A stretch of DNA of 64,000 nucleotides, taken from assembly GCA_963737265.1 (NCBI GenBank), contig CAVTRY010000022.1, positions 288,001-352,000 of the forward strand, written 5' to 3'. Below, piece after piece: positions 1 to 64,000 of this stretch. How positions within the stretch are numbered: the stretch's first letter is position 1; each line of letters opens with the position of its first letter. Both the position numbers and the translations under genes were made by a program. A model generated the notes under the pieces. The model did not search any database, had not been told where the DNA came from, and was given only the letters and a program-made list of their open reading frames with translations. This DNA is from an uncultured delta proteobacterium (GTDB lineage Bacteria; Myxococcota_A; Polyangia; Fen-1088).

Positions 1-1
1 G

Positions 2-640
2 TCGCGGCCGATGTTGGCCCTGCTCAAGCAGTGCTACCGATTGTCCGGAAACTGGGGCGTCGCCATCATCCTGCTGACAATTTTCGTCCGCTTGGTCACC
101 TTCTATCCGACCCACCGGACTCTCGTTTCGGCGAAGAAGATGCAGGGCCTGTCCGACAAGATCGCGGTCCTGCGCAAGAAACACGAGAACGACAAGCAGA
201 AGCTGGGCGTCGAAACCATGAACCTGTACAAGGCGCATGGCGTGTCTCCCTTTGGCGGATGCCTGCCGAGCCTCATCCAGATGCCGATCTGGATCGCTCT
301 CTTCTCCACGCTCAACTACGCCGTGGAGCTGCACCACTCGTCGTTCTTCTGGTACATCACCGACCTCTCGGCCAAGGATCCTTATTACTTAGCGCCGCTG
401 CTCATGGGCTCGGTGATGTTCCTGCAGATGCGCATGTCGCCGCCGGGTACCGACCCGCAGCAGCAGAAGATGATGTCGGTGATGATGCCGGTCATGTTCA
501 CCGGCTTCTCGCTCTTCCTGCCCGCCGGCCTTTCCATCTACACGCTCACGAGCTATCTCATCGGCATTCTGCAGCAGCTGTTCGTCAACCGCTTGTTCCG
601 CGCCAGCCGTCGCAGCGTGGTGGTTGCGGCCAAACCCTAA
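2..640 (+). CDS. yidC: Membrane protein insertase YidC, C-terminal part (runs off the window start)
   Basis: NWGVAIILLTIFVR, GGCLPSLIQMPIWIAL, DLSAKDPYY and LPAGLSIY are typical YidC transmembrane motifs. Confidence 0.95.
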   Translation, partial: SRPMLALLKQCYRLSGNWGVAIILLTIFVRLVTFYPTHRTLVSAKKMQGLSDKIAVLRKKHENDKQKLGVETMNLYKAHGVSPFGGCLPSLIQMPIWIALFSTLNYAVELHHSSFFWYITDLSAKDPYYLAPLLMGSVMFLQMRMSPPGTDPQQQKMMSVMMPVMFTGFSLFLPAGLSIYTLTSYLIGILQQLFVNRLFRASRRSVVVAAKP

Positions 641-685
641 GCTTGCGCGGGCGGGCGCGGTTGCGCACGCTCCCCCGGGCCTTCG

Positions 686-1301
686 ATGCGCATTCGCCAG
701 CACGTCAATCCCCTTCGCGCCGACTACCTTCAGATCGAGGTCGAGCGACTCGACCTGCCACCGACCCGACCTGTGGAAGTCGAGCTGGGTTCGGCGGAGG
801 CCTACTTTCTCATGGATCGGGCCGCGGAAGATCCCGAACGCAGCTACGTCGGCGTGGAGATCCGTCGCGAGCTGGTGGGAGAGGCCAATGCGCTATGTGC
901 TCGAACAAGGGCTCGGTCAAGTCCACAGCGTGTTCGCCAACATGTCCGTGGACCTGGTACGGCTGTTTGCGCCCGCCAGCGTGCATCGCTTCTTCATCAA
1001 TTTTCCCGATCCGTGGTGGAAACAGCGCCAGCGCAAGCGCCGGGTGGTGGGTGAAGATTTGGTCGACCAACTCGCGACCTTGCTGGGCCGAGACGGTGAA
1101 ATACACGTGGCCACCGACATCTTCGATATCGCGCTCGATGCCATGGCCGTGCTCGAGCGCGAGAATCCGCGCCGCTTCCTCAATCTCCACGCGCCCTGGA
1201 GCTTCCTGCGTGCGAGCCAATCTGCCGCACGCTCGCGCCGCGAGCGCTTCTGCGAGGAACACGGCATTCGTATTTGGCGGCTCGCCTACCGCCGCCTTTG
1301 A
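686..1301 (+). CDS. trmB: tRNA (guanine-N7)-methyltransferase TrmB, split by an apparent +1 frameshift at about 895-902
   Basis: N-terminal RIRQHVNP...VEVELGSAEAYFL...GVEIRR lies in one frame and FPDPWWKQRQRKRRVV...HVATD in the next; removing one base joins them. Confidence 0.85.
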
Positions 1302-1311
1302 CCGTCGCTAG

Positions 1312-3312
<2,001 letters not shown>

Positions 3313-3325
3313 AGTTGCGGGCTCG

Positions 3326-3970
3326 ATGACATTGTCGCTTCAAGGCTACTATGCAATTGTCGACGTGAAGGGAACTTCCATTGATGTCGAGGATGTACGA
3401 CGGCACGCTAGCGAGTTGCTCGCCGCCCGCCCGTGTTGCATGCAATTGCGCGCCAAGCAGCTTGGTCTTTCGGTTTTGTGCGATCTTGGACGTGCCCTGC
3501 GTCTCTTATGCACGAAGCACCAGGTTCCCTTGTGCGTGAACGATCGCCTGGACGTGGCGCTGGCTGTCGGTGCCGACGTCATCCATCTTGGCCAGAACGA
3601 CCTGCCGCTCGCCGAGGCTTTGCGCGTGCGCTGCGCCGCTCGGGCTGAACATCTTAGCATCGGCATATCGACCCACGACCTCGGTCAAGCCAAGGCGGCT
3701 GCCGCAGGCGGCGCGGACTACATCGGTTTTGGTCCCGTGTTTCCCACCCAGTCCAAGACCGACGCCGATCCAGCCGTGGGCCTCGTGGCGTTGCGAGAGG
3801 CCACAGTGACTGTAACGATCCCGGTCGTGGCCATCGGCGGAATCACGCTCGACACGGTCGAAGAGGTCGCGCGCGCGGGAGCCAGCGCGGCCGCAGTGAT
3901 CGCCGCCGTCGACGGGGCAGCCGACCGCACCCTTGCCGGCCGGCGCATCGGCCTCGCCTTTCGCTCCTGA
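3326..3970 (+). CDS. thiE: Thiamine-phosphate synthase
   Basis: [37 protein letters not shown]; start taken at the ATG at 3326. Confidence 0.93.
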
Positions 3971-3985
3971 TTCAGCTTGGCTAGA

Positions 3986-5293
3986 CTAGGCTTTCACGGC
4001 CAGCACGAACTTAAGGTAGTTTCCCTCGGAGAATCCGGGGTTCACGGGGAAGTCGGCGGGAAGGCCGTGGCGCTCGATGATGCGCAGGTCGTGCCCGAAG
4101 GCGGCTGCACCCTCGGCCATCGCCCGATCGACATCGACGGCCGATAGTTTCGCCGCGTTGGTGGCGAAGGCGAGCAGTCCTCCTGGCGCCAATACCGACG
4201 CCGCGGCGCCGGCAAGATGCCCCAGATCGGAGGTGGCTGCGAAGGGACGGCCCTGGCTTTGCGCATGGGAAAACGTCGGCGGATCGCACACGACGAGATC
4301 GAACAATCGCTTGCGGTCGGCGAATCGTTCCAGCGTCTTCATCGCGTCCGCCGTGATCTGCTCCATGCGAGCCGGGTCGAGACCAGAAAGCTCGTAGTTG
4401 CGCCGGGCGCGCGCGTGGGCCTTGGCAGATGTGTCGACCGCGACGACCTCGGAAGCGCCGGCCTTGGCGGCGCGTACCGAAAACGCGCCGGTGTAGGAAA
4501 ACAGGTTCAGCACGCGGCGCTCGGCGGCGCGCGCGGCGACCGCATTGCGGCCGAGACGCATGTCCGGATAGAAGCCCACGCCAAGGGGAGCCGTGACGTC
4601 CACGGCGAAACGACAATCCTCCTCTTCGACGACGATCTCCAGTGGCGCTTCTTCGCCCGCCGCCCTGACCGCCGGCTCGGGCGCCGCTTGTCCGCCGAGT
4701 GGACGCAGCCGCCGCTGGTCGTAGATTCCGCGCGGCGCAACCGATGCCGTGATCGCTTCGTGGAGCTCTTCGCGCCATGGCAGAGCGCCTGCGGACAGCC
4801 ACTGCACCACCACGAAGTCGCCGTAGCGGTCGACCGTGACGCCCGGCAGTCCCTCGTTTTCCCCCGAAAAGAGGCGCAGCGCAGTGGGACGGTGGGCGCC
4901 AAGGATCTGCCAACGGAGCTGCACGGCGCGCAAGAAACGCGCGGCGATGACGCCAGCCCCCGGGTGGATATGCTCCTCCGCGCTGCGTGTGAGGATGCGC
5001 ACTGCGACGGGGTGATCGCTATCGACGTAGCCGCGCGCTAGGAAAACTCGATTGTTGGCCACCAAATCAACCAGGGAGCCGGTCTGCTCCGTAACTTTGC
5101 GCGGGCCAAAGGCGTCCCTAAAAACCCAGGGATGTCCCAGGCGGACGCGACGGGCGATGTCTTCCGGCAACCTGTACATTCCTTGGCGCATCGCCATTCC
5201 CGCGTTGGATCGAGCGGGCGGTTGAGGCACGGGACGTTGCTCGCGATTCGTAGGGGCATTGCGGCGAGGCGGACGGCGGTCTTGGTTGGGCAT
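3986..5293 (-). CDS. Class I SAM-dependent rRNA methyltransferase (RlmI/RlmK-like)
   Basis: GHPWVF PUA-like start, GLPGVTVDRYG, VLNLFSYTGAFS, DPPTFS, YLK. Confidence 0.88.
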   Translation of the reverse strand: MPNQDRRPPRRNAPTNREQRPVPQPPARSNAGMAMRQGMYRLPEDIARRVRLGHPWVFRDAFGPRKVTEQTGSLVDLVANNRVFLARGYVDSDHPVAVRILTRSAEEHIHPGAGVIAARFLRAVQLRWQILGAHRPTALRLFSGENEGLPGVTVDRYGDFVVVQWLSAGALPWREELHEAITASVAPRGIYDQRRLRPLGGQAAPEPAVRAAGEEAPLEIVVEEEDCRFAVDVTAPLGVGFYPDMRLGRNAVAARAAERRVLNLFSYTGAFSVRAAKAGASEVVAVDTSAKAHARARRNYELSGLDPARMEQITADAMKTLERFADRKRLFDLVVCDPPTFSHAQSQGRPFAATSDLGHLAGAAASVLAPGGLLAFATNAAKLSAVDVDRAMAEGAAAFGHDLRIIERHGLPADFPVNPGFSEGNYLKFVLAVKA

Positions 5294-5464
5294 TGAAAAT
5301 CGACCTGGGGCGACAGAGTGGGAGGCAACCTTAGTATGCGGTTATCCTCTGTCAAAGGTGAGAAGCGTATGTCAGGGATTGACTTTGCGACCCACCAACA
5401 AGAAACTCCCTCCACCCCCATGCCTTGTCGCACACGCGGCGGGGCTACAGAAAGGATTCTCTCA

Positions 5465-6523
5465 ATGTCGACTGGTCCCGGGCCGACACGCAAGGCTGGC
5501 GGATCCCGCGAAGCATCCGCCAACGAAGGCTCTCACCATCCTGGCAAGGACGAGGCGCCAAAAGAGAATGTCGATAGCGAACCGATTCTCGACGACGGAC
5601 TCGACGTGATGTTGGAGACGCCCGGGCCCGTGCTCGTCAACTCTTTCCTACCTCCGCCGCCTTCGCCGACTCCCGGCGCGCCGGAAGAGGAAGGCGACAG
5701 CGTGGAAGAGCCGGAGTCCTCGACCAATCTGGCCTACGAAGACCTGCTCGCCAAGCTTGTCCTTCCGGCCAAGGCGTCGGAGCCTGAACCGGCGCTATCG
5801 GTTCCGGTAAGTCCGCTACCGTCGCCGGACCCCATTCTCGCGGTCGAGCCGGTCAAGCGTCCGTCGTCGCCGAGCTTTCTCGTGGCGCCGCCCACGGATG
5901 AACGGACCTTGGTGACCGAGAACCCTTTGCTTGCCGAAGAGCAGGAAGCGGCGGTCCGCGAAGGGCGCACAGGATCGAGGGACATCCCACACGTCATTCA
6001 CCAAGAGATGCGCGCGGCTCTTACCGAACCTGTGAGCAGCGGTGCGGCCAATTCGAAGCTGCTGTACTTGATGCTAGGCGGTCTGCTGGTCTTGGGTTGT
6101 ATGATTATTGGGGTGTTGGTGTTGAAGCTCTTCATGCCCACGCCCGCGCCGCCGCCTCCCATCGTGATCAGGCCCGCCGTACTGCCGCCGCCCGCGCAGC
6201 CCACCCACGTTGAGCCCTTGCCACCGACCGAGGTCGTGGCACCCGCTGGCGCCCCTCCGAACCCGTCCGCCGCGGCGGCCCCGGCCGAGGTGGAGCAGAA
6301 GACTGCGCCTGGCGCGCCCGAGGAAGCGGCTGCTCCCGAGCCGGCACAATCCAAGGTCCACAAGAGCCCCGCCCGCCCGAAGGTCCCCCGAGCCGCGGTG
6401 GCGAAGCCGGCCGCGGCAGCCAAGCCCGCCGCGCCCGCGAAGGTAGAAAAGCCGGCCCCGTCCAAAGAAAAGAAGGCGGGCAAGTCAGGCGGCCACGGCT
6501 GGGTCGATCCGTTCGACAACTAG
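5465..6523 (+). CDS. Pro/Ala-rich bitopic membrane protein of unknown function (start uncertain, 5318-5465)
   Basis: Acidic/Pro-rich N-terminus, one hydrophobic helix (LLYLMLGGLLVLGCMIIGVLVL), Pro/Ala/Lys-rich tail ending WVDPFDN. Confidence 0.7.
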   Translation: MSTGPGPTRKAGGSREASANEGSHHPGKDEAPKENVDSEPILDDGLDVMLETPGPVLVNSFLPPPPSPTPGAPEEEGDSVEEPESSTNLAYEDLLAKLVLPAKASEPEPALSVPVSPLPSPDPILAVEPVKRPSSPSFLVAPPTDERTLVTENPLLAEEQEAAVREGRTGSRDIPHVIHQEMRAALTEPVSSGAANSKLLYLMLGGLLVLGCMIIGVLVLKLFMPTPAPPPPIVIRPAVLPPPAQPTHVEPLPPTEVVAPAGAPPNPSAAAAPAEVEQKTAPGAPEEAAAPEPAQSKVHKSPARPKVPRAAVAKPAAAAKPAAPAKVEKPAPSKEKKAGKSGGHGWVDPFDN

Positions 6524-6526
6524 CCG

Positions 6527-6571
6527 CGCGGTCTGCCAAAGGCGGCGGAGCTCGGCGCCGACCGCGTTTTT
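6527..6571 (+). terminator. Possible intrinsic terminator
   Basis: CGCGGTC...GACCGCG stem followed by TTTTT just after the stop; the interior pairs imperfectly. Confidence 0.3.
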
Positions 6572-6710
6572 GACGGTCTGACCTTGCTTAATGCCTGTCC
6601 CCCCCCACACGACGTCTACCCGGGAGGATCTTGCCTCGACGTCGGCCCACTGTTACGATCTTGACCACTTAAGGAGCCGCTCGCATCTGTCGACGGTTCG
6701 CAGAGGTAAC

Positions 6711-8408
6711 ATGAGTCGACTTGGGGAGCTGCTGCTTCGGGACCAAATCATCTCGCCCGAGCAGCTACAGCGCGCGCAGGAAGAGAGCAAGAAGTCGGGC
6801 GAGCGCCTGGGGAATACCCTCGTCAAGGTTGGGGCGATTCAAGAGGACGATCTCACCCAGTTCCTGTCCAAGCAGTACGGCGTCCCGGCCATCAACCTGG
6901 CCGAATTCGACATCGACAGAGACGTGATCTCCTTGGTGCCGAAGGAAGTTGTCGAACGCCATCGCGTGATTCCGGTCAACCGCGCCGGCTCGTCCTTGAT
7001 CATCGCCATCGCCGATCCTTCCAACATTCTCGCCATCGACGACCTCAAGTTCGTCACCGGCTACAACATCGAGGTCGTGGTCGCGTCTGAAGTCAGCATC
7101 ACGCAGGCCATCGAAAAATACTACGAGCGCCAGGCCGACGTCGATCTCGACCAGGTGATGAACGAGATCCAGGAGCAGGTCGAGGTGGGCGCCTCCGCCG
7201 AGGAGGACGTCAACACCCTCGATTTGGAACGCGCCGCGGACGATGCGCCGGTGGTCAAGCTGTGCAACCACATCCTGCTCTCCGCCATTCAGAAGGGCGC
7301 CTCGGATATTCACGTCGAGCCCTACGAAAAGAGCTACCGCGTGCGCTTCCGTATCGACGGTGTGTTGCACGAGGAGATGTCGCCGCCGACGAAATTGAAG
7401 GCGGCGCTGTCGAGCCGTCTCAAGATCATGTCCCACCTCGACATTGCCGAGCGGCGACTGCCCCAGGACGGGCGCATCAAGCTGAAGGTCGGCGTGAACA
7501 AGGAGATGGACTTCCGCGTATCGGTCTTGCCCACTCTGTTCGGCGAGAAAATCGTTCTCCGTCTCCTCGACAAGGGCAACCTGCAGCTCGACATGACCAA
7601 GCTCGGCTTCGAGGTCGACCAGCTCGGCGATTTCAAGAGCGCCATCGAATCGCCCTTCGGTATGGTGTTGGTCACCGGACCCACCGGGTCGGGCAAGACC
7701 ACGACGCTCTACTCGGCGCTGTCCGAGCTCAACAAGATATCCGACAACATCTGCACCGCCGAGGATCCAGTCGAGTTCAACTTGGCCGGTATCAACCAGG
7801 TGCAAATGCACGAAGATATCGGACTCAACTTCGCCGCGGCCTTGCGCTCGTTCCTGCGCCAGGATCCCGACATCATCATGATCGGCGAGATCCGCGATTT
7901 CGAGACCGCCGAAATCGGCATCAAGGCTGCGCTCACCGGCCACCTCGTGCTGTCCACCTTGCACACCAACGACGCACCGTCGACCATTACCCGCTTGCTC
8001 AACATGGGCGTCGAGCCGTTCTTGGTGACCGCGGCCGTGCAACTGGTGCAGGCGCAGCGCCTCGTGCGTAAGATCTGCGCCAACTGCAAGGTGCCGATCC
8101 CGACGCCCAAGGATGAGCTCAAGACCCTCGGAACCACCGATGCGGAAATCGACACCGCCGCCTGTCAGCGCGGTGCCGGTTGCCAGGTATGCGGGATGTC
8201 CGGCTACAAGGGACGCGTGGCTCTCTACGAAGTCATGCCGTTTTCCGACCCGCTCAAGGAGCTGGTGTTGCAGGGAGCGGCGGCCGTGGAAATCAAGGCC
8301 GAGGCAGTCCGGCGTGGGATGCGCTCGTTGCGCATGTCGGGCATTCGCAAGATCTGCCAGGGTGTGACCTCCATCGAGGAAGTGGCACGTATCACGGCCG
8401 CCGACTAA
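6711..8408 (+). CDS. pilB: Type IV pilus assembly ATPase PilB with N-terminal MshEN domain
   Basis: RLGELL...RLGNTL N-terminus, ASDIHVEP, GPTGSGKT, EDPVE, LRQDPD, HTND and a Cys4 zinc motif. Confidence 0.96.
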   Translation: MSRLGELLLRDQIISPEQLQRAQEESKKSGERLGNTLVKVGAIQEDDLTQFLSKQYGVPAINLAEFDIDRDVISLVPKEVVERHRVIPVNRAGSSLIIAIADPSNILAIDDLKFVTGYNIEVVVASEVSITQAIEKYYERQADVDLDQVMNEIQEQVEVGASAEEDVNTLDLERAADDAPVVKLCNHILLSAIQKGASDIHVEPYEKSYRVRFRIDGVLHEEMSPPTKLKAALSSRLKIMSHLDIAERRLPQDGRIKLKVGVNKEMDFRVSVLPTLFGEKIVLRLLDKGNLQLDMTKLGFEVDQLGDFKSAIESPFGMVLVTGPTGSGKTTTLYSALSELNKISDNICTAEDPVEFNLAGINQVQMHEDIGLNFAAALRSFLRQDPDIIMIGEIRDFETAEIGIKAALTGHLVLSTLHTNDAPSTITRLLNMGVEPFLVTAAVQLVQAQRLVRKICANCKVPIPTPKDELKTLGTTDAEIDTAACQRGAGCQVCGMSGYKGRVALYEVMPFSDPLKELVLQGAAAVEIKAEAVRRGMRSLRMSGIRKICQGVTSIEEVARITAAD

Positions 8409-8418
8409 GGGAGCAAGT

Positions 8419-9570
<1,152 letters not shown>

Positions 9571-9579
9571 GGAGCCGCC

Positions 9580-10800
9580 ATGGCAGGCAAAATGAGAGCA
9601 TTCATGTGGGAGGCACGTACGCGTAGCGGCGACGTGAAAAAGGGCGTGATGGAGGCCGAGACCGAGGAGGCCGTCCACAACAAGCTCAAGATGCAGCAGC
9701 TTTCGCCGGTTACGGTGAAGAAGCAGCCGATTCAGCTCACCCTTCCCACCATCGGCACTGGCGTCAGCGTCAACGACATCGTCATCTTTACCCGCCTTTT
9801 TGCCACCATGATCGACGCGGGCTTGCCCATCGTGCAGTGTCTTGAAATTCTTTCGTCGCAGGCCGAAAACAAGCGCTTTGGCAAGATCCTCAGCCAGATT
9901 CGCACCAGCGTGGAAGGCGGCCTCACGCTGTCGGATGCCATGCGCCGCTTTCCCAAGGTTTTCGACAATCTCTTCGTCAACCTGGTCGCGGCGGGCGAGG
10001 CGGGCGGTATCCTGGATACGATTCTCCAGCGCCTGTCGCAGTACATGGAGAAGGCGCAGAAGCTGAGGCGACGCGTGAAGGGCGCAATGAGCTATCCACT
10101 CATCGTCCTTTTTATCGCGGGCATCGTCGTCGTCGTTCTTCTCACCAAGGTCATTCCGGTCTTCGAGAGGATGTTCAAGGACTTCGGTGGCGGCAAGCTG
10201 CCCGCTCCCACTCAGCTCGTCATCGACCTTTCCTACTCGATGCGAAACTATCTGCCCTACATCGTGGCCGGTCTCATCGCGCTCTACAGCGGATGGGTGA
10301 TGATCCTAAGAACGCGCCGGGGCCGCTTGGCGTGGGACGGCATGCTGCTCAAACTTCCCATCCTGGGGACGGTTCTGCGCAAGACCGTGGTCGCGCGCTT
10401 CACGCGCACCATGGGCACCCTGCTCTCGTCCGGCGTTCCCATTCTAGACGCCATGGAGATCGTGGGCAAGACCGCGGGCAACGTGGTGGTTCAGGACGGC
10501 ATCATGTTCGTGCGCGCGCGCATCTCGGAAGGCAAGGATATGTCGACACCGCTGATGGAAACCGGCCTCATGCCGCCGATGGTGGTGCAGATGATCAGCG
10601 TCGGCGAGCAGACCGGAGCGCTCGATTCCATGCTCAACAAGATTGCCGATTTCTACGAGGAAGAGGTCGACGTCGCCGTGGCGTCCATGACCAGCATGAT
10701 CGAGCCGCTCATGATGGTGTTTCTTGGTACGGTGGTAGGCGGCTTGGTCATCGCCATGTATCTGCCGATTTTCGAAATGGCCGGCAACATCAAGAGCTAG
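9580..10800 (+). CDS. pilC: Type IV pilus inner-membrane platform protein PilC
   Basis: Two GspF repeats (GEAGGILD, GEQTGALD), MYLPIF end, position after pilBT. Confidence 0.95.
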   Translation: MAGKMRAFMWEARTRSGDVKKGVMEAETEEAVHNKLKMQQLSPVTVKKQPIQLTLPTIGTGVSVNDIVIFTRLFATMIDAGLPIVQCLEILSSQAENKRFGKILSQIRTSVEGGLTLSDAMRRFPKVFDNLFVNLVAAGEAGGILDTILQRLSQYMEKAQKLRRRVKGAMSYPLIVLFIAGIVVVVLLTKVIPVFERMFKDFGGGKLPAPTQLVIDLSYSMRNYLPYIVAGLIALYSGWVMILRTRRGRLAWDGMLLKLPILGTVLRKTVVARFTRTMGTLLSSGVPILDAMEIVGKTAGNVVVQDGIMFVRARISEGKDMSTPLMETGLMPPMVVQMISVGEQTGALDSMLNKIADFYEEEVDVAVASMTSMIEPLMMVFLGTVVGGLVIAMYLPIFEMAGNIKS

Positions 10801-10836
10801 TTCCGCCCGGTTCGCGATTGGCTCGCTAGAATTTCT

Positions 10837-12621
10837 TTGCCTAACCCAGGAGCCGGTGTGACAAAGGATCCAGGACCGTCGGCCGATGCGCCAGCGCCCC
10901 CAGCGGTCGGTGACCAGGCCGCGCAACGCCCACTTTCCCCGCTCGTTCTCATGGGTGCTGAACCGTCCGCTAGCCAGAGAACCAGGCCGCGGGCGGAGGC
11001 GCTGCGCATCGTTACCTACCTCATGCTCGTTCGCACCGGGCTGGCTACCGTGCTCATGCTGGCCGTGGTCGTCTTGGCGTGGACGATGGGCGCGCCCGAG
11101 GCGCTCTCGGGTCCCTTCGGTCGATTCGTGTTTGGCCTGCTCGCTACGACCTACTTGGCAAGCCTGGCCTACGCCGTCAGCCTGAAGCGCATCCAAGATC
11201 CGGTTCGCTTCGCCGATATCCAAATCGGCGTCGACCTGGTCCTCGTGACCTTGCTCATCCACGCTACGGGCGGCGCTCAAAGCGGCTTTACCTTTCTTTA
11301 CCTCGTCGATGTCGTCGCGGTCTCGTCCCTTCCCAAGGGCTTCGGCGCGGCCAGCGTGTCGCTCGCCAGCGCGCTGCTCTATCTCGGCATCTCGCTGCTT
11401 GGGTATTTGAGGATTCTTCCCCCCATCACCGGGCAAACGGTCTTTCCGTGGGATCTCACGCGTGAGGAATTCGTATTCCGAGCGGTGATGTTCCTCGGTG
11501 GCTTGGTGTCGGTGGGTTCGCTCGGCGTGGGCCTGGCCCGACAACGGCGCAAGGCCGGCGAGCGCCTGGCCGTGCACCAGCAAATGGTGGGCGATCTTGC
11601 GTCGCTACACCAAAACACGATTCGTTGCCTGTCGTCCGGCCTCGTCACCACCACCCTCGATGGAACGATCACGACGATCAACGACGCGGCTTGCGAGATT
11701 TTGGGAGTCGCACACGCGCCGCCTGTCGGTCACAAGCTGGCGCATCACATCCCGGGTCTCGATGTGGTGTTGGCTAAGGCGGGGGCGCTCGGCCGCGTGC
11801 TGCGCGATGAAGTGGATGCGGTTCGCGCCGACGGAGCCCTGCGGCGGCTGGGACTATCCGCAACGCCACTTTCCGACCACACCGGCAATGTCATCGGCCG
11901 CGTGATTCACTTTCAGGATCTGACGGATCTGCGCCGGATGGAGCAGGCCGTGGCGCGCGCCGAGCACCTGGCCGGCATCGGCCGCCTGGCCGCCAACATC
12001 GCTCACGAGATCCGCAACCCCTTGGCCAGCATTTCGGGCTCGGTCGAAGTGCTCAAGGCTTCGGCGGGCGTGAACGCCGAAACCCGCAATCTCGTCGACA
12101 TCGCCGTGCGTGAGGTCGACCGGGTCAATGCGCTCATCACCAATCTGCTCAACTACGCACGGCCGCACGCCGAGGATCGGCAGCGCCTCGATCTTGGCGA
12201 GATGGTGACCGAGATTGCGAAAATGTTCGAACAGGAACGACGCACAGCGCAGGTGCGCCTGCAACTACGCGCGCAGACCGGCGTGTGGGTCGAGGTCGCC
12301 TCCGGCCAGATGCACCAAGTGCTGTGGAATCTCCTGCGCAATGCCGTCGAGGCCATGCCGCAGGGTGGGACGATCCATCTTGCGGCCGTGCGCAAGAGCA
12401 CCGTTCCAGCGGAAGCCATTCTCATGGTTCGCGACACCGGCGTGGGCATCGCGAAGGAGGATGTGGACCACATCTTCGAGCCATTTTTCTCGCGTAAATC
12501 GGGCGGAACCGGATTGGGGCTCGCCACCACTGCCCGCATCGTCGAGGATCACAAGGGCACCATCGAGGTCCTAAGCGAGCGCGGCAAGGGAACCACCTTC
12601 ACCATCCGACTTCCTGCCTAG
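10837..12621 (+). CDS. pilS: Membrane sensor histidine kinase PilS
   Basis: Multi-TM N-terminus with TGG motif, PAS-like region, AHEIRNPL H-box, NLLRNA, DTGVG, GTGLGL; follows pilC. Confidence 0.88.
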   Translation: MPNPGAGVTKDPGPSADAPAPPAVGDQAAQRPLSPLVLMGAEPSASQRTRPRAEALRIVTYLMLVRTGLATVLMLAVVVLAWTMGAPEALSGPFGRFVFGLLATTYLASLAYAVSLKRIQDPVRFADIQIGVDLVLVTLLIHATGGAQSGFTFLYLVDVVAVSSLPKGFGAASVSLASALLYLGISLLGYLRILPPITGQTVFPWDLTREEFVFRAVMFLGGLVSVGSLGVGLARQRRKAGERLAVHQQMVGDLASLHQNTIRCLSSGLVTTTLDGTITTINDAACEILGVAHAPPVGHKLAHHIPGLDVVLAKAGALGRVLRDEVDAVRADGALRRLGLSATPLSDHTGNVIGRVIHFQDLTDLRRMEQAVARAEHLAGIGRLAANIAHEIRNPLASISGSVEVLKASAGVNAETRNLVDIAVREVDRVNALITNLLNYARPHAEDRQRLDLGEMVTEIAKMFEQERRTAQVRLQLRAQTGVWVEVASGQMHQVLWNLLRNAVEAMPQGGTIHLAAVRKSTVPAEAILMVRDTGVGIAKEDVDHIFEPFFSRKSGGTGLGLATTARIVEDHKGTIEVLSERGKGTTFTIRLPA

Positions 12622-12656
12622 GGATTGGAATTTTCGCGCAAGCTCACGCGCCGAGG

Positions 12657-12685
12657 TTGTCCATCCGGCCGACTCTCACTAAACT
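12657..12685 (+). promoter_or_regulatory. Putative sigma70 promoter of the HelD-like gene
   Basis: TTGTCC-N17-TAAACT, 13 nt before the in-frame GTG at 12699. Confidence 0.45.
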
Positions 12686-12698
12686 AAACGGCTTTGTC

Positions 12699-15038
12699 GT
12701 GAAGAACGAATTCGACAGGCATCGCCGTCCGAGCTCCGCCGACGGAGCGACCGCGGGGCTTCCCACGGTCGTGATGGAGGAAGAGTCACTTCTGCGCGTC
12801 GTGCTCAGCAAGATTGATGCGCCGTCGTCGCGATCGCGGACGCCCGTCGACGACGCTGCGGCTCTCATCGAATTGCGCGATGCCTTGGCTGAGGCGAAGC
12901 CCGAGGACCAAGGGCCGTTGCTAGAACAGATGCATCGCATCGAGGCACTATCACGTCAGCGCGGCAAGGGCGAAAGCCCGCCCGTGGATCGCCGGTCGCC
13001 CTATTTCGGGCATCTGCGGTTGCAGCAGGATGGGCGGCGGCGCGATGTGCTCGTCGGTCAGCGCGGCTATGTCGAACCCGGCGGCGGCGTGCAAATCGTC
13101 GATTGGCGTCACGCGCCGGTTTCGCGTCTGTACTATCGCTATGACGAAGGCGACAGTTTCGAAGAACGGCTAGGTGAGCGCGAGGTCGAAGGAGAAATTC
13201 TCGCCCGTCGGACCGTGACCATCGTGGAGGCAGAGCTTCGTCGCGTAGCCAGTGCGCAAGGAATTTTCAGTCGTAATCCGGCTGATGGTACGTGGCGAAG
13301 CACGAGCCCCGGGCACTTTCGTCTGGGCGTGGCCGAATCGTCATCCACCGGGCTGTCGGCGACGGCGACTTCGTCCGCGCCATCGTCGCCCCAGCTTGGC
13401 TTCGAGAGCGACGGCAGCCAGCGCCGGGATCGCTTCCTGCCGGCCATCGCGGCGCTCATCGATCCGCGCCAGTTCGAGCTCATCAGCCGACCTGGCGCCG
13501 GCATCATCGTCGTGCAGGGCTCGGCGGGGAGCGGAAAAACCACCATCGGGCTGCACCGCATCGCCTACTTGAATTTCGCCGAGCCGGCCCGCTTCCAGCC
13601 CGAAAATATGTTGGTGATTGTCTACCAGCGCGCCCTCGCGGCGTACGTTTCGTGTGTCTTGCCAGCCTTGAAAGTACCGAACGTCAAGGTCATGACCTTC
13701 GCGTCCTGGTCCGAGCAGGTTCGCAGAGCGACCCTTGGAAATCTGTCCCGCGGCACCGCGGACAACATCACCGACGCGACGCCGCCACTCGTGATGCGGG
13801 CCAAGTCGCATGGAAGTATGCTACGCATTCTCTCCGACAGGCAGGAGGAGTTGGCGCTGTGGTGCCGGCAAATCCTGACGTCCGAGCTCGCCCAGGCGCC
13901 CGATGTCGACCTTGTTCTGGCCGCCTGGGACGAGACCCGCGGCCCAGTCGATCACCGGGTGACCGGGCTGGCGCGCTGGGTGCGCGAGGCGAAGCTGTCC
14001 CCGGTGGCTCGTACGCGCATCGAGGCCTGCGGCGCGCGCATCCGCCGACGCACGCGCGATGTGGTGGGCGAGTGGTCCGGCCTGCTCACCGATCGTCAGG
14101 CGCTCGGCCGCGGATTCGCCACCCACGCGCCGGGCCTGTTTTCGGGCGGTCAGCTCGACGCAATTCACCGCTGGTGCGTGGATCGCGATCGCTTGCGGAC
14201 TGGATCCGCGAATAGGGACGATGACGACGAGCCGTACGCGCTCGACGTGGAAGATGAGGCGTTGCTTCTGCGCATCCACCAGCTACAACGCGGACCCTTG
14301 CGGGGCCCGAGGGGGCCGCTTGCCTATCACCACCTTATGGTGGACGAGGTGCAGGACTTCGCACCGGTGGAATTGGCCGTGCTGCTTGATTGCACCACAT
14401 CCAGACGATCGATCACCTTGGCCGGCGACACCAACCAGGGCATCGCGCCCGACCATGGCTTCGTCACCTGGAGCGAGATGTTGGCCGAGCTAGGACTACC
14501 CCACGAATGCGTGGAGCCGTTGCGGGTCAGCTACCGTTCGACTCGTCAGATTGTGGATTGCGCGCTTCACGTGCTAGGGCCGCTGCTCGGGGACGAAAGG
14601 CCGCAGGCGCCGCGCCTCGGCGCCGAGGTGGAAAGCTTCGCCTTCGGCTCATCGGGGGAAAGCTGTGAGTTTCTCGTGCGTGTTTTGCGCGATCTGGTGC
14701 GCCACGAGCCTCTGGCCTCGGTCGCGCTTATTGCGCGCCACCCGGAACAGGCGCGCCTTTACTTCGAGGCCTTGTCGACCGCGGAAGTTCCCGGGCTACG
14801 CTTAATTGCCGACCAGGATTTCCCGTTCCGCCCAGGTATCGACGTGACCGACGTCAAGCAGACCAAGGGACTCGAATTCGACATCGTGATTCTGCTGGAA
14901 GCGAACGCGGAGTCCTACCCCGACAACGATCATGCGCGAAGGCTTCTCCACGTCGCCATGACGCGCGCAGCTCACCAGCTGTGGATCACGTACACCGGCA
15001 CGCCATCGCCCCTTCTGCCCGAGGCGCTGCGCTGGTAG
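12699..15038 (+). CDS. HelD-like SF1 (UvrD-family) ATPase, probable RNA polymerase recycling factor
   Basis: SPYFGHL, IVDWRHAPVSRLYY, GSAGSGKT, VDEVQD, AGDTNQ, SYRST, KGLEFD, VAMTRA. Confidence 0.8.
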   Translation: MKNEFDRHRRPSSADGATAGLPTVVMEEESLLRVVLSKIDAPSSRSRTPVDDAAALIELRDALAEAKPEDQGPLLEQMHRIEALSRQRGKGESPPVDRRSPYFGHLRLQQDGRRRDVLVGQRGYVEPGGGVQIVDWRHAPVSRLYYRYDEGDSFEERLGEREVEGEILARRTVTIVEAELRRVASAQGIFSRNPADGTWRSTSPGHFRLGVAESSSTGLSATATSSAPSSPQLGFESDGSQRRDRFLPAIAALIDPRQFELISRPGAGIIVVQGSAGSGKTTIGLHRIAYLNFAEPARFQPENMLVIVYQRALAAYVSCVLPALKVPNVKVMTFASWSEQVRRATLGNLSRGTADNITDATPPLVMRAKSHGSMLRILSDRQEELALWCRQILTSELAQAPDVDLVLAAWDETRGPVDHRVTGLARWVREAKLSPVARTRIEACGARIRRRTRDVVGEWSGLLTDRQALGRGFATHAPGLFSGGQLDAIHRWCVDRDRLRTGSANRDDDDEPYALDVEDEALLLRIHQLQRGPLRGPRGPLAYHHLMVDEVQDFAPVELAVLLDCTTSRRSITLAGDTNQGIAPDHGFVTWSEMLAELGLPHECVEPLRVSYRSTRQIVDCALHVLGPLLGDERPQAPRLGAEVESFAFGSSGESCEFLVRVLRDLVRHEPLASVALIARHPEQARLYFEALSTAEVPGLRLIADQDFPFRPGIDVTDVKQTKGLEFDIVILLEANAESYPDNDHARRLLHVAMTRAAHQLWITYTGTPSPLLPEALRW

Positions 15039-15044
15039 CCGGGC

Positions 15045-15368
15045 CTATCCTTGGAAGAAGCGGTTCAGCGCCCAGACTTCTCGGGCGCGCAGTCCCTGAA
15101 AGCGAATACCCATGCCGGCAGGTTGGTCTGGGCCACCAGGTTCGATCCATCGTACTTCGCCGCTGACCTCGATGGGCTCGGGTTGGGTTGGAATGCGGAA
15201 GCGGACCTGCAACCGGGTTTGCAGCGGAAAGGTCGTGCTGGTCTCAACGAACAAGCCACCCAAGGAAATGTTCCCGGTGGTAGCGGTACATTTTTGCTCG
15301 CCGGCAAGGACTTCAACATCCAAACGACGTGCATAGCGGGGATCTGTGCGACGAAAGTGATCTGACAC
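15045..15368 (-). CDS. Stand-alone PilZ-domain protein (TIGR02266-like)
   Basis: RTDPR (RxxxR), NISLGG, GEVRW, GMGIRF. Confidence 0.85.
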   Translation of the reverse strand: MSDHFRRTDPRYARRLDVEVLAGEQKCTATTGNISLGGLFVETSTTFPLQTRLQVRFRIPTQPEPIEVSGEVRWIEPGGPDQPAGMGIRFQGLRAREVWALNRFFQG

Positions 15369-15613
15369 CTGGGACCTCGTGGACGGCGTGAGACTGACCC
15401 GTCCGACAGAGGCAGTTTAAGGACAGTTAGCCGGCGAATCAATCGCTTCCACAGATCCCCAATCTTTCCGGCGCAGTGTGCCTCACGAGAATGCGCAGCA
15501 GCGGTCAGCTAAGCACTGTCTTTCCTGACAGAATTGGGTAGTATGAGCCCCATCAGGCGGCAGCAGGTAGCTGTCGACCAGTTTTCATCAACCCCCTCGC
15601 CTCAGTACGACCC

Positions 15614-16204
15614 ATGGACAAGGACCAAGAGCGCAGTTTCCTCGGGATTCTCGCGCGGGCCTTGGTTTCGCTGCCCTTCGATCTGAAGGTCCTCCTTGAG
15701 GCGGTATCGGATCCTGACCTCGAGCACGACGCTCGCGAAATCGCCGCGGCCGCCGTGGTGTACGTCATTACCGCGCGCGAAGGAAACGTCGAACCCTACC
15801 TTCGTTACAGCGAGGACGCGATCATGCTTCGCTTGGCAGCCCGGCGCGTGGTCGACAAAGGCGGTGAGAGCGCGCCGGCCTTCCGCGATCGTTTTGCCGA
15901 GGAGTTTGCCCGCTTTTCCGACGAGCTGGCGGTGCTCGAAGGCGCCTGCGGCCCGGCACTGGTAGGCTGGCTCGACAGCCGGTGGCCGTCCCTGCGCAAG
16001 GGAGGCTACGCCCGCAAGAAGATTTCGCTGTTCGTCGACGATCAAGACGTGGGCACGTTCTTGTACGACGAAGGCCTCAAGTTCGGAACTAACTACCCGA
16101 TTTCTGAGAAAAGCCTGGCCGGCAGGTTGAAGCAGGCCCAGCCCGTCCTCGACCACATGCAAAAGAAGTGGGATCAGGACAAGAAGAAGATTCCCCAGAC
16201 GTAG
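15614..16204 (+). CDS. Hypothetical protein (YkvA/DUF1232-like helical region)
   Basis: Clean ORF with host-like codon usage; AAAAVVYVI...YSEDAIML resembles DUF1232. Confidence 0.6.
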   Translation: MDKDQERSFLGILARALVSLPFDLKVLLEAVSDPDLEHDAREIAAAAVVYVITAREGNVEPYLRYSEDAIMLRLAARRVVDKGGESAPAFRDRFAEEFARFSDELAVLEGACGPALVGWLDSRWPSLRKGGYARKKISLFVDDQDVGTFLYDEGLKFGTNYPISEKSLAGRLKQAQPVLDHMQKKWDQDKKKIPQT

Positions 16205-16276
16205 GGTTCGGCGATCGAGGTAGGTTCGACCGAGTGGGCTCTGGCAAGTAGGTTTGCAAGCAGGTTTTACTGATGC

Positions 16277-17197
16277 ATGAGGAAGCTGTGCCGTTTGGCA
16301 CGGGAACCGATGCGATTCTTGGATGTGGCAAGCCGCATTGCCAATACCGGGATCGCAGCCGCCGCCGAGGTGACCCAGGCGGCACGATTGGTGGCGCACG
16401 ATCTTGCTGCACTGCCACCCGCGCGCGCGCGCCAAGCCATCGAGCAAGTGATTCTGGGACCCCACGCCCAGCTCGGCTTGCAATGGCTGCACGACGCGGG
16501 CGCCTTGGCAGTCCTGCTGCCCGAGCTCGACGCCACGGTGGATTTTTCGCAGGAGGCTGGACGTCGGCACAAGGACGTCTGGGAACACACGAAACAAGTC
16601 GTCGTGCAATCGCCGCCACGGCCGCTCGTGCGCTGGGCGGCCTTGCTCCACGACGTCGGCAAGGTTCCGACGCGGGTGATGTTGCCCGACGGAAAGGTAA
16701 CGTTCCACCGCCACGCCGAGCTCGGGGCTCGCATGGTTGGCGCAGTCGCGCGCCGCCTTGGATTCGAGCGCGGCGAACGGCAAAAGATTCGCGCGCTCGT
16801 GCTCTACCACCTGCGCGCCAACGCCTACGCGCCGGCGTGGACGGATGCGGCGGTGCGTAGATTCGACCACGAGATGGGTGATGCGCTCGGAGATTTGATC
16901 GATCTGTCGCGCGCCGACGTGACCTCGGCGCGGCCGGGGCGAAAGGAAGAAGCCGCGCGCAACATTGAGGCGCTTCTGCAAAGAATTCTGGCGGTGCGCG
17001 AGCTCGACGCGCGCATGCCGCCCCTTCCCCCCGGCGTCGGCAACGCCATCATGGAAGCGTTCCAGCTTCCGCCTTCCCGGCGCATCGGAGAGCTGCGCAA
17101 GATGTGCGAGGACGCCATCCTGCGCGGCGAGCTCGACGAGCGTCAGCCGTCCGAGTACTACGTGGAGTTTTTGCGAAAGTCCGGGATCGCCGGCTAA
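16277..17197 (+). CDS. HD-domain phosphohydrolase resembling the body/HD/tail part of a CCA-adding enzyme
   Basis: LAVLLPEL, HKDVWEHT, LLHDVGK, HAELGA, HLR, RAD, GNAIM...IGEL; no nucleotidyltransferase head is visible. Confidence 0.75.
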   Translation: MRKLCRLAREPMRFLDVASRIANTGIAAAAEVTQAARLVAHDLAALPPARARQAIEQVILGPHAQLGLQWLHDAGALAVLLPELDATVDFSQEAGRRHKDVWEHTKQVVVQSPPRPLVRWAALLHDVGKVPTRVMLPDGKVTFHRHAELGARMVGAVARRLGFERGERQKIRALVLYHLRANAYAPAWTDAAVRRFDHEMGDALGDLIDLSRADVTSARPGRKEEAARNIEALLQRILAVRELDARMPPLPPGVGNAIMEAFQLPPSRRIGELRKMCEDAILRGELDERQPSEYYVEFLRKSGIAG

Positions 17198-17232
17198 CCT
17201 GGCCGCGCGGCGAATCGTTTCACGCTGGCGTC

Positions 17233-17249
17233 TTGGCGCGGGTTGTGCC
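17233..17249 (+). promoter_or_regulatory. Putative sigma54 (-24/-12) promoter of the SRP RNA gene
   Basis: TTGGCGCGGGTTGTGC gives GG-N10-GC; the predicted start (about 17260) matches the 5' end of the SRP stem. Confidence 0.5.
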
Positions 17250-17260
17250 AAAAAGGTGCC

Positions 17261-17342
<82 letters not shown>

Positions 17343-17489
17343 ACTGATTTTGCGGCGAGAATCGGCGAGCCTCGCCGTCGACCACGCCTTCCGGCACTTC
17401 GCGGCTCGCGACAGCCGAGCCAGCCAAGCTCATCTACTACCTCCGAGATTCTTCGCGTGGCGCGACGATTCTCCAGGACGAGCCAGCCC

Positions 17490-17533
17490 AGGCAAGGCAG
17501 GCAAGGCAGGCAAGGCATGGCAAGGCAGGCAAA
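17490..17533. repeat. Tandem 9-bp repeat (AGGCAAGGC), about 4.5 copies
   Basis: aggcaaggc aggcaaggc aggcaaggc atggcaaggc aggcaaa read directly. Confidence 0.85.
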
Positions 17534-17606
17534 GCGGCAGGATCAAAGGCCCGAGGGCACGCGACCTGCTAAGCTCCATCGGCAGACATTACTGCAAGGA
17601 GAATGG

Positions 17607-17870
17607 ATGCCCCGCCTAGTCAAGTGCGCCAAGCTCGGGCAAGAGCTGCCTGGGATCGCCTACAAGCCGTTCAACAACGAGCTTGGACAGAGGATCTATG
17701 ACAACGTCTCGCAACAAGCGTGGATGATGTGGATCGAATTTTCCAAGCGCATCGTCAATGAGTTCCGCCTGGACATGGGGTCCCCCGAAGGACAGCGGCT
17801 CCTGCTCGAACAGGCCGAGCAATTCCTGTTTGGCCCGGGCGGCAGCAATCCCCCGGATTTTGTGCCGTAA
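17607..17870 (+). CDS. yggX: Fe(II)-trafficking / oxidative damage protection protein YggX
   Basis: MPRLVKCAKL, ELGQRIYDNVSQQAW, IVNEFRL, FVP end; AAGGAG RBS. Confidence 0.88.
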   Translation: MPRLVKCAKLGQELPGIAYKPFNNELGQRIYDNVSQQAWMMWIEFSKRIVNEFRLDMGSPEGQRLLLEQAEQFLFGPGGSNPPDFVP

Positions 17871-17888
17871 GGCTCTAGACCACGATTC

Positions 17889-18752
17889 ATGCCGGAAGTA
17901 AAGGGAAGCAAGGGCGTAGGGGCTGTGCCAGCCGAGGCGTCAGGCAGTCGAGCATCGGCGTCCTATCCGACCGCAAGCAACGTCCCGCGAATTGTAGAGG
18001 GGCCGCGCGCTCCGCGCATCCCCGTGGTGGCGCACGTCAAGCTCGGCTACGACAGCATTCTCGATTTTCACGCGAGCCAATCGCTCAACATTAGCCGTTC
18101 GGGGATGTTCGTGGCGTCCGACCGGCCGGGGCCCGTGGGCTCCATCGTCGAATTCGAGTTCGCTCTCGCGGATGGCTTGTCCCTGCTCAAGGGAAAGGGC
18201 GAGGTGGTGCGAGTCACCACCGGCCCGGTGCCGGGCATGGGCGTGCGCTTTCGCGAGCTCGACGACAAAAGCCGCAGATGCATCGAGCGTATCGTGGCAA
18301 CCAACGAACAAGAAGGCCGAGTTTCTCACATACCCCTCGACTTTACCGGCGGGGCATCGATCCTCGATACCGAGGTCTCGACACCGGCCCCGCTTGGGCC
18401 GCGCGGCGCGCATCCGCTTCGCGGTGCCACGCGGGTGCAGCCCGGCCTTTCGGTCAACGGGCGCAGTCTGGAAATACGCCTCACGCCTCTGACAGTTGGC
18501 TATTTCACCAACAACCCGCTCATCAATATTCGCCTCGGTGGGTTCGTCATTCCGATCGATGACGAGGTTTCCCTGGGCGGTGCCTTCGACGTCGCGATTA
18601 TGGACATGGACGGGATATCGCTGTTTCACGGTAAGGGGAAGGTCGTGGCCAAGCACGAGCATCGTATCGGCATTCGCCTTAGCGAAGTGGACAAGGGCGT
18701 GCTGGCACGCCTGCAGGCGGAGGTCGGCAAGTTGAGCCCGGGCGGTCGCTAG
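17889..18752 (+). CDS. PilZ/TIGR02266-family protein with a second PilZ-like C-terminal domain
   Basis: RAPRIP, NISRSGMFV, GEVVR, GMGVRF; second half NIRLGGFVI...GKVV...IGIRL. Confidence 0.8.
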   Translation: MPEVKGSKGVGAVPAEASGSRASASYPTASNVPRIVEGPRAPRIPVVAHVKLGYDSILDFHASQSLNISRSGMFVASDRPGPVGSIVEFEFALADGLSLLKGKGEVVRVTTGPVPGMGVRFRELDDKSRRCIERIVATNEQEGRVSHIPLDFTGGASILDTEVSTPAPLGPRGAHPLRGATRVQPGLSVNGRSLEIRLTPLTVGYFTNNPLINIRLGGFVIPIDDEVSLGGAFDVAIMDMDGISLFHGKGKVVAKHEHRIGIRLSEVDKGVLARLQAEVGKLSPGGR

Positions 18753-18816
18753 CGTCGCCCAGCTCGACCGCTATTCCCCGTCGACTGTTCTGGCGTGAGT
18801 CGTTACACTAGGGCGC

Positions 18817-19791
18817 GTGACTTCCCAAAAGGCGAAAGAATCCGAGACCGGGGACGACGCGCAAGACAAGACCGACAAGGCGCGGGCGCGTCTGGCCAGT
18901 TTGGGGCGCAACGACGCCTGTCCCTGCGGATCGGGGAAAAAATACAAGAAGTGCCACCTGGCCGAGGATGAGGGTGCCACCGTTGCGCCGCCCGCCGCGC
19001 CTGATCCCGAACTGATGCTGACCGAGGGTTGGAGATTATTCGAGCAGCGCCGGCCGGGCGCCGCGGAGAAGGAATTCCGGGCAGCGCTGGCCCTGCGACC
19101 AGAGTGGGCCGACGCGCTGGCTGGGATCGGACTTGCACGCCTGCAGTCGGGCGATAACGACGGTGCGCGCAAGGAGTTTGGCGAGGTTCAGCGGGTGTGC
19201 GAGAAAGTCGCGACTGAATTGCGTGACTCGGGCGCCAAGGACGCGTTTACGCGCAAGGAAGCGCAGGCCTACATTCGATCGTGCCATGCGCTTGGATGCT
19301 TGGCCTTCGACGAGAAGAAATACGAAGAGGCATTGGTTGAGCTCGAGCGGGTCTATGCCGTGGACGAGGGGCCGGTGGGAACCGAGGCTCGCCTCATCGC
19401 CGGTATCGCCTTCATCAAGCTCGATCGAGCCGCCGAGGCGGTGCCCGTGCTCGAGGTCGCGGCGAAATCAGAATCCGGGACCGGGCGTGCACCCATGAGT
19501 CTGGCGCTGGCGCACTTTCTCGCCGGAAATTCCAAGTCCGCCGAAGAAGCGCTCGACAAAGCCCTTTCCGCCAATGGCAGCCTCGGCAAAGTCCTGCTCG
19601 GTCGCATCCCCAAGCGATCGGTGAATCTGGGCACAGCGACGCCTGGCAGTCGCGAGGAGGCGTTTGGCTACGTGCAGACTTACGGCGACGCGTGGGAAGC
19701 GCCCGCCAAGAAGTTCCTCGACGGCTACCTCGAGGCGCGGGCCGAAATCCGCAAAGGTTCGGCGGCCGATGCCGTAGCCAACGAGGACTGA
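18817..19791 (+). CDS. SEC-C zinc-motif plus TPR-repeat protein
   Basis: GRNDACPCGSGKKYKKCH followed by TPR-like helices. Confidence 0.85.
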   Translation: MTSQKAKESETGDDAQDKTDKARARLASLGRNDACPCGSGKKYKKCHLAEDEGATVAPPAAPDPELMLTEGWRLFEQRRPGAAEKEFRAALALRPEWADALAGIGLARLQSGDNDGARKEFGEVQRVCEKVATELRDSGAKDAFTRKEAQAYIRSCHALGCLAFDEKKYEEALVELERVYAVDEGPVGTEARLIAGIAFIKLDRAAEAVPVLEVAAKSESGTGRAPMSLALAHFLAGNSKSAEEALDKALSANGSLGKVLLGRIPKRSVNLGTATPGSREEAFGYVQTYGDAWEAPAKKFLDGYLEARAEIRKGSAADAVANED

Positions 19792-19833
19792 CGTGGGGCC
19801 GGGTGTGGCGAGGCAGGGTGCGAGGTAGAGCGG

Positions 19834-20262
19834 ATGACTCCCAACAAGTCGACACCACCAACACCTCCCATACCGAGCTCGCCGCATGAGCGCCGAGCCT
19901 CGCGCCGCAATCCGATCCACGTTCGCGTGCACCTCTCCGACACCTACGGCAGCTTTCTCGGCCGTAGCGTGGACGTCAGTCGAGGAGGCTTGTTCGTGCT
20001 CAGCAGCGAGACGCGCAGGGTGGGAACGCTCTTGCGGATCCGCGTGCTGGGGCCGCGCGGCGAGGCCGTCTTTGCCGTGGGGGTCGTGGTGCGCTGCTTT
20101 GCCGACCTTGAAGGCAGTAGTGAAGGCGCGCCGACCCCGGCCATGGCCATCGCGCTAACGTCGACCAGCGAGGCCTGGGATCGCTTTTGGGATGACGTCA
20201 ACGCCAGCGACGACGGCGAGGACGAGGATGGCGGAGGCGGCGAGAGCGGGGATCTGCCGTGA
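19834..20262 (+). CDS. PilZ-domain protein
   Basis: ERRASRR, DVSRGGLFV, GVVVR, acidic tail. Confidence 0.75.
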   Translation: MTPNKSTPPTPPIPSSPHERRASRRNPIHVRVHLSDTYGSFLGRSVDVSRGGLFVLSSETRRVGTLLRIRVLGPRGEAVFAVGVVVRCFADLEGSSEGAPTPAMAIALTSTSEAWDRFWDDVNASDDGEDEDGGGGESGDLP

Positions 20263-20690
20263 GCGGCGGGCTGGTTTTCCCCGTTTCCCAGGACAAGGTC
20301 ACGGCGCTGCGGATACGCATGCTGGGTCTTGGGATTCGCGAAGACGACCTAAAGGAGACCTTCGTCACCTCGCAGGGCAAGGGCGGACAGAATGTGAACA
20401 AGGTTTCCACCTGCGTGGTGCTGGTGCACGGCCCGAGCGGCCTGCGCATCAAATGTCAGCAAGAACGCTCGCAGGGGCTGAATCGCTACCTTGCGCGCAA
20501 GCTGCTTGCCGACAAGATCGAAGCGGTGAAACTGGGCGCCGAGAGCAAACGCGTACAGGAAGTCGAGCGCATCCGCCGGCAAAAGCGCCGCCGATCGCGG
20601 CGCGCCAAGAATCGCATGCTGGCGGACAAACACGCTCGTTCCGCGGTCAAGTCGCTGCGCGGGACCGTGGGCAGCCGCGATAGCGACTGA
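20259..20690 (+). CDS. Small GGQ peptidyl-tRNA hydrolase (release-factor-like ribosome rescue factor)
   Basis: SQGKGGQNVNK, CQQERSQGLNR, very basic C-terminal tail; no codon-recognition domains. Confidence 0.85.
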   Translation: MSGGLVFPVSQDKVTALRIRMLGLGIREDDLKETFVTSQGKGGQNVNKVSTCVVLVHGPSGLRIKCQQERSQGLNRYLARKLLADKIEAVKLGAESKRVQEVERIRRQKRRRSRRAKNRMLADKHARSAVKSLRGTVGSRDSD

Positions 20691-21062
20691 TTAGACAGTG
20701 GCCTTGCCCGTTCGGTTCAGGCGGACAGCAGCGGAGGTGGGATGTCCGGGACAGGCGGGCGGGTTGAGCTTGCGCAATTCCATGCGAAAGCCCGCCATGG
20801 GAAAGCGTGCGCCCAAGGCATCAAGCATGCGCCCGGCCAGGGATTCAATCAGGTGGTGCGTTTCCGACGTGCCGAGCTCGACGACGATCTCCGCCACGGC
20901 ACGATAGTCGATAGTGTCGTCGAGACTGTCGCTCGCCTGTGCTTTGTCGAGCGGCGAGTCGATCTCGATGTCGACCTCGAAGGTGCGCAGGCTGCGCCGT
21001 TCGGACTCGGTGGCGCCGTGACGGCCTTCAAATGCGATCCTGGAAAGGATCAGCGTGGGCAT
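20691..21062 (-). CDS. folB: Dihydroneopterin aldolase
   Basis: GRHGATESER, DSLDDTIDY, LIESLA, K..P. Confidence 0.9.
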   Translation of the reverse strand: MPTLILSRIAFEGRHGATESERRSLRTFEVDIEIDSPLDKAQASDSLDDTIDYRAVAEIVVELGTSETHHLIESLAGRMLDALGARFPMAGFRMELRKLNPPACPGHPTSAAVRLNRTGKATV

Positions 21063-21089
21063 GGCGATGGCGAAGCTTCGAGCGCAGCG

Positions 21090-21611
21090 CTAGATCGCTT
21101 CGGTCTGGCTTTCTTTGCGCATCCTGCGCTTGATGATCTGGCGCTTCACTGGACCCACCATGTCGATGAGCAACCGGCCGGTCAAGTGATCGATTTCGTG
21201 CTGCAAGGCCCGCGCGAACAGCGCCTCGCCTTCAACCTCGAAGGTCTTGCCGTCCGCGTCCTGGGCACGAACCCGCGCCCGCTGGCCGCGTTTGACCGCC
21301 ACGAAAACGCCCGGAAACGACAGGCAGCCTTCGTCGCCGGTTTGTTCTTCGTCGGAGAGAGCAACGATTTCTGGGTTGGCGAGCACCAGCGGCGGCTCTT
21401 CGGTGGTCCGACCGGCGACCTCGGCATCGATGATAAACAGGCGCAACGGCTCGCCAACTTGGATCGCCGCCAGCCCGGCCCCTTCGGCCAGGTACATGGT
21501 GTCTTTCATGTCCGCCACGAGCTGATGCAAGCCCGGCCCGAAGCTTTCCACTGGCAACGAAGCCCTGCGCAGCAGCGGGTCGGGATAACGTAGAATCGGA
21601 CGGATCGCCAT
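21090..21611 (-). CDS. def: Peptide deformylase
   Basis: GAGLAAIQVG, EGCLS, QHEIDHL. Confidence 0.96.
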   Translation of the reverse strand: MAIRPILRYPDPLLRRASLPVESFGPGLHQLVADMKDTMYLAEGAGLAAIQVGEPLRLFIIDAEVAGRTTEEPPLVLANPEIVALSDEEQTGDEGCLSFPGVFVAVKRGQRARVRAQDADGKTFEVEGEALFARALQHEIDHLTGRLLIDMVGPVKRQIIKRRMRKESQTEAI

Positions 21612-21695
21612 GGAGCTTACAGAATGACATCCGACGGGGAAGCAAGCAAGCGTGCCGGGCACCGACGGGAGGAGCAAGGTTGCTCTCCCCGCGCG

Positions 21696-21724
21696 TTGAC
21701 AAGCCCGGATTCGGTTCGTACGTT
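21696..21724 (+). promoter_or_regulatory. Putative sigma70 promoter of ribA
   Basis: TTGACA-N17-TACGTT. Confidence 0.55.
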
Positions 21725-21748
21725 TAGCCGCGACAGGCTGAGTTCGCC

Positions 21749-22408
21749 ATGATACTCGCGCGCTATTCCGAGGCAGACCTTCCCACCGTGCATGGGCCGT
21801 TTCGGCTCATCGTGTATCGTGAAGCGGGCGCCGCCATCGAGTGCGGGAGCCTGGTCTGTTCGCGCGAGCACATGGCGGTCGTGCGCGGGCGCATCACGGG
21901 AAGACCCAACGTCCTCACCCGCGTTCATTCGGAGTGCTGGACATCGGAGGTCATGGGCTCGCTCAAGTGCGACTGCCGCGAGCAGTTCCACACCGCCATG
22001 GAGCGCATCGCGGCCGAAGGTACTGGCGTGGTGGTCTACTTACGGCAGGAGGGCCGCGGCATCGGGCTCGGCAACAAGGTGCGCGCCTACGCCCTGCAAA
22101 ATAGCGGCGCCGACACGGTCGAGGCGAATCTCGCGCTGGGTTTCGAGGCCGATGCTCGCAACTACGATATCGCCGGCGCCATTTTGCGCGACCTTGGGGT
22201 TCAGTCGGTGCGTTTGCTGACCAACAACCCGCTCAAGGTCAAGGGGCTAGAGGACGTGGGCGTCGTGGTGTCTGCCCGCGTCGCGCACTGGGTGGGCGAA
22301 AACCAGCACAACGCCGGCTATCTGGCCGTCAAGCGCCGCAAGATGGGACACGTCGGCGATGTCGAACCAGCCCCGCTTCCGATCTTGAAGGCAGTTCCCA
22401 AGCGATAG
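21749..22408 (+). CDS. ribA: GTP cyclohydrolase II
   Basis: RVHSECWT...KCDCREQ, QEGRGIGL, LLTNNP. Confidence 0.95.
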   Translation: MILARYSEADLPTVHGPFRLIVYREAGAAIECGSLVCSREHMAVVRGRITGRPNVLTRVHSECWTSEVMGSLKCDCREQFHTAMERIAAEGTGVVVYLRQEGRGIGLGNKVRAYALQNSGADTVEANLALGFEADARNYDIAGAILRDLGVQSVRLLTNNPLKVKGLEDVGVVVSARVAHWVGENQHNAGYLAVKRRKMGHVGDVEPAPLPILKAVPKR

Positions 22409-22450
22409 GACAAGCCGCCAGCTTACCGCAATCCCGCGAAAGGCGCAGAA

Positions 22451-22524
22451 GGTCGTGGCCGTGGCCGGAGTGATCTTCGTCGGCCACGGCCAGGGCCACG
22501 ACGACGACGACGTTTACGACCACC
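22451..22524. repeat. REP-like GC-rich palindrome built from GTGGCC/GGCCAC and GAC units
   Basis: GTCGTGGCCGTGGCCG...CGGCCACGGCCAGGGCCACGACGACGACGAC. Confidence 0.6.
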
Positions 22525-22632
22525 CTTCATCGCTCCAACTGGGTGGCGCGTCCATCCTGGAAAGGCGCCTTTTTCTGCCGCCTTCCGCGACGTCGCTGCG
22601 CTTGTCGCGGGATTACGGAGCTTAGGGGCTAC

Positions 22633-22661
22633 TTGACCCCTGGGGGCGCGCCGACTACAAC
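22633..22661 (+). promoter_or_regulatory. Putative sigma70 promoter of trpS (very short leader)
   Basis: TTGACC-N17-TACAAC ending 10 nt before the ATG at 22672. Confidence 0.45.
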
Positions 22662-22671
22662 CGCAGGGGCC

Positions 22672-23691
22672 ATGTTCGAAAGCCAGCCTGCGTCGCGCGA
22701 AACGATCTTCTCCGGGATTCAGCCTTCGGGTGAGCTGCACCTCGGTAACTACCTCGGTGCCATACGCAATTGGGTGGCGTTGCAGTCGTCGTATCGCTGT
22801 TTCTTCTGCATCGTCGACTACCACGCCATCACCCAGCCGTTCGAGCCGGCCGAGCTGGGCCGGCGCGTGCGCGAGATGGCGAGCGACCTCATCGCGTGCG
22901 GCATCGATCCAGAAAAATGCACGCTGTTCGTGCAATCTGCGGTGCGCGAGCACACCGAGCTGGCGTGGGCGCTGTCGTCGGTCGCGAGCCACGGCGAGCT
23001 CGGTCGCATGACCCAGTTCAAGGAAAAGGCGGCGAAGAATCCCGACAACATCAACGCCGGGATTTTCACCTACCCGGTGCTGCAGGCGGCGGACATTTTG
23101 CTCTACCACGCGACCAAGGTTCCGGTGGGCGAGGATCAGCGCCAGCACCTGGAGCTGGCGCGCGAGATTGTCCGCAAGTGGAATGCGCGCTTCGGCGAGA
23201 CCTTTCGTGAGCCCGAGGCGCTCTACTCGTCGACACCGAAGATCCTCGGTCTCGACGGCCAGGCCAAGATGTCGAAGAGTTTGGGCAACACCATTTCGCT
23301 ACGCGAGGATGATGCCGCCGTTTGGAACAAGCTGCGCACGGCCGCGACCGACCCGGCGCGAGTGCGGCGTACCGACGCCGGGGATCCCGACAAGTGCAAT
23401 GTGTTCACGCTGCACAAGTTCTTCACCAGTGCGGAGCGCCAGGCCGAGGTGCGCCAGGGCTGCGCCACGGCGGGAATCGGCTGCATCGACTGCAAAAAGA
23501 TACTTCTCGAAGGCATCACAGTCGATCTCGAACGCATTCGCGCCCGGCGCGCCGAGCTTTTGTCCACACCCGAAGCCATCGACGAAATTCTGGTCGAGGG
23601 CGCGCGGCAGGCGCGTGAAGTCGCGGCCGAGACCATGGCCCTGGTCCGCGATCGCCTCGGCATCGAGCACATTCGCGGTCGCGCGCCTTGA
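22672..23691 (+). CDS. trpS: Tryptophan--tRNA ligase
   Basis: SGIQPSG, HLGNY, YPVLQAADIL, GEDQ, KMSKS. Confidence 0.97.
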   Translation: MFESQPASRETIFSGIQPSGELHLGNYLGAIRNWVALQSSYRCFFCIVDYHAITQPFEPAELGRRVREMASDLIACGIDPEKCTLFVQSAVREHTELAWALSSVASHGELGRMTQFKEKAAKNPDNINAGIFTYPVLQAADILLYHATKVPVGEDQRQHLELAREIVRKWNARFGETFREPEALYSSTPKILGLDGQAKMSKSLGNTISLREDDAAVWNKLRTAATDPARVRRTDAGDPDKCNVFTLHKFFTSAERQAEVRQGCATAGIGCIDCKKILLEGITVDLERIRARRAELLSTPEAIDEILVEGARQAREVAAETMALVRDRLGIEHIRGRAP

Positions 23692-23693
23692 CC

Positions 23694-24083
23694 ATGCATC
23701 GCCTCGTTTGGATCGTCGCGCTCATTCTCGCCAGCTGTTCAAGCCGCGAGAGCGCCGACAATCCCGAGGGCGCGGTTCATCTCTTTATTGTAGCCGCGCG
23801 CAGTGGCGATCGTGCGTCGGTCTACCAGCGCCTAGGTCCGGAGACGCGCAAGCGCATCGAGGCGTTGCTACTATCGAGCCGGCACCAAAGTGGCCGTCTC
23901 ATCACCAAGCCCGAGGACTTCTTCTCGGTTGGCTGGGCGCCGCCGGCGTGGGAGCCGGCCGGTACGCGCACCGTCCATCGCGACCACGACCACGCCGAGG
24001 TCGAGGTGTATTCGGCCGCTGGCGATCGTCACTCGCTCGCGCTCGTGCGCGAAGAAAAAGAGTGGAAGATCGAGTTTCCGTGA
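23694..24083 (+). CDS. Putative lipoprotein (NTF2-like/DUF4878-like)
   Basis: Signal peptide with LASC lipobox; C-terminal LVREEKEWKI. Confidence 0.65.
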   Translation: MHRLVWIVALILASCSSRESADNPEGAVHLFIVAARSGDRASVYQRLGPETRKRIEALLLSSRHQSGRLITKPEDFFSVGWAPPAWEPAGTRTVHRDHDHAEVEVYSAAGDRHSLALVREEKEWKIEFP

Positions 24084-24125
24084 GGCGAGGCGCTTCGCCA
24101 GCGCCGGCCCTTCCTATCTCGTCCG

Positions 24126-24187
24126 CTAGCTCCGCCCGTCAGAAGAGCGGCCATATTTCAGCCGCCGGGGCGCCCAGGGCGGAACTA
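24126..24187. mobile_element. Short MITE-like element with inverted ends TAG(C/T)TCCGCCC / GGGCGGAACTA
   Basis: The ends are mutually inverted, and the first ~37 bp recur inverted at 37550-37586. Confidence 0.6.
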
Positions 24188-24188
24188 C

Positions 24189-24584
24189 CTAGATGACGAC
24201 CACCTTAGCTCGATGTCCCGGCACCGAGGTCAGCGCCCGATCGCGTGTTACCAATGGCACACGCAGGGCCTCCGCCAGGGCAACGTAGAGACCGTCGTAG
24301 ACAGTGATGGTGTGATGCAAAGCAAAGGCCCGCCCTAGCAGGAAGTCGTGAGCGAATCGCTGGATTGGCAGCGCCTCGAGATCTTCGACTGCCTGCAAAG
24401 CTCGCCCCTTCGTGAGGACACGCTGGAGGACCAAGCGCCGCAGCACCTGGCCAAACTCGGCGTCAAGCAAGTGAGGCGCAGCCATACCGGAGCCCTCGGC
24501 ATCGATCGCGCTAAGTATCTCCCCGGCGTGCGGGTCAATCCCAAGAACAAGATCGACCGCTGCCGAGGCATCGAGCACGATCAA
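24189..24584 (-). CDS. vapC: VapC-family PIN-domain toxin
   Basis: IVLDASA, DAE, TVYDGLYVALAE, LVTRD. Confidence 0.9.
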   Translation of the reverse strand: MIVLDASAAVDLVLGIDPHAGEILSAIDAEGSGMAAPHLLDAEFGQVLRRLVLQRVLTKGRALQAVEDLEALPIQRFAHDFLLGRAFALHHTITVYDGLYVALAEALRVPLVTRDRALTSVPGHRAKVVVI

Positions 24585-24814
24585 CGGCGGGCCTCACGCT
24601 CTGCGCGCACGAGCGCGGCGGAATCGATCCGCGCGCTGGTCTTCGGCCGGCACCGCATTCTCTCGACTACCTCCTCAAGGGTGGGCCGGTTGGCCACTTC
24701 GGTAACCTCACGCAGGAGGAACTCCGACAACGCCATCCCGCGTTCCGCCGCGCGGATTTTTAGCTTGCGATGGATGTCATCGGGAACATGCCGGATTTGC
24801 ACCATGACTGCCAT
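24581..24814 (-). CDS. FitA/VapB-like ribbon-helix-helix antitoxin
   Basis: VQIRHVPDDIHRKLKIRAAERGMALSEFL; 4-nt overlap with the toxin gene. Confidence 0.85.
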   Translation of the reverse strand: MAVMVQIRHVPDDIHRKLKIRAAERGMALSEFLLREVTEVANRPTLEEVVERMRCRPKTSARIDSAALVRAEREARR

Positions 24815-24852
24815 GTCACAAGCATGCAAACGTGTGGCGCACATGTCAAGCA
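24812..24852. promoter_or_regulatory. Probable antitoxin operator region
   Basis: Clustered CATG-centred palindromes (GCATGC, ACATGT) and repeated CATGTCA right at the antitoxin start. Confidence 0.4.
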
Positions 24853-24907
24853 GCCGTCACGTCGTGGGTGGGGTGGCCGCCCACCGTCCGTCGCGACCAC
24901 GACCACG

Positions 24908-25417
24908 CTAGAGCGCGGGGCGCTCGCGGACCAGGGTTTGCTCGACGATCTCGATGTCCGCGTCCTGGATCTCGATTTCAATGTCTTCGAATTCCGGCAT
25001 GACAAATCCGGGATTGGTGGCGTCGCTCGCGCCGGCGCGCGGCGGTCCGCGACGATCGCCTACGCGGCGCTCGCGCGGAAAGACCCGGCGTTCAAGTCCG
25101 TCCCCGCGGCGATCATCGGCGCGGCGGTCGCGCGTGAGCAAGCGGCGCAGTCCATCGATGGAGCTCGGCACCTTGGCCAGTTTCAGCGTGCGCGCGGCGC
25201 AAATGTGGCACAGGCTCACCGAGCGACTGTGCACTTCGACCAGGCGCAAGTTTTCGCGGCGGCGCTCGTCGCACACGGCGCAGCAGGCACCGCGAGGAAC
25301 CGGCCGCAGGTCGGCCCATTTGGAATAGCAGCCCCAGCAGCGTCCGCGGCGAAGTTCGGTAACCATGGCGCCGCACGAACCACATGGGATGGTGGCGCGT
25401 TCGATTTCGATGCTCAT
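24908..25417 (-). CDS. Cys-rich hypothetical protein with four CxxC pairs and (D/E)RR repeats
   Basis: CGSC, CWGC, CCAVC, CHIC; DRRADDRR...ERR...ERRVGDRR; acidic tail. Confidence 0.7.
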   Translation of the reverse strand: MSIEIERATIPCGSCGAMVTELRRGRCWGCYSKWADLRPVPRGACCAVCDERRRENLRLVEVHSRSVSLCHICAARTLKLAKVPSSIDGLRRLLTRDRRADDRRGDGLERRVFPRERRVGDRRGPPRAGASDATNPGFVMPEFEDIEIEIQDADIEIVEQTLVRERPAL

Positions 25418-25478
25418 CCCATGTAGGTAACTCGACTACGTGTGCGTGGCAAATTTTCGACTTCTTTTTGCGGTCCGG

Positions 25479-26618
25479 TCAGCCGACCGCAACGACCGTG
25501 GGCAACGGCATGCCGTTGAAATTCGTGCCGCTCGCGATGGTGTAGGCGCCGATTTTTTCGCTGTAGAGCAAATCGCCGAGCTGCAGGTTGACCGGCAGGT
25601 CTTCCGCCACCGAGACCACGTCCAAGGCGTCGCAGGTGGGTCCAAACACGGAAGCTATTTCCGTCTCGCCCCTCTTGAAGCTCTTGAAATGGTACTGGCA
25701 GTGATCGAACAGCACGCCCGAGAAGGTGCCGTAGACGCCGTCGTTGACGTAGTAGCACTGCTTGCCACTGCGCACGGCCTTTCCGATGATTTCCACTACC
25801 AAGGTCGCCGCGGTCGCCACCATGAAACGGCCGGGCTCGGCGATGATCTCGATCTCCGGGCCGAAAAGCCGGTCGAATTCCGAGCTCAGGGTCTTGGCCA
25901 GCTCCGCGAACGGCCGCACGTGCGGATCGTAGGGCGCGGGAAAACCGCCGCCGATGTCGAGGATCTTCACCTGCTTGTGGCCGCGATCCCAGGCTTCCTT
26001 GAAGATCCCGTCGGCGATGCCCAAGGCCTGGACGTAGTTTTGATAGTTCGTGCATTGACTGCCCACGTGGAAAGACAAGCCCTCGACGGAAAGCCCGGCG
26101 TTAAATGCGGCTTCGATGAGGTCGACGGCCTCGCCCGGCGATGCGCCGAACTTCGACGACAGCTCGACCATGGATCCGGTGTTGGGCACGTTCACGCGCA
26201 GGACCAGACCGGCATGCGGCGCAAATTTTTTGATCTTCCCGACTTCGGCGAGATTGTCGTAGGTGACGAGCGGCTTGTACGGATCCAGGTCGGCGAGGGT
26301 GCGGTTGTCCTTCACCGGATTGGCGTAGACGATCTTGTCCCAGATAAAATCCTGGCGCTTCTTGTCCGGCCACCCCTTGATGTTTTCGTGCACGATGTTG
26401 AATTCCGGCATGGACGCCACGTCGAAGCTGGCGCCGGCATCGAACAACGTCTTGACGATGGCGGGGTCGGGGTTGGCCTTGACCGCGTAGTACGCCTGTA
26501 CGCGCGGCAGGAACTTGCGAAACATGGCGTAGTTACGCCGAATCTCACGGTGATCGACGACGAAGAGCGGGGTGCCGTACTTGGCGGCGAGTTGCTTGAG
26601 CTGCCTGGATGAAACCAC
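25479..26618 (-). CDS. Fold-type III PLP-dependent ornithine/lysine decarboxylase
   Basis: YAVKAN, FDVAS, SKFG, FHVGSQ, DIGGGF, EPGR, GPTCD, GAYT. Confidence 0.92.
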   Translation of the reverse strand: MVSSRQLKQLAAKYGTPLFVVDHREIRRNYAMFRKFLPRVQAYYAVKANPDPAIVKTLFDAGASFDVASMPEFNIVHENIKGWPDKKRQDFIWDKIVYANPVKDNRTLADLDPYKPLVTYDNLAEVGKIKKFAPHAGLVLRVNVPNTGSMVELSSKFGASPGEAVDLIEAAFNAGLSVEGLSFHVGSQCTNYQNYVQALGIADGIFKEAWDRGHKQVKILDIGGGFPAPYDPHVRPFAELAKTLSSEFDRLFGPEIEIIAEPGRFMVATAATLVVEIIGKAVRSGKQCYYVNDGVYGTFSGVLFDHCQYHFKSFKRGETEIASVFGPTCDALDVVSVAEDLPVNLQLGDLLYSEKIGAYTIASGTNFNGMPLPTVVAVG

Positions 26619-26687
26619 GTGAACCTCCCGAAGAGGTCCGCAGTCTACAATGGAGAAGTCCGAACGGTCGAAACGTGAATGTGACGA

Positions 26688-27335
26688 CTACTTCTTGCCC
26701 TGTTTGATCTCGCCCAGCCACGACTCCATCTTTTGGGTGCGCTTGTCGAGCTCGGCGCGGACTTCGGCCAGGGGCTTTTCGTCGCCAGCCATCGCCGCCG
26801 CCAGCGCGGCCGGGTAGTCATTGGCCAGGAGATTCAGGCTTACGTCGTGATCGGTGCCGATATTGGAATTGCCGCCCGTAGGATCCATGGTGCGCAGGAT
26901 CTTGCCTTGGGCCTCGATACCCTTACGCTGCTTTTGCGACAGCTTATCCAATTGCGCGGCCGCATCCGGCTTTCCCTTCAGCTTTTGGGCGGCGTCGTCG
27001 AGCTCTTCGCGCGTCTTCTTCTCGAATGCGAGCAGCGCCAGGTGCTTGGGCAACTTGCTCTGGTCGAACTTGCGCAGGCGCGCCGACTCTTCGTCGGCCA
27101 GCTGTTTGGCCAGCTTCTCGTCGGCCTCTTTCTTGGCCTTCCACAGGGCGTACTTTTCCATCATCCCGAGATGCGCGTCGGCGGTTCCGGCGTCGGCCGA
27201 CTTCGGCGCCTCGGCGACGGGCGTTGGCTTGGCCGGTGGCGCGGCCGGCGGCGCGGGTTTGGCGGGCTCCTGACTGGCGCAGGCCGGTAAGAGGGCGATG
27301 ATCCCGATTCCGAGAAACGTGGCGATCCGCTTCAT
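26688..27335 (-). CDS. Putative lipoprotein, helical
   Basis: MKRIATFLGIGIIALLPAC lipobox, Pro-rich linker, coiled-coil-like body. Confidence 0.7.
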   Translation of the reverse strand: MKRIATFLGIGIIALLPACASQEPAKPAPPAAPPAKPTPVAEAPKSADAGTADAHLGMMEKYALWKAKKEADEKLAKQLADEESARLRKFDQSKLPKHLALLAFEKKTREELDDAAQKLKGKPDAAAQLDKLSQKQRKGIEAQGKILRTMDPTGGNSNIGTDHDVSLNLLANDYPAALAAAMAGDEKPLAEVRAELDKRTQKMESWLGEIKQGKK

Positions 27336-27441
27336 GGCTATACCTATACAACGGAACGCCCGAAAAATGGACGCGCGCATGCCAGATTACGTCGACGTTT
27401 TAGTTGTACTCTACATTACTATGAATTACCATTAAAACAAT

Positions 27442-27813
27442 ATGGGCACATGGATCAAGCCGGGTCTCCCGTGTGGGGTAGCGGTGGCCGAGCCTACGGG
27501 AAAACACACAGGATCGGCAGGTTCGCCCGTTGCCGAAGACGAGGATCCAGAGGACGACGCCTCGGCGGACGTAGACTTGGAATTCGAAGCCGAGACACCG
27601 ACCGAAGCCAACCGCGCCAATCCGCTGTCGGCGCCGGGTGGTGAGGCCGAGAATGGAACACCGCCGCCCGAGCCGTTCTCGGGACCTGGCTCCTACCGGA
27701 TGGTCCGGCCGGCCATCTCGGACTACGTGGCAGGGCCGGTTCAAGTCGCGGGCAAGGCCGACAAGAGCCCTGTCGGCCGCCTGATCATCGGCGTGGCACG
27801 CAAACCCCAGTAG
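27442..27813 (+). CDS. Small acidic hypothetical protein
   Basis: ORF directly after an AT-rich promoter-like stretch; no recognisable family. Confidence 0.45.
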   Translation: MGTWIKPGLPCGVAVAEPTGKHTGSAGSPVAEDEDPEDDASADVDLEFEAETPTEANRANPLSAPGGEAENGTPPPEPFSGPGSYRMVRPAISDYVAGPVQVAGKADKSPVGRLIIGVARKPQ

Positions 27814-27934
27814 CGACGGCATTCGCCGCGTTCAACCGCATCGTGGTTGAACTTCGACGGCGCTCTCCTCTAGTATCCGTGTCGACGTTTCGATGCTCCG
27901 CAGTCCCTAACGGCGCGTCCCACACTTGGACAGG

Positions 27935-29335
27935 ATGGACAAAATGGACGAAGTGAAGATCTATCTTTCCGAACACGAGATCCCTCGAAAGTGGTACAAC
28001 CTCGCTGCGGATTTGCCGACGCCGATGCTGCCGCCGCTCGGTCCCGACGGCCAACCGGTCAGGCCTGAAATGTTGGCGCCGGTCTTCCCGATGAATCTCA
28101 TCGAGCAAGAGGTCAGCACCCAGCGCTGGATCGACATTCCGCCCGAGGTGCTGGACATCCTCTACCGTTGGCGGCCCTCGCCGCTTCGGCGGGCAGTGTA
28201 TCTGGAGCGCTTCCTAAAGACGCCGGCGCGCATCTACTTCAAGGACGAAAGCGTCAGCCCGGCAGGCAGCCACAAGCCCAACACCGCGGTGCCGCAGGCC
28301 TTCTACAACAAACAATTCGGCATCAAGCGCCTCACCACCGAGACGGGAGCTGGCCAGTGGGGAACCGCGCTTGCGTTTGCGTGCAACCTCATCGGTCTCG
28401 AGTGCAAGGTCTTCATGGTGCGCATCAGCTTCGACCAAAAACCCTTTCGCAAGCTGATGATGCAGGTGTGGGGCGCCAACTGCGTAGCCAGCCCCAGCAG
28501 CGAAACCAATGCCGGCCGCACCATCCTGGCTAGTATGCCCGACACGCCAGGCAGCCTCGGCATCGCCATCAGCGAAGCCATCGAAGCGGCGGTGAGCGAC
28601 GGAACCGGCGAGACCCGCTATGCCTTGGGCAGCGTGCTCAACCACGTGCTGCTTCACCAGACCATCATCGGTCTCGAAGCCAAGGAACAGCTCAAGAAGG
28701 CGGGCGAGAAGCTTCCCGACGTGGTGATCGGTTGCGCCGGCGGTGGCAGCAACTTCGCCGGGCTCGCGTTTCCCTTCACGTACGACAAGATCCACGGCGC
28801 GAAGATGAAGATCGTTCCGGTCGAACCGGCTGCGTGTCCCAAAATGACCAAGGGCAAGTTTGTCTACGACCACGGCGATGTGGCAGGCATGACGCCGCTT
28901 CTGCCCATGTACTCGCTCGGCCACACCTTCGTGCCCAAGCCCATTCACGCCGGTGGGCTTCGCTATCATGGGATGGCGCCCCTCGTCTGCCAGGGCGTCG
29001 TCGAGGGATTGTTCGAGCCCAAGGCCTACGACCAGCTCAAATGCTACGAGGCGGCCATGGTGTGGGCCAGAACCGAAGGCATGATCTGCGCGCCCGAGAC
29101 CAGCCACGCCATCGCGGCCACCATCGACGAGGCTGTCGCGTGCCGCGAGACCGGCGAAAAGAAGGTCATTCTTTTCAACTACAGCGGCCATGGTCTGATG
29201 GATCTGGCGGGCTACGACGCCTATTTGTCCGGCAAGCTGACCGACTATATGATGCCGAACGAAGAAATCGAGCAGAACCTCGCCAAGCTGGCGGGCATGC
29301 CCAAAGCTGAGTCCCGCAAGTCCGGCAAGTGGTAG
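27935..29335 (+). CDS. trpB2: TrpB2 (TrpB-like PLP enzyme)
   Basis: [56 protein letters not shown]. Confidence 0.93.
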
Positions 29336-29373
29336 CAAAGGGATAGGGCCGCCGCCCTCGGCGCGCGAGCCCA

Positions 29374-30780
29374 CTACGCGCCGAGGACGAGGAGCAAGCG
29401 AACGTCCTTGGTGCCGAGGCCATTGCCTACGTCGACGCCGACGAGCGGAATCGCGACGCTGCGCAGGTAGAAGCGCAGGCCCGCGCCCGCCGAGGTGTGG
29501 ATGTCCTTGTCCGGGTTGAATCCTTGGCGGAGAAACTCGGGCGGGAGGAACTGGCGGCCGTCAGCGCGCGGAAGATAGGCCGTTCCGTCGAGATTCTTTT
29601 CCGGTAATTGTCGGAACCAGATCGCAGCGGCGTCGTTGAACACCAGGCCGCGAACATCCAGGCCGCGGATGCTAAACAGGGGAAAGTGGTACTCGACCTG
29701 GGTGCGCAGATGGGTGTCGCCTTGAAACTGCCGATAAAGGTAGCCGCGCAGATTCGGTCCGCCGGCTGAATTCTCGGACCACAGCGGTAGGTTTTCTCCC
29801 GCGATACCGCCAGCGCGCACGATCAGGTTGTGTTGGCGAAAAAAGCGAATGCCGTGTTCGTAGGACACGCTGGCCTTCCAGTACCTGATGCTCGACTGAC
29901 TTCCCCAGCGAGGCGCGGCGTATTCGAAGCCGAACCCCAGCGCGTTGCCATAGGTGATGGCATGTTCGCGCGCTCGGTAATCGAAGGTGAGATTGACTGC
30001 AGCGCTGCCCCGGCGGGCACTGGCGGCCGCTGGCGGCGGCGGATCCCCCAAGGTCTGGGATACGGTTTGGCCGTTGGCGAGCAGGGTTGGGTTGGTGGGA
30101 TCGGCCAGGCGGGACCACAGCACGTCGTTCCGGTCGAGGTTCCAGCCGAACGACGTGCGCACCTTGCGGAACCAGGCGACACCAACGTTGGCTTCGAATC
30201 CGTAACTGCCCAGAAGGGTATTGCGGATGGGTTCAAGCGGCAGTCCCGGAATGTCGACGTTGGCGTACTCGGGAATGATCTGCGACTGATACTTGCCTTT
30301 AACCGTGAAGAAACCCCACGAGCCGAACACGGCGGGATCTTCGTAGGCAACCAGGATTCCCGAATCTACGTTCGAAATGCGGCCGCCAATAAGTCCGCGC
30401 TTGCCCGCGCCAAAGAGATTACCGTGCGCCAGCACTCCGCCCGCCGAAACGTTCCCGGGCGAATACGAAAATGTGGGCAGGGGCGCCCAAGGAAACTTCT
30501 CGGTGATCACGATGACGATGCGAACGCCCTCGCCATGCGGCTCCCAGTAGACGTTGACGTCGGCAAAGAGGCCCGAGGTGTGGAGGCGCTCGCGGGCGAT
30601 GTCGAGAGTGTCGAAGTGGAGCGGATCGCCGATGGAGATCCCAGCAATCGACCGCACCGTTTCCTCGTCGGTGCGTACCGCATTTTGGACGCGCACGTCG
30701 GTGATGACTTCCTCCTGCGCCCACGCGCGCGAGCTTGTCAGCGCACAAACTACGGCGAGGAGACTTGCAGAACGGCGCAT
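29374..30780 (-). CDS. Omp85/BamA-TamA family outer-membrane protein with a single POTRA domain
   Basis: Signal peptide ending AWA-Q, POTRA (RLHTSGLFADV), NLFGAG, LRGY motif, GAGLRFY. Confidence 0.8.
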   Translation of the reverse strand: MRRSASLLAVVCALTSSRAWAQEEVITDVRVQNAVRTDEETVRSIAGISIGDPLHFDTLDIARERLHTSGLFADVNVYWEPHGEGVRIVIVITEKFPWAPLPTFSYSPGNVSAGGVLAHGNLFGAGKRGLIGGRISNVDSGILVAYEDPAVFGSWGFFTVKGKYQSQIIPEYANVDIPGLPLEPIRNTLLGSYGFEANVGVAWFRKVRTSFGWNLDRNDVLWSRLADPTNPTLLANGQTVSQTLGDPPPPAAASARRGSAAVNLTFDYRAREHAITYGNALGFGFEYAAPRWGSQSSIRYWKASVSYEHGIRFFRQHNLIVRAGGIAGENLPLWSENSAGGPNLRGYLYRQFQGDTHLRTQVEYHFPLFSIRGLDVRGLVFNDAAAIWFRQLPEKNLDGTAYLPRADGRQFLPPEFLRQGFNPDKDIHTSAGAGLRFYLRSVAIPLVGVDVGNGLGTKDVRLLLVLGA

Positions 30781-30880
30781 CAGAGGAGCGAGTGTATCAG
30801 GGGGCCGCAAACCTTTGCCATGATCGAAGCCTTTGCCGCCTTTGCCATATCGCGGACGTCGAGGTGAATCGGTGGGTCTC

Positions 30881-31041
30881 AAGACGTGTCTATCAACCGC
30901 GGACCGAGCCCCGGCCGAGCGAGCAAGCCCGCCCGCGAGGCGCGACGAGCGCGCAGAGCGCGGGCTATGTGAGCGAGGAGTAACGAAGCGGGCAGGATGC
31001 GCAGCCGGACGGGCGACGGGAGCGATTGATGGACACGTCTT
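30881..31041. mobile_element. MITE-like element of 161 bp with 20-bp terminal inverted repeats
   Basis: AAGACGTGTCTATCAACCGC versus the reverse complement of GCGATTGATGGACACGTCTT match at 18 of 20 positions; non-coding interior. Confidence 0.7.
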
Positions 31042-33167
31042 CAGCGGCGCTGGCCGACTGGGCGGTGTTGTTCTAGGTAATTTCGCGCGGCCGGGACATC
31101 CGCATCGTCGGGCGTCGCTCGTTCGACGAATTTTTCGTATGCCAAGGCCACGCGTGGATTGTACGAGGCGTCGACGCGGCTAAGGATCTCATAACCGATG
31201 CCGAGATCCTTCCAAACGGTAGGGCCGATGTCGAGCTTGCGCATGCCTGGATAAGAAGGGATCTTCAATTTCTCATCACCGCCGGCCTTGGCGACGAGGT
31301 CCTCAAGCAGGTTCACCGACATGCGCGCCGGAGCGGGGCTATTGCCGTGTTCGTTGCTGTACACCAAGGCCAAGTGGGCGCGACCGCCCTGGGTGGCCAT
31401 GACAAGCTGGCCAAGGGCAAATTCCCACGATCCCTCGTGCGCAGCAAGGGCGGGGACCACGCTGTAATTGCCCATGGCCTTGCCATCGCGGGCCTGCCAC
31501 TCCTCGAACGACGGGAACCGGCTCGCCGGCACCAGGGGGTGAACGAGGCCGTTCGTCGCCAGTTTGTACCCGTCTTTCCAGCTCTGCTCCCAGGTGTCCA
31601 GGCGGTCGATCACCACCAGCGGGCGCCTGGGATTTCCGTCGAGGAGTTTCTTGATGTTCCAGCCGCCCCTACCATACACGCCTTCGGGCAAGTACAGATC
31701 CGGGTACAGCCGCCGCTTGCGCTCGCTGTACCACGTGCGGCCGAGCAGCTCGCGATCCAAGTGGATGACGTCGGGCCGCAGTTTCTCCACCTCGCGGAAG
31801 TAGAAGACCGAGCCGGTGAGGTGATCCCCCATCGTGATCACGATGGCGTTTGGGGGAAGCGAGGCAAAGGCCGTGGTCACGAAATCGGAAAAGACCCGGT
31901 TGTTTCTCTCGTTGGCATCACTCGCGTGGGCGGTCACACCGACGGCAAGAATCAGCGCGGCGCTAGCGGGTGCCCAGCGAATGAGGCGTTCGAGCACTGG
32001 CCAGCGCGAGCGCGCCAGCGCCCAAATTCGGGCAAAGCCCAGGCCGGCGGCGATCGCCAGCATAAGATCGGACTGAATGCAGAACCGGTCGAGTATGGTC
32101 AGATACAGCGCCTTCGCCGTCGACAGATTGGACAGCGCACAGAAGCCGAAGACGTACGCGCACAGGACCGTGCCTAAGACATAGACTGGCCGCTCCTCCC
32201 GACGATCTTTTGCGCCCAAGTAGAAGCCGGCGAGCGCCAAAAACGGGCCGATCCACAGCAAGCGCGGAAATGCGCGACCCCACATGTGCCAAAGCGTGGG
32301 GAAGAACGTGCCTTCGTCGATGAAGGCGCTGCCCCTGTTTGCCTGACCCATGCTGAAGGTTCCGTAGTCGCGCCGTAGGATGTGTCCTAGTAGCCCGCCG
32401 AGGGTGGTCTGGTCGCCCCAAGAAACCGCAGCCGAAGATCGCGATGCCATCATGAGGTAGGCGTAGGGTAGGAGCCCGAGAAGCCCGAGGGCCAAGGCCA
32501 AGGCGACACCACCCACACCGAGGTTGCGCCTCGCCACCCACAGCGATCGCAACACCAGCGGCGCCCCCACGAACACGAAGGTGTGGTGGTTGCACATGGC
32601 CAGCCCAGCGACAAACGTCAGCCCAAGGACAAAGCGGCGGTTTGCGGTGCGCTCGACGCAAAGCCAGAGCAAGAAGGCCAGCGCCACGAACATTGCGTTC
32701 AGCCCAAACACCTCGGCCGACGTGGCATGCAACCACACGACGGAGTCGGTGCCGAAGAGCGCTGCCGCCACCAGACCAGCGGTGGCGTTGCGCGCCCACA
32801 GCCGAACCACCGCACACGCCAGCCCGCCCGCCGCCGCGGTCGACGCGGCGGAAAAGAGGTTCACACGCCAGGCGGGAGAATGTCCGAGCGGAAGCGCGGC
32901 GAACAGGCGCGCGAGCATCGCGAAAATTGGGTAGCCCGGCGGATGCGGCACACCGCCGCTAAGCGCCGCTGTCGTAAGCTCGCCGCTGTCGCCGCCCACG
33001 ACCGACGGCGCGAGCGTTGCGACGTAGAGGACAAGCAGACCTGCGAACGCGAGCGCAGGGCCGATCCAGGCGCGAGCGTCGAGAAAGGAGCGTGCGTCCG
33101 GCGCAACGAGCTGCGCCAGCGCCGAAGCATCCCTCGGCTTTCCCCGCGGCGCTCTGCGCTTGCCCAT
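31041..33167 (-). CDS. DUF2723 / TMEM260-like GT-C membrane glycosyltransferase
   Basis: TLAPSVVGGDSGEL, HPPGYP, AEVFGL, NHHT, SWG; many TM helices. Confidence 0.85.
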   Translation of the reverse strand: MGKRRAPRGKPRDASALAQLVAPDARSFLDARAWIGPALAFAGLLVLYVATLAPSVVGGDSGELTTAALSGGVPHPPGYPIFAMLARLFAALPLGHSPAWRVNLFSAASTAAAGGLACAVVRLWARNATAGLVAAALFGTDSVVWLHATSAEVFGLNAMFVALAFLLWLCVERTANRRFVLGLTFVAGLAMCNHHTFVFVGAPLVLRSLWVARRNLGVGGVALALALGLLGLLPYAYLMMASRSSAAVSWGDQTTLGGLLGHILRRDYGTFSMGQANRGSAFIDEGTFFPTLWHMWGRAFPRLLWIGPFLALAGFYLGAKDRREERPVYVLGTVLCAYVFGFCALSNLSTAKALYLTILDRFCIQSDLMLAIAAGLGFARIWALARSRWPVLERLIRWAPASAALILAVGVTAHASDANERNNRVFSDFVTTAFASLPPNAIVITMGDHLTGSVFYFREVEKLRPDVIHLDRELLGRTWYSERKRRLYPDLYLPEGVYGRGGWNIKKLLDGNPRRPLVVIDRLDTWEQSWKDGYKLATNGLVHPLVPASRFPSFEEWQARDGKAMGNYSVVPALAAHEGSWEFALGQLVMATQGGRAHLALVYSNEHGNSPAPARMSVNLLEDLVAKAGGDEKLKIPSYPGMRKLDIGPTVWKDLGIGYEILSRVDASYNPRVALAYEKFVERATPDDADVPAARNYLEQHRPVGQRR

Positions 33168-33170
33168 GAG

Positions 33171-33656
33171 CTAGTTCGACGTGAAGACCGCGCTGCCCAG
33201 GCGCTCGGCCAGCGCGCGCGGGGTGACGCCTTCGTGGTTGGCGAGATCGGCGTTGGCACCGTTGTCGAGCAGGCAACGCACGACTTCGTCGCGGCCACGC
33301 GCCGAGGCGATCGCCCGCCACAGCACCGAGTTGCCGTCTTCGTCGACGGCGTTCACATCCGCGCCCTTGCCGACAAGGATCTGCGCGATCTCGGGCAGGT
33401 ATTCTTGGGCGGCGAAATGCAGCGGCGTGAAGCCGTGGCTGTCCTTGGCGTTTAGATCGGCGCGCGATTCGATGAGCAACCCCACCAGGCCGACGCTGCT
33501 GCCGAGGACGGCTTGGTGAAGAGGGGCACGCAGATCCTCGTCGCGCGCGTTCGGATTCAAACCCTTGGCAAGCAGCTCGCGTACCTTGACGAAGTCGCAC
33601 ACGAACGCGGCTTCGCACATTTGAGTGTCGAGATCCTTCGGCTTGGCGGTGTCCAC
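33171..33656 (-). CDS. Ankyrin-repeat protein
   Basis: APLHQA, GFTPLHFAA, GADVNAVD, GANADL. Confidence 0.92.
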   Translation of the reverse strand: MDTAKPKDLDTQMCEAAFVCDFVKVRELLAKGLNPNARDEDLRAPLHQAVLGSSVGLVGLLIESRADLNAKDSHGFTPLHFAAQEYLPEIAQILVGKGADVNAVDEDGNSVLWRAIASARGRDEVVRCLLDNGANADLANHEGVTPRALAERLGSAVFTSN

Positions 33657-33731
33657 GGGTTGTTATTACCAGGAGGCGAGAATCCTCACCACTGGTCCGC
33701 GCGGCCGAAGGGTGTTCTAAGATACTTGGCG

Positions 33732-34310
33732 ATGTCCATGTTCCTCGCCATTGCCGCAGCGTTCCTTGTCGGCTCGGTCCCGACCGGCGTGATCGCCGCG
33801 CGATTCAAGGGGGTGGATCTGCGTAAGGTAGGAAGCGGCAATATCGGCGCGACCAATGTGGGCCGTGCCCTGGGAAAGAAATGGGCGCTGCTGGTGCTCC
33901 TCGCGGATGCGAGCAAAGGGGCTTTGCCCGTGTTGTTTCTGGAACATGCGAGCAGGGACCCATGGCTGCCGGCGCTTGGCGGACTTGCGGCGGTGCTCGG
34001 CCAGGTGTTTTCGATTTTCCTCGGCGGGCGCGGCGGCAAAGGCGTCGCCACCTCGCTTGGCGCAGGCTTGGCGCTGGCGCCGCTGCCCGCGCTGGCGTGC
34101 GGTGGAGTGTTCGCGATCCTGTTTGCGCTGTTCCACATCGCCTCCATCGGCTCGCTCGCGGCCGTGACAACTTTTCCCGCATTCTTGTGGCTGTTCGAGC
34201 TCGGCACGGTGCCTCGCCTCACCTTTGCCGGCGCGGTCGCGGTCGTGGTCATCACACGCCACAAGGACAACCTCGGCCGCCTCCTGCGTGGCCAAGAACA
34301 TCGCGCCTGA
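33732..34310 (+). CDS. plsY: Glycerol-3-phosphate acyltransferase PlsY
   Basis: GSGNIGATNVGR, DASKG, GGKGVAT, RHKDN. Confidence 0.95.
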   Translation: MSMFLAIAAAFLVGSVPTGVIAARFKGVDLRKVGSGNIGATNVGRALGKKWALLVLLADASKGALPVLFLEHASRDPWLPALGGLAAVLGQVFSIFLGGRGGKGVATSLGAGLALAPLPALACGGVFAILFALFHIASIGSLAAVTTFPAFLWLFELGTVPRLTFAGAVAVVVITRHKDNLGRLLRGQEHRA

Positions 34311-34365
34311 GCCGCGCCCATTCTCGCCGTTGCACCCGCTGCACGGGAATGGCAGTGTGCGTGCC

Positions 34366-34695
34366 ATGCCCAGCACCATTCCCTCGGAATTCGCCGACGT
34401 CACCGCGGTCGCCAAGGCCAACGTCTACTTCGGTGGCAAGGTTGTCAGCCACACCCTCAAGTTCGCCGACGGATCAAAGAAGACCCTCGGATTGATCTAC
34501 GCCGGCGAATTCCATTTCAACACCGACGCCCCTGAAAATATGGAAATCGTTGCCGGCCAGTGCCAGGTGAAGCTCGACGGCGGCGACGCGTGGCAGAGCT
34601 ACGGCGCAGGCACGCTCTTTCGCGTTCCCGGCAAGAGCGGTTTTTCCATTGTCGTGAGCGACGGCATCGCCGAATACATCTGTTCGTTCGAGTAG
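34366..34695 (+). CDS. ppnP: Pyrimidine/purine nucleoside phosphorylase
   Basis: ANVYFGGKVVS, KTLG, FNTDAPENMEI, YICSF. Confidence 0.9.
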   Translation: MPSTIPSEFADVTAVAKANVYFGGKVVSHTLKFADGSKKTLGLIYAGEFHFNTDAPENMEIVAGQCQVKLDGGDAWQSYGAGTLFRVPGKSGFSIVVSDGIAEYICSFE

Positions 34696-34710
34696 CCGCG
34701 GTAGGCGCGC

Positions 34711-35664
34711 TCAATGCATGGGCGGCGCCGCGCGCATGCCGGCGTCGCGCAGGAGCTTCTGATCCGCGTCCAGCTCGGGATTGCCGGTAACGAGGAGCTT
34801 CTCGCCGTAAAAGATGGAGTTCGCGCCCGCGAGAAAACACATCACCTGGGCTTCGCGTGACAGCGAGGCGCGGCCGGCGGAAAGGCGAACCTGCGTCGTC
34901 GGCATCACGATGCGCGCGGTGGCGATCATGCGTACCATCTCCAGCGGATCGAGCGGCGGTTGGTTGGCGAGCGGCGTGCCCTTCACCGGCACCAAGCCAT
35001 TGATGGGCACGCTTTCGGGGTGCGGGTCGAGGTTGGCCAGTGTCACCAGCATGGCGCAGCGGTCGTCGATGGATTCGCCCATGCCAATAATGCCGCCACT
35101 GCACACCTTCATGCCCGCCTTGCGCACACGCGCCAAGGTGGCCAGGCGATCGTCATAAGTGCGTGTCGAGACGATGGAGCCGTAGAACTCGCGGGACGTG
35201 TCGACGTTGTGGTTGTACACGGTCAACCCAGCGTCGGCGAGCCGCCTGGCCTGTTCGTCGTTGAGCATGCCGAGGGTGATGCACGCTTCCATGCCCAGTC
35301 CGCGCACGGCTCGGACCATTTTCAAGACGTCTTCGAAGGCTTCTCCGTTTGGAGCATTTCTGCCCGCGCTGCCCATGCAGAAGCGCGTCGCACCCGCGGA
35401 CTGCGCCCGTGTTGCGGCCTTAACTACCTCAGCCAGGGTCATCATTCTTTGCCGCTCTACGCCGGTGGCGTAGTGGCTGGACTGCGGGCAGTAGGAACAG
35501 TCTTCGGGGCAGCCGCCGGTTTTCACCGAGAGGAGCGAGCACAATTGCACCTCGTTCGGTTTGTGGTGCTCGCGGTGCACGAGCTGCGCGCGGAAAATGA
35601 GCTCGGGCAGCGGTAGATCGTGGATCGCTCGCAGGTCGGAAACTGAGTACGTGGGCCGTGTCAC
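34711..35664 (-). CDS. bioB: Biotin synthase
   Basis: CPEDCSYC radical SAM motif, [28 protein letters not shown]. Confidence 0.97.
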
Positions 35665-35674
35665 GGTCCTTGTC

Positions 35675-36757
35675 TTAGTTTATTTTTCGCAGGACCACCA
35701 GGACGCGCAGGGTCAGGCCTATGGCTTCGATGACTTCCTTGGGGTCCTTGGTGCTCTTCGTCGACGCTTTCGCTGGCGAGCGCGACAGGGCGCTGTCGCC
35801 CTTGACCGGCGTTCCGGGATACCACAGGCCGTCCTTGGCCTGACGCCCGCGCAGATAGGCCTCGGCCGTGCGTACGCCAGAATTCTCCTTGCCGAGCCCG
35901 ATGCTGGTAATCGTGTCGAGCGCATCGAGGGCATCGGTGTAGAAGCGCGGCTCTGTCAGGATCTCCCAGTACGACGGCGCTTTGCGATCCTCGTAGCGAT
36001 CGGGTTGCAAGAAACGGGTGGCGAGGAGCTCCGCGGCCCGGCGTGCCTCGCGCGAACCGCGCCGATCTTTCGACGAGGCGAAAGAGCGCAGGACCATTCC
36101 GGTGATGAGATGGCTCGACGGTCGCGCGGCCGAGTCGGTACGCACACCGCGCCACGCCCAGCCGCCGTCGTCCTGGCGCAAAGACAGCAGGTACTGAAAT
36201 CCCTTCTCGACCCTAGCTTCCGCCTCAAACCCAGCGCGGCACAGGGCGGACAGCGCCCAGCCCTGAAAATGAAGGGCGACAACCTTGCTGCGTCCCTTGG
36301 GATTGTCCGATAACGCCAGATCGCCGATGCTGCCATCGCTCTCCTGTGAGGAGAGGATGAAATCCGCGATCTTGGTGAGCGGCTTGGCAACGGTGCTATC
36401 ACCCACCGCACGTAGGCCGAGGTCGGCCAAACGGTCGAGCGCGCGGATGGTGGCCAGGCAGAGTGCGAACTTAGGGCTGCCAAGTTCCTTGTCGCTTGCG
36501 CGAGGAGCAAAGCTGCCATCCTTTTCCATCTTCTTTACCAGCGACTTCACCTCGGGATACTCGGCGACTTCATCCGGTGTAGGCGCTTCGCTGTCGTCGA
36601 TGAGATCCCGACGTACACGAGCGAGAACGCTGGGCGCTCCTTCGCGCAAAAGGCGCGGAATCGGATCGCTGGCCAGGCGCGCACGCCAGCCCGACAGGGC
36701 CCGGGGCGGCGGGGAGGCCGGTGGTGGGGGAGGTGGAAACAAACTCGGACGGTTCAT
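35675..36757 (-). CDS. Prenyltransferase/squalene-cyclase-repeat (alpha-alpha toroid) protein
   Basis: QW-type repeats [21 protein letters not shown]. Confidence 0.6.
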
Positions 36758-37002
36758 GTCGGCTGCCAAGGTAGGGTCATTATATAGACTCAAGGGCTCC
36801 GCGTCCGGTGATCTTGGTCGAGCTCGGCAGGTTGAACCAGTCAGGACAGGGCAAAGTGGCCCAGATCTAACCATATTGCGCTATGCATTTCTTGCGCCCG
36901 ATCATGGCCACATCGCCGGTCCCACCAACTTGGCCTGGCAAGCCCAGGGCAGGAGCGGTACAACATGGAACCGGCAATTCTTTGCCCGTGTGGGACCGAG
37001 CG

Positions 37003-37524
37003 ATGGACGACACCGAACGACCGTCAAAAAGACACGCCTTCCTCGCATTTCTTGGGGATGCGTGGGCCTCGCTTCATTTGGATGCTCGAAGGCCTGGTGT
37101 GGTTGTACCCGCACCGTTCTCGTCCCAGGCACATCTGGTGCTGCAATATGGGCGCAACATGCCGATTCCGATCGACGCTCTCGAGGTCACCGATGCCGGC
37201 GTGAGTGCGACGCTTTCGTTCTCGCGGGTTCCGCATCGAACGTACATTCCCTGGTCCGCGGTTTACGCAATCACCAGCACCAATGGCGGCGGCGCGCTCT
37301 ATCAGGAAGACATTCCCCCGGACGTCGCACTCGCCACGCCCCTCGTCGGAGAAATGATGGATCTGCCGATGAAGAAACTTGGCGTCGAGTCGCTGGATGC
37401 GACCCTGCAGGCACCAGAGCCGTGGTTGCGAGCTGTTCCCGCCGAAGAGGAAATCGCCTCCGAAGGGTTGGCCATGCACCTCCACACGCGACGGCGTCGG
37501 CCGCAGTTGCGCGTGGTCAAATAG
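37003..37524 (+). CDS. sspB: ClpXP adaptor SspB-like protein
   Basis: LDARRPGVVVP, LVLQYG, ATLSFS...IPWSAVYAI, C-terminal RPQLRVVK. Confidence 0.82.
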   Translation: MDDTERPSKRHAFLAFLGDAWASLHLDARRPGVVVPAPFSSQAHLVLQYGRNMPIPIDALEVTDAGVSATLSFSRVPHRTYIPWSAVYAITSTNGGGALYQEDIPPDVALATPLVGEMMDLPMKKLGVESLDATLQAPEPWLRAVPAEEEIASEGLAMHLHTRRRRPQLRVVK

Positions 37525-37549
37525 CCAGATCCGACGGGAGCGCGTTTTT

Positions 37550-37586
37550 GCCGAAACATGGCCGCTCTTCTGACGGGCGGAACTAG
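37550..37586. repeat. Second (inverted) copy of the 24126 element end
   Basis: Reverse complement CTAGTTCCGCCCGTCAGAAGAGCGGCCATGTTTCGGC versus CTAGCTCCGCCCGTCAGAAGAGCGGCCATATTTCAGC. Confidence 0.8.
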
Positions 37587-37629
37587 TCCTTGACGGGAAA
37601 CCGCCAGGGGACAAAGATCCCGACGCTCC

Positions 37630-38292
37630 ATGCCCAACGCTGATGTATTTGTCGCCGACCTCGAAGCCAAGAATCAGGAATCCTTTCGCGGACTGCTGGC
37701 CTCCAGTTACTTGCCTGCCCTCGCCGTGGACGGCGTCGCGGTCCCAGACATGCTGCGCCTGGAATCGAAGCTGGTCATCGAAGCCATCGAGTCGGCGGCT
37801 ATTTGGATCGTGGATACCGAATCCCTGGAAATGAAGATCCTGCTGGCCGTGCAATGTGGGGCGCACGCTCGCCACTACCTTGGCCTGCAAGATCGGCTTT
37901 CGATTCTGGGCTTGGCGCCTGGGTCGTACGATCCACGGCACGGCGGCTATTCCAAGCTGTTCGCGTTCCTGCGCTCGCTGCAAACCAGCGAGGAACGCGC
38001 CGCCGCCGGCCTGCTGACCCTGGGCGGCGCCAGCGTCGCGCGGCTCGGTGCCCTGGCGGCGTTCTGCGAGGAAAAGGGCGATGCGGATACCAGGGACTTC
38101 CTGCGTGGCGAGCTGATCCCGGACGAGCAGCATCGGGTGGATGAAGGACGGGACAAGCTCGTGTTGCTCGCCACGGCCGAGGACAGCCAGGCACGCGCCC
38201 GGCGCGCAATCTACAAGACCGTCGAGCTTTTGGGCGAGCTCCACGAACCAGGAGCAATCCGGCGCACGCTCGGGCGCGCGGCTCGCAAGTGA
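37630..38292 (+). CDS. Ferritin-like four-helix protein with degenerate metal ligands
   Basis: Two helix-pair repeats, QCGAHARHY and IPDEQHRV, at the ExxH positions. Confidence 0.6.
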   Translation: MPNADVFVADLEAKNQESFRGLLASSYLPALAVDGVAVPDMLRLESKLVIEAIESAAIWIVDTESLEMKILLAVQCGAHARHYLGLQDRLSILGLAPGSYDPRHGGYSKLFAFLRSLQTSEERAAAGLLTLGGASVARLGALAAFCEEKGDADTRDFLRGELIPDEQHRVDEGRDKLVLLATAEDSQARARRAIYKTVELLGELHEPGAIRRTLGRAARK

Positions 38293-38313
38293 TTCCGTCC
38301 GAGCGAGACTCGG

Positions 38314-39066
38314 CTAAATGGCGTCGCAAACCACGACGGTGATGTTGTCGCGGCCGCCGCGCTCATTGGCGAGCTCGATAAGCCGGTTGGCCACGCCCTC
38401 GCGCTCGCCCTGAAGCAGTTCGTCGACCTCCCCGTCGACGAGGTAACCGTGCAGTCCGTCTGAGCACAGCATGAAGCGATCGCCTGGCCGCACTTCCAGA
38501 TCGAGGGTGTCCACCTCGACGTAGTCCTGGTGTCCAACGGCGCGGGTAATGACGTTCTTGCCCGGCGAATTGGCGGCTTCCTCGGCCGTGATGAGCCCAA
38601 GCTTCAGCCTGAAATTCACCAGCGTGTGGTCCTCGGTGAGCTGGGCCGCCTTGCCGTCGCGGGATAGGTAGACTCGGCTGTCGCCGACCTGAGCGATGAA
38701 GGCAGTGTTGGCGCTGATGAGAAGCGACGACAGCGTGCTCGACATACCTTTTTGCCGCGGATCGAGCTGGCCCATGCCGAAGACCATGTAGCACGCCGAT
38801 TGCACGGCGCTTTCCAGCAGGCGGCGCACCAGTCCGGAATTCTCGGGTGTCGGGTCGCCGACATGGGTATTGAGCGTCTTGCGCCAGCGCTTGACCCACG
38901 AATGCACGAGGTCGACCGATTCGGCGCTGGCGACCTCGCCCTTGGCGTTGCCGCCCACGCCATCGGCGACGATGTAGAGGCCAAGCTCGTCGTCAAAGAG
39001 CAAGCTATCCTCGTTGTGTGGCCGTCTTCGGCCCACATCCGTCTTCCCAGACGACAGAGTACGCAT
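38314..39066 (-). CDS. PP2C-family Ser/Thr phosphatase
   Basis: GRRRPHNEDS, VADGVGG, VGDSR, LTEDH, NVITRAVG, LCSDG, GGRDNIT. Confidence 0.95.
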   Translation of the reverse strand: MRTLSSGKTDVGRRRPHNEDSLLFDDELGLYIVADGVGGNAKGEVASAESVDLVHSWVKRWRKTLNTHVGDPTPENSGLVRRLLESAVQSACYMVFGMGQLDPRQKGMSSTLSSLLISANTAFIAQVGDSRVYLSRDGKAAQLTEDHTLVNFRLKLGLITAEEAANSPGKNVITRAVGHQDYVEVDTLDLEVRPGDRFMLCSDGLHGYLVDGEVDELLQGEREGVANRLIELANERGGRDNITVVVCDAI

Positions 39067-39159
39067 GCGAATCAAATCATGGTACTACGGAATCTCCGCC
39101 TCCGCACCCGGGGGAACGAGGTTCTTTGTGACCCGACAACGTGCTACACTAGGGATCTG

Positions 39160-41322
39160 ATGCCGGTCGAGGGAAAGCAGGCTGCATTTCCCTCGCAGTT
39201 CGGGCGCTACACCTTGGTTGAGCGCCTCGCAACTGGGGGAATGGCGGAGGTCTTCAAGGCGAAGATTCTCTCGACTCACGGCTTCGAGAAGCTTCTCGTC
39301 ATCAAGCGCATCCTGCCCAATCTGGCGGCGGACAAGACCTTCGTCTCGATGTTCATCGACGAGGCCAAGCTGACCGCGCAGCTCGTCCATCCCAAGATCG
39401 TGCAGGTCACGGATTTCGGCGAGGAGGGCGGCCAGTATTTCATCGCACTCGAATTCATCGACGGCTTCGACGGCTTGGCCTTGCTGCGCGCCGCGGCCCA
39501 GAAGCACGTACGCTTGCCCGCCCCCATCTGCATGTTCGTGGCGATGGAGGTGCTCGACGCCCTCGACTACGCCCACAACGCCAAAGACGGCGACGGCAAG
39601 CCCATGCACCTCGTCCATCGCGACATCTCGCCGTCCAACGTCTTTATCGCCCGACGCGGCGACGTGAAGCTGGGCGACTTCGGCATCGCGCACGCGAAGG
39701 AACGAGAGTCCAAGACCCAGGCCGGCACGCTCAAGGGCAAGTACGGATACATGTCGCCCGAGCAGGTCACCGGCGCCAAACTCGACGGGCGCAGCGACAT
39801 CTTCGCGGTCGGTATCGTGCTGGCCGAAATGTTGATGGGCAAGCGCCTGTTTACGGCGCCCAACGACCTCGACGTGCTGCTCATGGTGCGCGACGCACGC
39901 CTCGAACGCTGGGACAAGTATGGCAAGGAAATCCCTCGCCGCCTGGACGCCATCGTTCGCAAAGCACTGGCCAAGAACCTCGACGATCGCTATCAGAGTG
40001 CGGCCGATTTTCGCTCCGCGCTCGACGATCTTCAGTTCCAGTTCGGCATGCGCGTGGGCCCCGCCGACATCGGCGTGCTCGCCGCCGATCTTTTCGACAC
40101 CAGCTCGCATGCCGCAGAGCGATTGAAGGAGCACGGGAACAAGTGGGACATTCGATCGCAAGTGTCGGAGGCTCCGGCGTCGCCATCGCGCTCGGGTGGC
40201 ACGCCGCCGCCGCGGATTCCGTCCGACAATCGGGATGGGCGCTCGCCCCGTGCGGTCCCCAAGTCGGGTCCGGTGGGCACGGTGGTGGTGACCGCTTTGG
40301 ACGACGCCCTGTCGGGTTCGGTATCGCTCGTGGGTCTGGACCAGTATGAAACGCAGTCGAACCGAGCGAGCGCTCCGTCCTCGGCCTGGTCACCGTCGCC
40401 GGGCGATGCGCTGGGCGGGCCCAGGCTGCGCGCACCCGAAGGGCCTGGACGCCCGCCCACGCACAGGAGCGGTCTGCGCTCATTTCCGGGTGCGGCTGTG
40501 GGATTTGCCAGCCTCGATCAGGACGAGGCCGAGGATATCAACGTCGAAGGCGACCCCTCGGGTGATTCGAACGCCTCCGTGGCGATTCCGCCGCCTGTCG
40601 CCGGTGCGATTCCCGACAACTCAGGCGAGCTCTCCCTCATCTCGCCCATGCGTGCCATCGCCGATCTAGCGGTCGCGGCGGACACGGGTGTCATCCGCTT
40701 TCAAAAAGGGCAGCACATCAAGGACGTCTTCCTGGTTCGTGGCGCGCCCGAATCGGTGAACTCGAACATGAGCGGCGACCGATTTGGGGAGTACCTGGTC
40801 ACGCGCGGATTTTTGCGCTCGGCCGACCTGGAGCGCGCCATGGATGAGCTTCCGCGCTACGGCAACAAGTTTGGTGAATCGCTGGTGGGGCTTGGTTTCA
40901 TGCGCCCGCTTGACGTTTTTCGCCTACTTTCCCAGCATGTGCGCGAGCGTGTGATGGAGCTTTTCACCTGGACCGAGGGTAGTTTCGACTACTACCGCGG
41001 CTTGCGCAATCCGGTAGACGCTTTTCCCCTTGGCCTCAGCAGCTTCGAGATTCTGGGTGCCGGCGTGGTGACCTTGAGCTACGAGCTGCTGTCAGCCCAC
41101 TTCGAGACGTTGATGGACTTCCACCCGCGCGCCATGCCCAACCCGCGTATCAATCCCGAGGCCTTTCGCCTCGGGCCCACGCCGCGCGAGGTGCTCGGCT
41201 TTCTCGACGGTAGCCTCACCTTGCGCGGCTGGGCGGAGCGCTTCGGATCGCCGGACGAGCTTTTGACCTTCTATCGCACGCTCTACCTTCTGGTGGAGAG
41301 CAGCATGGCCCAGTTCGAATAG
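39160..41322 (+). CDS. Hanks-type Ser/Thr kinase with C-terminal DUF4388/MshEN-like region
   Basis: GGMAEV, VIKRI, HRDISPSN, DFG, YMSPEQ; C-terminal RFGEYLVTRG...KFGESLVGLG...FTWTEGSF. Confidence 0.9.
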   Translation: MPVEGKQAAFPSQFGRYTLVERLATGGMAEVFKAKILSTHGFEKLLVIKRILPNLAADKTFVSMFIDEAKLTAQLVHPKIVQVTDFGEEGGQYFIALEFIDGFDGLALLRAAAQKHVRLPAPICMFVAMEVLDALDYAHNAKDGDGKPMHLVHRDISPSNVFIARRGDVKLGDFGIAHAKERESKTQAGTLKGKYGYMSPEQVTGAKLDGRSDIFAVGIVLAEMLMGKRLFTAPNDLDVLLMVRDARLERWDKYGKEIPRRLDAIVRKALAKNLDDRYQSAADFRSALDDLQFQFGMRVGPADIGVLAADLFDTSSHAAERLKEHGNKWDIRSQVSEAPASPSRSGGTPPPRIPSDNRDGRSPRAVPKSGPVGTVVVTALDDALSGSVSLVGLDQYETQSNRASAPSSAWSPSPGDALGGPRLRAPEGPGRPPTHRSGLRSFPGAAVGFASLDQDEAEDINVEGDPSGDSNASVAIPPPVAGAIPDNSGELSLISPMRAIADLAVAADTGVIRFQKGQHIKDVFLVRGAPESVNSNMSGDRFGEYLVTRGFLRSADLERAMDELPRYGNKFGESLVGLGFMRPLDVFRLLSQHVRERVMELFTWTEGSFDYYRGLRNPVDAFPLGLSSFEILGAGVVTLSYELLSAHFETLMDFHPRAMPNPRINPEAFRLGPTPREVLGFLDGSLTLRGWAERFGSPDELLTFYRTLYLLVESSMAQFE

Positions 41323-41335
41323 TCAGGCGAGGTGA

Positions 41336-42316
41336 TCAGAATCGCCGCCGGGCCCAGGCGGGCAAGGGCGCTTCGATGCGCAGCGGTTGTCCCGTGGTTG
41401 GGTGCACGAAGGACACGGCCCAAGCGTGGAGATGAAGATCCGCGTGCGCGTCTTGGTCGACCTGGCCGTAGATGGCGTCGCCCATTACCGGGATGCCGAG
41501 GTAGGCGAGGTGGGCGCGCACCTGGTGGGCTCGGCCGCGCGAAAGACGAGCTTCGACCAAGGCGGCGCCCGGGCGCGACTCTACCAGCGCAATTTCGCTG
41601 CGTGCGGCAAGCGGTTGCCGTCCCGCCGCGAGCTTCACCTTGCCGCCCCGCCGTCCTTGCCGGCCGATGGGAACCGTGACCACGAAGCTCGACGGTTGCC
41701 CGCCTGGGACGACGAATTCGAAAGACGCGTGGATGCTTGCGGCGGTCGGGAATTCGCCTTGAATCTCGGCGAAGTAGACCTTCTCGCAGAACGGACTGGC
41801 CAAGGCTTCGCGTAGGCGATACCAGGCTTCGCGGCTGCGCGCGGCCAGGAGCACGCCAGAGGTGGCAACGTCCAAGCGGTGTCCGAGGCCGCTCTCGCGT
41901 GCATCGGGTGACGCCCCGGCGCACTCGGGAAAACGCGCGATGAGGCCACTCGCGACCGTCGGACCTTCGCATGGGCGCAGCGGGTGCGAGGCGATCCCGG
42001 CGGGCTTGTGGACGGCCACGAATTCGTCGTCCAGGTAAAGCACCGTCAGGTCGAGCTCGGGCGTGGGCTTCAAGACGACAGCGATGGCCGGCTGGTCGCC
42101 GAGAGCCACCACGTCGCCCGACTGCACGTGTGTGCCTTTTCCTGCACCGCGGCCATTGACGGCGACGATTCCCGCTGCTAGGGCGCGGCGCGCGGCCGCC
42201 ACGCTGGGAACGACCTTGCGCCGGGCCAGGAACCCGTCGAGCCGCAGGCCCGCCTCGGCCGCTTCCACCACGAGTGCGGGCAGAGCAGTTTGTGCAGTGT
42301 CCTGGGGCGGTTCCAC
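41336..42316 (-). CDS. RluA/RluD-family pseudouridine synthase
   Basis: S4-like RLDGFL, KPAG, HRLDVATSG, GRAHQVRAHL, LHA. Confidence 0.92.
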   Translation of the reverse strand: MEPPQDTAQTALPALVVEAAEAGLRLDGFLARRKVVPSVAAARRALAAGIVAVNGRGAGKGTHVQSGDVVALGDQPAIAVVLKPTPELDLTVLYLDDEFVAVHKPAGIASHPLRPCEGPTVASGLIARFPECAGASPDARESGLGHRLDVATSGVLLAARSREAWYRLREALASPFCEKVYFAEIQGEFPTAASIHASFEFVVPGGQPSSFVVTVPIGRQGRRGGKVKLAAGRQPLAARSEIALVESRPGAALVEARLSRGRAHQVRAHLAYLGIPVMGDAIYGQVDQDAHADLHLHAWAVSFVHPTTGQPLRIEAPLPAWARRRF

Positions 42317-42321
42317 GATGG

Positions 42322-44478
42322 CTACCGCTTGCCAGTCGCCTTGCCGGCCGTCGATTTCTTGTTCGCGGCGGGCGCTGCCTTCGCGGCGGTTTTGCTGCTG
42401 CTCTTGGCAGGTGACGTCTGATGCACGGAGGTCGGCTTGGTCGCCGGTGCTTTCGCGCCGATGCTCGCCTGGTGGCCGGTTTCGCGCGACGTGATCTTCG
42501 CTGGCGTCGATTTTCCGTTCTTGCCGGCAATCTCCTTCATCGCCAGGGCAGGCTTCTTGGGAGCTCCAGTGGCCCTCATCGTAATCTCCTTCGGCAGCTC
42601 GGGCGTGGGCGAATACACGACGACTTTTTGCCCCTCGCCGAGCTCCGAGGTGGCGGACAAGCGGTTGACTCGTGCGAGGTCGCCGGGCGCGAGCCCGTAG
42701 CGTTTGGCGATCTTGGCCAGGCTGTCGCCCGACCGTGCCGAATAGAACAGCCGCGTTTTTCCCCGCCGCGCAGCTTCGAGCTCGAGAAATTCCTCTGACC
42801 CGAGCGTCACCAGGCGAACCTTGTCCGGATCGAGCAGCATCGCGTTCGACCGATCGAAACCCTCATGCACGAACAGTTGGAGGATGAGCTTGGGTTGCAG
42901 CTTGGCGTCGGGATCGATGTGGTTCCACTCGACGATGTCGTCGGGCGTGACGTCGAAGGCGCCCGCGATCTCGGCCAGCGTGTCGCCGTCGCGTGTTCTG
43001 TAAAAGACCTGCTCGCGTCCTTGGTATGCGAAGGCTCGGTCGGGAACCGCCACCAGAATGGAGTCATCGACATCCTCTGTCACTGGCGGGGCCGGCGGTG
43101 TTGCACGCGCGGGAACGAGAATCGTCATACCACCGCGCAGATCCGCGCCGTCGCTGGCGCCGTTGATGCGCTTGAGCTCGCGCACGGAGATCCCGCGCGC
43201 CTTGGCCACGTCGTCGAGGGTTTCGCCGAAACGCAAGACCACCGGTTGCAAGCGCTCGCCGCTTGTCCTCGTTTCGCTCGCCGCCTTAGCGAACAAGCTG
43301 GCCGATCCGAGCGGAACGCGCATGATGACCGCGCCGCGATCCGGCGGGATGCGGCTGCACACGAATTCCGGGTTGAGCTCTTCGATGACGTCTGGCCTGG
43401 TGCCCGCGGCTTTGCGCCAAGGACGCGAACGACGTCCCTGATGGCACTTCGACGCGGTCGAATTCCCACGCTGGATCCAGCGCCACATCGGCGAAGCCGA
43501 AGGCCTTCAGGTTGTGGCCGACGACGGCAGCGGCGAGGATCTTGGGCACGTAGAGGAGTCGTTTCCCAGGGCAAGCCGGCCTCGTGGCGCGCCAGCTCCC
43601 AGAAATCGTTGGTGTTGTAGCGGGCGATGGAACGCAGAATGGCCCCGTAGCCGGCGTTGTAGGCGGCAAACGCCAAGGGCCACGAGCCAAAGCGGACGTA
43701 CAGATCCTTGAGAAGGCGAGCAGCGGCCTCGGCGGCACGTTCCGGATCGCGGCGTGCATCGACCCAATGGCTTACTTCAAGGCCGTAGGCGCGCGCGGCG
43801 CCGGGGATGAACTGCCAAACTCCGCCCGCGCTCCTTCGCGACGTCGCCCCTGGATCGAACCCGCTTTCGACCATGGCCAGGTAGATGCAGATCCTTGGGA
43901 AGTCCTTGCTCGTCCAACTTCTGCTCGATGACCACGCGGTAGCGCCCCATCTTGCGCAGCCAGGTCGTCATGATGGCGCGGCCCTTGGGGTCGTTCTTGA
44001 AGAACTCAAGGTAGCGGACGACCTGCGGCTCCCAGCGAACGGGGAGATCCGGCGGCACCAACTGGCGCATCCAATCGAGGTCGGGTTTTTGCGGCGGTGG
44101 CGCCAGTCCACGCTCGGGGCTGCGCAGCTCGCGCGGGATATCGCCAGTGCCGCCCCATCGTCCCTCGAGCCCGGGCGGCAGCGGTTGGGCCGCATCGTCG
44201 GGCAGCTCGGTGTTTGGAGGCGCGGCGCCGTGGCGTGGAAAAGCCTGCTCCTCGAAGTGGCGGAGGGCGCGCAGCTCCGGACTTTCCGAGCTCTCGGATC
44301 CTTCAAGCGCGACGCCGCGCACGGCTTTGCGTTCGGCGAAGCTCTCCTTGGTGGGCGGCGTGGTCCAAAGCAGCGGTCGCGCCGTCGACTGCGCGGGCAG
44401 CGAGTCGCGTGCCTCGACGCTCCGGTCGAGGGAGGCGGGCACGACCAAAATCAAGGCAGCACAAAGCGCGGGCCGCAT
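42322..44478 (-). CDS. MltD-like lytic transglycosylase with LysM repeats, interrupted by three apparent +1 frameshifts (about 43887, 43556, 43414)
   Basis: GLPKDL | IYLAMVESG...WQF...AAYNAG...PWETT | LYVPKILA...SLA | KAAG...LNP, then LysM repeats, spread over successive frames. Confidence 0.85.
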
Positions 44479-44674
44479 AGTATCGAATGGTAGCGGATCA
44501 AGCGAGGATGACCAAGAAACCGCACCAAGCGCGAAAACCGTGCCCCAGCGCGACTGCAGGCGGGCAGCAAGACAGGACCGACAAAGGGAGCAAGAAGGGA
44601 CCAACAGGGGAAACAAGGGGAGATCGTTTGCCTGCCTGGCTCGCGGGTGGTATAGACCACACCGGAGCTAGCCA

Positions 44675-44905
44675 ATGGGTCTCGGAACTGGCGAAATCAT
44701 CCTCATTTTTCTGGTGGTCATGGTCGTGTTCGGCGCCAGCAAGCTGCCCCAGCTGGGTGACGGGCTGGGCCGCGCGATCAAGAACTTCAAGCGGGCGGTG
44801 AACAGCGCGAACGAAATCGACGTTTCGCCGAAGAAGCCCGAGATCGACGGTACCGGCCAGCCGGAAAAGGCTGAAGCGGCCAAGCCGACCGACAAGGCTT
44901 TGTAG
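44675..44905 (+). CDS. tatA: Twin-arginine translocase subunit TatA
   Basis: EIILIFLVVMVVFGASKLPQLGDGLGRAIKNFK. Confidence 0.95.
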   Translation: MGLGTGEIILIFLVVMVVFGASKLPQLGDGLGRAIKNFKRAVNSANEIDVSPKKPEIDGTGQPEKAEAAKPTDKAL

Positions 44906-45068
44906 GCACGCCCGTCTCCGCAGCATTGATGGCCGGGATCTGTTCTCCGGCGAGGACGAGCCGTGCAACATCAGTCGCGATTTCATAAAGCGGACAAAAA
45001 ATGTCTGTGTTTGCGCGTTCGTATAAATTCGTCCTTGACGCGTTAATGTGACGATGCAAGATAGCAGC

Positions 45069-45323
45069 ATGACAACACGCACGATCAAGCGATATTCGAA
45101 TCGCAAACTGTACGACACCACCGATTCGCACTACGTGACTCTCCAGCAGATTGCTGGACTCATTCGCAACGGCGACGAAATTCGCGTCATCGACAAAACC
45201 ACCCAGCAGGACCTAACCGCCGCCACGATGGCCCAGATTATCTTCGAAGAAGAGAAGCGGGGACCGAGGCTGCCGGTCGAAGGTCTTCGCCGCATCATCC
45301 GAAGTGGGCTACCGGCCCATTAG
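45069..45323 (+). CDS. PhaR-type PHA-regulator DNA-binding-domain protein
   Basis: IKRYSNRKLYDTTDSHYVTL...DLTAATMAQIIFEEE. Confidence 0.88.
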   Translation: MTTRTIKRYSNRKLYDTTDSHYVTLQQIAGLIRNGDEIRVIDKTTQQDLTAATMAQIIFEEEKRGPRLPVEGLRRIIRSGLPAH

Positions 45324-45344
45324 CCTGTCGCGAAGCGATCTGGT

Positions 45345-46409
45345 CTAGTAATTCAGACCCGCGCTGAGCGAAAACGCGCTCTGCTGTCCACTTTGGTCGA
45401 CGGCGGGGGCGACGTTGTCGTCGCGGCTGTGGCCTGCTTGGTAAAGCTCGTACTGGGCGATGATGGCCAAGACCCCGAATTTGAGTTTCGCACCGCCGAA
45501 GACGCGATAGCGGGTGATCAAGTCCTGGCCGGGGAATGCCGCATTGGCGAGCAGGTCGTTGGTTGTGCCGCTTTGTGCGACGGTGCAGCGGTCGCTGACC
45601 TGTTGGCCGGGCGCCGCTTGCGCCACGGCGTGTGCATCACACAGCGGCGTGAAGTCGATGGGTTTGCCGCTGGCGCTGATTAGGATCAGGCTCAAGCCGC
45701 CAAAGGGCTCCAAACGCGCGGTCTTGAGCAGGCCAAAGCCCTTGGAGATGAGCACGTCGAAGGTATTGGTTCGCAAGTTCGCCTGATCGGTACCGGTCAC
45801 GTACGACATGGCGGCGCGCACCGAAAGCGAAGGCACGGGCCAATCGTGAAAGCCTTCGTGCAAGGCTACCTTGGCGTAGCCCTGCCAGGACAGCATTTGC
45901 GAATCGAGAAGGTTGACCACGCCGCCGCCGATTTCGAGCGCCGGCATGGGCCACCACATGCCCTTGCGCAAGAAGAATCCCATGGTCGTCAGCGTCGCGT
46001 CGGGCCGGGAACTATTCGCAGCCTGAGGCGAAACCGCGCTGACGCCATTCCAGAAGCCCTTGGTGTTGCTAATCTGGGTGAATCCCAGTTCGCCTGTCAC
46101 CATGAAGCCCGCGAAACCGATGGTGTCGGCCGGCATGGGAACTCGGGGCGCCAACACCACACCAAGCTCCGACATCAGGCTGCGAAAATTGCTGCGGCCC
46201 TCCCCGTCGATGGCCACGCCCGTGACTAGTCCATTGGCATCGCGCTTCACCCAGATGCACTCTTGCACGTTGAGAGCGGACGTCGTGGCCAACGGACAGA
46301 GGTTGATCAACTTCAGATCGTTCCTGCCGGCCAAGGCCTTTCCGGCGACTGCGATCGGAGGGAGCCCAATGACGAACACTACGAGTCGGAGGGTTCGATG
46401 CGGGCTCAT
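45345..46409 (-). CDS. Putative outer-membrane beta-barrel protein of unknown function
   Basis: Signal peptide, amphipathic strands, C-terminal SLSAGLNY. Confidence 0.6.
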   Translation of the reverse strand: MSPHRTLRLVVFVIGLPPIAVAGKALAGRNDLKLINLCPLATTSALNVQECIWVKRDANGLVTGVAIDGEGRSNFRSLMSELGVVLAPRVPMPADTIGFAGFMVTGELGFTQISNTKGFWNGVSAVSPQAANSSRPDATLTTMGFFLRKGMWWPMPALEIGGGVVNLLDSQMLSWQGYAKVALHEGFHDWPVPSLSVRAAMSYVTGTDQANLRTNTFDVLISKGFGLLKTARLEPFGGLSLILISASGKPIDFTPLCDAHAVAQAAPGQQVSDRCTVAQSGTTNDLLANAAFPGQDLITRYRVFGGAKLKFGVLAIIAQYELYQAGHSRDDNVAPAVDQSGQQSAFSLSAGLNY

Positions 46410-46504
46410 CAAGCTAGAACGGTATGTGGCCGCGGCAAGGCCTGTCAAGGAACGCGGATTCTTGGCGCGATTTGCCCTGCGGAGTGAGCGGAGTGAGGAA
46501 GCTA

Positions 46505-46534
46505 TTGACAAGTCCGGCATACTGTGAACATAAT
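46505..46534 (+). promoter_or_regulatory. sigma70 promoter of rex
   Basis: TTGACA-N18-CATAAT. Confidence 0.6.
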
Positions 46535-46539
46535 CACAG
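46522..46539. promoter_or_regulatory. Rex operator overlapping the rex -10 box
   Basis: CTGTGAACATAATCACAG, an 18-bp palindrome matching the TTGTGAA-N4-TTCACAA consensus. Confidence 0.8.
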
Positions 46540-46543
46540 CATC

Positions 46544-47227
46544 GTGAGTGCCACCGCGCCCGCCCCTGATGTTAGCTTTCCAGCTGTGGAAACGGCGAGG
46601 AAAGCGGATCGGCGCGTGTCCGTCTCGACGGTGGAAAGGCTCAGCGTCTATCGCAAGGTCCTGGAAGAGCTGCACTACGACGGCGTTGAATACGCGTACT
46701 CTCAGCAACTAGCGGAGATGGTTGGGGTTACGCCCGCTCAACTGCGCCGCGACCTGGCCAGCTTTGGTTCCTTCGGCAACATCAGTCGCGGGTACAACGT
46801 CTATCAACTGACGCGCACGATCAGCCGGATTCTCGGCACCGACGCGGCCCAAACTGTGGCGCTGTTCGGGGTTGGAGATCTCGGGCGATCCCTGCTCGCC
46901 TATCGGGGTTTCGAAGAACGCGGGTTCCACATCGGCGTGGTCTTCGATCTGGATGCCGAAAAGGCTGGCAGAGTTTTCGCCGGCCGGCGCTGTTTCCACG
47001 TCGAGCAAATGGAAAAAGTTCTGCCCGAGTTCGACGTGCGCATCGCCATTCTTGCCTGCCGGCCACCCGGCTTGCAGCAGGTCGTGGATCGGCTCGCCAA
47101 GCTGGGAATCACGTCGATTTTGAACTTCGTGCCCAAGCGAATTTCTCCCGCATCCGGAGGCTACGTGGAGAGCATCGACCTGGCGGCGAAGTTAGAGAAG
47201 CTCTCGTTTCTCAGCCAGAAGAGGTAG
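46544..47227 (+). CDS. rex: Redox-sensing transcriptional repressor Rex
   Basis: TVERLSVY, TPAQLRRDLASFG, GYNV, Rossmann GVGDLG, ILNFVP. Confidence 0.93.
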   Translation: MSATAPAPDVSFPAVETARKADRRVSVSTVERLSVYRKVLEELHYDGVEYAYSQQLAEMVGVTPAQLRRDLASFGSFGNISRGYNVYQLTRTISRILGTDAAQTVALFGVGDLGRSLLAYRGFEERGFHIGVVFDLDAEKAGRVFAGRRCFHVEQMEKVLPEFDVRIAILACRPPGLQQVVDRLAKLGITSILNFVPKRISPASGGYVESIDLAAKLEKLSFLSQKR

Positions 47228-47273
47228 TTCTCCGCAGTCGATTGGTTTTTCAAGATAGGCAGACCACTTGGCA

Positions 47274-47291
47274 CTGTGAAAGTTTTCACTG
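47274..47291. promoter_or_regulatory. Rex operator upstream of the hydrogenase operon
   Basis: CTGTGAAAGTTTTCACTG, 18 bp, GTGAA-N4-TTCAC core. Confidence 0.8.
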
Positions 47292-47360
47292 TTAATTTCG
47301 CGAACTTAGACCACCTGTTCCGTTTGCTCCAACCCTACGTGAAGGAAAGGACATGACATC

Positions 47361-47780
47361 ATGACAAAGCGCATTTTGGTCGTGGATGATGACAAAGATC
47401 TCGTGCGAGCCGTGAGCACCGTGCTCGAGTCGCGCGGCTATGCCGTGACGACGGCTCACAACGGTACCGAGGCCCTGGCCAAGGTCGCTGCCAGCCAGCC
47501 CGCTCTCATCGTTCTCGACGTCATGATGGACACTGACGCCGAAGGGTTCGGCGTGGCCTACAAGCTCGAAGCCGATCCGGCGACCCGCCGAATTCCCATC
47601 ATTCTGCTCTCGGGCTTTACCGATCACATGGCGACCAAGTACGAGTCGTTCGAATTTATCCAGGGACGCGACTGGCCGGCCGCCAAGTTCATGAAGAAGC
47701 CAGTCAGCATGCCCGAGCTGGTAGCGACCATCGGCAAGCTTCTTGCCGAAGCCGAGTCGTTGCGCGCGGCCGTGGCTTAG
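47361..47780 (+). CDS. Single-domain response regulator (receiver only)
   Basis: ILVVDDD, LDVMM, LLSG, KKP. Confidence 0.92.
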   Translation: MTKRILVVDDDKDLVRAVSTVLESRGYAVTTAHNGTEALAKVAASQPALIVLDVMMDTDAEGFGVAYKLEADPATRRIPIILLSGFTDHMATKYESFEFIQGRDWPAAKFMKKPVSMPELVATIGKLLAEAESLRAAVA

Positions 47781-47831
47781 TTGTAGTCGTTCCACCCCCA
47801 AACCACCTAAGAAGACCCCGAGGTAAGCAGT

Positions 47832-48314
47832 ATGTGTGACGTGGACCAGATCATTGCGGGACACGAGGAGCTTGGCAAAGAGCACCTCATCCCCCTGCTA
47901 CAAGAGATTCAAGCGAAGGAAGGGTACGTTTCCGAAACCGCGATGTCGAAGGTGGCAACCGCCGTCGGTATTCCCGAAAGCCGCGTTTATGGCGTGGCTA
48001 CCTTCTACAACCAGTTTCGTTTCATCCCCAAGGGAACCCACGTCATCGAGGTGTGTCGGGGAACCGCATGCCACGTCAAGCAAAGCCTGAAGCTGGCGCA
48101 GCACCTCACGCGCAGGCTGAGCCTCAAGCCCAACGGCAATTCGCCGGACAACAAGTTCACGGTTATCACCGTGGCTTGCCTCGGGGCCTGCTCGATCGCG
48201 CCCGTCATCAAGCTGGACGGCGAATTCTACGGTCACCTCGACGTGGACAAGCTGGACCATCTCCTCGACGAAGTCACCCAGGAAACAAAGGGAGGCAGCG
48301 ATGCGCGCAAGTAA
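47832..48314 (+). CDS. hydC: NuoE-like [2Fe-2S] subunit HydC
   Basis: GVATFYNQF, CRGTAC, CLGAC. Confidence 0.9.
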   Translation: MCDVDQIIAGHEELGKEHLIPLLQEIQAKEGYVSETAMSKVATAVGIPESRVYGVATFYNQFRFIPKGTHVIEVCRGTACHVKQSLKLAQHLTRRLSLKPNGNSPDNKFTVITVACLGACSIAPVIKLDGEFYGHLDVDKLDHLLDEVTQETKGGSDARK

Positions 48315-50313
48315 TCTGGTCGCCGCCTGTTGCACCCGTTGCACGCACGCCCCCATCACGCCGTGTCGCGATCTGATTCGCTGTCTTAGCGAAGGTCCGA
48401 TCTGCCATCACGACGAGGGCTGCGCGCAGAAGCGCAAGGAGAATCTCGTTCACGCTCGGCGAGGTGGAGCGGGAACCCTAATCTTCGTCGGAGCAGGTAC
48501 GTGCGGACGGGCTAACGGTGCCAACAAAGTCATCGCCGACATCCACGCTTTCTTGAAGGAGCACGCTATCGCGGCCGAGGTCGTGGAGGTTGGCTGCGTT
48601 GGCTATTGCCAACGCGAAGTCTTCGTCGACGTCGAAAAGGCGGGCGGCCCCCGACTTTCCTACTGCGACATCAACCCCTCAAACGTCGGCGAATTTCTCG
48701 ACCTGCTTTTCACGCAGGACAACGCCCGCAATCGTTTCCTTTACGGCCGCCACGGCCAGGCCGGCGCGGAATGGGCCGACGTTCCCGAGGTCGCCACCAC
48801 GCCCTTCTTCAAGCAGCAAGTGAAAGTCGTGCTTCGCAACGCCGGTCTCATCGATCCCGGCGCGCTCGATTCCGCGCTTGCGGTCGGCGCCTTCCGGGCC
48901 GCCTCGCGCGCCGTCGGCAGCATGACGCCCGAGGAAGTTTGCAACGAAGTGCTCGCCTCCGGCTTGCGCGGCCGCGGCGGCGCGGGATTTCCCACCGGCC
49001 AAAAGTGGAACATCGCCCGGCAAACGCCGCGTGCGCAGAAGTACCTCATCTGCAACGCAGACGAAGGCGATCCGGGCGCGTTCATGGATCGCGCGGTGCT
49101 GGAAAGCGATCCCTTCTTCGTCATCGAAGGCATGATCATCGCGGCCTACGCCATTGGCGCATCCAAGGGCTACATCTACTGCCGCGCGGAGTATCCGCTC
49201 GCCATCGAACGCCTGGCCGACGCCATCGCCCAGTGCCGCCGCGTGGGATTGCTCGGCAACAACATTCTAGGCAGCTTGTTTTCCTTCGACATCACGATCA
49301 AGCAAGGCGCGGGTGCCTTCGTGTGCGGCGAGGAAACCGCCATCCTTGCCAGCATCGAAGGCGGTCGCGGCATGCCCCGTCCCCGTCCGCCCTACCCGGC
49401 GGTCAGCGGTTTGCACGGCAAGCCCACGGTCCTTAACAACGTCGAGACCCTGGCCAATGTGCCCATCATCGTCGACCGCGGCGCCGCGTACTTCCAGAGC
49501 TTGGGCCTCGGTAAAGCCGCCGGGACTAAGGTCTTCGCACTATCCGGTACGATCCAGAATACCGGCCTCGTCGAAGTACCGGTTGGCGTTCCGCTCAAGA
49601 CCATCATTTACGACATCGGCGGCGGCGCGCTGCCCGGCCACGAAATCAAGGCCGTGCAGATTGGCGGCCCGTCCGGTGGCTGCATCCCGCGCGAGCACCT
49701 CGACGTCGCCACGGACTACGGTACCTTGATCGAGCTCGGGGCCATGATGGGCTCGGGCGGCATGGTGGTGATGGACGAGCGCACGTGCATGGTCGCCATC
49801 GCTCGCTTCTTCATGGAATTCATCCGCAACGAATCGTGCGGCAAGTGCACGCCCTGTCGTGAGGGCACCACGCGCCTGTCCGAGATTCTCACCTCGCTCA
49901 CCGAACGTCCGGTGGGCGACGAGGAGAAACGCTTGGAGCGCATCCGCGGAGTGCTGCACATGCGCGAGCTGGCTTCCACGGTGAAGGAGGCTTCATTGTG
50001 CGGCCTCGGTCAAACCGCCGCCAATCCCGTGCTTTCAACCCTGCGCTTCTTCCGCGACGAGTACGAAGCGCATGTTATCGACCAGCGCTGCCCCGCCGGC
50101 GAATGCCAAGGGTTGGCCATCTACGCCGTCGACAACGCGACCTGCGTCGGCTGTCTGCTGTGCAAGAAAGCCTGCCCGAGCAACGCCATCGTGGGCGAAC
50201 GCAAACAGGCGCATTACATTCTGGTCGACCGCTGTATCGGCTGCGGCTCGTGTGTCAGCGCCTGTCCCAAGCACTCAATCCATGTCGTTCAAGAAGAGAG
50301 GGCCTACGCATGA
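48301..50313 (+). CDS. hydB: NuoF-like FMN/NAD-binding subunit HydB
   Basis: LRGRGGAGF, CNADEGDPGAFMD, CGEET, GGPSGG, SCGKCTPC, C-terminal 2x[4Fe-4S]. Confidence 0.92.
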   Translation: MRASNLVAACCTRCTHAPITPCRDLIRCLSEGPICHHDEGCAQKRKENLVHARRGGAGTLIFVGAGTCGRANGANKVIADIHAFLKEHAIAAEVVEVGCVGYCQREVFVDVEKAGGPRLSYCDINPSNVGEFLDLLFTQDNARNRFLYGRHGQAGAEWADVPEVATTPFFKQQVKVVLRNAGLIDPGALDSALAVGAFRAASRAVGSMTPEEVCNEVLASGLRGRGGAGFPTGQKWNIARQTPRAQKYLICNADEGDPGAFMDRAVLESDPFFVIEGMIIAAYAIGASKGYIYCRAEYPLAIERLADAIAQCRRVGLLGNNILGSLFSFDITIKQGAGAFVCGEETAILASIEGGRGMPRPRPPYPAVSGLHGKPTVLNNVETLANVPIIVDRGAAYFQSLGLGKAAGTKVFALSGTIQNTGLVEVPVGVPLKTIIYDIGGGALPGHEIKAVQIGGPSGGCIPREHLDVATDYGTLIELGAMMGSGGMVVMDERTCMVAIARFFMEFIRNESCGKCTPCREGTTRLSEILTSLTERPVGDEEKRLERIRGVLHMRELASTVKEASLCGLGQTAANPVLSTLRFFRDEYEAHVIDQRCPAGECQGLAIYAVDNATCVGCLLCKKACPSNAIVGERKQAHYILVDRCIGCGSCVSACPKHSIHVVQEERAYA

Positions 50314-52034
50314 GCGTCGTCATCGATGGTAAAGAAGTAGAATTCACCAACGGCGAGACGGTGCTGGCGGCGGCCGAGCGTTCGGGAATTTCCATCCCGC
50401 ACCTGTGCTCGCTCGATTGGGCATGCAAGTCCGAGGCGGCCTGCCGCATGTGCTTGGTCGAGATTGAGGGCATGCCACGCTTGCAGACGAGCTGCACCCT
50501 GGAGGCCAAGGACGGCATGAAGGTGAAGACCCGTTCGCCGCGTGTGCAGGCGATTCGGCGCAATCTCGTCGAATTGCTCATCGCCAATCACCCCAACGAT
50601 TGTCTGGTGTGCGCGCGTAACCAGAACTGCGAGCTGGCACAGGTGGCGAGCGAGCTCGGCGTGCGCGAACGGCGCTATCGCGGTCTCAAGAAAAATCATG
50701 CCATCGACGTGTCCTCTCCGTCGCTGGTGCGCGACCCCAACAAGTGTATCTTGTGTGGCCGCTGCGTGGCCGTGTGCCATTCCGTACAAGGGGTGGGCGC
50801 CATCGATTTCATCGAGCGCGGTTTCAAGACGCGCGTCGGGCCCGGATTTCACGATGGTATCAACGTCTCGTCGTGCATCTTCTGCGGGCAGTGCACCCGC
50901 GTGTGCCCGACCGCGGCTCTCATGGAGAAGAGCCAGGTCGACGACGTCATCGCGGCCCTGTCCGACCCGAATGTCGTGGTTGTGGCGCAGGTGGCGCCCG
51001 CGGTTCCTGCCACGCTGATGGAAAAGGCCAAGGCCAGCTCGGTGCGGACGATGCTGCTCAAGTTGGCGGCGGCGCTCAAGCGAGTGGGCTTCGGCGCGGT
51101 GTTCGACACCGGATTCGCGGCGGATCTGACCATCATGGAGGAGGTGTCCGAGCTCATCCGCAGGGTTCAGCAAGGAGGCCCCTTGCCCATGTTCACCAGC
51201 TGTTCGCCGGGCTGGATTCAGTACGTGGAAACCCAGCGCCCCGAGCTGATTCCCCACCTGTCCACTTGCAAATCTCCGCAGCAAATGGCGGCGGCGCTCA
51301 TCAAAGACGTGTACCCGCGCCACCGCGACCTCGGCGGCAAGCGGCTGGTGTGCGTTTCCCTCATGCCCTGCACGGCCAAGAAATTCGAAGCCAGCGAGCT
51401 CGGCGACGTCGACTTCGTGCTCACCACGCGCGAGATCGAACAGTTGCTTCTCCGCTTCGGCATCGACCTCGCGAAGGTTACCGAGCAAGGCATGCTGGAT
51501 CCGCCGTTCTCCTCGGCGACCGGCGCCGGCCGGCTCTTTGGCGGCACGGGCGGCGTGATGGAGGCGGCCATTCGAACCGCCCACAAGATGCTGACCGGGG
51601 AGGAGCTCAAGGGCGGCCTCAAGGTCGAAGAGGCGCGCGGTCTCGAAGGCATGAAGTCCTTTTCGCTCGACGTGGGTGGAACCACGCTCAACTTCGGCAT
51701 CGTCAACGGGCTCGGCCGGCTCAAGCCCATGCTCGATCCCATCCGCAAGGGCACGTCCAACCTGCACTTCATCGAAGTCATGACCTGCCCCGGCGGTTGC
51801 ATCGGCGGCGGCGGCCAACCTTACGACACCGATCCCGAAGCCATCCGCATTCGCCTCGAACGTATCTACGAAGCCGACCGGCGCTCCACGCTCAGGACTT
51901 CGCACGAAAATGACGAAGTGAAGACCTTGTACACCGAGATGCTGGGCCAGCCGCTCGGCGAGGTAAGCCACCACTTGCTTCACCGCTCGTACGTCGATCG
52001 CAGCCGCAAGGAGGCGCCAACGGACGCTCGCTAG
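50310..52034 (+). CDS. hydA: [FeFe]-hydrogenase catalytic subunit HydA (group A, trimeric type)
   Basis: N-terminal [2Fe-2S], HxxxCxxC and 2x[4Fe-4S]; H-cluster motifs TSCSPGW, MPCTAKKFE, EVMTCPGGCIGGGGQP. Confidence 0.94.
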   Translation: MSVVIDGKEVEFTNGETVLAAAERSGISIPHLCSLDWACKSEAACRMCLVEIEGMPRLQTSCTLEAKDGMKVKTRSPRVQAIRRNLVELLIANHPNDCLVCARNQNCELAQVASELGVRERRYRGLKKNHAIDVSSPSLVRDPNKCILCGRCVAVCHSVQGVGAIDFIERGFKTRVGPGFHDGINVSSCIFCGQCTRVCPTAALMEKSQVDDVIAALSDPNVVVVAQVAPAVPATLMEKAKASSVRTMLLKLAAALKRVGFGAVFDTGFAADLTIMEEVSELIRRVQQGGPLPMFTSCSPGWIQYVETQRPELIPHLSTCKSPQQMAAALIKDVYPRHRDLGGKRLVCVSLMPCTAKKFEASELGDVDFVLTTREIEQLLLRFGIDLAKVTEQGMLDPPFSSATGAGRLFGGTGGVMEAAIRTAHKMLTGEELKGGLKVEEARGLEGMKSFSLDVGGTTLNFGIVNGLGRLKPMLDPIRKGTSNLHFIEVMTCPGGCIGGGGQPYDTDPEAIRIRLERIYEADRRSTLRTSHENDEVKTLYTEMLGQPLGEVSHHLLHRSYVDRSRKEAPTDAR

Positions 52035-52037
52035 CTC

Positions 52038-54065
52038 ATGGGAGTTATCCAGACCATCAATCAGAACTGCCGACGATGCTATTCGTGCGTGCGCGATTGC
52101 CCGGCCAAGGCAATCAAGATCGTCGAGGGTCAAGCCTCGGTGGTCATCGAACGCTGCATCTCGTGCGGCAACTGCACGGTGGTCTGCTCCCAGAACGCCA
52201 AGGCCTACGCCAGCGGCACCGAACGCGTTCTTGAGCTGTTGGCGGGCGGGAAACCGGTGGTCGCGATGGTCGCGCCGTCCTTTCCCGCCGACGATTGCGG
52301 CGAGGATGCCGAGCGCTTGGTGGGCGCGCTTCGCCAGCTCGGGTTCAGCCATGTCGTGGAAGTGGCGTTCGGAGCCGATCTCACCAGCCGCGCCTACCAA
52401 GCGTACATCAAGGAACATCCGACGGGCACGCGCGTGGCGACCGCCTGCCCCGCAGTGGCCGAGTATGTGCGCAAGTACAACCCTGATCTCGTCGGCTGCC
52501 TTATCCCCATCGTCTCGCCCATGATCGCGACCGCCATGGCGGTACAGGCAATCCACGGCAAGGATCACGCGTGCGTGTTCATCGGGCCGTGCGTGGCCAA
52601 GAAGCGCGAAATGCTCGACCCGCAAGTCCCTGCGGTCGTCCAGGCCGTGTTGACCTTCGACGAGCTTCGCCGCCTCTTCGCCGAACGTGGCGTGCGCGTG
52701 GCCGGGGCAACGCCGTCCGATTTCGATCCGCCGCACGCGGGATCTGGGCGCCTCTACCCTTTTGTAGGTGGCCTGCTCAAGAGCGCCGGTATCGAGCGCA
52801 ACACGCTGAATGCCGAGGTCATGGTTCTTTCTGGCGCCCCCGAGATCATTGAGGTCTTGGGCGACCTGCGACCAGACGACCCCGAGCCGTTGTTCGTCGA
52901 GCCGCTCATGTGCCGGGGTTGCTACAGCGGACCCGCGATGCGCGGCGATAGCCGCCGCCTGCAACGCAAACGACGCGTGGCCGAATACGTGAAATCGCGC
53001 TTGGCGGAGGCAACCACGGAACCGACCAAGATGCCCGAGCTCGATCTACATCGCGCCTTCACCCCCGACGACCAGCGCCTGAAAGAGCCCACCGAACAAG
53101 AGATCCGCGTGATCCTGTCGCGCACCAACAAGTTCACCGTCGAGGACGAGCTCAACTGTGGCGCCTGCGGCTACACCACCTGCCGGGCCAAGGCCGTGGC
53201 GGTGTTTCGCGGCCTCGCCGAAGAGGCCATGTGTCTGCCCTTCATGATCGAGCAGGCCGAGCGCGTGTGCCACGAGCTCAAGGTGCCCTGGCCCAATCTC
53301 AAGGACATCCACCGCCACCTTATCAACACCGAGAAGCTGGCTTCCATGGGACAGATGGCGGCCGGGGTTGCCCACGAGCTCAACAATCCCCTCGGCACCA
53401 TTCTGCTCTACACCAACATCCTCATGCGCAAGCTCAAGGAGCGGCCCGACCTCGACCACGACCTCAAGCTGCTCGTCGATGAGGCGAATCGCTGCAAGAA
53501 GATCATCGGCAATCTGCTCGATTTCGCGCGTCAGAATCGCGCCCAGATTGAGCGCACCGACATCGCCGAGCTTCTGCGTCGGGTGGTGGAGGAATCGCTT
53601 TTCGCTTTGAGCGACGTGGGGCCGGGACTCGAGGTCACCTGCGAGGCGCCCATCGATCTTTTCGCCGACATCGACAAGGACCAAATCGGTCAGGTATTGG
53701 TCAATCTGGTGAAGAACGGCATCGAGGCCATGGAGGGCAAGGCCGGCGTCGTGCGCCTGGTTGCCGTCGACGTGCCCGCCACCAGCCGCGTGCGCATCGC
53801 GGTCAGCGACCAGGGACGCGGCATCGCTCCCGAGGCGCGCGACAAGGTCTTTCAGCCGTTTTTCACCACCAAGAGCCTCGGGCGTGGTACGGGACTCGGC
53901 CTGCCCATCGCCTACGGTATCGTGAAAATGCACAGTGGAAGAATTTGGTTCGATTCGGTGCAAGGTCAGGGAACGACCTTCACCCTCGAGCTTCCCAAGA
54001 CCCAATCCCTGCGAAGGAGCATGCCAAATAATGACGAAAAGCCTCAAGATTCTATTTGTCGATGA
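52038..54065 (+). CDS. Sensory (group C-type) [FeFe]-hydrogenase fused to a histidine kinase
   Basis: 2x[4Fe-4S], TACP, GPCVAKKRE, MCRGCYSGP, CGACGYTTC FeS domain, then AHELNNPL, NLVKNG, DQGRG, GTGLGL. Confidence 0.9.
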   Translation: MGVIQTINQNCRRCYSCVRDCPAKAIKIVEGQASVVIERCISCGNCTVVCSQNAKAYASGTERVLELLAGGKPVVAMVAPSFPADDCGEDAERLVGALRQLGFSHVVEVAFGADLTSRAYQAYIKEHPTGTRVATACPAVAEYVRKYNPDLVGCLIPIVSPMIATAMAVQAIHGKDHACVFIGPCVAKKREMLDPQVPAVVQAVLTFDELRRLFAERGVRVAGATPSDFDPPHAGSGRLYPFVGGLLKSAGIERNTLNAEVMVLSGAPEIIEVLGDLRPDDPEPLFVEPLMCRGCYSGPAMRGDSRRLQRKRRVAEYVKSRLAEATTEPTKMPELDLHRAFTPDDQRLKEPTEQEIRVILSRTNKFTVEDELNCGACGYTTCRAKAVAVFRGLAEEAMCLPFMIEQAERVCHELKVPWPNLKDIHRHLINTEKLASMGQMAAGVAHELNNPLGTILLYTNILMRKLKERPDLDHDLKLLVDEANRCKKIIGNLLDFARQNRAQIERTDIAELLRRVVEESLFALSDVGPGLEVTCEAPIDLFADIDKDQIGQVLVNLVKNGIEAMEGKAGVVRLVAVDVPATSRVRIAVSDQGRGIAPEARDKVFQPFFTTKSLGRGTGLGLPIAYGIVKMHSGRIWFDSVQGQGTTFTLELPKTQSLRRSMPNNDEKPQDSICR

Positions 54066-54453
54066 CGACCGCGATTTTCTCGCCGCCCAGACCGCCTTCT
54101 TTCGCGGCCGTGGCTACCACGTCGCCAGTATCGATCGCGTCGAGGGCGCGCTCGAGCTCATCGCGCAGGAAAAGCCCGACGTCATCGTGCTCGACCTCAT
54201 GATGGAGCACCACGATTCCGGCTTCCTGCTTGGTCGCCGCATTCGTCGTGATCCCAACATGGGATCCGTCCCCATTATCATGCTGTCCGGCGTGGCTGCG
54301 GCGACCGGACACAAGTTTTCCGCCGACGCCGCCGCGCTCAAGGAATGGATAAAGCTCGATGCCTTCCTCGATAAGCCGGTCACCGGGCGCCAACTCTGCA
54401 AGACCATCGAAGAGAAGCTGGCGGCGCGCGCGCCGGCCGCAGCCGTGGGGTAA
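54031..54453 (+). CDS. Single-domain response regulator (receiver only)
   Basis: ILFVDDD, LDLMM, MLSG, DKP. Confidence 0.9.
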   Translation: MTKSLKILFVDDDRDFLAAQTAFFRGRGYHVASIDRVEGALELIAQEKPDVIVLDLMMEHHDSGFLLGRRIRRDPNMGSVPIIMLSGVAAATGHKFSADAAALKEWIKLDAFLDKPVTGRQLCKTIEEKLAARAPAAAVG

Positions 54454-54455
54454 TC

Positions 54456-55916
54456 TTGCCGAGCGTTCTCGTCATCGACGACGAATACGGCGTTCGTTCC
54501 GGGATCCGCCAGATCCTGGAAATGGAAGGCTACGTCGTCGAGCTCGCTGCCACCGGGCGCGAGGCGCTGGCGCTGCTCGACCAGAAGCGTTTCGACATCG
54601 CGCTTATCGACTACCAACTGCCCGACGTGGACGGATTGACCCTGCTGTCGACCATGCGCAGCCGCAAGCTGCCCACCATGACGTGCATGATCACCGCCTA
54701 CGCGAACATCGACACCGCCATCGCGGCCACCCGGCAGGGCATCGACTTCTTTCTGCCCAAACCGTTTTCGCCCGACGATTTGCTCGGCGTGATGGAAACC
54801 CTGTCGCGCCACAAGCGCCTCAAGGAAGAAGCGGAAAAGCTGCGGCGTGAAAACGAGGCGAACTTGCTCGCCTTGGCCACGGAAAAGAGCCAGACGAGCT
54901 CGCTCGTCTCGTCGTTGCGAGACGCGGTACTGGTCATCAATCGTGAGCGCGAGGTGGTGCTAGCCAACCATGCCATGGCGGAGCTGCTCGGGCACGTGCA
55001 GAAAGATCTGCTGCGCAAATCGGTCGACGCCGTGCTGGCCGAGGCATCGCTGGTCGGGCTCGCCGATCTGTTGCCTTCCTCGGGCGATGACGACCGCAAA
55101 ACTTCCGAGCTAACCGTCGGCGACAAGATCTTCTTTGCCAGCGCCGTGACCTTTCGCGGTGACGACGGCGTGGCCATGGGGCGCATCCTGACCCTGGCCG
55201 ACGTGACCGAAATGCGGCGCATGGCCATGGAGAAGCCGCGCTTCATTCGCACCATGGTGCACGAGTTTCGCTCCCCCCTCGGGGCGATTCGCAGCCTCAT
55301 CGAGGTCGCGCTCGACAAGAGCCTGGGCGGCGATGTCGCACCCTACTTGCCCTTCCTCGAACGCGCCGACCGTCGCATCGATAAGATGGTCGAGCTCATC
55401 GGCGACCTGCTGTCGTTGTCGCGCATCGATCTGGACAGGACGGCTAAGGTGTCGGTCGAGAACACGGATTTGCAAACGTGCGTGGCCTCGATTGCGGATC
55501 TCTACCGCGAAAAGATAGCTGCCCAGCAGATGGCATTCGCGATGGCCATCGCGCCTGGCCTCGCAGTTCGGATCGCCGACGAGGATCTTAAAACCGTCCT
55601 TGGCAATCTCGTCGGAAATGCCATCAAGTACAGCCGCGACACGGGCACGGTGCACATCAACGCCGCCCGCACGGACAGCGACATCGCCATCGAGGTCGTC
55701 GATGCCGGCATCGGCATCAAGCCCGAGAACCTGGCGCGCCTTTTCGAGGAGTTTTTTCGGGAAAAGCGGCCCGAAACCCGCGACATCGAGGGCAACGGTC
55801 TCGGCTTAGCGATCGTCAAGCGCCTAGTCGAGCGGGCCGGCGGCCGCGTCGAGGTCGCCAGCGTGCTCGGCCAAGGTTCCACCTTCCGCGTCGTCCTGCC
55901 CGCAAGTCCGGTTTGA
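54456..55916 (+). CDS. Hybrid kinase: receiver-PAS-HisKA-HATPase
   Basis: VIDDE...IDYQL...PKPF; PAS-like DAVLVIN; VHEFRSPL; NAIKY; DAGIG; GNGLGL. Confidence 0.9.
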   Translation: MPSVLVIDDEYGVRSGIRQILEMEGYVVELAATGREALALLDQKRFDIALIDYQLPDVDGLTLLSTMRSRKLPTMTCMITAYANIDTAIAATRQGIDFFLPKPFSPDDLLGVMETLSRHKRLKEEAEKLRRENEANLLALATEKSQTSSLVSSLRDAVLVINREREVVLANHAMAELLGHVQKDLLRKSVDAVLAEASLVGLADLLPSSGDDDRKTSELTVGDKIFFASAVTFRGDDGVAMGRILTLADVTEMRRMAMEKPRFIRTMVHEFRSPLGAIRSLIEVALDKSLGGDVAPYLPFLERADRRIDKMVELIGDLLSLSRIDLDRTAKVSVENTDLQTCVASIADLYREKIAAQQMAFAMAIAPGLAVRIADEDLKTVLGNLVGNAIKYSRDTGTVHINAARTDSDIAIEVVDAGIGIKPENLARLFEEFFREKRPETRDIEGNGLGLAIVKRLVERAGGRVEVASVLGQGSTFRVVLPASPV

Positions 55917-55950
55917 CCTACCGCTGCCGCTCCCGTAGCTTGCGCAGTCC

Positions 55951-57441
55951 ATGGATGCGCTTGCGATAGCAATTCTCGCCGCCGGCCTGGTGGCCCTGCT
56001 TGCCAGCGTGGCCCTGCTGGTCGGCTACCGTTTCGAGCGTTTCGTCGGAGTTCGCTACCTTCGACGAGCCACGCCTTCGCGCCCGGTGCGGTTCGGGCTG
56101 TGGACTTCGCTCGCGCTCACCATCGCCGGGCTGCTCGTCACCTTGGCGACGCGCAACCACCAGCGCGGCCTTGAGACGTGCGCGGTGATCGTCGTCGTGG
56201 TGGGCGGGTTCGCCAGCATTCTCTTTCTGCTGCTGCGGGTGTTCTCGGTCTTCACCACCGTTTCCACCATGGGTGTCATGCTCGGGGTGGCCTCGCTGGT
56301 CGTCGTGCTTTCGGTGACCAGCGGCTTCGAGCGCGAATTCAAGGAAAAGGTGCTGGCCGTCAATGCCCACCTGATCGTGACGTCCTATGGGCTGGAACGT
56401 AACGTCGACGAGGCCGATCGCGAGGCGGAGAAAGTGCGCAGGCAACTGGTCGGGTTTCCCGGCCTGGTGAGCACGTCGCGGTTCAGCTTCACCGCTGGCG
56501 AGGTGATGATTGGCAAGGTTGGCGCCAATCTCAAGGGCGTCGAAGTGTCCGAAGGCGTGCCCGAGCTGCGGCACGCGTTGATCGCGGGATCGGTCGACGA
56601 TCTTGCCAAGCCAGCCACCTGCGCGGGCACGGTGGCCGTGGCATCCGAAAGCGAGAAGATCGGACGCCTTATTCTTGGTTCCGATCTCGCCCACCGCGTG
56701 CACGCCGCCGTGGGAGACTGCGTGCAAGTGCTCGTGCCCTTCTCGGGCGACGTGGATTCCGCGCCGAGCGCCTACGCCTTCCGCGTGGTGGGCATTTTTT
56801 CCTTTGGCTTCCAGGAATACGACGCGCGCCTGGCCTTCATTCCCCTCGAAGACGCGCGCCGCCTGGGCAACGCACGCCAATCCATCTTCGGCGTCGAGGT
56901 GCGCTTCGCCGACCCCATGCAGGCCCTCACCGTCGAGGAAGACGTGCAAACGCGCCTCGGTCCCGAGATGCGCATCATCGACTGGAAGACGCTCAACCGG
57001 AATCTCTTCACCGCCCTCGCCATGCAGAAGCTCATCATCTCGCTGCTGCTCGTTCTCATCATCGTGGTCGCCGCCTTCAACATCGTCGCGTCGCTGATGC
57101 TGGTGGTGCTATCCAAGGTGCGCGAGGTCGCCATCCTTGCCTCCATGGGCGCGCGCTCGGGATCGCTCTTGCGTGTGTTCCTGGTGTCGGGCAGTTTCGT
57201 CGGCATCGTGGGCACCGGCTTTGGCATTCTCTACGGCCTGGCCCTGTGCGCCCTGGCCGCGCTCTATGGCTATCCCCTCGATCCCAAGGTGTACCTCATT
57301 GCGCGCTTGCCCGTGGAAGTGTCCCTTCGCGAGGTCCTGTTCGTCGCCGGTGCGACCCAGATCATCTGCTTTCTTGCCACACTCTATCCCGCCAAACGCG
57401 CCGCCCGCCAGCGCGTGGTCGACGGCCTCAAGTACGTGTGA
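55951..57441 (+). CDS. LolC/E-family ABC transporter permease
   Basis: RYLR, GVASLVVVLSVTSGF, DWKTLNRNLFTAL, VAAFNI, TLYPA. Confidence 0.88.
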   Translation: MDALAIAILAAGLVALLASVALLVGYRFERFVGVRYLRRATPSRPVRFGLWTSLALTIAGLLVTLATRNHQRGLETCAVIVVVVGGFASILFLLLRVFSVFTTVSTMGVMLGVASLVVVLSVTSGFEREFKEKVLAVNAHLIVTSYGLERNVDEADREAEKVRRQLVGFPGLVSTSRFSFTAGEVMIGKVGANLKGVEVSEGVPELRHALIAGSVDDLAKPATCAGTVAVASESEKIGRLILGSDLAHRVHAAVGDCVQVLVPFSGDVDSAPSAYAFRVVGIFSFGFQEYDARLAFIPLEDARRLGNARQSIFGVEVRFADPMQALTVEEDVQTRLGPEMRIIDWKTLNRNLFTALAMQKLIISLLLVLIIVVAAFNIVASLMLVVLSKVREVAILASMGARSGSLLRVFLVSGSFVGIVGTGFGILYGLALCALAALYGYPLDPKVYLIARLPVEVSLREVLFVAGATQIICFLATLYPAKRAARQRVVDGLKYV

Positions 57442-57458
57442 ACGGCATCCGACGCCAA

Positions 57459-58640
57459 CTACGTTTCGGGTACGGCGAGCGGTGCCGCTCTCGCGCTATC
57501 GTTTTCAGGTTGTCGGACCTTGCCCTTGTCGGCGTAGGAGAAGCGGTTCTTGAGACCGTTGATGGGTTTTTCAAACAGGTGCCACGACAGCATGGCGACG
57601 GCGAGCGTGATGGCGAGACCGACGCACGCGTTGGCCAAGTTGTAGCGACCGAAGTACTTGGCCGACCAGCCCAGGCAATTGGGATGAAAGAGATAGAGCC
57701 CGTAGCTGATTTGGCCGAAGTAAGCGAACGGGCGAAAGCCGAGCACGCGCGACGCAGGCGCGTTCGGCCGCTGCCACAGGGTCAGCACTGCTGCTGCCGT
57801 CGTGACTCCAAGCGACAGCGGGCCGAGCGTGGCGAAGAGGCCACCAAAGCCAGGCAAAGGCCGGTAGAACTGCGCGATGAAGACGACGAAGAACGCGCCA
57901 CTCGCGAGACCGAGCCGGCGTAGTCCGCGGGCGCCGATGGCAAGAAAATGGCCCTTACGCTCGATGATGGCGGTGGCGATGCCGAGCCCGAGCAGGTCGA
58001 ACTGCATGGGGGAAAGCACCCAGAAATCGCGGCCGGATCCGGTCCAGTACACCGTGGCCCGGGCAAGTGCCACGGCGACGACAACCCCGATGAGCAATCG
58101 TGCAAGGGCGCGCGGACTGGCCAGCAGAACGACGAGCGGCGCGAGCAGATAGAAATGCTCTTCAACCGCCAGGCTCCAGAGGTGGCCCTCGTGCACTTGA
58201 TTCATGCCCACGAAGAAGGAACGGAAATTCGTGAGATAGGCCAGGTGCCAGGCAAAACTATCGCGCGCAATCGGATCAAGACGACCGGACAGCAGTAGCA
58301 GCACGGCCAAAATCCCGATGAACAGGTAATAGACGGGAAAAATGCGCAGGGCGCGCCGGATGTAGAAGGTCTTGAGCTTGGCCGCGAGCCCGAAGCCGGG
58401 ACGCTGCTTCGCCTTGAGGTCGAGGAGGATGCCGCCGATCAGGAACCCGGACAGGACGAAGAAAATGGGCACGCCAAGATAACCGAAGCGGACGAACGGC
58501 AACTTGCCCCACCGGCTCCATTGCAGGGCGTGGAAGAAGAACACCAGAACGAAGGCGAAAAAGCGCAAGCCGTCGAGGGCGCGGTTGTGGCTCTTGTCGG
58601 ATGGTGCAGCTGACGGCGTTGCTTGGCGGATCCGTTGCAT
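57459..58640 (-). CDS. Acyltransferase family 3 (OafA-like O-acetyltransferase)
   Basis: LDGLR, FFVLSGFLI, RRALRI, HLWSLAVEEHFY, SYGLYLFH, EKP. Confidence 0.92.
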   Translation of the reverse strand: MQRIRQATPSAAPSDKSHNRALDGLRFFAFVLVFFFHALQWSRWGKLPFVRFGYLGVPIFFVLSGFLIGGILLDLKAKQRPGFGLAAKLKTFYIRRALRIFPVYYLFIGILAVLLLLSGRLDPIARDSFAWHLAYLTNFRSFFVGMNQVHEGHLWSLAVEEHFYLLAPLVVLLASPRALARLLIGVVVAVALARATVYWTGSGRDFWVLSPMQFDLLGLGIATAIIERKGHFLAIGARGLRRLGLASGAFFVVFIAQFYRPLPGFGGLFATLGPLSLGVTTAAAVLTLWQRPNAPASRVLGFRPFAYFGQISYGLYLFHPNCLGWSAKYFGRYNLANACVGLAITLAVAMLSWHLFEKPINGLKNRFSYADKGKVRQPENDSARAAPLAVPET

Positions 58641-58723
58641 GGCCTATTGGAACCTTAATACATTCTTGCCGCGCGGATTGCACTTCGCACGGTCTCACGA
58701 CCGAAAGCGGCCGGAGCTTCAGG

Positions 58724-59170
58724 CTACGGCTTCTGCGTCTGCGTTTCGTACTTGGACGGGCACTTGGTCTCGATGCGATCGGAACTTAGGCGGCCGTCGT
58801 TGGCGAGCACGCCAGCGGCAATCACCTCGGCGCCGGGTTTGAATAGGTCGGGCGGGATGCCGTGGAAGTCCACCGTCATCGTTGCGTGCTCGCGCGGCGC
58901 CTTGCTTTCCATGACGAAATGGTAGTCCAGCGTGCCGGCTTGATGGACGAGAGATCCGTCGACCACGTTGCCGTGCACGCGCAGGCGCTTGCCGGTCAGG
59001 TGCGCCTGGCTGTCGCGCGCTTCGTCCACGTGCTTGTAATATTCGGCCCCTTCGCCCAGCGAGGCCCACAGCAACCCGGTCAGCGCGCACGCCGACACCA
59101 CGACCGTAAGAAGGATCTTCCACGCGGTGCGCCGACTGACCGCCCCCGTCTTGCCAGAAACCGCACTCAT
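58724..59170 (-). CDS. ccmE: Heme chaperone CcmE, CxxxY variant
   Basis: N-terminal TM helix, LRVHGNV, GIPPDLFK, KCPSKY. Confidence 0.9.
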   Translation of the reverse strand: MSAVSGKTGAVSRRTAWKILLTVVVSACALTGLLWASLGEGAEYYKHVDEARDSQAHLTGKRLRVHGNVVDGSLVHQAGTLDYHFVMESKAPREHATMTVDFHGIPPDLFKPGAEVIAAGVLANDGRLSSDRIETKCPSKYETQTQKP

Positions 59171-59211
59171 GCGGAAAAGATACCCTCCAATCGCCGCGGT
59201 GCAAGCTGCGA

Positions 59212-60612
59212 CTAGCCCCGACCGATTGCGGCGAGGTTGTGAAAGTAGCGGTGGAACATGGCGATGCCGCCCGCAGCCTGGGACCAAGCGAAGCTCTCGT
59301 TGATGGCGTGGTAGCCATCCTCGGGAAGCGACAGGCCAAGCAGCACGACCTCTTTGCGCAGAACCTTAGTCATGGTCACGACCGCGCCAATCGAGCCGCC
59401 CTCGCGCGTGAGCGCGGGCTTTTTGCCGAAGGTTTCGAGCGAGGCCCGAACCGCTGCCTGCAAAAAAGGACCGGTCGTGTCGGCAAGATAGGGCTCGAGA
59501 GCTGCCTCGAAGATGACCTTGGCGTCAGGACACCTACTGGCGATGAAGCTCTTGATGCGGCGAAGGACTTGGGCTGGCTTTTGGTCGGCGACCAGGCGAC
59601 ACGACAGCTTGGCTTCCGCGGAGTGAGGAACGATGGTCTTGACGCCCGGGCCGCAGTAGCCACCCACGATGCCATGCACCTCGAACGTCGGCGCCGTCAT
59701 GATGGCCTCGCGAAGGCGGGCGTCATCGGAAAAGCGCAGGCTGCGCAAGCCGTGCGCCTTTTGGAATTTCGCCCGAGCAAACCCTGTCAGCGCCAGCTCG
59801 CGGCGCTCGCTTGCGGTGGGTTTGCGGATGTCGTCATAGAAATGCGGAATGCGGACGCGACCGGTGCGGGCGTCGTAGCATTCCGCGATGAGTGCGCACA
59901 GCTCGCCGATTGGATTGCGTGCGGCGCCGCCGGTGGTTCCCGAGTGCACGGCCTTGTCGCCCGTTTGCAGGCGCACCAGGAAGCCGAGCAGTCCGCGCAA
60001 AGCGTAAGGAATCGCCGGCTGTCCCGCGGAGGGCCAAATGGTGTCCGACACCATGATCGAATCGGTGTGCAGTGCCGGCTGTCCCGGGCGACCTTTGACC
60101 AGCGCAGTGAGCGCCGCCGCAAAGCTCGGGCTGCCGATCTCTTCCTCGCACTCCCACAGAAATTGAAAATTGAGCTTCGCCGAGGCCGCCACGGCCAGCC
60201 GGGCCGCCAGCAGCGCGGCGAGCGCCGGGCCCTTGTCGTCGGTAGCACCGCGCCCGTGCAAGCGATCGCCGATGCATTCGAGCTTGAAGGGCGAGGTTCG
60301 CCAACCCTCGCTGTCGGCCGGCTGAACGTCGAGGTGATTGTAGATGGTGACGGTCGGAAACGCTGGGTCTTGAATCAGGCGGCCGAGCACGAGCGGCAGG
60401 CCCGCGGTCTCGACTAGCGCGGCTTCGGCGCCGCTTTCGCGCAGGTACGCGCAGGCAAGCTCGGCGCAGCGCCGAACGTCCGGGTGGCGCTGCGGCTCCA
60501 TGCTGACGGAGGGAAGGGCGACCAGGGCCGCGAGTTTGTCTGCAAATTCCTCGCGCAGATTGGAAATCTCCCGGCGGAGTTGCACAGAATTTTTCGATGA
60601 CGTGCTTTTCAC
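59212..60612 (-). CDS. M20-family metallopeptidase (dipeptidase-like)
   Basis: YNHLDVQP, GRGATDDKG, EEEIGS, HSG, GGSI, HAINE. Confidence 0.9.
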   Translation of the reverse strand: MKSTSSKNSVQLRREISNLREEFADKLAALVALPSVSMEPQRHPDVRRCAELACAYLRESGAEAALVETAGLPLVLGRLIQDPAFPTVTIYNHLDVQPADSEGWRTSPFKLECIGDRLHGRGATDDKGPALAALLAARLAVAASAKLNFQFLWECEEEIGSPSFAAALTALVKGRPGQPALHTDSIMVSDTIWPSAGQPAIPYALRGLLGFLVRLQTGDKAVHSGTTGGAARNPIGELCALIAECYDARTGRVRIPHFYDDIRKPTASERRELALTGFARAKFQKAHGLRSLRFSDDARLREAIMTAPTFEVHGIVGGYCGPGVKTIVPHSAEAKLSCRLVADQKPAQVLRRIKSFIASRCPDAKVIFEAALEPYLADTTGPFLQAAVRASLETFGKKPALTREGGSIGAVVTMTKVLRKEVVLLGLSLPEDGYHAINESFAWSQAAGGIAMFHRYFHNLAAIGRG

Positions 60613-60691
60613 AGCTCAATATTACCAGACGGCATAGTGCGGGCCTCGCCCGCAACGACTCGCCCGTGAACCGCTCCGTCGTCCGGAACTT

Positions 60692-62203
60692 CTACTGCCC
60701 CTGGATGCGGTAGACGGAAAAGAGCTCGTCGCCGACCATGGTCGGGCGGCTGGCAAAGAGCAGGGTGCGAGTGATTCCGGCCGGCGGGTCGGGAAGCCAT
60801 TCCATCGTGACGATCAACACGGGACTCTGCCGCTCGTGCAAGATCGCGACCGCACGGTTCATCAGCTCGACCGGCGAGAACGGACGACGGCGGCTGTGGA
60901 AGACCACGTCATCGTGGAACTCCGCGGTTTCGGCGGCGTAAAATGGCTTGTGCAGATAGCCGGCGACTGCGGCGGCGTAGTAATCCGGGCCACCGGCAAT
61001 GGGAAGGTCTTGTAGGCCCGACCGGCGGATGAAGGCGGCGGCATCGCGCGCCCCCGAGAAGACCTCACGGGTGTCGAGGACAGCCCCGGCAACGAAACTC
61101 TTCGACTGAATGGCCAGGATCCCGACCAGCAGCACCGTCGAGAGCCAGTGCGAGCGCCTGGGAAATTGACTGCGCAATAGCCAGCACACGCCGACGAAGA
61201 GCATGAAGAAATGCCCCCAATGGCGAGTCGTTCCAATGAAACGCACCTGCTGGAACACCATCATGGTGGCGAGCGCAGCCGCATACATCACCATGAGCCG
61301 CCATGCCGGGTAGAGGGCAAGGGTTGTAAGAAGCAAGAGGGCACCGCCCACGTATTTGGACCACCCCGATGGATCGTCCCAAAGCGCGCAGGATGCGTTC
61401 CAAAACTCCAGCGTCGTGAACTTCCGCCAGGGCAGAAAGCCCACGTTCACACGGTACAGCATATCGGGCAATGCCGAAGACGTGAATGCACCGAAGTTGA
61501 AGGCGGGGGAAAACGGATTCGGATCGGGTGGCTCGGTGGTGAAAACGCAAAACACCATCGCGGCGGTGACTATGGCGAAAACGGCTAGCAGGCGGGGCGA
61601 AGTAACGAGGACGTACTCGGTCGGCCGCGAGCCCGGTCGCGCATTCGACATCCTGAACTGATCCAGGACGAAGAATCCGAGCAGGAAGATGCACATGAAC
61701 AGGCCGTAAATGCTGGTGAGCGAGAGCAGAGCGAGCGCTAGGGCAATGGCGAAGTGGCGGACGCGATAGGGATGGTAGAAGGCGCAGAACAGGCACAAGA
61801 GCAGCCAACCGAGCACGTAGTTGCGCGCAATGACGGCGTACTCGTAACCGAAATAGTACGAGAAGATCATCAGCACCTTGAGGTAGCGCGGGAACGGCGC
61901 AAAACGCACGAGCACGACCGCCGCCGCCATGGCCGCCGCGGCGGTGGCCGCCTGAATGCCCCAGGCCGACTCCGTGAACCAGGTCCACACGTGGAGGTAC
62001 CAGAACCAGAGCGGCGGATGGCCCTCGTAGATTCGGTCCCCGGTGACAAGCTCGGCGAACCCGTGGGCCGCCCGCGACAGGCTCCAGGCGTGGATCTCGT
62101 CGCGCCACATCTCGTGGTGGACATGCATCCAAATCAGAAAGGCCAAGTAGGGGATGCAGACGAGCAGGGTGAAAGTCCACCCCGATTCTCGGTCCTTGGT
62201 CAT
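60692..62203 (-). CDS. Polytopic membrane protein, probable GT-C glycosyltransferase
   Basis: HHEMWRDE, YEGHPPLW, YEYAVIARNY; about 10 TM helices. Confidence 0.7.
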   Translation of the reverse strand: MTKDRESGWTFTLLVCIPYLAFLIWMHVHHEMWRDEIHAWSLSRAAHGFAELVTGDRIYEGHPPLWFWYLHVWTWFTESAWGIQAATAAAAMAAAVVLVRFAPFPRYLKVLMIFSYYFGYEYAVIARNYVLGWLLLCLFCAFYHPYRVRHFAIALALALLSLTSIYGLFMCIFLLGFFVLDQFRMSNARPGSRPTEYVLVTSPRLLAVFAIVTAAMVFCVFTTEPPDPNPFSPAFNFGAFTSSALPDMLYRVNVGFLPWRKFTTLEFWNASCALWDDPSGWSKYVGGALLLLTTLALYPAWRLMVMYAAALATMMVFQQVRFIGTTRHWGHFFMLFVGVCWLLRSQFPRRSHWLSTVLLVGILAIQSKSFVAGAVLDTREVFSGARDAAAFIRRSGLQDLPIAGGPDYYAAAVAGYLHKPFYAAETAEFHDDVVFHSRRRPFSPVELMNRAVAILHERQSPVLIVTMEWLPDPPAGITRTLLFASRPTMVGDELFSVYRIQGQ

Positions 62204-62226
62204 AAGCTTGAGCGGGCGGGGTAGGG

Positions 62227-63027
62227 TCACTGGCCGTAGACCGAAATGCGCTTGAGGTGAAAGTAGTCGGTGCCCGGGCGCTGGAAGCGGATCTTCTGCG
62301 CGCGCACGGGGGCGATGTCGTATTTCCACGTCGAAAACGGCGAACGCCGTTCGGCCACGAGCTGCCAGGTGTCTCCCCTGAGAACTTTCACGTCGAGGGG
62401 AAGCGCCCGTTCTTTGCAGCAGCCGTCCCGGTTTTCGACCAGCAGGCCGCGGATCACATGTTCGTCGCCAAGATCGATTTCGACGTAGGGGTCAGGGGAG
62501 GCGGCGGTGTGAAAGAAGTGCTCTTTGTCGCTTGCTGGCCCAAGCCCAGTGCGGGGAAAGTCAAGGATGGTGCTGCTTGCGATCCAGGGTCTTCCTGCCG
62601 CCAAATCCCGCGGGAACAAGCGCCCACGAAGATCGGGCGAGATGGCACTGCCCAAGAGCAGGACGACCGCGGTGACCACGGCCAGGGCACTTGCAAGCAC
62701 CGCAAGTCCGGCGGTCAGCGCTCGAAGAGGCTCCTGGGCGCGGGTCAGCGCGCGGTGAGCAGCGTCGGCACAATCCGTCTCGGCGTCGCCCTCGACCGGA
62801 ACGAGTTCCAACGCAACGAGCTCCCGCAGTCCATTTGCCGCCCGACGGTAGACACGGTCGGAGCGCAGCGTCCAAGCGCGCACCCTGCGCACGCGCAGAC
62901 CGTCCGCGCACTGGCACAGCACCTGCGCGCGCCGGAGGCGCAACCGGTTTTTGCGCCAAAAGCGCAATCCGCCGAGAACCGTCGGCAGTGGGGAGAGGAT
63001 GGCCTGGCGGATGAGTTTGAACGACAT
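62227..63027 (-). CDS. Membrane-anchored discoidin/F5-8 type C (F-type-lectin-like) domain protein
   Basis: TM helix, then FFHT...PYVEIDLG...NRDGCCKERA. Confidence 0.7.
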   Translation of the reverse strand: MSFKLIRQAILSPLPTVLGGLRFWRKNRLRLRRAQVLCQCADGLRVRRVRAWTLRSDRVYRRAANGLRELVALELVPVEGDAETDCADAAHRALTRAQEPLRALTAGLAVLASALAVVTAVVLLLGSAISPDLRGRLFPRDLAAGRPWIASSTILDFPRTGLGPASDKEHFFHTAASPDPYVEIDLGDEHVIRGLLVENRDGCCKERALPLDVKVLRGDTWQLVAERRSPFSTWKYDIAPVRAQKIRFQRPGTDYFHLKRISVYGQ

Positions 63028-63381
63028 GAGACTGGAAGGGGTGAGCTTAGAAGCTCCGGCACGCAGGACACAAGACTTCTATGACAGGCCGTCTGCCCAG
63101 GCTCACCTCACGCGCTCTCTTGTCGGGGTGATCGGCGCCAGATCCAACACGGAGAACGGAATCACCCATTGAGCATGACCGCCACCGCACCACGAGCAAG
63201 ACCGAAAGCAAACGCTCGACGGCCAGCGGCCCACCCGTGGAGCAGACGCAGGCCCACGACGGGGCGAGCCTCGACGCGGTCGAATCCGCCGGGGCGTAGC
63301 CACGCCGGGGCCAGACCATCTACAATCCATGCTGGAGTTGCCGGAACGGTTGTAGCGGGCCAGGGCGGGAAGACTTGGGTT

Positions 63382-63453
63382 CCTGCCGCCGGGGAAGGGG
63401 TCGTTCTGGACGTCGACGAGAATCAGCGCGTGGCGGTCGTGCGTGTCGGCCAT
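63382..63453 (-). pseudogene. Remnant of a nicotinamidase/isochorismatase N-terminus
   Basis: HALILVDVQNDPFPGG resembles the ALIVVDVQNDFxPGG motif; similarity stops immediately afterwards. Confidence 0.55.
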
Positions 63454-63976
63454 CGCGAAATCATGTGGCGGTCTGCGTTGGTTGCCATCATGGGGTCACA
63501 CACAGGCTCTTGGGGCGGGAACACTGGTTCGAAATCGGGGTCGTCGTGAAACTCGGTTCGCACCTTGTGGTGATCCGGGTGTGAGGTGTCATTGACAACA
63601 CCTTTCCACATCCTGTAGTGGCGCTCAAGCCGCTGACGGTAGGCCGCGTCATTGGCGATCATGTCCTCGAAGAGGTCGAGCAGGGCGTCCGACATCGACG
63701 ACTGCGGGTTCAAGGGGTCGAGGAATGTCTGTCCCTCGTCGTCGAACGGGGCTTGGGGAGGCTCGAAGGCGTGGCTGATGGTCGCGACGTGCTTGCGGCT
63801 CTTCGTGTCGATGACGTTGAGCACGACTCGCCGGCAGTCGCATCCAGGATCGACGCAGTAGAACTCGATGAAAAGGAAGGTATGCCCCGGCAGGTTGCCG
63901 AGATCGACCGGCGTAGCGGTACGCTCTCGTTCTTTGCCTCCTCGGGAAACAGGAGGTGGAAGGCCATCAAGCTCAT
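63423..63976 (-). CDS. Hypothetical Cys-motif protein with an apparent frameshift near 63925
   Basis: MSLMAFHLLFPEEAKNE joins RTATPVDLGNLPGHTFLFIEFYCVDPGCDCRRVVLNV...FLDPLNPQS...RLERHY after a one-base shift. Confidence 0.6.
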
Positions 63977-64000
63977 GGCGTGCTTCTGGTACGACTGGCT

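Follow-up and report, generated by a model that had tools for sequence, protein, structure and literature searches.

We propose that an uncultured myxobacterium, probably a facultative aerobe, controls fermentative H2 evolution with a cassette of eight genes that takes two inputs, a reading that we hold to be evenly poised between right and wrong. Its parts differ in strength. That these genes form an operon and encode a bifurcating hydrogenase is very likely; that H2 is the signal of the sensor kinase is likely; and that the output falls on the enzyme via the receiver REC2 has somewhat less than an even chance. The comparative data suggest that the signal may end on proteins (the enzyme, and perhaps the repressor) and not on a new DNA-binding regulator.

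An intact operon behind two predicted Rex operators

The window (the whole stretch of 64,000 nucleotides that we analysed) contains eight co-directional genes on the forward strand, in the order that the first-pass annotation had given: rex, REC1, hydC, hydB, hydA, a sensory hydrogenase fused to a histidine kinase, REC2, and a second kinase with receiver and PAS domains. An ORF check and Pfam searches found all eight to be free of internal stops and to have these domains. From rex through the second kinase, the intergenic gaps are +133, +51, -14, -4, +3, -32, and +2, which agrees with the earlier description of overlapping or nearly abutting genes from hydC onward. Position 46505, where that annotation began the block, is the -35 hexamer TTGACA and not a gene start. 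A lolE-like gene lies 34 bp downstream of the second kinase on the same strand; it does not flank the loci of other species.

In run X3, independent contigs that are about 93% alike bridge the junctions from the upstream gene to REC1 (45249-47464) and from the sensor to lolE (53312-57098); these are two separate stretches, and no single contig holds the whole block. Furthermore, 6 of 7 orthologous loci in the genus have the same eight-gene order, and the seventh ends at a contig edge. The bridging contigs and the conserved order rule out chimeric junctions. An Rfam scan of the block gave no match, and its terminator patterns (13, versus 9.8 by chance) included none that was convincing.

A sigma-70-type promoter lies at 46505..46534 (+), with TTGACA and CATAAT separated by 18 nucleotides (11 of 12 consensus matches). 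There are 5 promoter-like sites this good in the region versus 2.0 in shuffles, and the TTGAC and the spacing are kept in all 6 aligned genus sequences. A predicted Rex operator (operator 1; 46523..46538, +) overlaps the -10 hexamer and has one mismatch to the TGTGAA-n4-TTCACA core; the consensus quoted in PMC5317091 is TTGTGAA-n4-TTCACAA. Operator 1 has the same position throughout the genus, and 18 of 19 Actinomycetota loci have a counterpart with up to 4 mismatches to the 18-mer. CATCGTG is invariant behind it, and rex (46544..47227, +) appears to start at a GTG, nearly leaderless. Its product is an NADH/NAD+-sensing repressor (NF003995, 197 bits against a cut-off of 126; PF06971 and PF02629) with a winged helix-turn-helix and a GxGxxG Rossmann fold. 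Operator 2 (47275..47290, +; one mismatch), which is predicted between rex and REC1, is kept in 7 of 7 genus sequences, and 16 of 19 Actinomycetota loci have a counterpart with no more than 3 mismatches.

By count alone, two Rex boxes are not above chance in the window (2 versus 1.13 expected, with 28 of 100 shuffles reaching 2). Across the 6.55-Mb genome there are 5 boxes with at most one mismatch, and 2 of them are in this operon. The locus combines the Rex folds with a consensus-type operator at the promoter, as is expected of a Rex regulon. The operon is probably gated by two conserved predicted Rex operators, one of them on the -10 box, in support of the earlier reading that Rex takes part in its control.

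A bifurcating-type HydABC

HydC (47832..48314, +; PF01257, 156 bits) is a [2Fe-2S] NuoE-like subunit with Cx4C and Cx3C motifs; HydB (48301..50313, +) is an FMN/NAD subunit with the bifurcating signature and two C-terminal [4Fe-4S] motifs (CxxCxxCxxxC); and HydA (50310..52034, +; TIGR02512 over cut-off) is a catalytic group A3-type H-cluster subunit. The three are adjacent, as in group A3 electron-bifurcating HydABC. The best PDB match of HydA is HydA1 of T. kivui (8a6t, E = 1e-167), and its H-cluster motifs P1 to P3 are TSCSPGW, MPCTAKKFE, and EVMTCPGGCIGGGG; TSCSPGW is also found in A. woodii 7q4v. Bifurcating HydB subunits are recognized by A/E232-x-M234, F367, and GGPSG (PMC7311640). Our HydB can be aligned to 7q4v_B, 8a6t_B, and 7p5h_B and has GAFM at 258-261, GAGAFVCGEE at 336, and GGPSG at 455. 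The sites for clusters B1, B3, and B4 and the H-x-CP-x-C site are present. The N-terminal [2Fe-2S] site (B2) has three cysteines (GTC, GCVGYC), as in the beta chains of 8oh5 and 9bov, while A. woodii HydB has four. The genome also encodes the maturases hydE, hydF, and hydG, each over its TIGRFAM cut-off, with hydE on the same contig. The HydB signature, the HydA motifs, and the maturases together support the annotation as a bifurcating-type HydABC.

The enzyme shares its subunit set, H-cluster motifs, and HydB signature with HydABC of T. kivui, A. woodii, and T. maritima (8a6t, 7q4v, and 7p5h). Two features set its HydB apart from theirs, a CCxxC prefix (NF040902) and a three-cysteine N-terminal thioredoxin-like site; the solved enzymes have no known receiver partner.

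Two receivers that follow the enzyme and the repressor

REC1 (47361..47780, +; PF00072; D9-D11, D53, S84, K113) and REC2 (54034..54453, +; PF00072; D10-D12, D54, S85, K114) are stand-alone receivers of the same hydrogenase-linked subfamily; REC1 has an insertion of about 12 residues after beta4. In REC2, W105, G92, T91, and F95 are each at least 90% conserved (46 rows). A REC2 profile (which includes REC2 itself) has at least 129 receiver matches in the genome, and the top four are hydrogenase-locus receivers. A weak search at E 1e-15 gave no longer fused forms of REC2. Multi-receiver hybrid kinases swamped a profile search for such forms, in which 20 matches reached a domain score of 110 or more; 19 of these are single-domain proteins and 1 is a tandem receiver.

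REC2-type receivers track the catalytic subunit. Across 75 loci, 67 have both REC2 and hydA, 6 have neither, 2 have hydA only, and none has REC2 only. The co-losses form 4 independent pairs, all on starred branches (p = 0.125 by a sign test), and a similar pattern could arise if neighbouring genes of the operon were deleted together. Of 5 genomes in which no hydA adjoins the sensor, 4 encode a receiver of the subfamily close to a catalytic hydA at another site, about 3 kb away at most. Clusters of receiver-NuoE fusions, such as those of Omnitrophota and Nitrospirota, make up 6 of 30 Atlas matches (counted as receiver-NuoE and not by receiver subfamily). REC1, in turn, is fused in frame to Rex in 11 of the best 120 clusters, at 3 positions in the Rex tree that are forced by starred branches, and in a fused clade of 9 clusters the frame is kept across a variable linker. 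A single-chain fold of a natural Rex-receiver fusion gave two well-folded parts and a disordered linker (pTM 0.58), which says little about binding because Rex is a dimer. Because REC2 tracks hydA and REC1 is fused to Rex, an output on HydABC is favoured, and possibly one on Rex. We did not find either the tracking or the fusions in print.

The fusions also fit a different division of labour, in which REC1 would be a phospho-switch for Rex (as an anti- or co-repressor), H2 would reach transcription via the cassette's only DNA-binding protein, and REC2 would serve the enzyme. Of 40 strong REC1 metagenome loci, 33 have rex upstream, and two loci from separate subclades (L058 and L066) retain rex, REC1, and both kinases after the loss of hydCBA and REC2; we did not find a catalytic H-domain in the L058 genome. 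Yet other junctions fuse too (REC2 with the kinase in L039, and REC1 with HydC in the frameshift-ridden L050), fusions were what the search selected for, and an internal GG-ATG/GTG start persists in the fused genes. Also, in L140, L143, and L093 a REC1-type receiver separates hydA from the sensor, while L042 has rex without REC1, as do most rex-bearing loci of other phyla. On balance we think this division of labour unlikely.

We give a similarly low chance to a DNA-binding response regulator from elsewhere in the genome as the true output, with the free receivers as phosphate sinks or connectors. Single-domain receivers are often sinks, a sigma-54 activator is encoded near hydF, some sensor loci (3 of 80) have an NtrC-like receiver nearby, and the genome has the many receivers counted above. 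As the first-pass annotation had noticed, no DNA-binding domain is among the Pfam matches of the relay proteins. But those 3 loci are few, and neighbours clustered from the 80 loci include no recurring DNA-binding partner save lineage-limited TetR and AsnC. Nor does a sink have an obvious need of a conserved surface insertion with invariant W, G, and F, or of tracking hydA.

A sensory-type hydrogenase domain fused to a kinase

The sensor (52038..54065, +) joins a group C-type H-domain and a Cx2Cx4Cx16C cluster to HisKA and HATPase domains with the predicted phosphoacceptor H446 (Pfam and motifs). It has two N-terminal [4Fe-4S] motifs in addition to the C-terminal Cx2Cx4Cx16C motif, and it matches PF04060. 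Its AF2 model (pLDDT 92.7) has the [FeFe]-hydrogenase fold according to Foldseek. The H-cluster ligands C137, C185, C292, and C295 are invariant in 108 of 108 aligned rows, as are the 2Fe-pocket residues A79-P80, S160-P161, P184, and K188. In the same alignment, A136, G183, and L290 stand at the positions of C299, M353, and M497 of CpI, substitutions that match the pattern of TmHydS and TamHydS. The ligand cysteines and the three replacements bear out the assignment as a group C-type sensory hydrogenase/kinase. In 82 of 84 sensors the L3 motif reads CxGC and has one residue fewer than its counterpart in catalytic enzymes, so H-cluster loading of the sensor is a prediction. The genome encodes two sensor paralogues, and duplication as their origin was rejected (AU test, p = 2e-9).

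The shortened motif could also mean that what the sensor detects is not H2 but CO, damage by O2, or the redox state of Fe-S clusters (for example with a [4Fe-4S]-only or O2-labile H-domain), and that it shuts down an O2-sensitive enzyme in a host that respires O2 as well. The C-terminal cluster of TamHydS is described as unresponsive to H2, and all 12 genus-mates have heme-copper oxidase family matches, although some score lower and may be NO reductases. The fully invariant 2Fe-pocket argues against this explanation, as does the frequent occurrence of the sensor family among strict anaerobes, Bacteroidales for example, and we consider it quite unlikely.

The second kinase (54456..55916, +; Pfam and motifs) has an N-terminal receiver (D52), a coiled coil, a PAS domain, HisKA (H269), and HATPase. 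Its PAS domain is poorly conserved and has no conserved His or Cys in 36 rows, so we rejected O2 sensing by a heme-PAS. No Hpt domain was found by Pfam in the cassette, and both His sites are within full HisKA/HATPase kinases. This implies a two-kinase cascade and not a His-Asp-His-Asp phosphorelay: the earlier term "phosphorelay" was used loosely.

Host and distribution

The nearest titled records are labelled Myxococcales or delta proteobacterium, as expected for the Myxococcota host proposed before. The genome encodes three PFOR-type POR_N proteins and two copies of ackA, along with alternative complex III (ACIII) with a heme-copper oxidase and a bd oxidase; RnfC and DsrA had no match over cut-off. 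Given this O2 respiratory chain in a member of the Myxococcota, the host is probably a facultative fermenter. Of the fermentative or syntrophic role first suggested, fermentative H2 evolution is likely and syntrophy is not favoured by any result. It is very unlikely that the enzyme is instead an H2-uptake bifurcating hydrogenase that the sensor switches on when H2 is available: HydABC enzymes are reversible, the nearest solved relatives are uptake enzymes of acetogens, and Rnf was not found in the genome to use low-potential ferredoxin otherwise, but derepression by Rex at high NADH suits an enzyme that disposes of NADH, and the same argument has been made for a Caldithrix operon (PMC5317091).

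The core of the cassette recurs in 11 named phyla, which rules out a lineage-specific invention and speaks against reading the locus as a lineage-specific module. Actinomycetota nest among Myxococcota and delta rows in the HydA tree (a quick tree) and largely so in the sensor tree, with the reverse in the Rex tree. Within the family, the sensor at first seemed confined to one genus (0 of 12 genomes first sampled elsewhere), but a full family search found it in 11 of 11 genomes of a second genus.

Relation to known systems

The locus had been put forward as an undescribed system, but its core is in print as genome description (PMC11406978, PMC5317091, and PMC5037454), and HydABC has already been reported from Myxococcota MAGs. 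The core is known from genome surveys; the two-receiver findings we did not find in print. The sub-type V BfuABC clusters with a kinase-bearing BfuT (Hydrogenedentota, Caldithrix abyssi, and Bacteroidota; PMC11406978, 2024) likewise have hydC-hydB-hydA followed by a group C H-domain/kinase, and like our cassette they have a Ser-type P1 motif and are mobile across phyla. Unlike for our cassette, free receivers, a second kinase, and operators are not described there: "response regulator" and "Rex" are absent from the main text, and matches in the supplement are unrelated. That study reports group C3 as the HydDB best match of the kinase-fused BfuT beside A3, while the architecture of our sensor fits the name of group C1, "histidine kinase-linked (putative)" (PMC5037454), which also combines a sensory-type H-domain and a kinase and is a class label only.

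In the cultured Caldithrix abyssi, rex likewise heads a bifurcating HydABC operon (Cabys_3675-3679) with the Rex box cTGTGAATCAATTCACAt upstream, and this operon was read as H2-evolving (PMC5317091). In contrast to our cassette, we found no mention there of a sensor, receivers, a kinase, REC1, or a second operator. TmHydS (group C, M2f) and TamHydS (group D, M2e) share with our sensor the two N-terminal [4Fe-4S] motifs, the missing C299 equivalent, the C-terminal Cx2Cx4Cx16C motif, and an operon with a group A enzyme (PMC8163306, PMC10055695, and PMC13104023). Their output domains, as described in these papers, are PAS or phosphatase domains, whereas our sensor has a fused HisKA/HATPase with receivers encoded alongside. 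Pfam found no PAS domain in our sensor, where the kinase takes its place, so it is not of the M2f type.

Proposed mechanism and significance

During respiration, when NADH/NAD+ is low, Rex would sit on its own -10 box and on the operator before REC1-hydCBA. Once O2 is exhausted and NADH rises, Rex would be released and the operon expressed; here the operators are predicted from conservation and repression from the behaviour of the Rex family. HydABC, matured by HydEFG encoded elsewhere, would then convert NADH and reduced ferredoxin to H2, with activity and direction presumed. The kinase-fused H-domain would bind an H-cluster, turn over slowly, and report H2 to His446. From the domain architecture, the sensor kinase may phosphorylate the receiver of the second kinase, the free receivers, or both, and the second kinase may be a receiver-gated amplifier or a phosphatase. 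The free receivers would be the output, through protein contacts made by the conserved beta4 insertion. Going by co-occurrence, REC2 would act on the hydrogenase complex and tune HydABC as H2 accumulates, and REC1 (given the fusions as well) may be a paralogue whose target is Rex, or HydABC as well. We regard as doubtful the most specific version, in which H2 sensed by the H-cluster kinase passes to the second kinase, the receivers directly switch HydABC (REC2) and Rex (REC1), and the cassette is mobile between phyla. We did not find phosphorylation control of a bifurcating enzyme or of Rex in print.

That [FeFe]-hydrogenases sense H2 has been presumed for ten years, yet no output has been demonstrated, and a 2026 paper still calls finding the partners critical. 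We found no H2-dependent signalling output reported for any group C sensor, and no phosphotransfer or H2 response for the kinase-fused type. In this cassette the sensor, the transmitter, the candidate targets, the operators, and the enzyme all lie within 9.4 kb and all are soluble, so an assay for H2-dependent autophosphorylation and phosphotransfer can be built directly. The comparative data rank REC2-HydABC and REC1-Rex as the pairs to test first. Two genera (23 of 89 genomes) of an otherwise oxidase-bearing myxobacterial family carry these O2-sensitive hydrogenases, and under dual control these could plausibly yield H2 in the soils of peat and wetlands.

An intact cassette of a catalogued kind

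The cassette (window 46544-55916) consists of eight intact open reading frames on the forward strand: rex, REC1, hydC, hydB, hydA, a sensor kinase, REC2, and a REC-PAS-kinase. (REC1 and REC2 are free-standing receivers; the sensor is a group C-type H-domain fused to a HisKA/HATPase kinase; and the last protein is the second kinase, or receiver-kinase.) Pfam and NCBIfam domains agree with the names of all eight. The first-pass annotation had described a co-directional block with overlapping or near-abutting genes from hydC onward and with relay proteins that lack DNA-binding domains. All of this is confirmed: the intergenic gaps, in cassette order, are +133, +51, -14, -4, +3, -32, and +2, and a domain search identified no DNA-binding domain in any relay protein of the cassette. 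It had also raised chimeric junctions as a possibility, which we reject: in a comparison with metagenome runs from soil, peat, and permafrost, independent contigs that are ~93% alike bridge both outer junctions, and the complete eight-gene order is present in 6 of the 7 orthologous genus loci that we fetched (the seventh ends at a contig edge).

Nearby, a LysM/lytic transglycosylase gene (42322-44616, reverse strand) is apparently split over three frames, which suggests indel errors in the assembly; other frameshifts in this genome may be artefacts. Divergent from rex (45048-46520) are an ORF with a PHB_acc_N domain (PhaR-like) and a 391-aa ORF with no Pfam or NCBIfam match; this pair does not flank the cassette in other species. 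The sole Rfam match in the window is a small SRP RNA (17256-17353, forward strand).

The proposal that this is an undescribed system does not stand, because its core is catalogued. According to the available portions of these papers, HydDB includes a putative kinase-linked group C1 of undetermined role (PMC5037454); Hydrogenedentota, Caldithrix, and Bacteroidota have hydCBA with BfuT, a kinase-bearing H-domain protein, an arrangement described as sub-type V, with BfuT classed as group C3 (PMC11406978); and Caldithrix has a Rex-headed operon with a Rex box (PMC5317091). Neither "response regulator" nor Rex occurs in the main text of PMC11406978, and its ten supplementary files (one in part) contain unrelated matches only. 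A single passage obtained from PMC6288185 is unrelated. We found no paper linking a receiver to Rex in the literature covered, with subscription journals mostly outside that coverage. A review and a 2026 study, in their available text, describe the sensory role of such hydrogenases as putative and their partners as unidentified.

Among the best 80 of at least 563 confirmed genome loci, hydA is present in 71, the receiver-kinase in 72, a free receiver in 74, and rex in 50; 66 loci, spanning 11 named phyla, have both hydA and the receiver-kinase. The full eight-part order, counting fused, frameshifted, or end-cut genes, is found in 25 of the 80 (17 Actinomycetota and 8 Myxococcota/delta). The HydA and sensor trees give the same marked clade of these Actinomycetota and Myxococcota/delta rows, so the enzyme and the sensor travel together. 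Though real, the cassette represents one variant of a widespread kind that has already been catalogued, rather than a new myxobacterial system.

The host and its other hydrogenase modules

The contig (427 kb) belongs to a 6.55 Mb genome that is 99.5% complete with 7.6% contamination. The host had been called myxobacteria-like, and the sensor bears this out: its closest titled relatives, at 77-82% identity, carry the label Myxococcales or delta proteobacterium, and they group with the window's sensor and those of its genus-mates in a marked 8-row clade. HydABC in Myxococcota MAGs is already on record (bioRxiv 2021.07.06.451402 and bioRxiv 2026.07.10.737566, each available in part). Genes for ACIII with a heme-copper oxidase, for a bd oxidase, and for complex I are present in the genome, as are three POR_N proteins and two AckA above the cut-offs; profile searches with cut-offs found no RnfC or DsrA. 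The simplest reading is that the host is a facultative fermenter. The sensor domain is present in 27 of 301 genomes from the phylum and in 23 of 89 from the family, where it is confined to the window's genome and to two genera (found in 11 of 12 genomes of one and 11 of 11 of the other).

Another contig of this genome (C11) carries a second module of the cassette type, which was separately acquired (AU p 2e-9). Its order is rex-hydC-hydB-hydA-REC-sensor kinase-REC/kinase-TM1266-like regulator (L013:10358-19998 and L014:3030-4435). Its HydB (1084 aa) has an extra GltD/DPD_II FAD domain, and the module lies directly behind a NiFe HoxFUYH operon that has a receiver and a kinase of its own. A third cluster, hydC-hydB-hydA, is located on C23 (L015:6845-11088); its HydB shows bifurcating motifs, its hydA is frameshift-split, and a transposase is nearby; in four genus-mates, a similar cluster immediately follows the window-type cassette. 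A group C2-like fusion of an H-domain to an MCP signalling domain (C13; L016:8137-10230) could possibly serve H2 taxis.

The enzyme and its probable control by Rex

The best solved relatives of HydA are the HydA proteins of T. kivui and A. woodii, and the active A. woodii enzyme also has its TSCSPGW motif. HydB has all three residue features expected for bifurcation (as given in the available part of PMC7311640) and both C-terminal [4Fe-4S] motifs; its N-terminal thioredoxin-like site has three cysteines only. The maturases hydE (on the window's contig), hydF, and hydG each score above cut-off in the genome. Around hydF (C11; L122:8394-15065) are an aspartase-like lyase, a rubredoxin-like ORF, a flavodiiron-type protein, and a sigma-54 response regulator. 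In several other phyla, the maturase genes follow the cassette.

A TTGACA-18-CATAAT promoter (11/12 match to consensus) precedes rex. Rex box 1 overlaps its -10 element, and Rex box 2 lies between rex and REC1. The case for these boxes is their position and conservation, not the number of matches: the window has two where 1.13 are expected, and 28 of 100 shuffles had at least two. Both are among just five sites in the whole genome with at most one mismatch to the Rex core, and they are kept in 6/6 and 7/7 aligned genus sequences, respectively, with counterparts of box 1 in 18, and of box 2 in 16, of 19 Actinomycetota loci. Rex is known as a family to release DNA at high NADH (PMC5317091, in the part available), and this suggests H2 evolution as the direction of HydABC.

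The genome's sole perfect Rex core (C16:382607; L118:3608-7632) precedes genes for an Rrf2 regulator, a two-piece citrate synthase, and succinyl-CoA synthetase; close by are a 2-oxoacid oxidoreductase and a succinate dehydrogenase/fumarate reductase. Natural Rex-receiver fusion proteins also exist (L046:2620-3738, L070:239-1420, and protein clusters P0121-P0131); the two genome loci, L046 and L070, lack the second Rex box.

The sensor kinase

The N-terminal 420 residues of the sensor are predicted to adopt an [FeFe]-hydrogenase H-domain fold (pLDDT 92.7), and every match listed by Foldseek for this model is an [FeFe]-hydrogenase. Four ligand cysteines, K188, A79-P80, and S160-P161 are invariant in 108/108 sensor rows. 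At the positions of C299, M353, and M497 of CpI, the sensor has A, G, and L; the sensory-type hydrogenases TmHydS and TamHydS have the same type of pattern (PMC8163306 and PMC10055695, both available in part). Of 84 sensors, 82 have CxGC as their third motif, which is one residue shorter than the canonical form; H-cluster loading of the sensor is therefore putative. The family is large, with 5341 clusters at E 1e-30 among 8000 candidates scored. Ahead of the kinase helix (window 53265-53300, residues ~406-425), the linker Q-x-ERVC-x-EL-x-x-PW is near-invariant among window-type sensors, in contrast to the coiled coil of the other sensor clade.

Free receivers as the proposed output

The phosphorylation residues are retained in both REC1 and REC2, and in each beta4 is followed by a common insertion with a conserved Trp at its end. 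Receivers from hydrogenase loci are the top 4 of 129 genome matches to a REC2 profile (which includes REC2 itself). After 5 end-cut loci were dropped from the 80, REC2-type receivers and hydA were both present in 67 and both absent from 6; hydA occurred alone in 2 (one with a frameshifted REC2 and one with an intermediate receiver), and REC2 never did. Their co-loss amounts to 5 changes on the tree, though independent pairs number just 4 (p 0.125). Of the 5 genomes whose sensor has no adjacent hydA, 4 have a receiver of the hydrogenase-linked subfamily that includes REC2 beside a catalytic hydA elsewhere. Receiver-NuoE fusion clusters, with receivers of unspecified subfamily, account for 6 of 30 matches and are from Omnitrophota and Nitrospirota.

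REC1 might be paired with Rex, and REC2 with the hydrogenase. REC1-Rex fusions form 11 clusters at three tree positions, and two loci (L058 and L066) have lost hydCBA and REC2 and retain REC1 and rex. Against this pairing, fusions between other neighbours also occur, REC2 is replaced by REC1-like receivers at three loci, and at one locus rex has no accompanying REC1. Only 3 of the 80 loci have an NtrC-like regulator close to the sensor.

Judging from sequence, the most likely role of the cassette is Rex-gated H2 evolution, with an H2 signal that ends on proteins via the free receivers. The gene anatomy, motifs, operators, and co-occurrence are observed; the signal, the route of the phosphate, and the targets are inferred. 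Under anoxia, Rex would open the operon, and HydABC would evolve H2 to dispose of NADH and reduced ferredoxin. The H-cluster kinase would signal H2 through the receiver-gated second kinase to the free receivers, and these may act on proteins, with the hydrogenase as the target of REC2 and either Rex or the hydrogenase as that of REC1. The cassette is a good test bed.

Follow-up and report, generated by a model that had tools for sequence, protein, structure and literature searches.

The sensor gene analysed here belongs to a row of genes on the forward strand of the window (the whole 64-kb stretch of DNA that was analysed), in the order rex–RR1–hydCBA–sensor–RR2–REC/PAS/kinase, an arrangement that is conserved in several phyla. 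The row is preceded by a candidate sigma-70-type promoter (TTGACA-18-CATAAT; 46505..46539) and by a Rex-type box lying over its -10 element (46522-46539), both recognized by consensus match only. The first gene, rex (46544..47227, with an uncertain start from 46544 to 46616), encodes an NADH/NAD+-sensing repressor (NF003995, 196.5 bits for a cut-off of 126), and a second Rex-type box (47274..47291) is located 70 bp 5' of RR1 (47361..47780), a single-domain receiver that keeps its Asp and Lys. Next come hydC (47832..48314; NuoE-like, [2Fe-2S]), hydB (48301..50313; NuoF-like, with an FMN/NADH site and a C-terminal 2x[4Fe-4S]) and hydA (50310..52034), the group A catalytic subunit of a HydABC-type complex (TIGR02512, 436 bits for a cut-off of 406; motifs FTSCSPGW, MPCTAKKFE and EVMTCPGGCIGGGGQP). 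After a gap of 3 bp, the sensor gene (52038..54065) follows; RR2, again a single-domain receiver (54031..54453), starts 35 bp inside it and is succeeded by a relay kinase with a REC-PAS-HisKA-HATPase architecture according to Pfam (54456..55916). Across 28 kinase-fused loci, hydA is immediately upstream of the sensor or one receiver gene apart in 25, and a downstream REC-kinase, RR2 and rex are found in 26, 24 and 14, respectively. The sensor thus heads a conserved multi-protein relay, and is not the ‘one-protein’ system of the preliminary description, which had left the operon aside. The number of Rex boxes, two, does not exceed what shuffling gives (mean 1.07, with 32/100 shuffles reaching two), and only their position and their recurrence across loci speak for these putative sites. 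No Rfam match was obtained at 44000-60000, and no meaningful repeats were found in the operon.

The sensor protein (675 residues, ATG start) combines a HydS-type [FeFe]-hydrogenase head with a histidine kinase, as had been read from the open reading frame, and its motifs and Pfam domains bear this out. The head starts with a 2x[4Fe-4S] F-domain (52068..52187), absent from the preliminary description, with ligands C11/14/17/21 and C40/43/46/50. Its Pfam match is weak (Fer4 dicluster at 8-54), while each of these cysteines is kept in 120/121 aligned sequences. The H-domain (52251..52934; PF02906, Fe_hyd_lg_C at residues 72-299, E 2.7e-40) is further supported by conservation and by alignment with CpI, and contains the motifs P1 (TACP, residues 135-138, 52440-52451), P2 (GPCVAKKRE, residues 183-191, 52584-52610) and P3 (EPLMCRGCYSGP, residues 288-299, 52899-52934). 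The C-terminal FeS domain (53157..53234; PF04060, 372-401) carries the ligand set C374, C377, C382 and C399 (Cx2Cx4Cx16C), the first three within CGACGYTTC at 374-382. A coiled-coil linker then runs into the N-terminal DHp helix (53235..53372) and leads to HisKA and HATPase_c (53346..54002; residues 437-499 and 546-655); the AlphaFold model (mean pLDDT 80.7) shows helix throughout the 46 residues that separate C399 from H446. With its H, N, G1, F and G2 boxes present (HELNNP 446, within the AHELNNPL noted earlier, NLVKNG 556, DQGRG 591, FQPFFTTK 605 and GTGLGL 617), this part of the protein is, as judged from its sequence, a HisKA-type histidine kinase with His446 (53373-53375) as its predicted phosphorylation site. 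Pfam detects no PAS family in the protein at E<=0.001, and none is listed for any of the 120 homologues among the matches listed, so that an intact cytoplasmic kinase fused without PAS, as proposed earlier, is supported. The relay kinase, encoded two genes further downstream, does contain one. The model superimposes on CbA5H (Z 39.5, rmsd 2.8 over 342 residues) and on the kinase ZraS (Z 22.7, rmsd 6.7 over 200 residues), the latter also being the top PDB sequence match (E 2e-32); the PDB and structural matches include no solved structure from group C or D. A membrane anchor was considered at the hydropathy peak (2.1 at 151-169) and rejected, as this segment falls on a core helix in the CpI alignment.

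The alignment with CpI places A136 at C299, C137 at C300, G183 at M353, C185 at C355, K188 at K358, L290 at M497, C292 at C499 and C295 at C503. The proton-transfer Cys and the Met sites are therefore indeed replaced, as had been claimed from the altered motifs. Between C292 and C295, the third motif is also one residue shorter than in CpI. The M497 position is held by L290, and not by the Met of ‘MCRGC’. These substitutions are those of the characterized sensory heads, in agreement with the group C-type assignment made earlier. TmHydS from Thermotoga maritima (group C, M2f), which shares the 2x[4Fe-4S], the H-domain and the Cx2Cx4Cx16C, has Ala, Gly and Tyr at CpI positions 299, 353 and 417 (A131/G177/Y223, versus A136/G183/Y240 here), but Ser instead of Leu at 497, and ends in a PAS domain without enzymatic output. 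TamHydS from Thermoanaerobacter mathranii (group D, M2e) is a three-domain head without PAS, with the same Cx2Cx4Cx16C spacing and with Ala and Leu at 299 and 497 (A137/L291, versus A136/L290); its gene also adjoins a trimeric group A enzyme, but it has no fused output and has Ser at 353. Both proteins bind the H-cluster, are active after maturation and turn over H2, and from this likeness we infer that the present head would also be loaded with an H-cluster and turn over H2. The motifs thus point to a group C/D HydS-type head (2x[4Fe-4S], four H-cluster Cys, replaced C299/M353/M497, Cx2Cx4Cx16C). The group A proton path is not present in the CpI alignment. The Glu252-Glu289-Ser249-Asp265 path of group D also appears to be absent, unlike in TamHydS: there is no Glu at 243-247, the Glu252 site maps, indirectly via CpI, to L246 (Val in group A), and E288 corresponds to TamHydS Glu289, a residue common to all groups.

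All 121 aligned sequences retain K188 and the four H-cluster Cys, and the kinase H-box is present in 119/120 homologues among the matches listed (the exception is a 402-residue fragment), so the fusion and its motifs are not due to chance. All four Cys are retained in the 28 kinase-fused loci, and in 34/36, 36/36, 36/36 and 35/36 of the distant direct fusions. In the 28 loci, the equivalents of K358 and E361 are invariant, those of P231/S232 are kept in 27 and 26, and those of S323/P324 in 27 and 28.

This architecture and its operon have already been published, and the protein is a further member of a type that is neither rare nor unnoticed. It does not fit the strict M2f (TmHydS-like) class, as no PAS follows the FeS domain; its same-chain kinase, the lack of PAS and the position of its gene downstream of hydA are the features of the kinase-bearing, A3-adjacent type called ‘BfuT sub-type V’, HydDB group C3 (Zheng & Huang, 2024, PMC11406978; Williams, 2022), a placement that relies on architecture and gene order. 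Two papers report that HydDB places proteins of this kinase-fused type in C3, and not in C1, the ‘kinase-linked’ subgroup; in published descriptions, C1 proteins have a HATPase domain and hardly recognizable H-cluster motifs, unlike the present protein. Kinase-fused C3 is also known from the HydDB entry WP_006928132.1 and from Ca. Lernaella stagnicola (PMC9324843), and a supplement to PMC11406978 holds 119 sequences in one phylum. As described there, sub-type V shares the group C head, the kinase in place of PAS and the location directly downstream of hydA/bfuA of the trimeric A3 enzyme. In Bacteroidota, an additional upstream PAS-type copy is described (PMC11406978), which we also see in loci L022, L025, L028 and L030. 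The main text of that paper offers no linker analysis and gives no match to ‘response regulator’ or ‘Rex’. The new elements here are the heptad-step linkers, the kinase-free predicted dimer, the relay without a DNA-binding receiver and the Rex boxes before the operon. No biochemistry on any kinase-fused member was found in the literature, where the sensory role of group C is termed putative; earlier papers may detail the architecture further.

Such loci occur in Myxococcota, Actinomycetota, Bacteroidota, Ignavibacteria, Elusimicrobiota, Hydrogenedentota and Spirochaetota. Over 665 residues, the protein shares 45% identity with that of a Hydrogenedentales locus with the same BfuT-type layout (L011), yet it differs from the described sub-type V by its clade, which is distinct and carries a Cys/Pro-Trp/His linker. 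In a fast tree of 58 of the 135 sequences, this clade is the sister group of the L011/Bacteroidota clade, with an SH-aLRT support of only 75.8. Among relatives, HydS-type heads are attached to five other output types, and outputs have been repeatedly exchanged on this one head type. The absence of PAS is thus not special: sigma-54 activators, GGDEF domains and MCP domains are likewise joined to this head with no PAS.

How could this head speak to the kinase? The linker shows a Leu stripe at 400/407/414/421/428, a heptad character that the preliminary description had overlooked. Its length varies among relatives in steps of seven, with a Cys-to-His distance of 33, 40, 47, 54 or 68 in 29/36 representatives and 28/28 loci. 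Of 13 separate clades with an altered length, 11 remain in register (p 3e-8 if independent), while the five proteins in which the head is directly joined to another type of kinase are all off register (24, 24, 27, 34 and 38), as are two NtrB-type fusions (48 and 49). Discrete heptad-dependent lengths are a known sign of coiled-coil coupling in kinases (PMC6798134). LOV kinase YF1 and NtrB/ZraS-type cores likewise pass a parallel coiled coil with discrete linker lengths into the DHp domain, but from a LOV/PAS/GAF input rather than a metallo-cluster head. Together, the conserved place beside hydCBA and the heptad-locked lengths argue for a real coupling between head and kinase. Moreover, residues 1-434 (head and linker, DHp domain removed) give a dimer score of 0.65, compared with 0.00 for the best of three controls; 20/30 solved homodimers and 1/23 single chains reached the scoring mark, and the runs share at least 95% of contacts, with pLDDT of at least 84. 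In the predicted interface, the outer N-terminal cluster loop (12-19) packs, at the base of the coiled coil, onto the FeS domain of the partner subunit, and Y15, R19, L372, N373, G375, A376, M398 and P401 are conserved family-wide. We point out that the coiled coil may pass the scoring through likeness to solved ones, and that the cross-subunit contact may be misassigned, since a similar predicted dimer of TamHydS was rated low-probability by PISA and its N-/C-domain contact placed within one chain (PMC13104023).

We therefore favour, as rather probable, the view that the sensor is a cytoplasmic homodimeric H2-gated kinase, coupled through its coiled coil and regulating the adjacent HydABC, with both cofactor and gating predicted. 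By analogy with TmHydS and TamHydS, the head would have a slow, sensor-type pocket occupied by an H-cluster, together with three [4Fe-4S] clusters, and H2 oxidation would reduce the H-cluster and one N-terminal cluster. In the predicted dimer, the outer N-terminal cluster loop would pack on the partner's C-terminal FeS domain, the base from which a parallel coiled coil continues into the DHp helix. A small change at this hinge would alter the coiled coil and shift the kinase/phosphatase balance at His446; the linker lengths suggest that PAS is not needed and that the C-terminal cluster would be a structural pivot, not a redox switch. Going by gene order, the phosphate would go to RR2 as well as to the adjacent REC-PAS-kinase, at its receiver, and onwards to RR1. 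The operon encodes no DNA-binding receiver, so that the output would either act on proteins or go through a regulator whose gene lies elsewhere; transcription of the operon would be gated separately, by Rex (NADH). The HoxBC/HoxJ system, unlike this one, has a DNA-binding regulator. HoxBC and HoxJ (HydDB NiFe 2b) likewise sense H2 via a histidine kinase that controls hydrogenase expression (PMC5037454, Table 1), but with another metal site and a separate, PAS-bearing kinase, instead of one chain without PAS. The sequence does not tell in which direction the kinase would respond; by loose analogy with this NiFe system, we would guess that its net activity falls with H2.

We may wonder whether the head is instead a general low-potential redox sensor, its H-cluster present, its clusters set by ferredoxin or by contact with HydABC, and the kinase reporting the electron pool and H2 only indirectly. 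The exposed ferredoxin-type 2x[4Fe-4S] domain with its loop at the predicted hinge, the closeness of the gene to hydA, the naming of the protein as ‘T subunit’ of the Bfu cluster by Zheng & Huang (PMC11406978) and the lack of a clear proton path would all suit such a role. Yet the pocket residues are conserved more than an electron wire requires, H2 alone reduces the N-terminal cluster of TamHydS, and Rex of the same operon already covers NADH status, which makes this unlikely. Less likely still is a Nar1-like protein without the 2Fe subsite, with [4Fe-4S] clusters only, that senses O2, oxidative stress or iron-sulfur status and switches the hydrogenase operon. Nar1 proteins retain similar motifs, so motifs alone do not tell the two apart. 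Three features count against the H2-kinase and towards this alternative: the short P3 (CxGC here and in 35/36 direct fusions, and CxxGC in 63/65 PAS-only relatives), the variable C299 position (Ala in only 7/36 representatives, otherwise Pro, Thr, Asp or Ser) and the loss of the K358 equivalent in 8/36. The alternative would also suit the extra conserved C411/H425/H427 of the query clade (C, PW, H and H all kept in 112/120 among the matches listed) and the likely host, a myxobacterium-like organism that may meet O2. However, the closest characterized relatives with the same substitutions do load the cofactor, the CN-binding positions are conserved in operonic loci, and degenerate H-domain regulators form a separate, far more decayed type (e.g. 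L003:391-1956). C411 and H427 are also absent from the interface residues listed for the dimer model, which has 410, 413, 414, 418 and 425. Helix phase, from a table of 35 linkers, puts C411, W418 and H425 on one stripe, and a C411 disulphide across the dimer axis was left unsupported. Finally, it is most improbable that head and kinase are uncoupled, the former being a minor catalytic hydrogenase and the latter controlled by partners (e.g. receivers) or controlling the head: P417-W418 interrupts the linker helix in the query clade and monomer pLDDT falls below 50 at 427-449, but linker length changes keep register, the linker is near-invariant in 120 homologues among the matches listed and outputs have been repeatedly swapped on the same head.

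Beyond the H2-gated kinase itself, one may picture a PAS-independent mechanism common to all HydS-type sensors, which, taken jointly over all its parts, we regard as possible but doubtful. Once reduced by H2, the outer N-terminal cluster would press on the FeS domain of the other subunit, where a register-locked coiled coil takes root, and thereby switch any attached output (kinase, GGDEF, MCP, sigma-54 activator or PAS); in this operon, single-domain receivers would adjust the bifurcating hydrogenase as a protein, with transcription left to Rex; and the linker Cys/His motif of the query clade would add a second metal or O2 input.

The natural fusion to a kinase, with its likely receivers in one operon, would give a direct test-tube readout of sensor signalling, and linker-length variants offer a ready test of coupling. 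If true, an H2-controlled phosphorylation system of anaerobes would extend across the lineages named above and could provide an H2 biosensor part; since relatives are numerous, the value lies with the family and not with this copy. As to maturation, no maturase gene is found among the 51 other ORFs scanned in the window, and HydE/HydG score above cut-off at most 10 kb away at 9/31 loci; the maturases close to relatives' loci serve HydA as well.

The sensor gene (52038–54065, + strand) is an open reading frame whose product of 675 residues contains, according to Pfam, Fe_hyd_lg_C (residues 72–299), FeS (372–401), HisKA (437–499) and HATPase_c (546–655) domains, with a weak match to a dicluster at the N-terminus. 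The preliminary description had reported altered H-cluster motifs (TACP, GPCxAKKxE and a shortened MCRGC) and a hydrogenase head joined to the kinase without a PAS domain; the motifs proved correct on re-reading of the sequence, and the Pfam scan of the entire protein, which returned no PAS family, bears out the direct junction. HMMER alignments with the reference hydrogenase CpI pair A136 with C299, C137 with C300, G183 with M353, C185 with C355, K188 with K358, Y240 with F417, L290 (and not the Met within MCRGC) with M497, C292 with C499 and C295 with C503, the protein being one residue shorter than CpI between C292 and C295. The kinase boxes form a complete, undamaged set. In the AlphaFold model (103 rows; pLDDT 80.7), structure comparison matches residues 2–344 to [FeFe]-hydrogenases (Z 39.5, r.m.s.d. 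2.8, 342 aligned) and residues 448–657 to kinase cores. Judged by its sequence features, the protein is neither a strict M2f member, because it has no PAS domain, nor a group D member, because Glu252 is missing.

The kinase-fused sensor is real, conserved and of a kind known from published genomes. According to Zheng & Huang (2024; PMC11406978), group C3 proteins that carry a kinase domain and are encoded downstream of bfuA constitute sub-type V (119 sequences; example Caldithrix abyssi; HydDB match WP_006928132.1), and our protein shares 45% identity across 665 residues with a Hydrogenedentales protein of this layout. Other sources report a group C3 kinase-bearing protein of that type in Ca. 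Lernaella (Williams et al., 2022; PMC9324843), the HydDB classes C1 (kinase-linked) and C3 (phosphatase-linked), all putative (PMC5037454), and a C1 example with the kinase encoded by a separate gene (PMC6163223; for further reviews and related papers see PMC8924675, PMC11216029, PMC5707799 and PMC2883068). Neither a biochemical study nor a linker analysis of a kinase-fused member was found in the literature within reach, which left out most subscription papers and bioRxiv supplements. The protein makes the question of how [FeFe] sensors transfer the H2 signal directly testable.

A search with residues 1–420 scored 8000 candidates, 5409 of them at E ≤ 1e-20. Among the best 120 listed, 119 carry a kinase at a Cys-to-His distance of 47 and none has a PAS family; the four H-cluster cysteines and K188 are invariant in 121 aligned sequences. 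The best 150 representatives (50% clustering) of 939 matches at E ≤ 1e-30 comprise 36 direct kinase fusions, eight proteins with the kinase at least 141 residues away, 65 that share a ∼170-residue tail and 14 ending in a sigma-54-type tail. Pfam was run on 22 of these 150: PAS is present in two of the three ∼170-residue tails scanned and in one of three sigma-54 activator fusions, and no PAS match accompanies the GGDEF (three), MCP (two) and HisKA_3 (one) outputs. Since such varied outputs occur on the same head with and without PAS, the HydS-type head reads as a modular input for which PAS is optional throughout. In L007 and L010 (Geobacteraceae; 10001–12268) the head runs straight into a sigma-54 activator that has an HTH, a one-component version (domain scan: L007). 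An additional group C gene, mostly divergent from hydC, occurs at L022:3534–5411, L025:3366–5258, L028:3735–5612, L030:1–1601 and L014:16603–18456, and its product has a tail of some 210 residues; one of the four scanned gave a PAS match. The regulator at L003:391–1956 (one protein combining HATPase_c, a decayed H-domain and FeS) is unlike ours and fits the 'group C1' type of Zheng & Huang (PMC11406978).

By analogy, the protein most likely functions as HydS does, with its output built in. The pocket of our protein is of the same kind as those of TmHydS (A131, G177, Y223, S267) and TamHydS (A137, S191, L291), both active after maturation according to PMC10055695, PMC11803613, PMC8163306 and PMC10407848. 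Several features count against the mechanism favoured below: the short P3 motif (35/36 direct fusions versus 1/65 PAS-only relatives), the variable CpI C299 position and the loss of the K358 equivalent (8/36) among the direct-fusion representatives, and the lack of a recognized proton path in the protein. A general redox sensor is an unlikely alternative; a cluster-only O2/FeS sensor is more improbable still. Of the 28 kinase-fused loci listed, 16 (Bacteroidota sensor genes L014–L016 and L018–L030) have Asp at the C299 position, which could restore a proton-carrying residue, and these sensors may be more active than ours.

The distance from the last FeS cysteine (C399) to the phospho-His (H446) is 33, 40, 47, 54 or 68 in 29 of the 36 direct-fusion representatives and in all 28 loci listed; the seven off-register cases have 24, 24, 27, 34 and 38 (other kinase types) or 48 and 49 (the same type). 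In a FastTree head tree of 135 of 179 sequences, with weak deep nodes, 13 separate clades depart from the length of 47, and 11 of these remain in register (p = 3e-8 if the clades are independent). Positions 400, 407, 414, 421 and 428 are hydrophobic in 97–100% of 35 canonical 47-type linkers, and discrete linker lengths are known to mark a continuous signalling coiled coil (PMC6798134); beside this register, an uncoupled fusion of head and kinase has very little probability. Our clade (SH-aLRT 80.5; 100 with its sister P0128, a representative head sequence) keeps the length and bears C411, P417-W418, H425 and H427, all four together in 112 of the 120 listed close homologues. These clade-specific residues (411–427; 53268–53318) lie within an otherwise ordinary coiled-coil linker and are a possible metal or thiol site.

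A homodimer prediction for residues 1–434, leaving out the DHp domain, scored 0.65 (best control 0.00), a mark reached by 20/30 solved homodimers and 1/23 single chains; contacts agree between runs to at least 95%, with pLDDT of at least 84. The coiled coil may pass by likeness. The predicted interface, conserved across output types, comprises helix 400–429 and residues 12–19 against residues 371–376 and 396–401 of the other chain; C411 and H427 are not on its list. Residues 12–19 surround C14 and C17 of the N-terminal dicluster, whose nearby cluster we take, by analogy with CpI, to be the outer one. In the TamHydS study (PMC13104023), both the H-cluster and an N-terminal cluster become reduced under H2, the C-terminal cluster does not, and secondary structure changes; PISA gives a similar parallel dimer a low rating, and the contact between the N- and C-domains is drawn inside one chain. 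Combining this redox behaviour with the predicted dimer, we favour, as fairly probable, a mechanism in which reduction near the outer cluster would act on the partner subunit's FeS domain, twist the coiled coil and shift the kinase/phosphatase balance, phosphate then passing to RR2, the relay kinase and RR1.

In the window the genes run, all on the + strand, rex, RR1 (47361–47780), hydC, hydB, hydA, sensor, RR2 (54031–54453) and the REC-PAS-kinase (54456–55916), overlapping or standing a few bases apart from hydC on. A GTDB scan gave at least 31 loci, a sample of those existing, with 28 direct kinase fusions, two sigma-54 fusions and one fragment. Of the 28 listed, 25 have hydA upstream of the sensor (upstream sequence is missing for two of the other three), 26 a REC-kinase downstream, 24 an RR2-like receiver beside it and 14 a rex gene; among the loci listed, a DNA-binding receiver adjoins the sensor at L006, from Clostridia, alone. 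The closest named locus listed, from a Polyangiaceae genome (66% identity), has the same order without RR1, and one window ORF matches the myxobacterial TIGR02266; together these make a host from the Myxococcota likely. HydE or HydG scored above cut-off at nine of the 31 loci listed (motif screen and profile scan) and in none of the 51 other window ORFs scanned.

The window holds only two Rex-type boxes, both matching the consensus: one overlaps the −10 element in the near-consensus promoter that precedes rex, the other lies 70 bp before RR1. By count this is chance level. In 22 of the 31 loci, a box stands at the cluster start in 10/12 with rex versus 1/10 without (Fisher p = 0.002, inflated by relatedness of the loci).

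Downstream of the relay kinase, L003, L004, L005 and L008 carry hydC-hydB-hydA a second time, here encoding a short HydB (∼400 residues); each of these sets stands behind a single-domain receiver, so that the receiver-before-hydC arrangement recurs, as with RR1. An insertion following the fourth strand (TG-x-x-F … W-x-K-x-D) is common to RR2 and its orthologues and is possibly a partner-binding surface. HydB starts with a Cys-rich CCxxC prefix domain (48301–48450; NF040902, 58 bits, cut-off 45), and HydA (50310–52034) has TSCSP as P1, the Ser form found in most sub-types by Zheng & Huang (PMC11406978). Finally, a LysM lytic transglycosylase gene (42322–44616, − strand) appears scattered across several reading frames, apparently through frameshifts or assembly errors.
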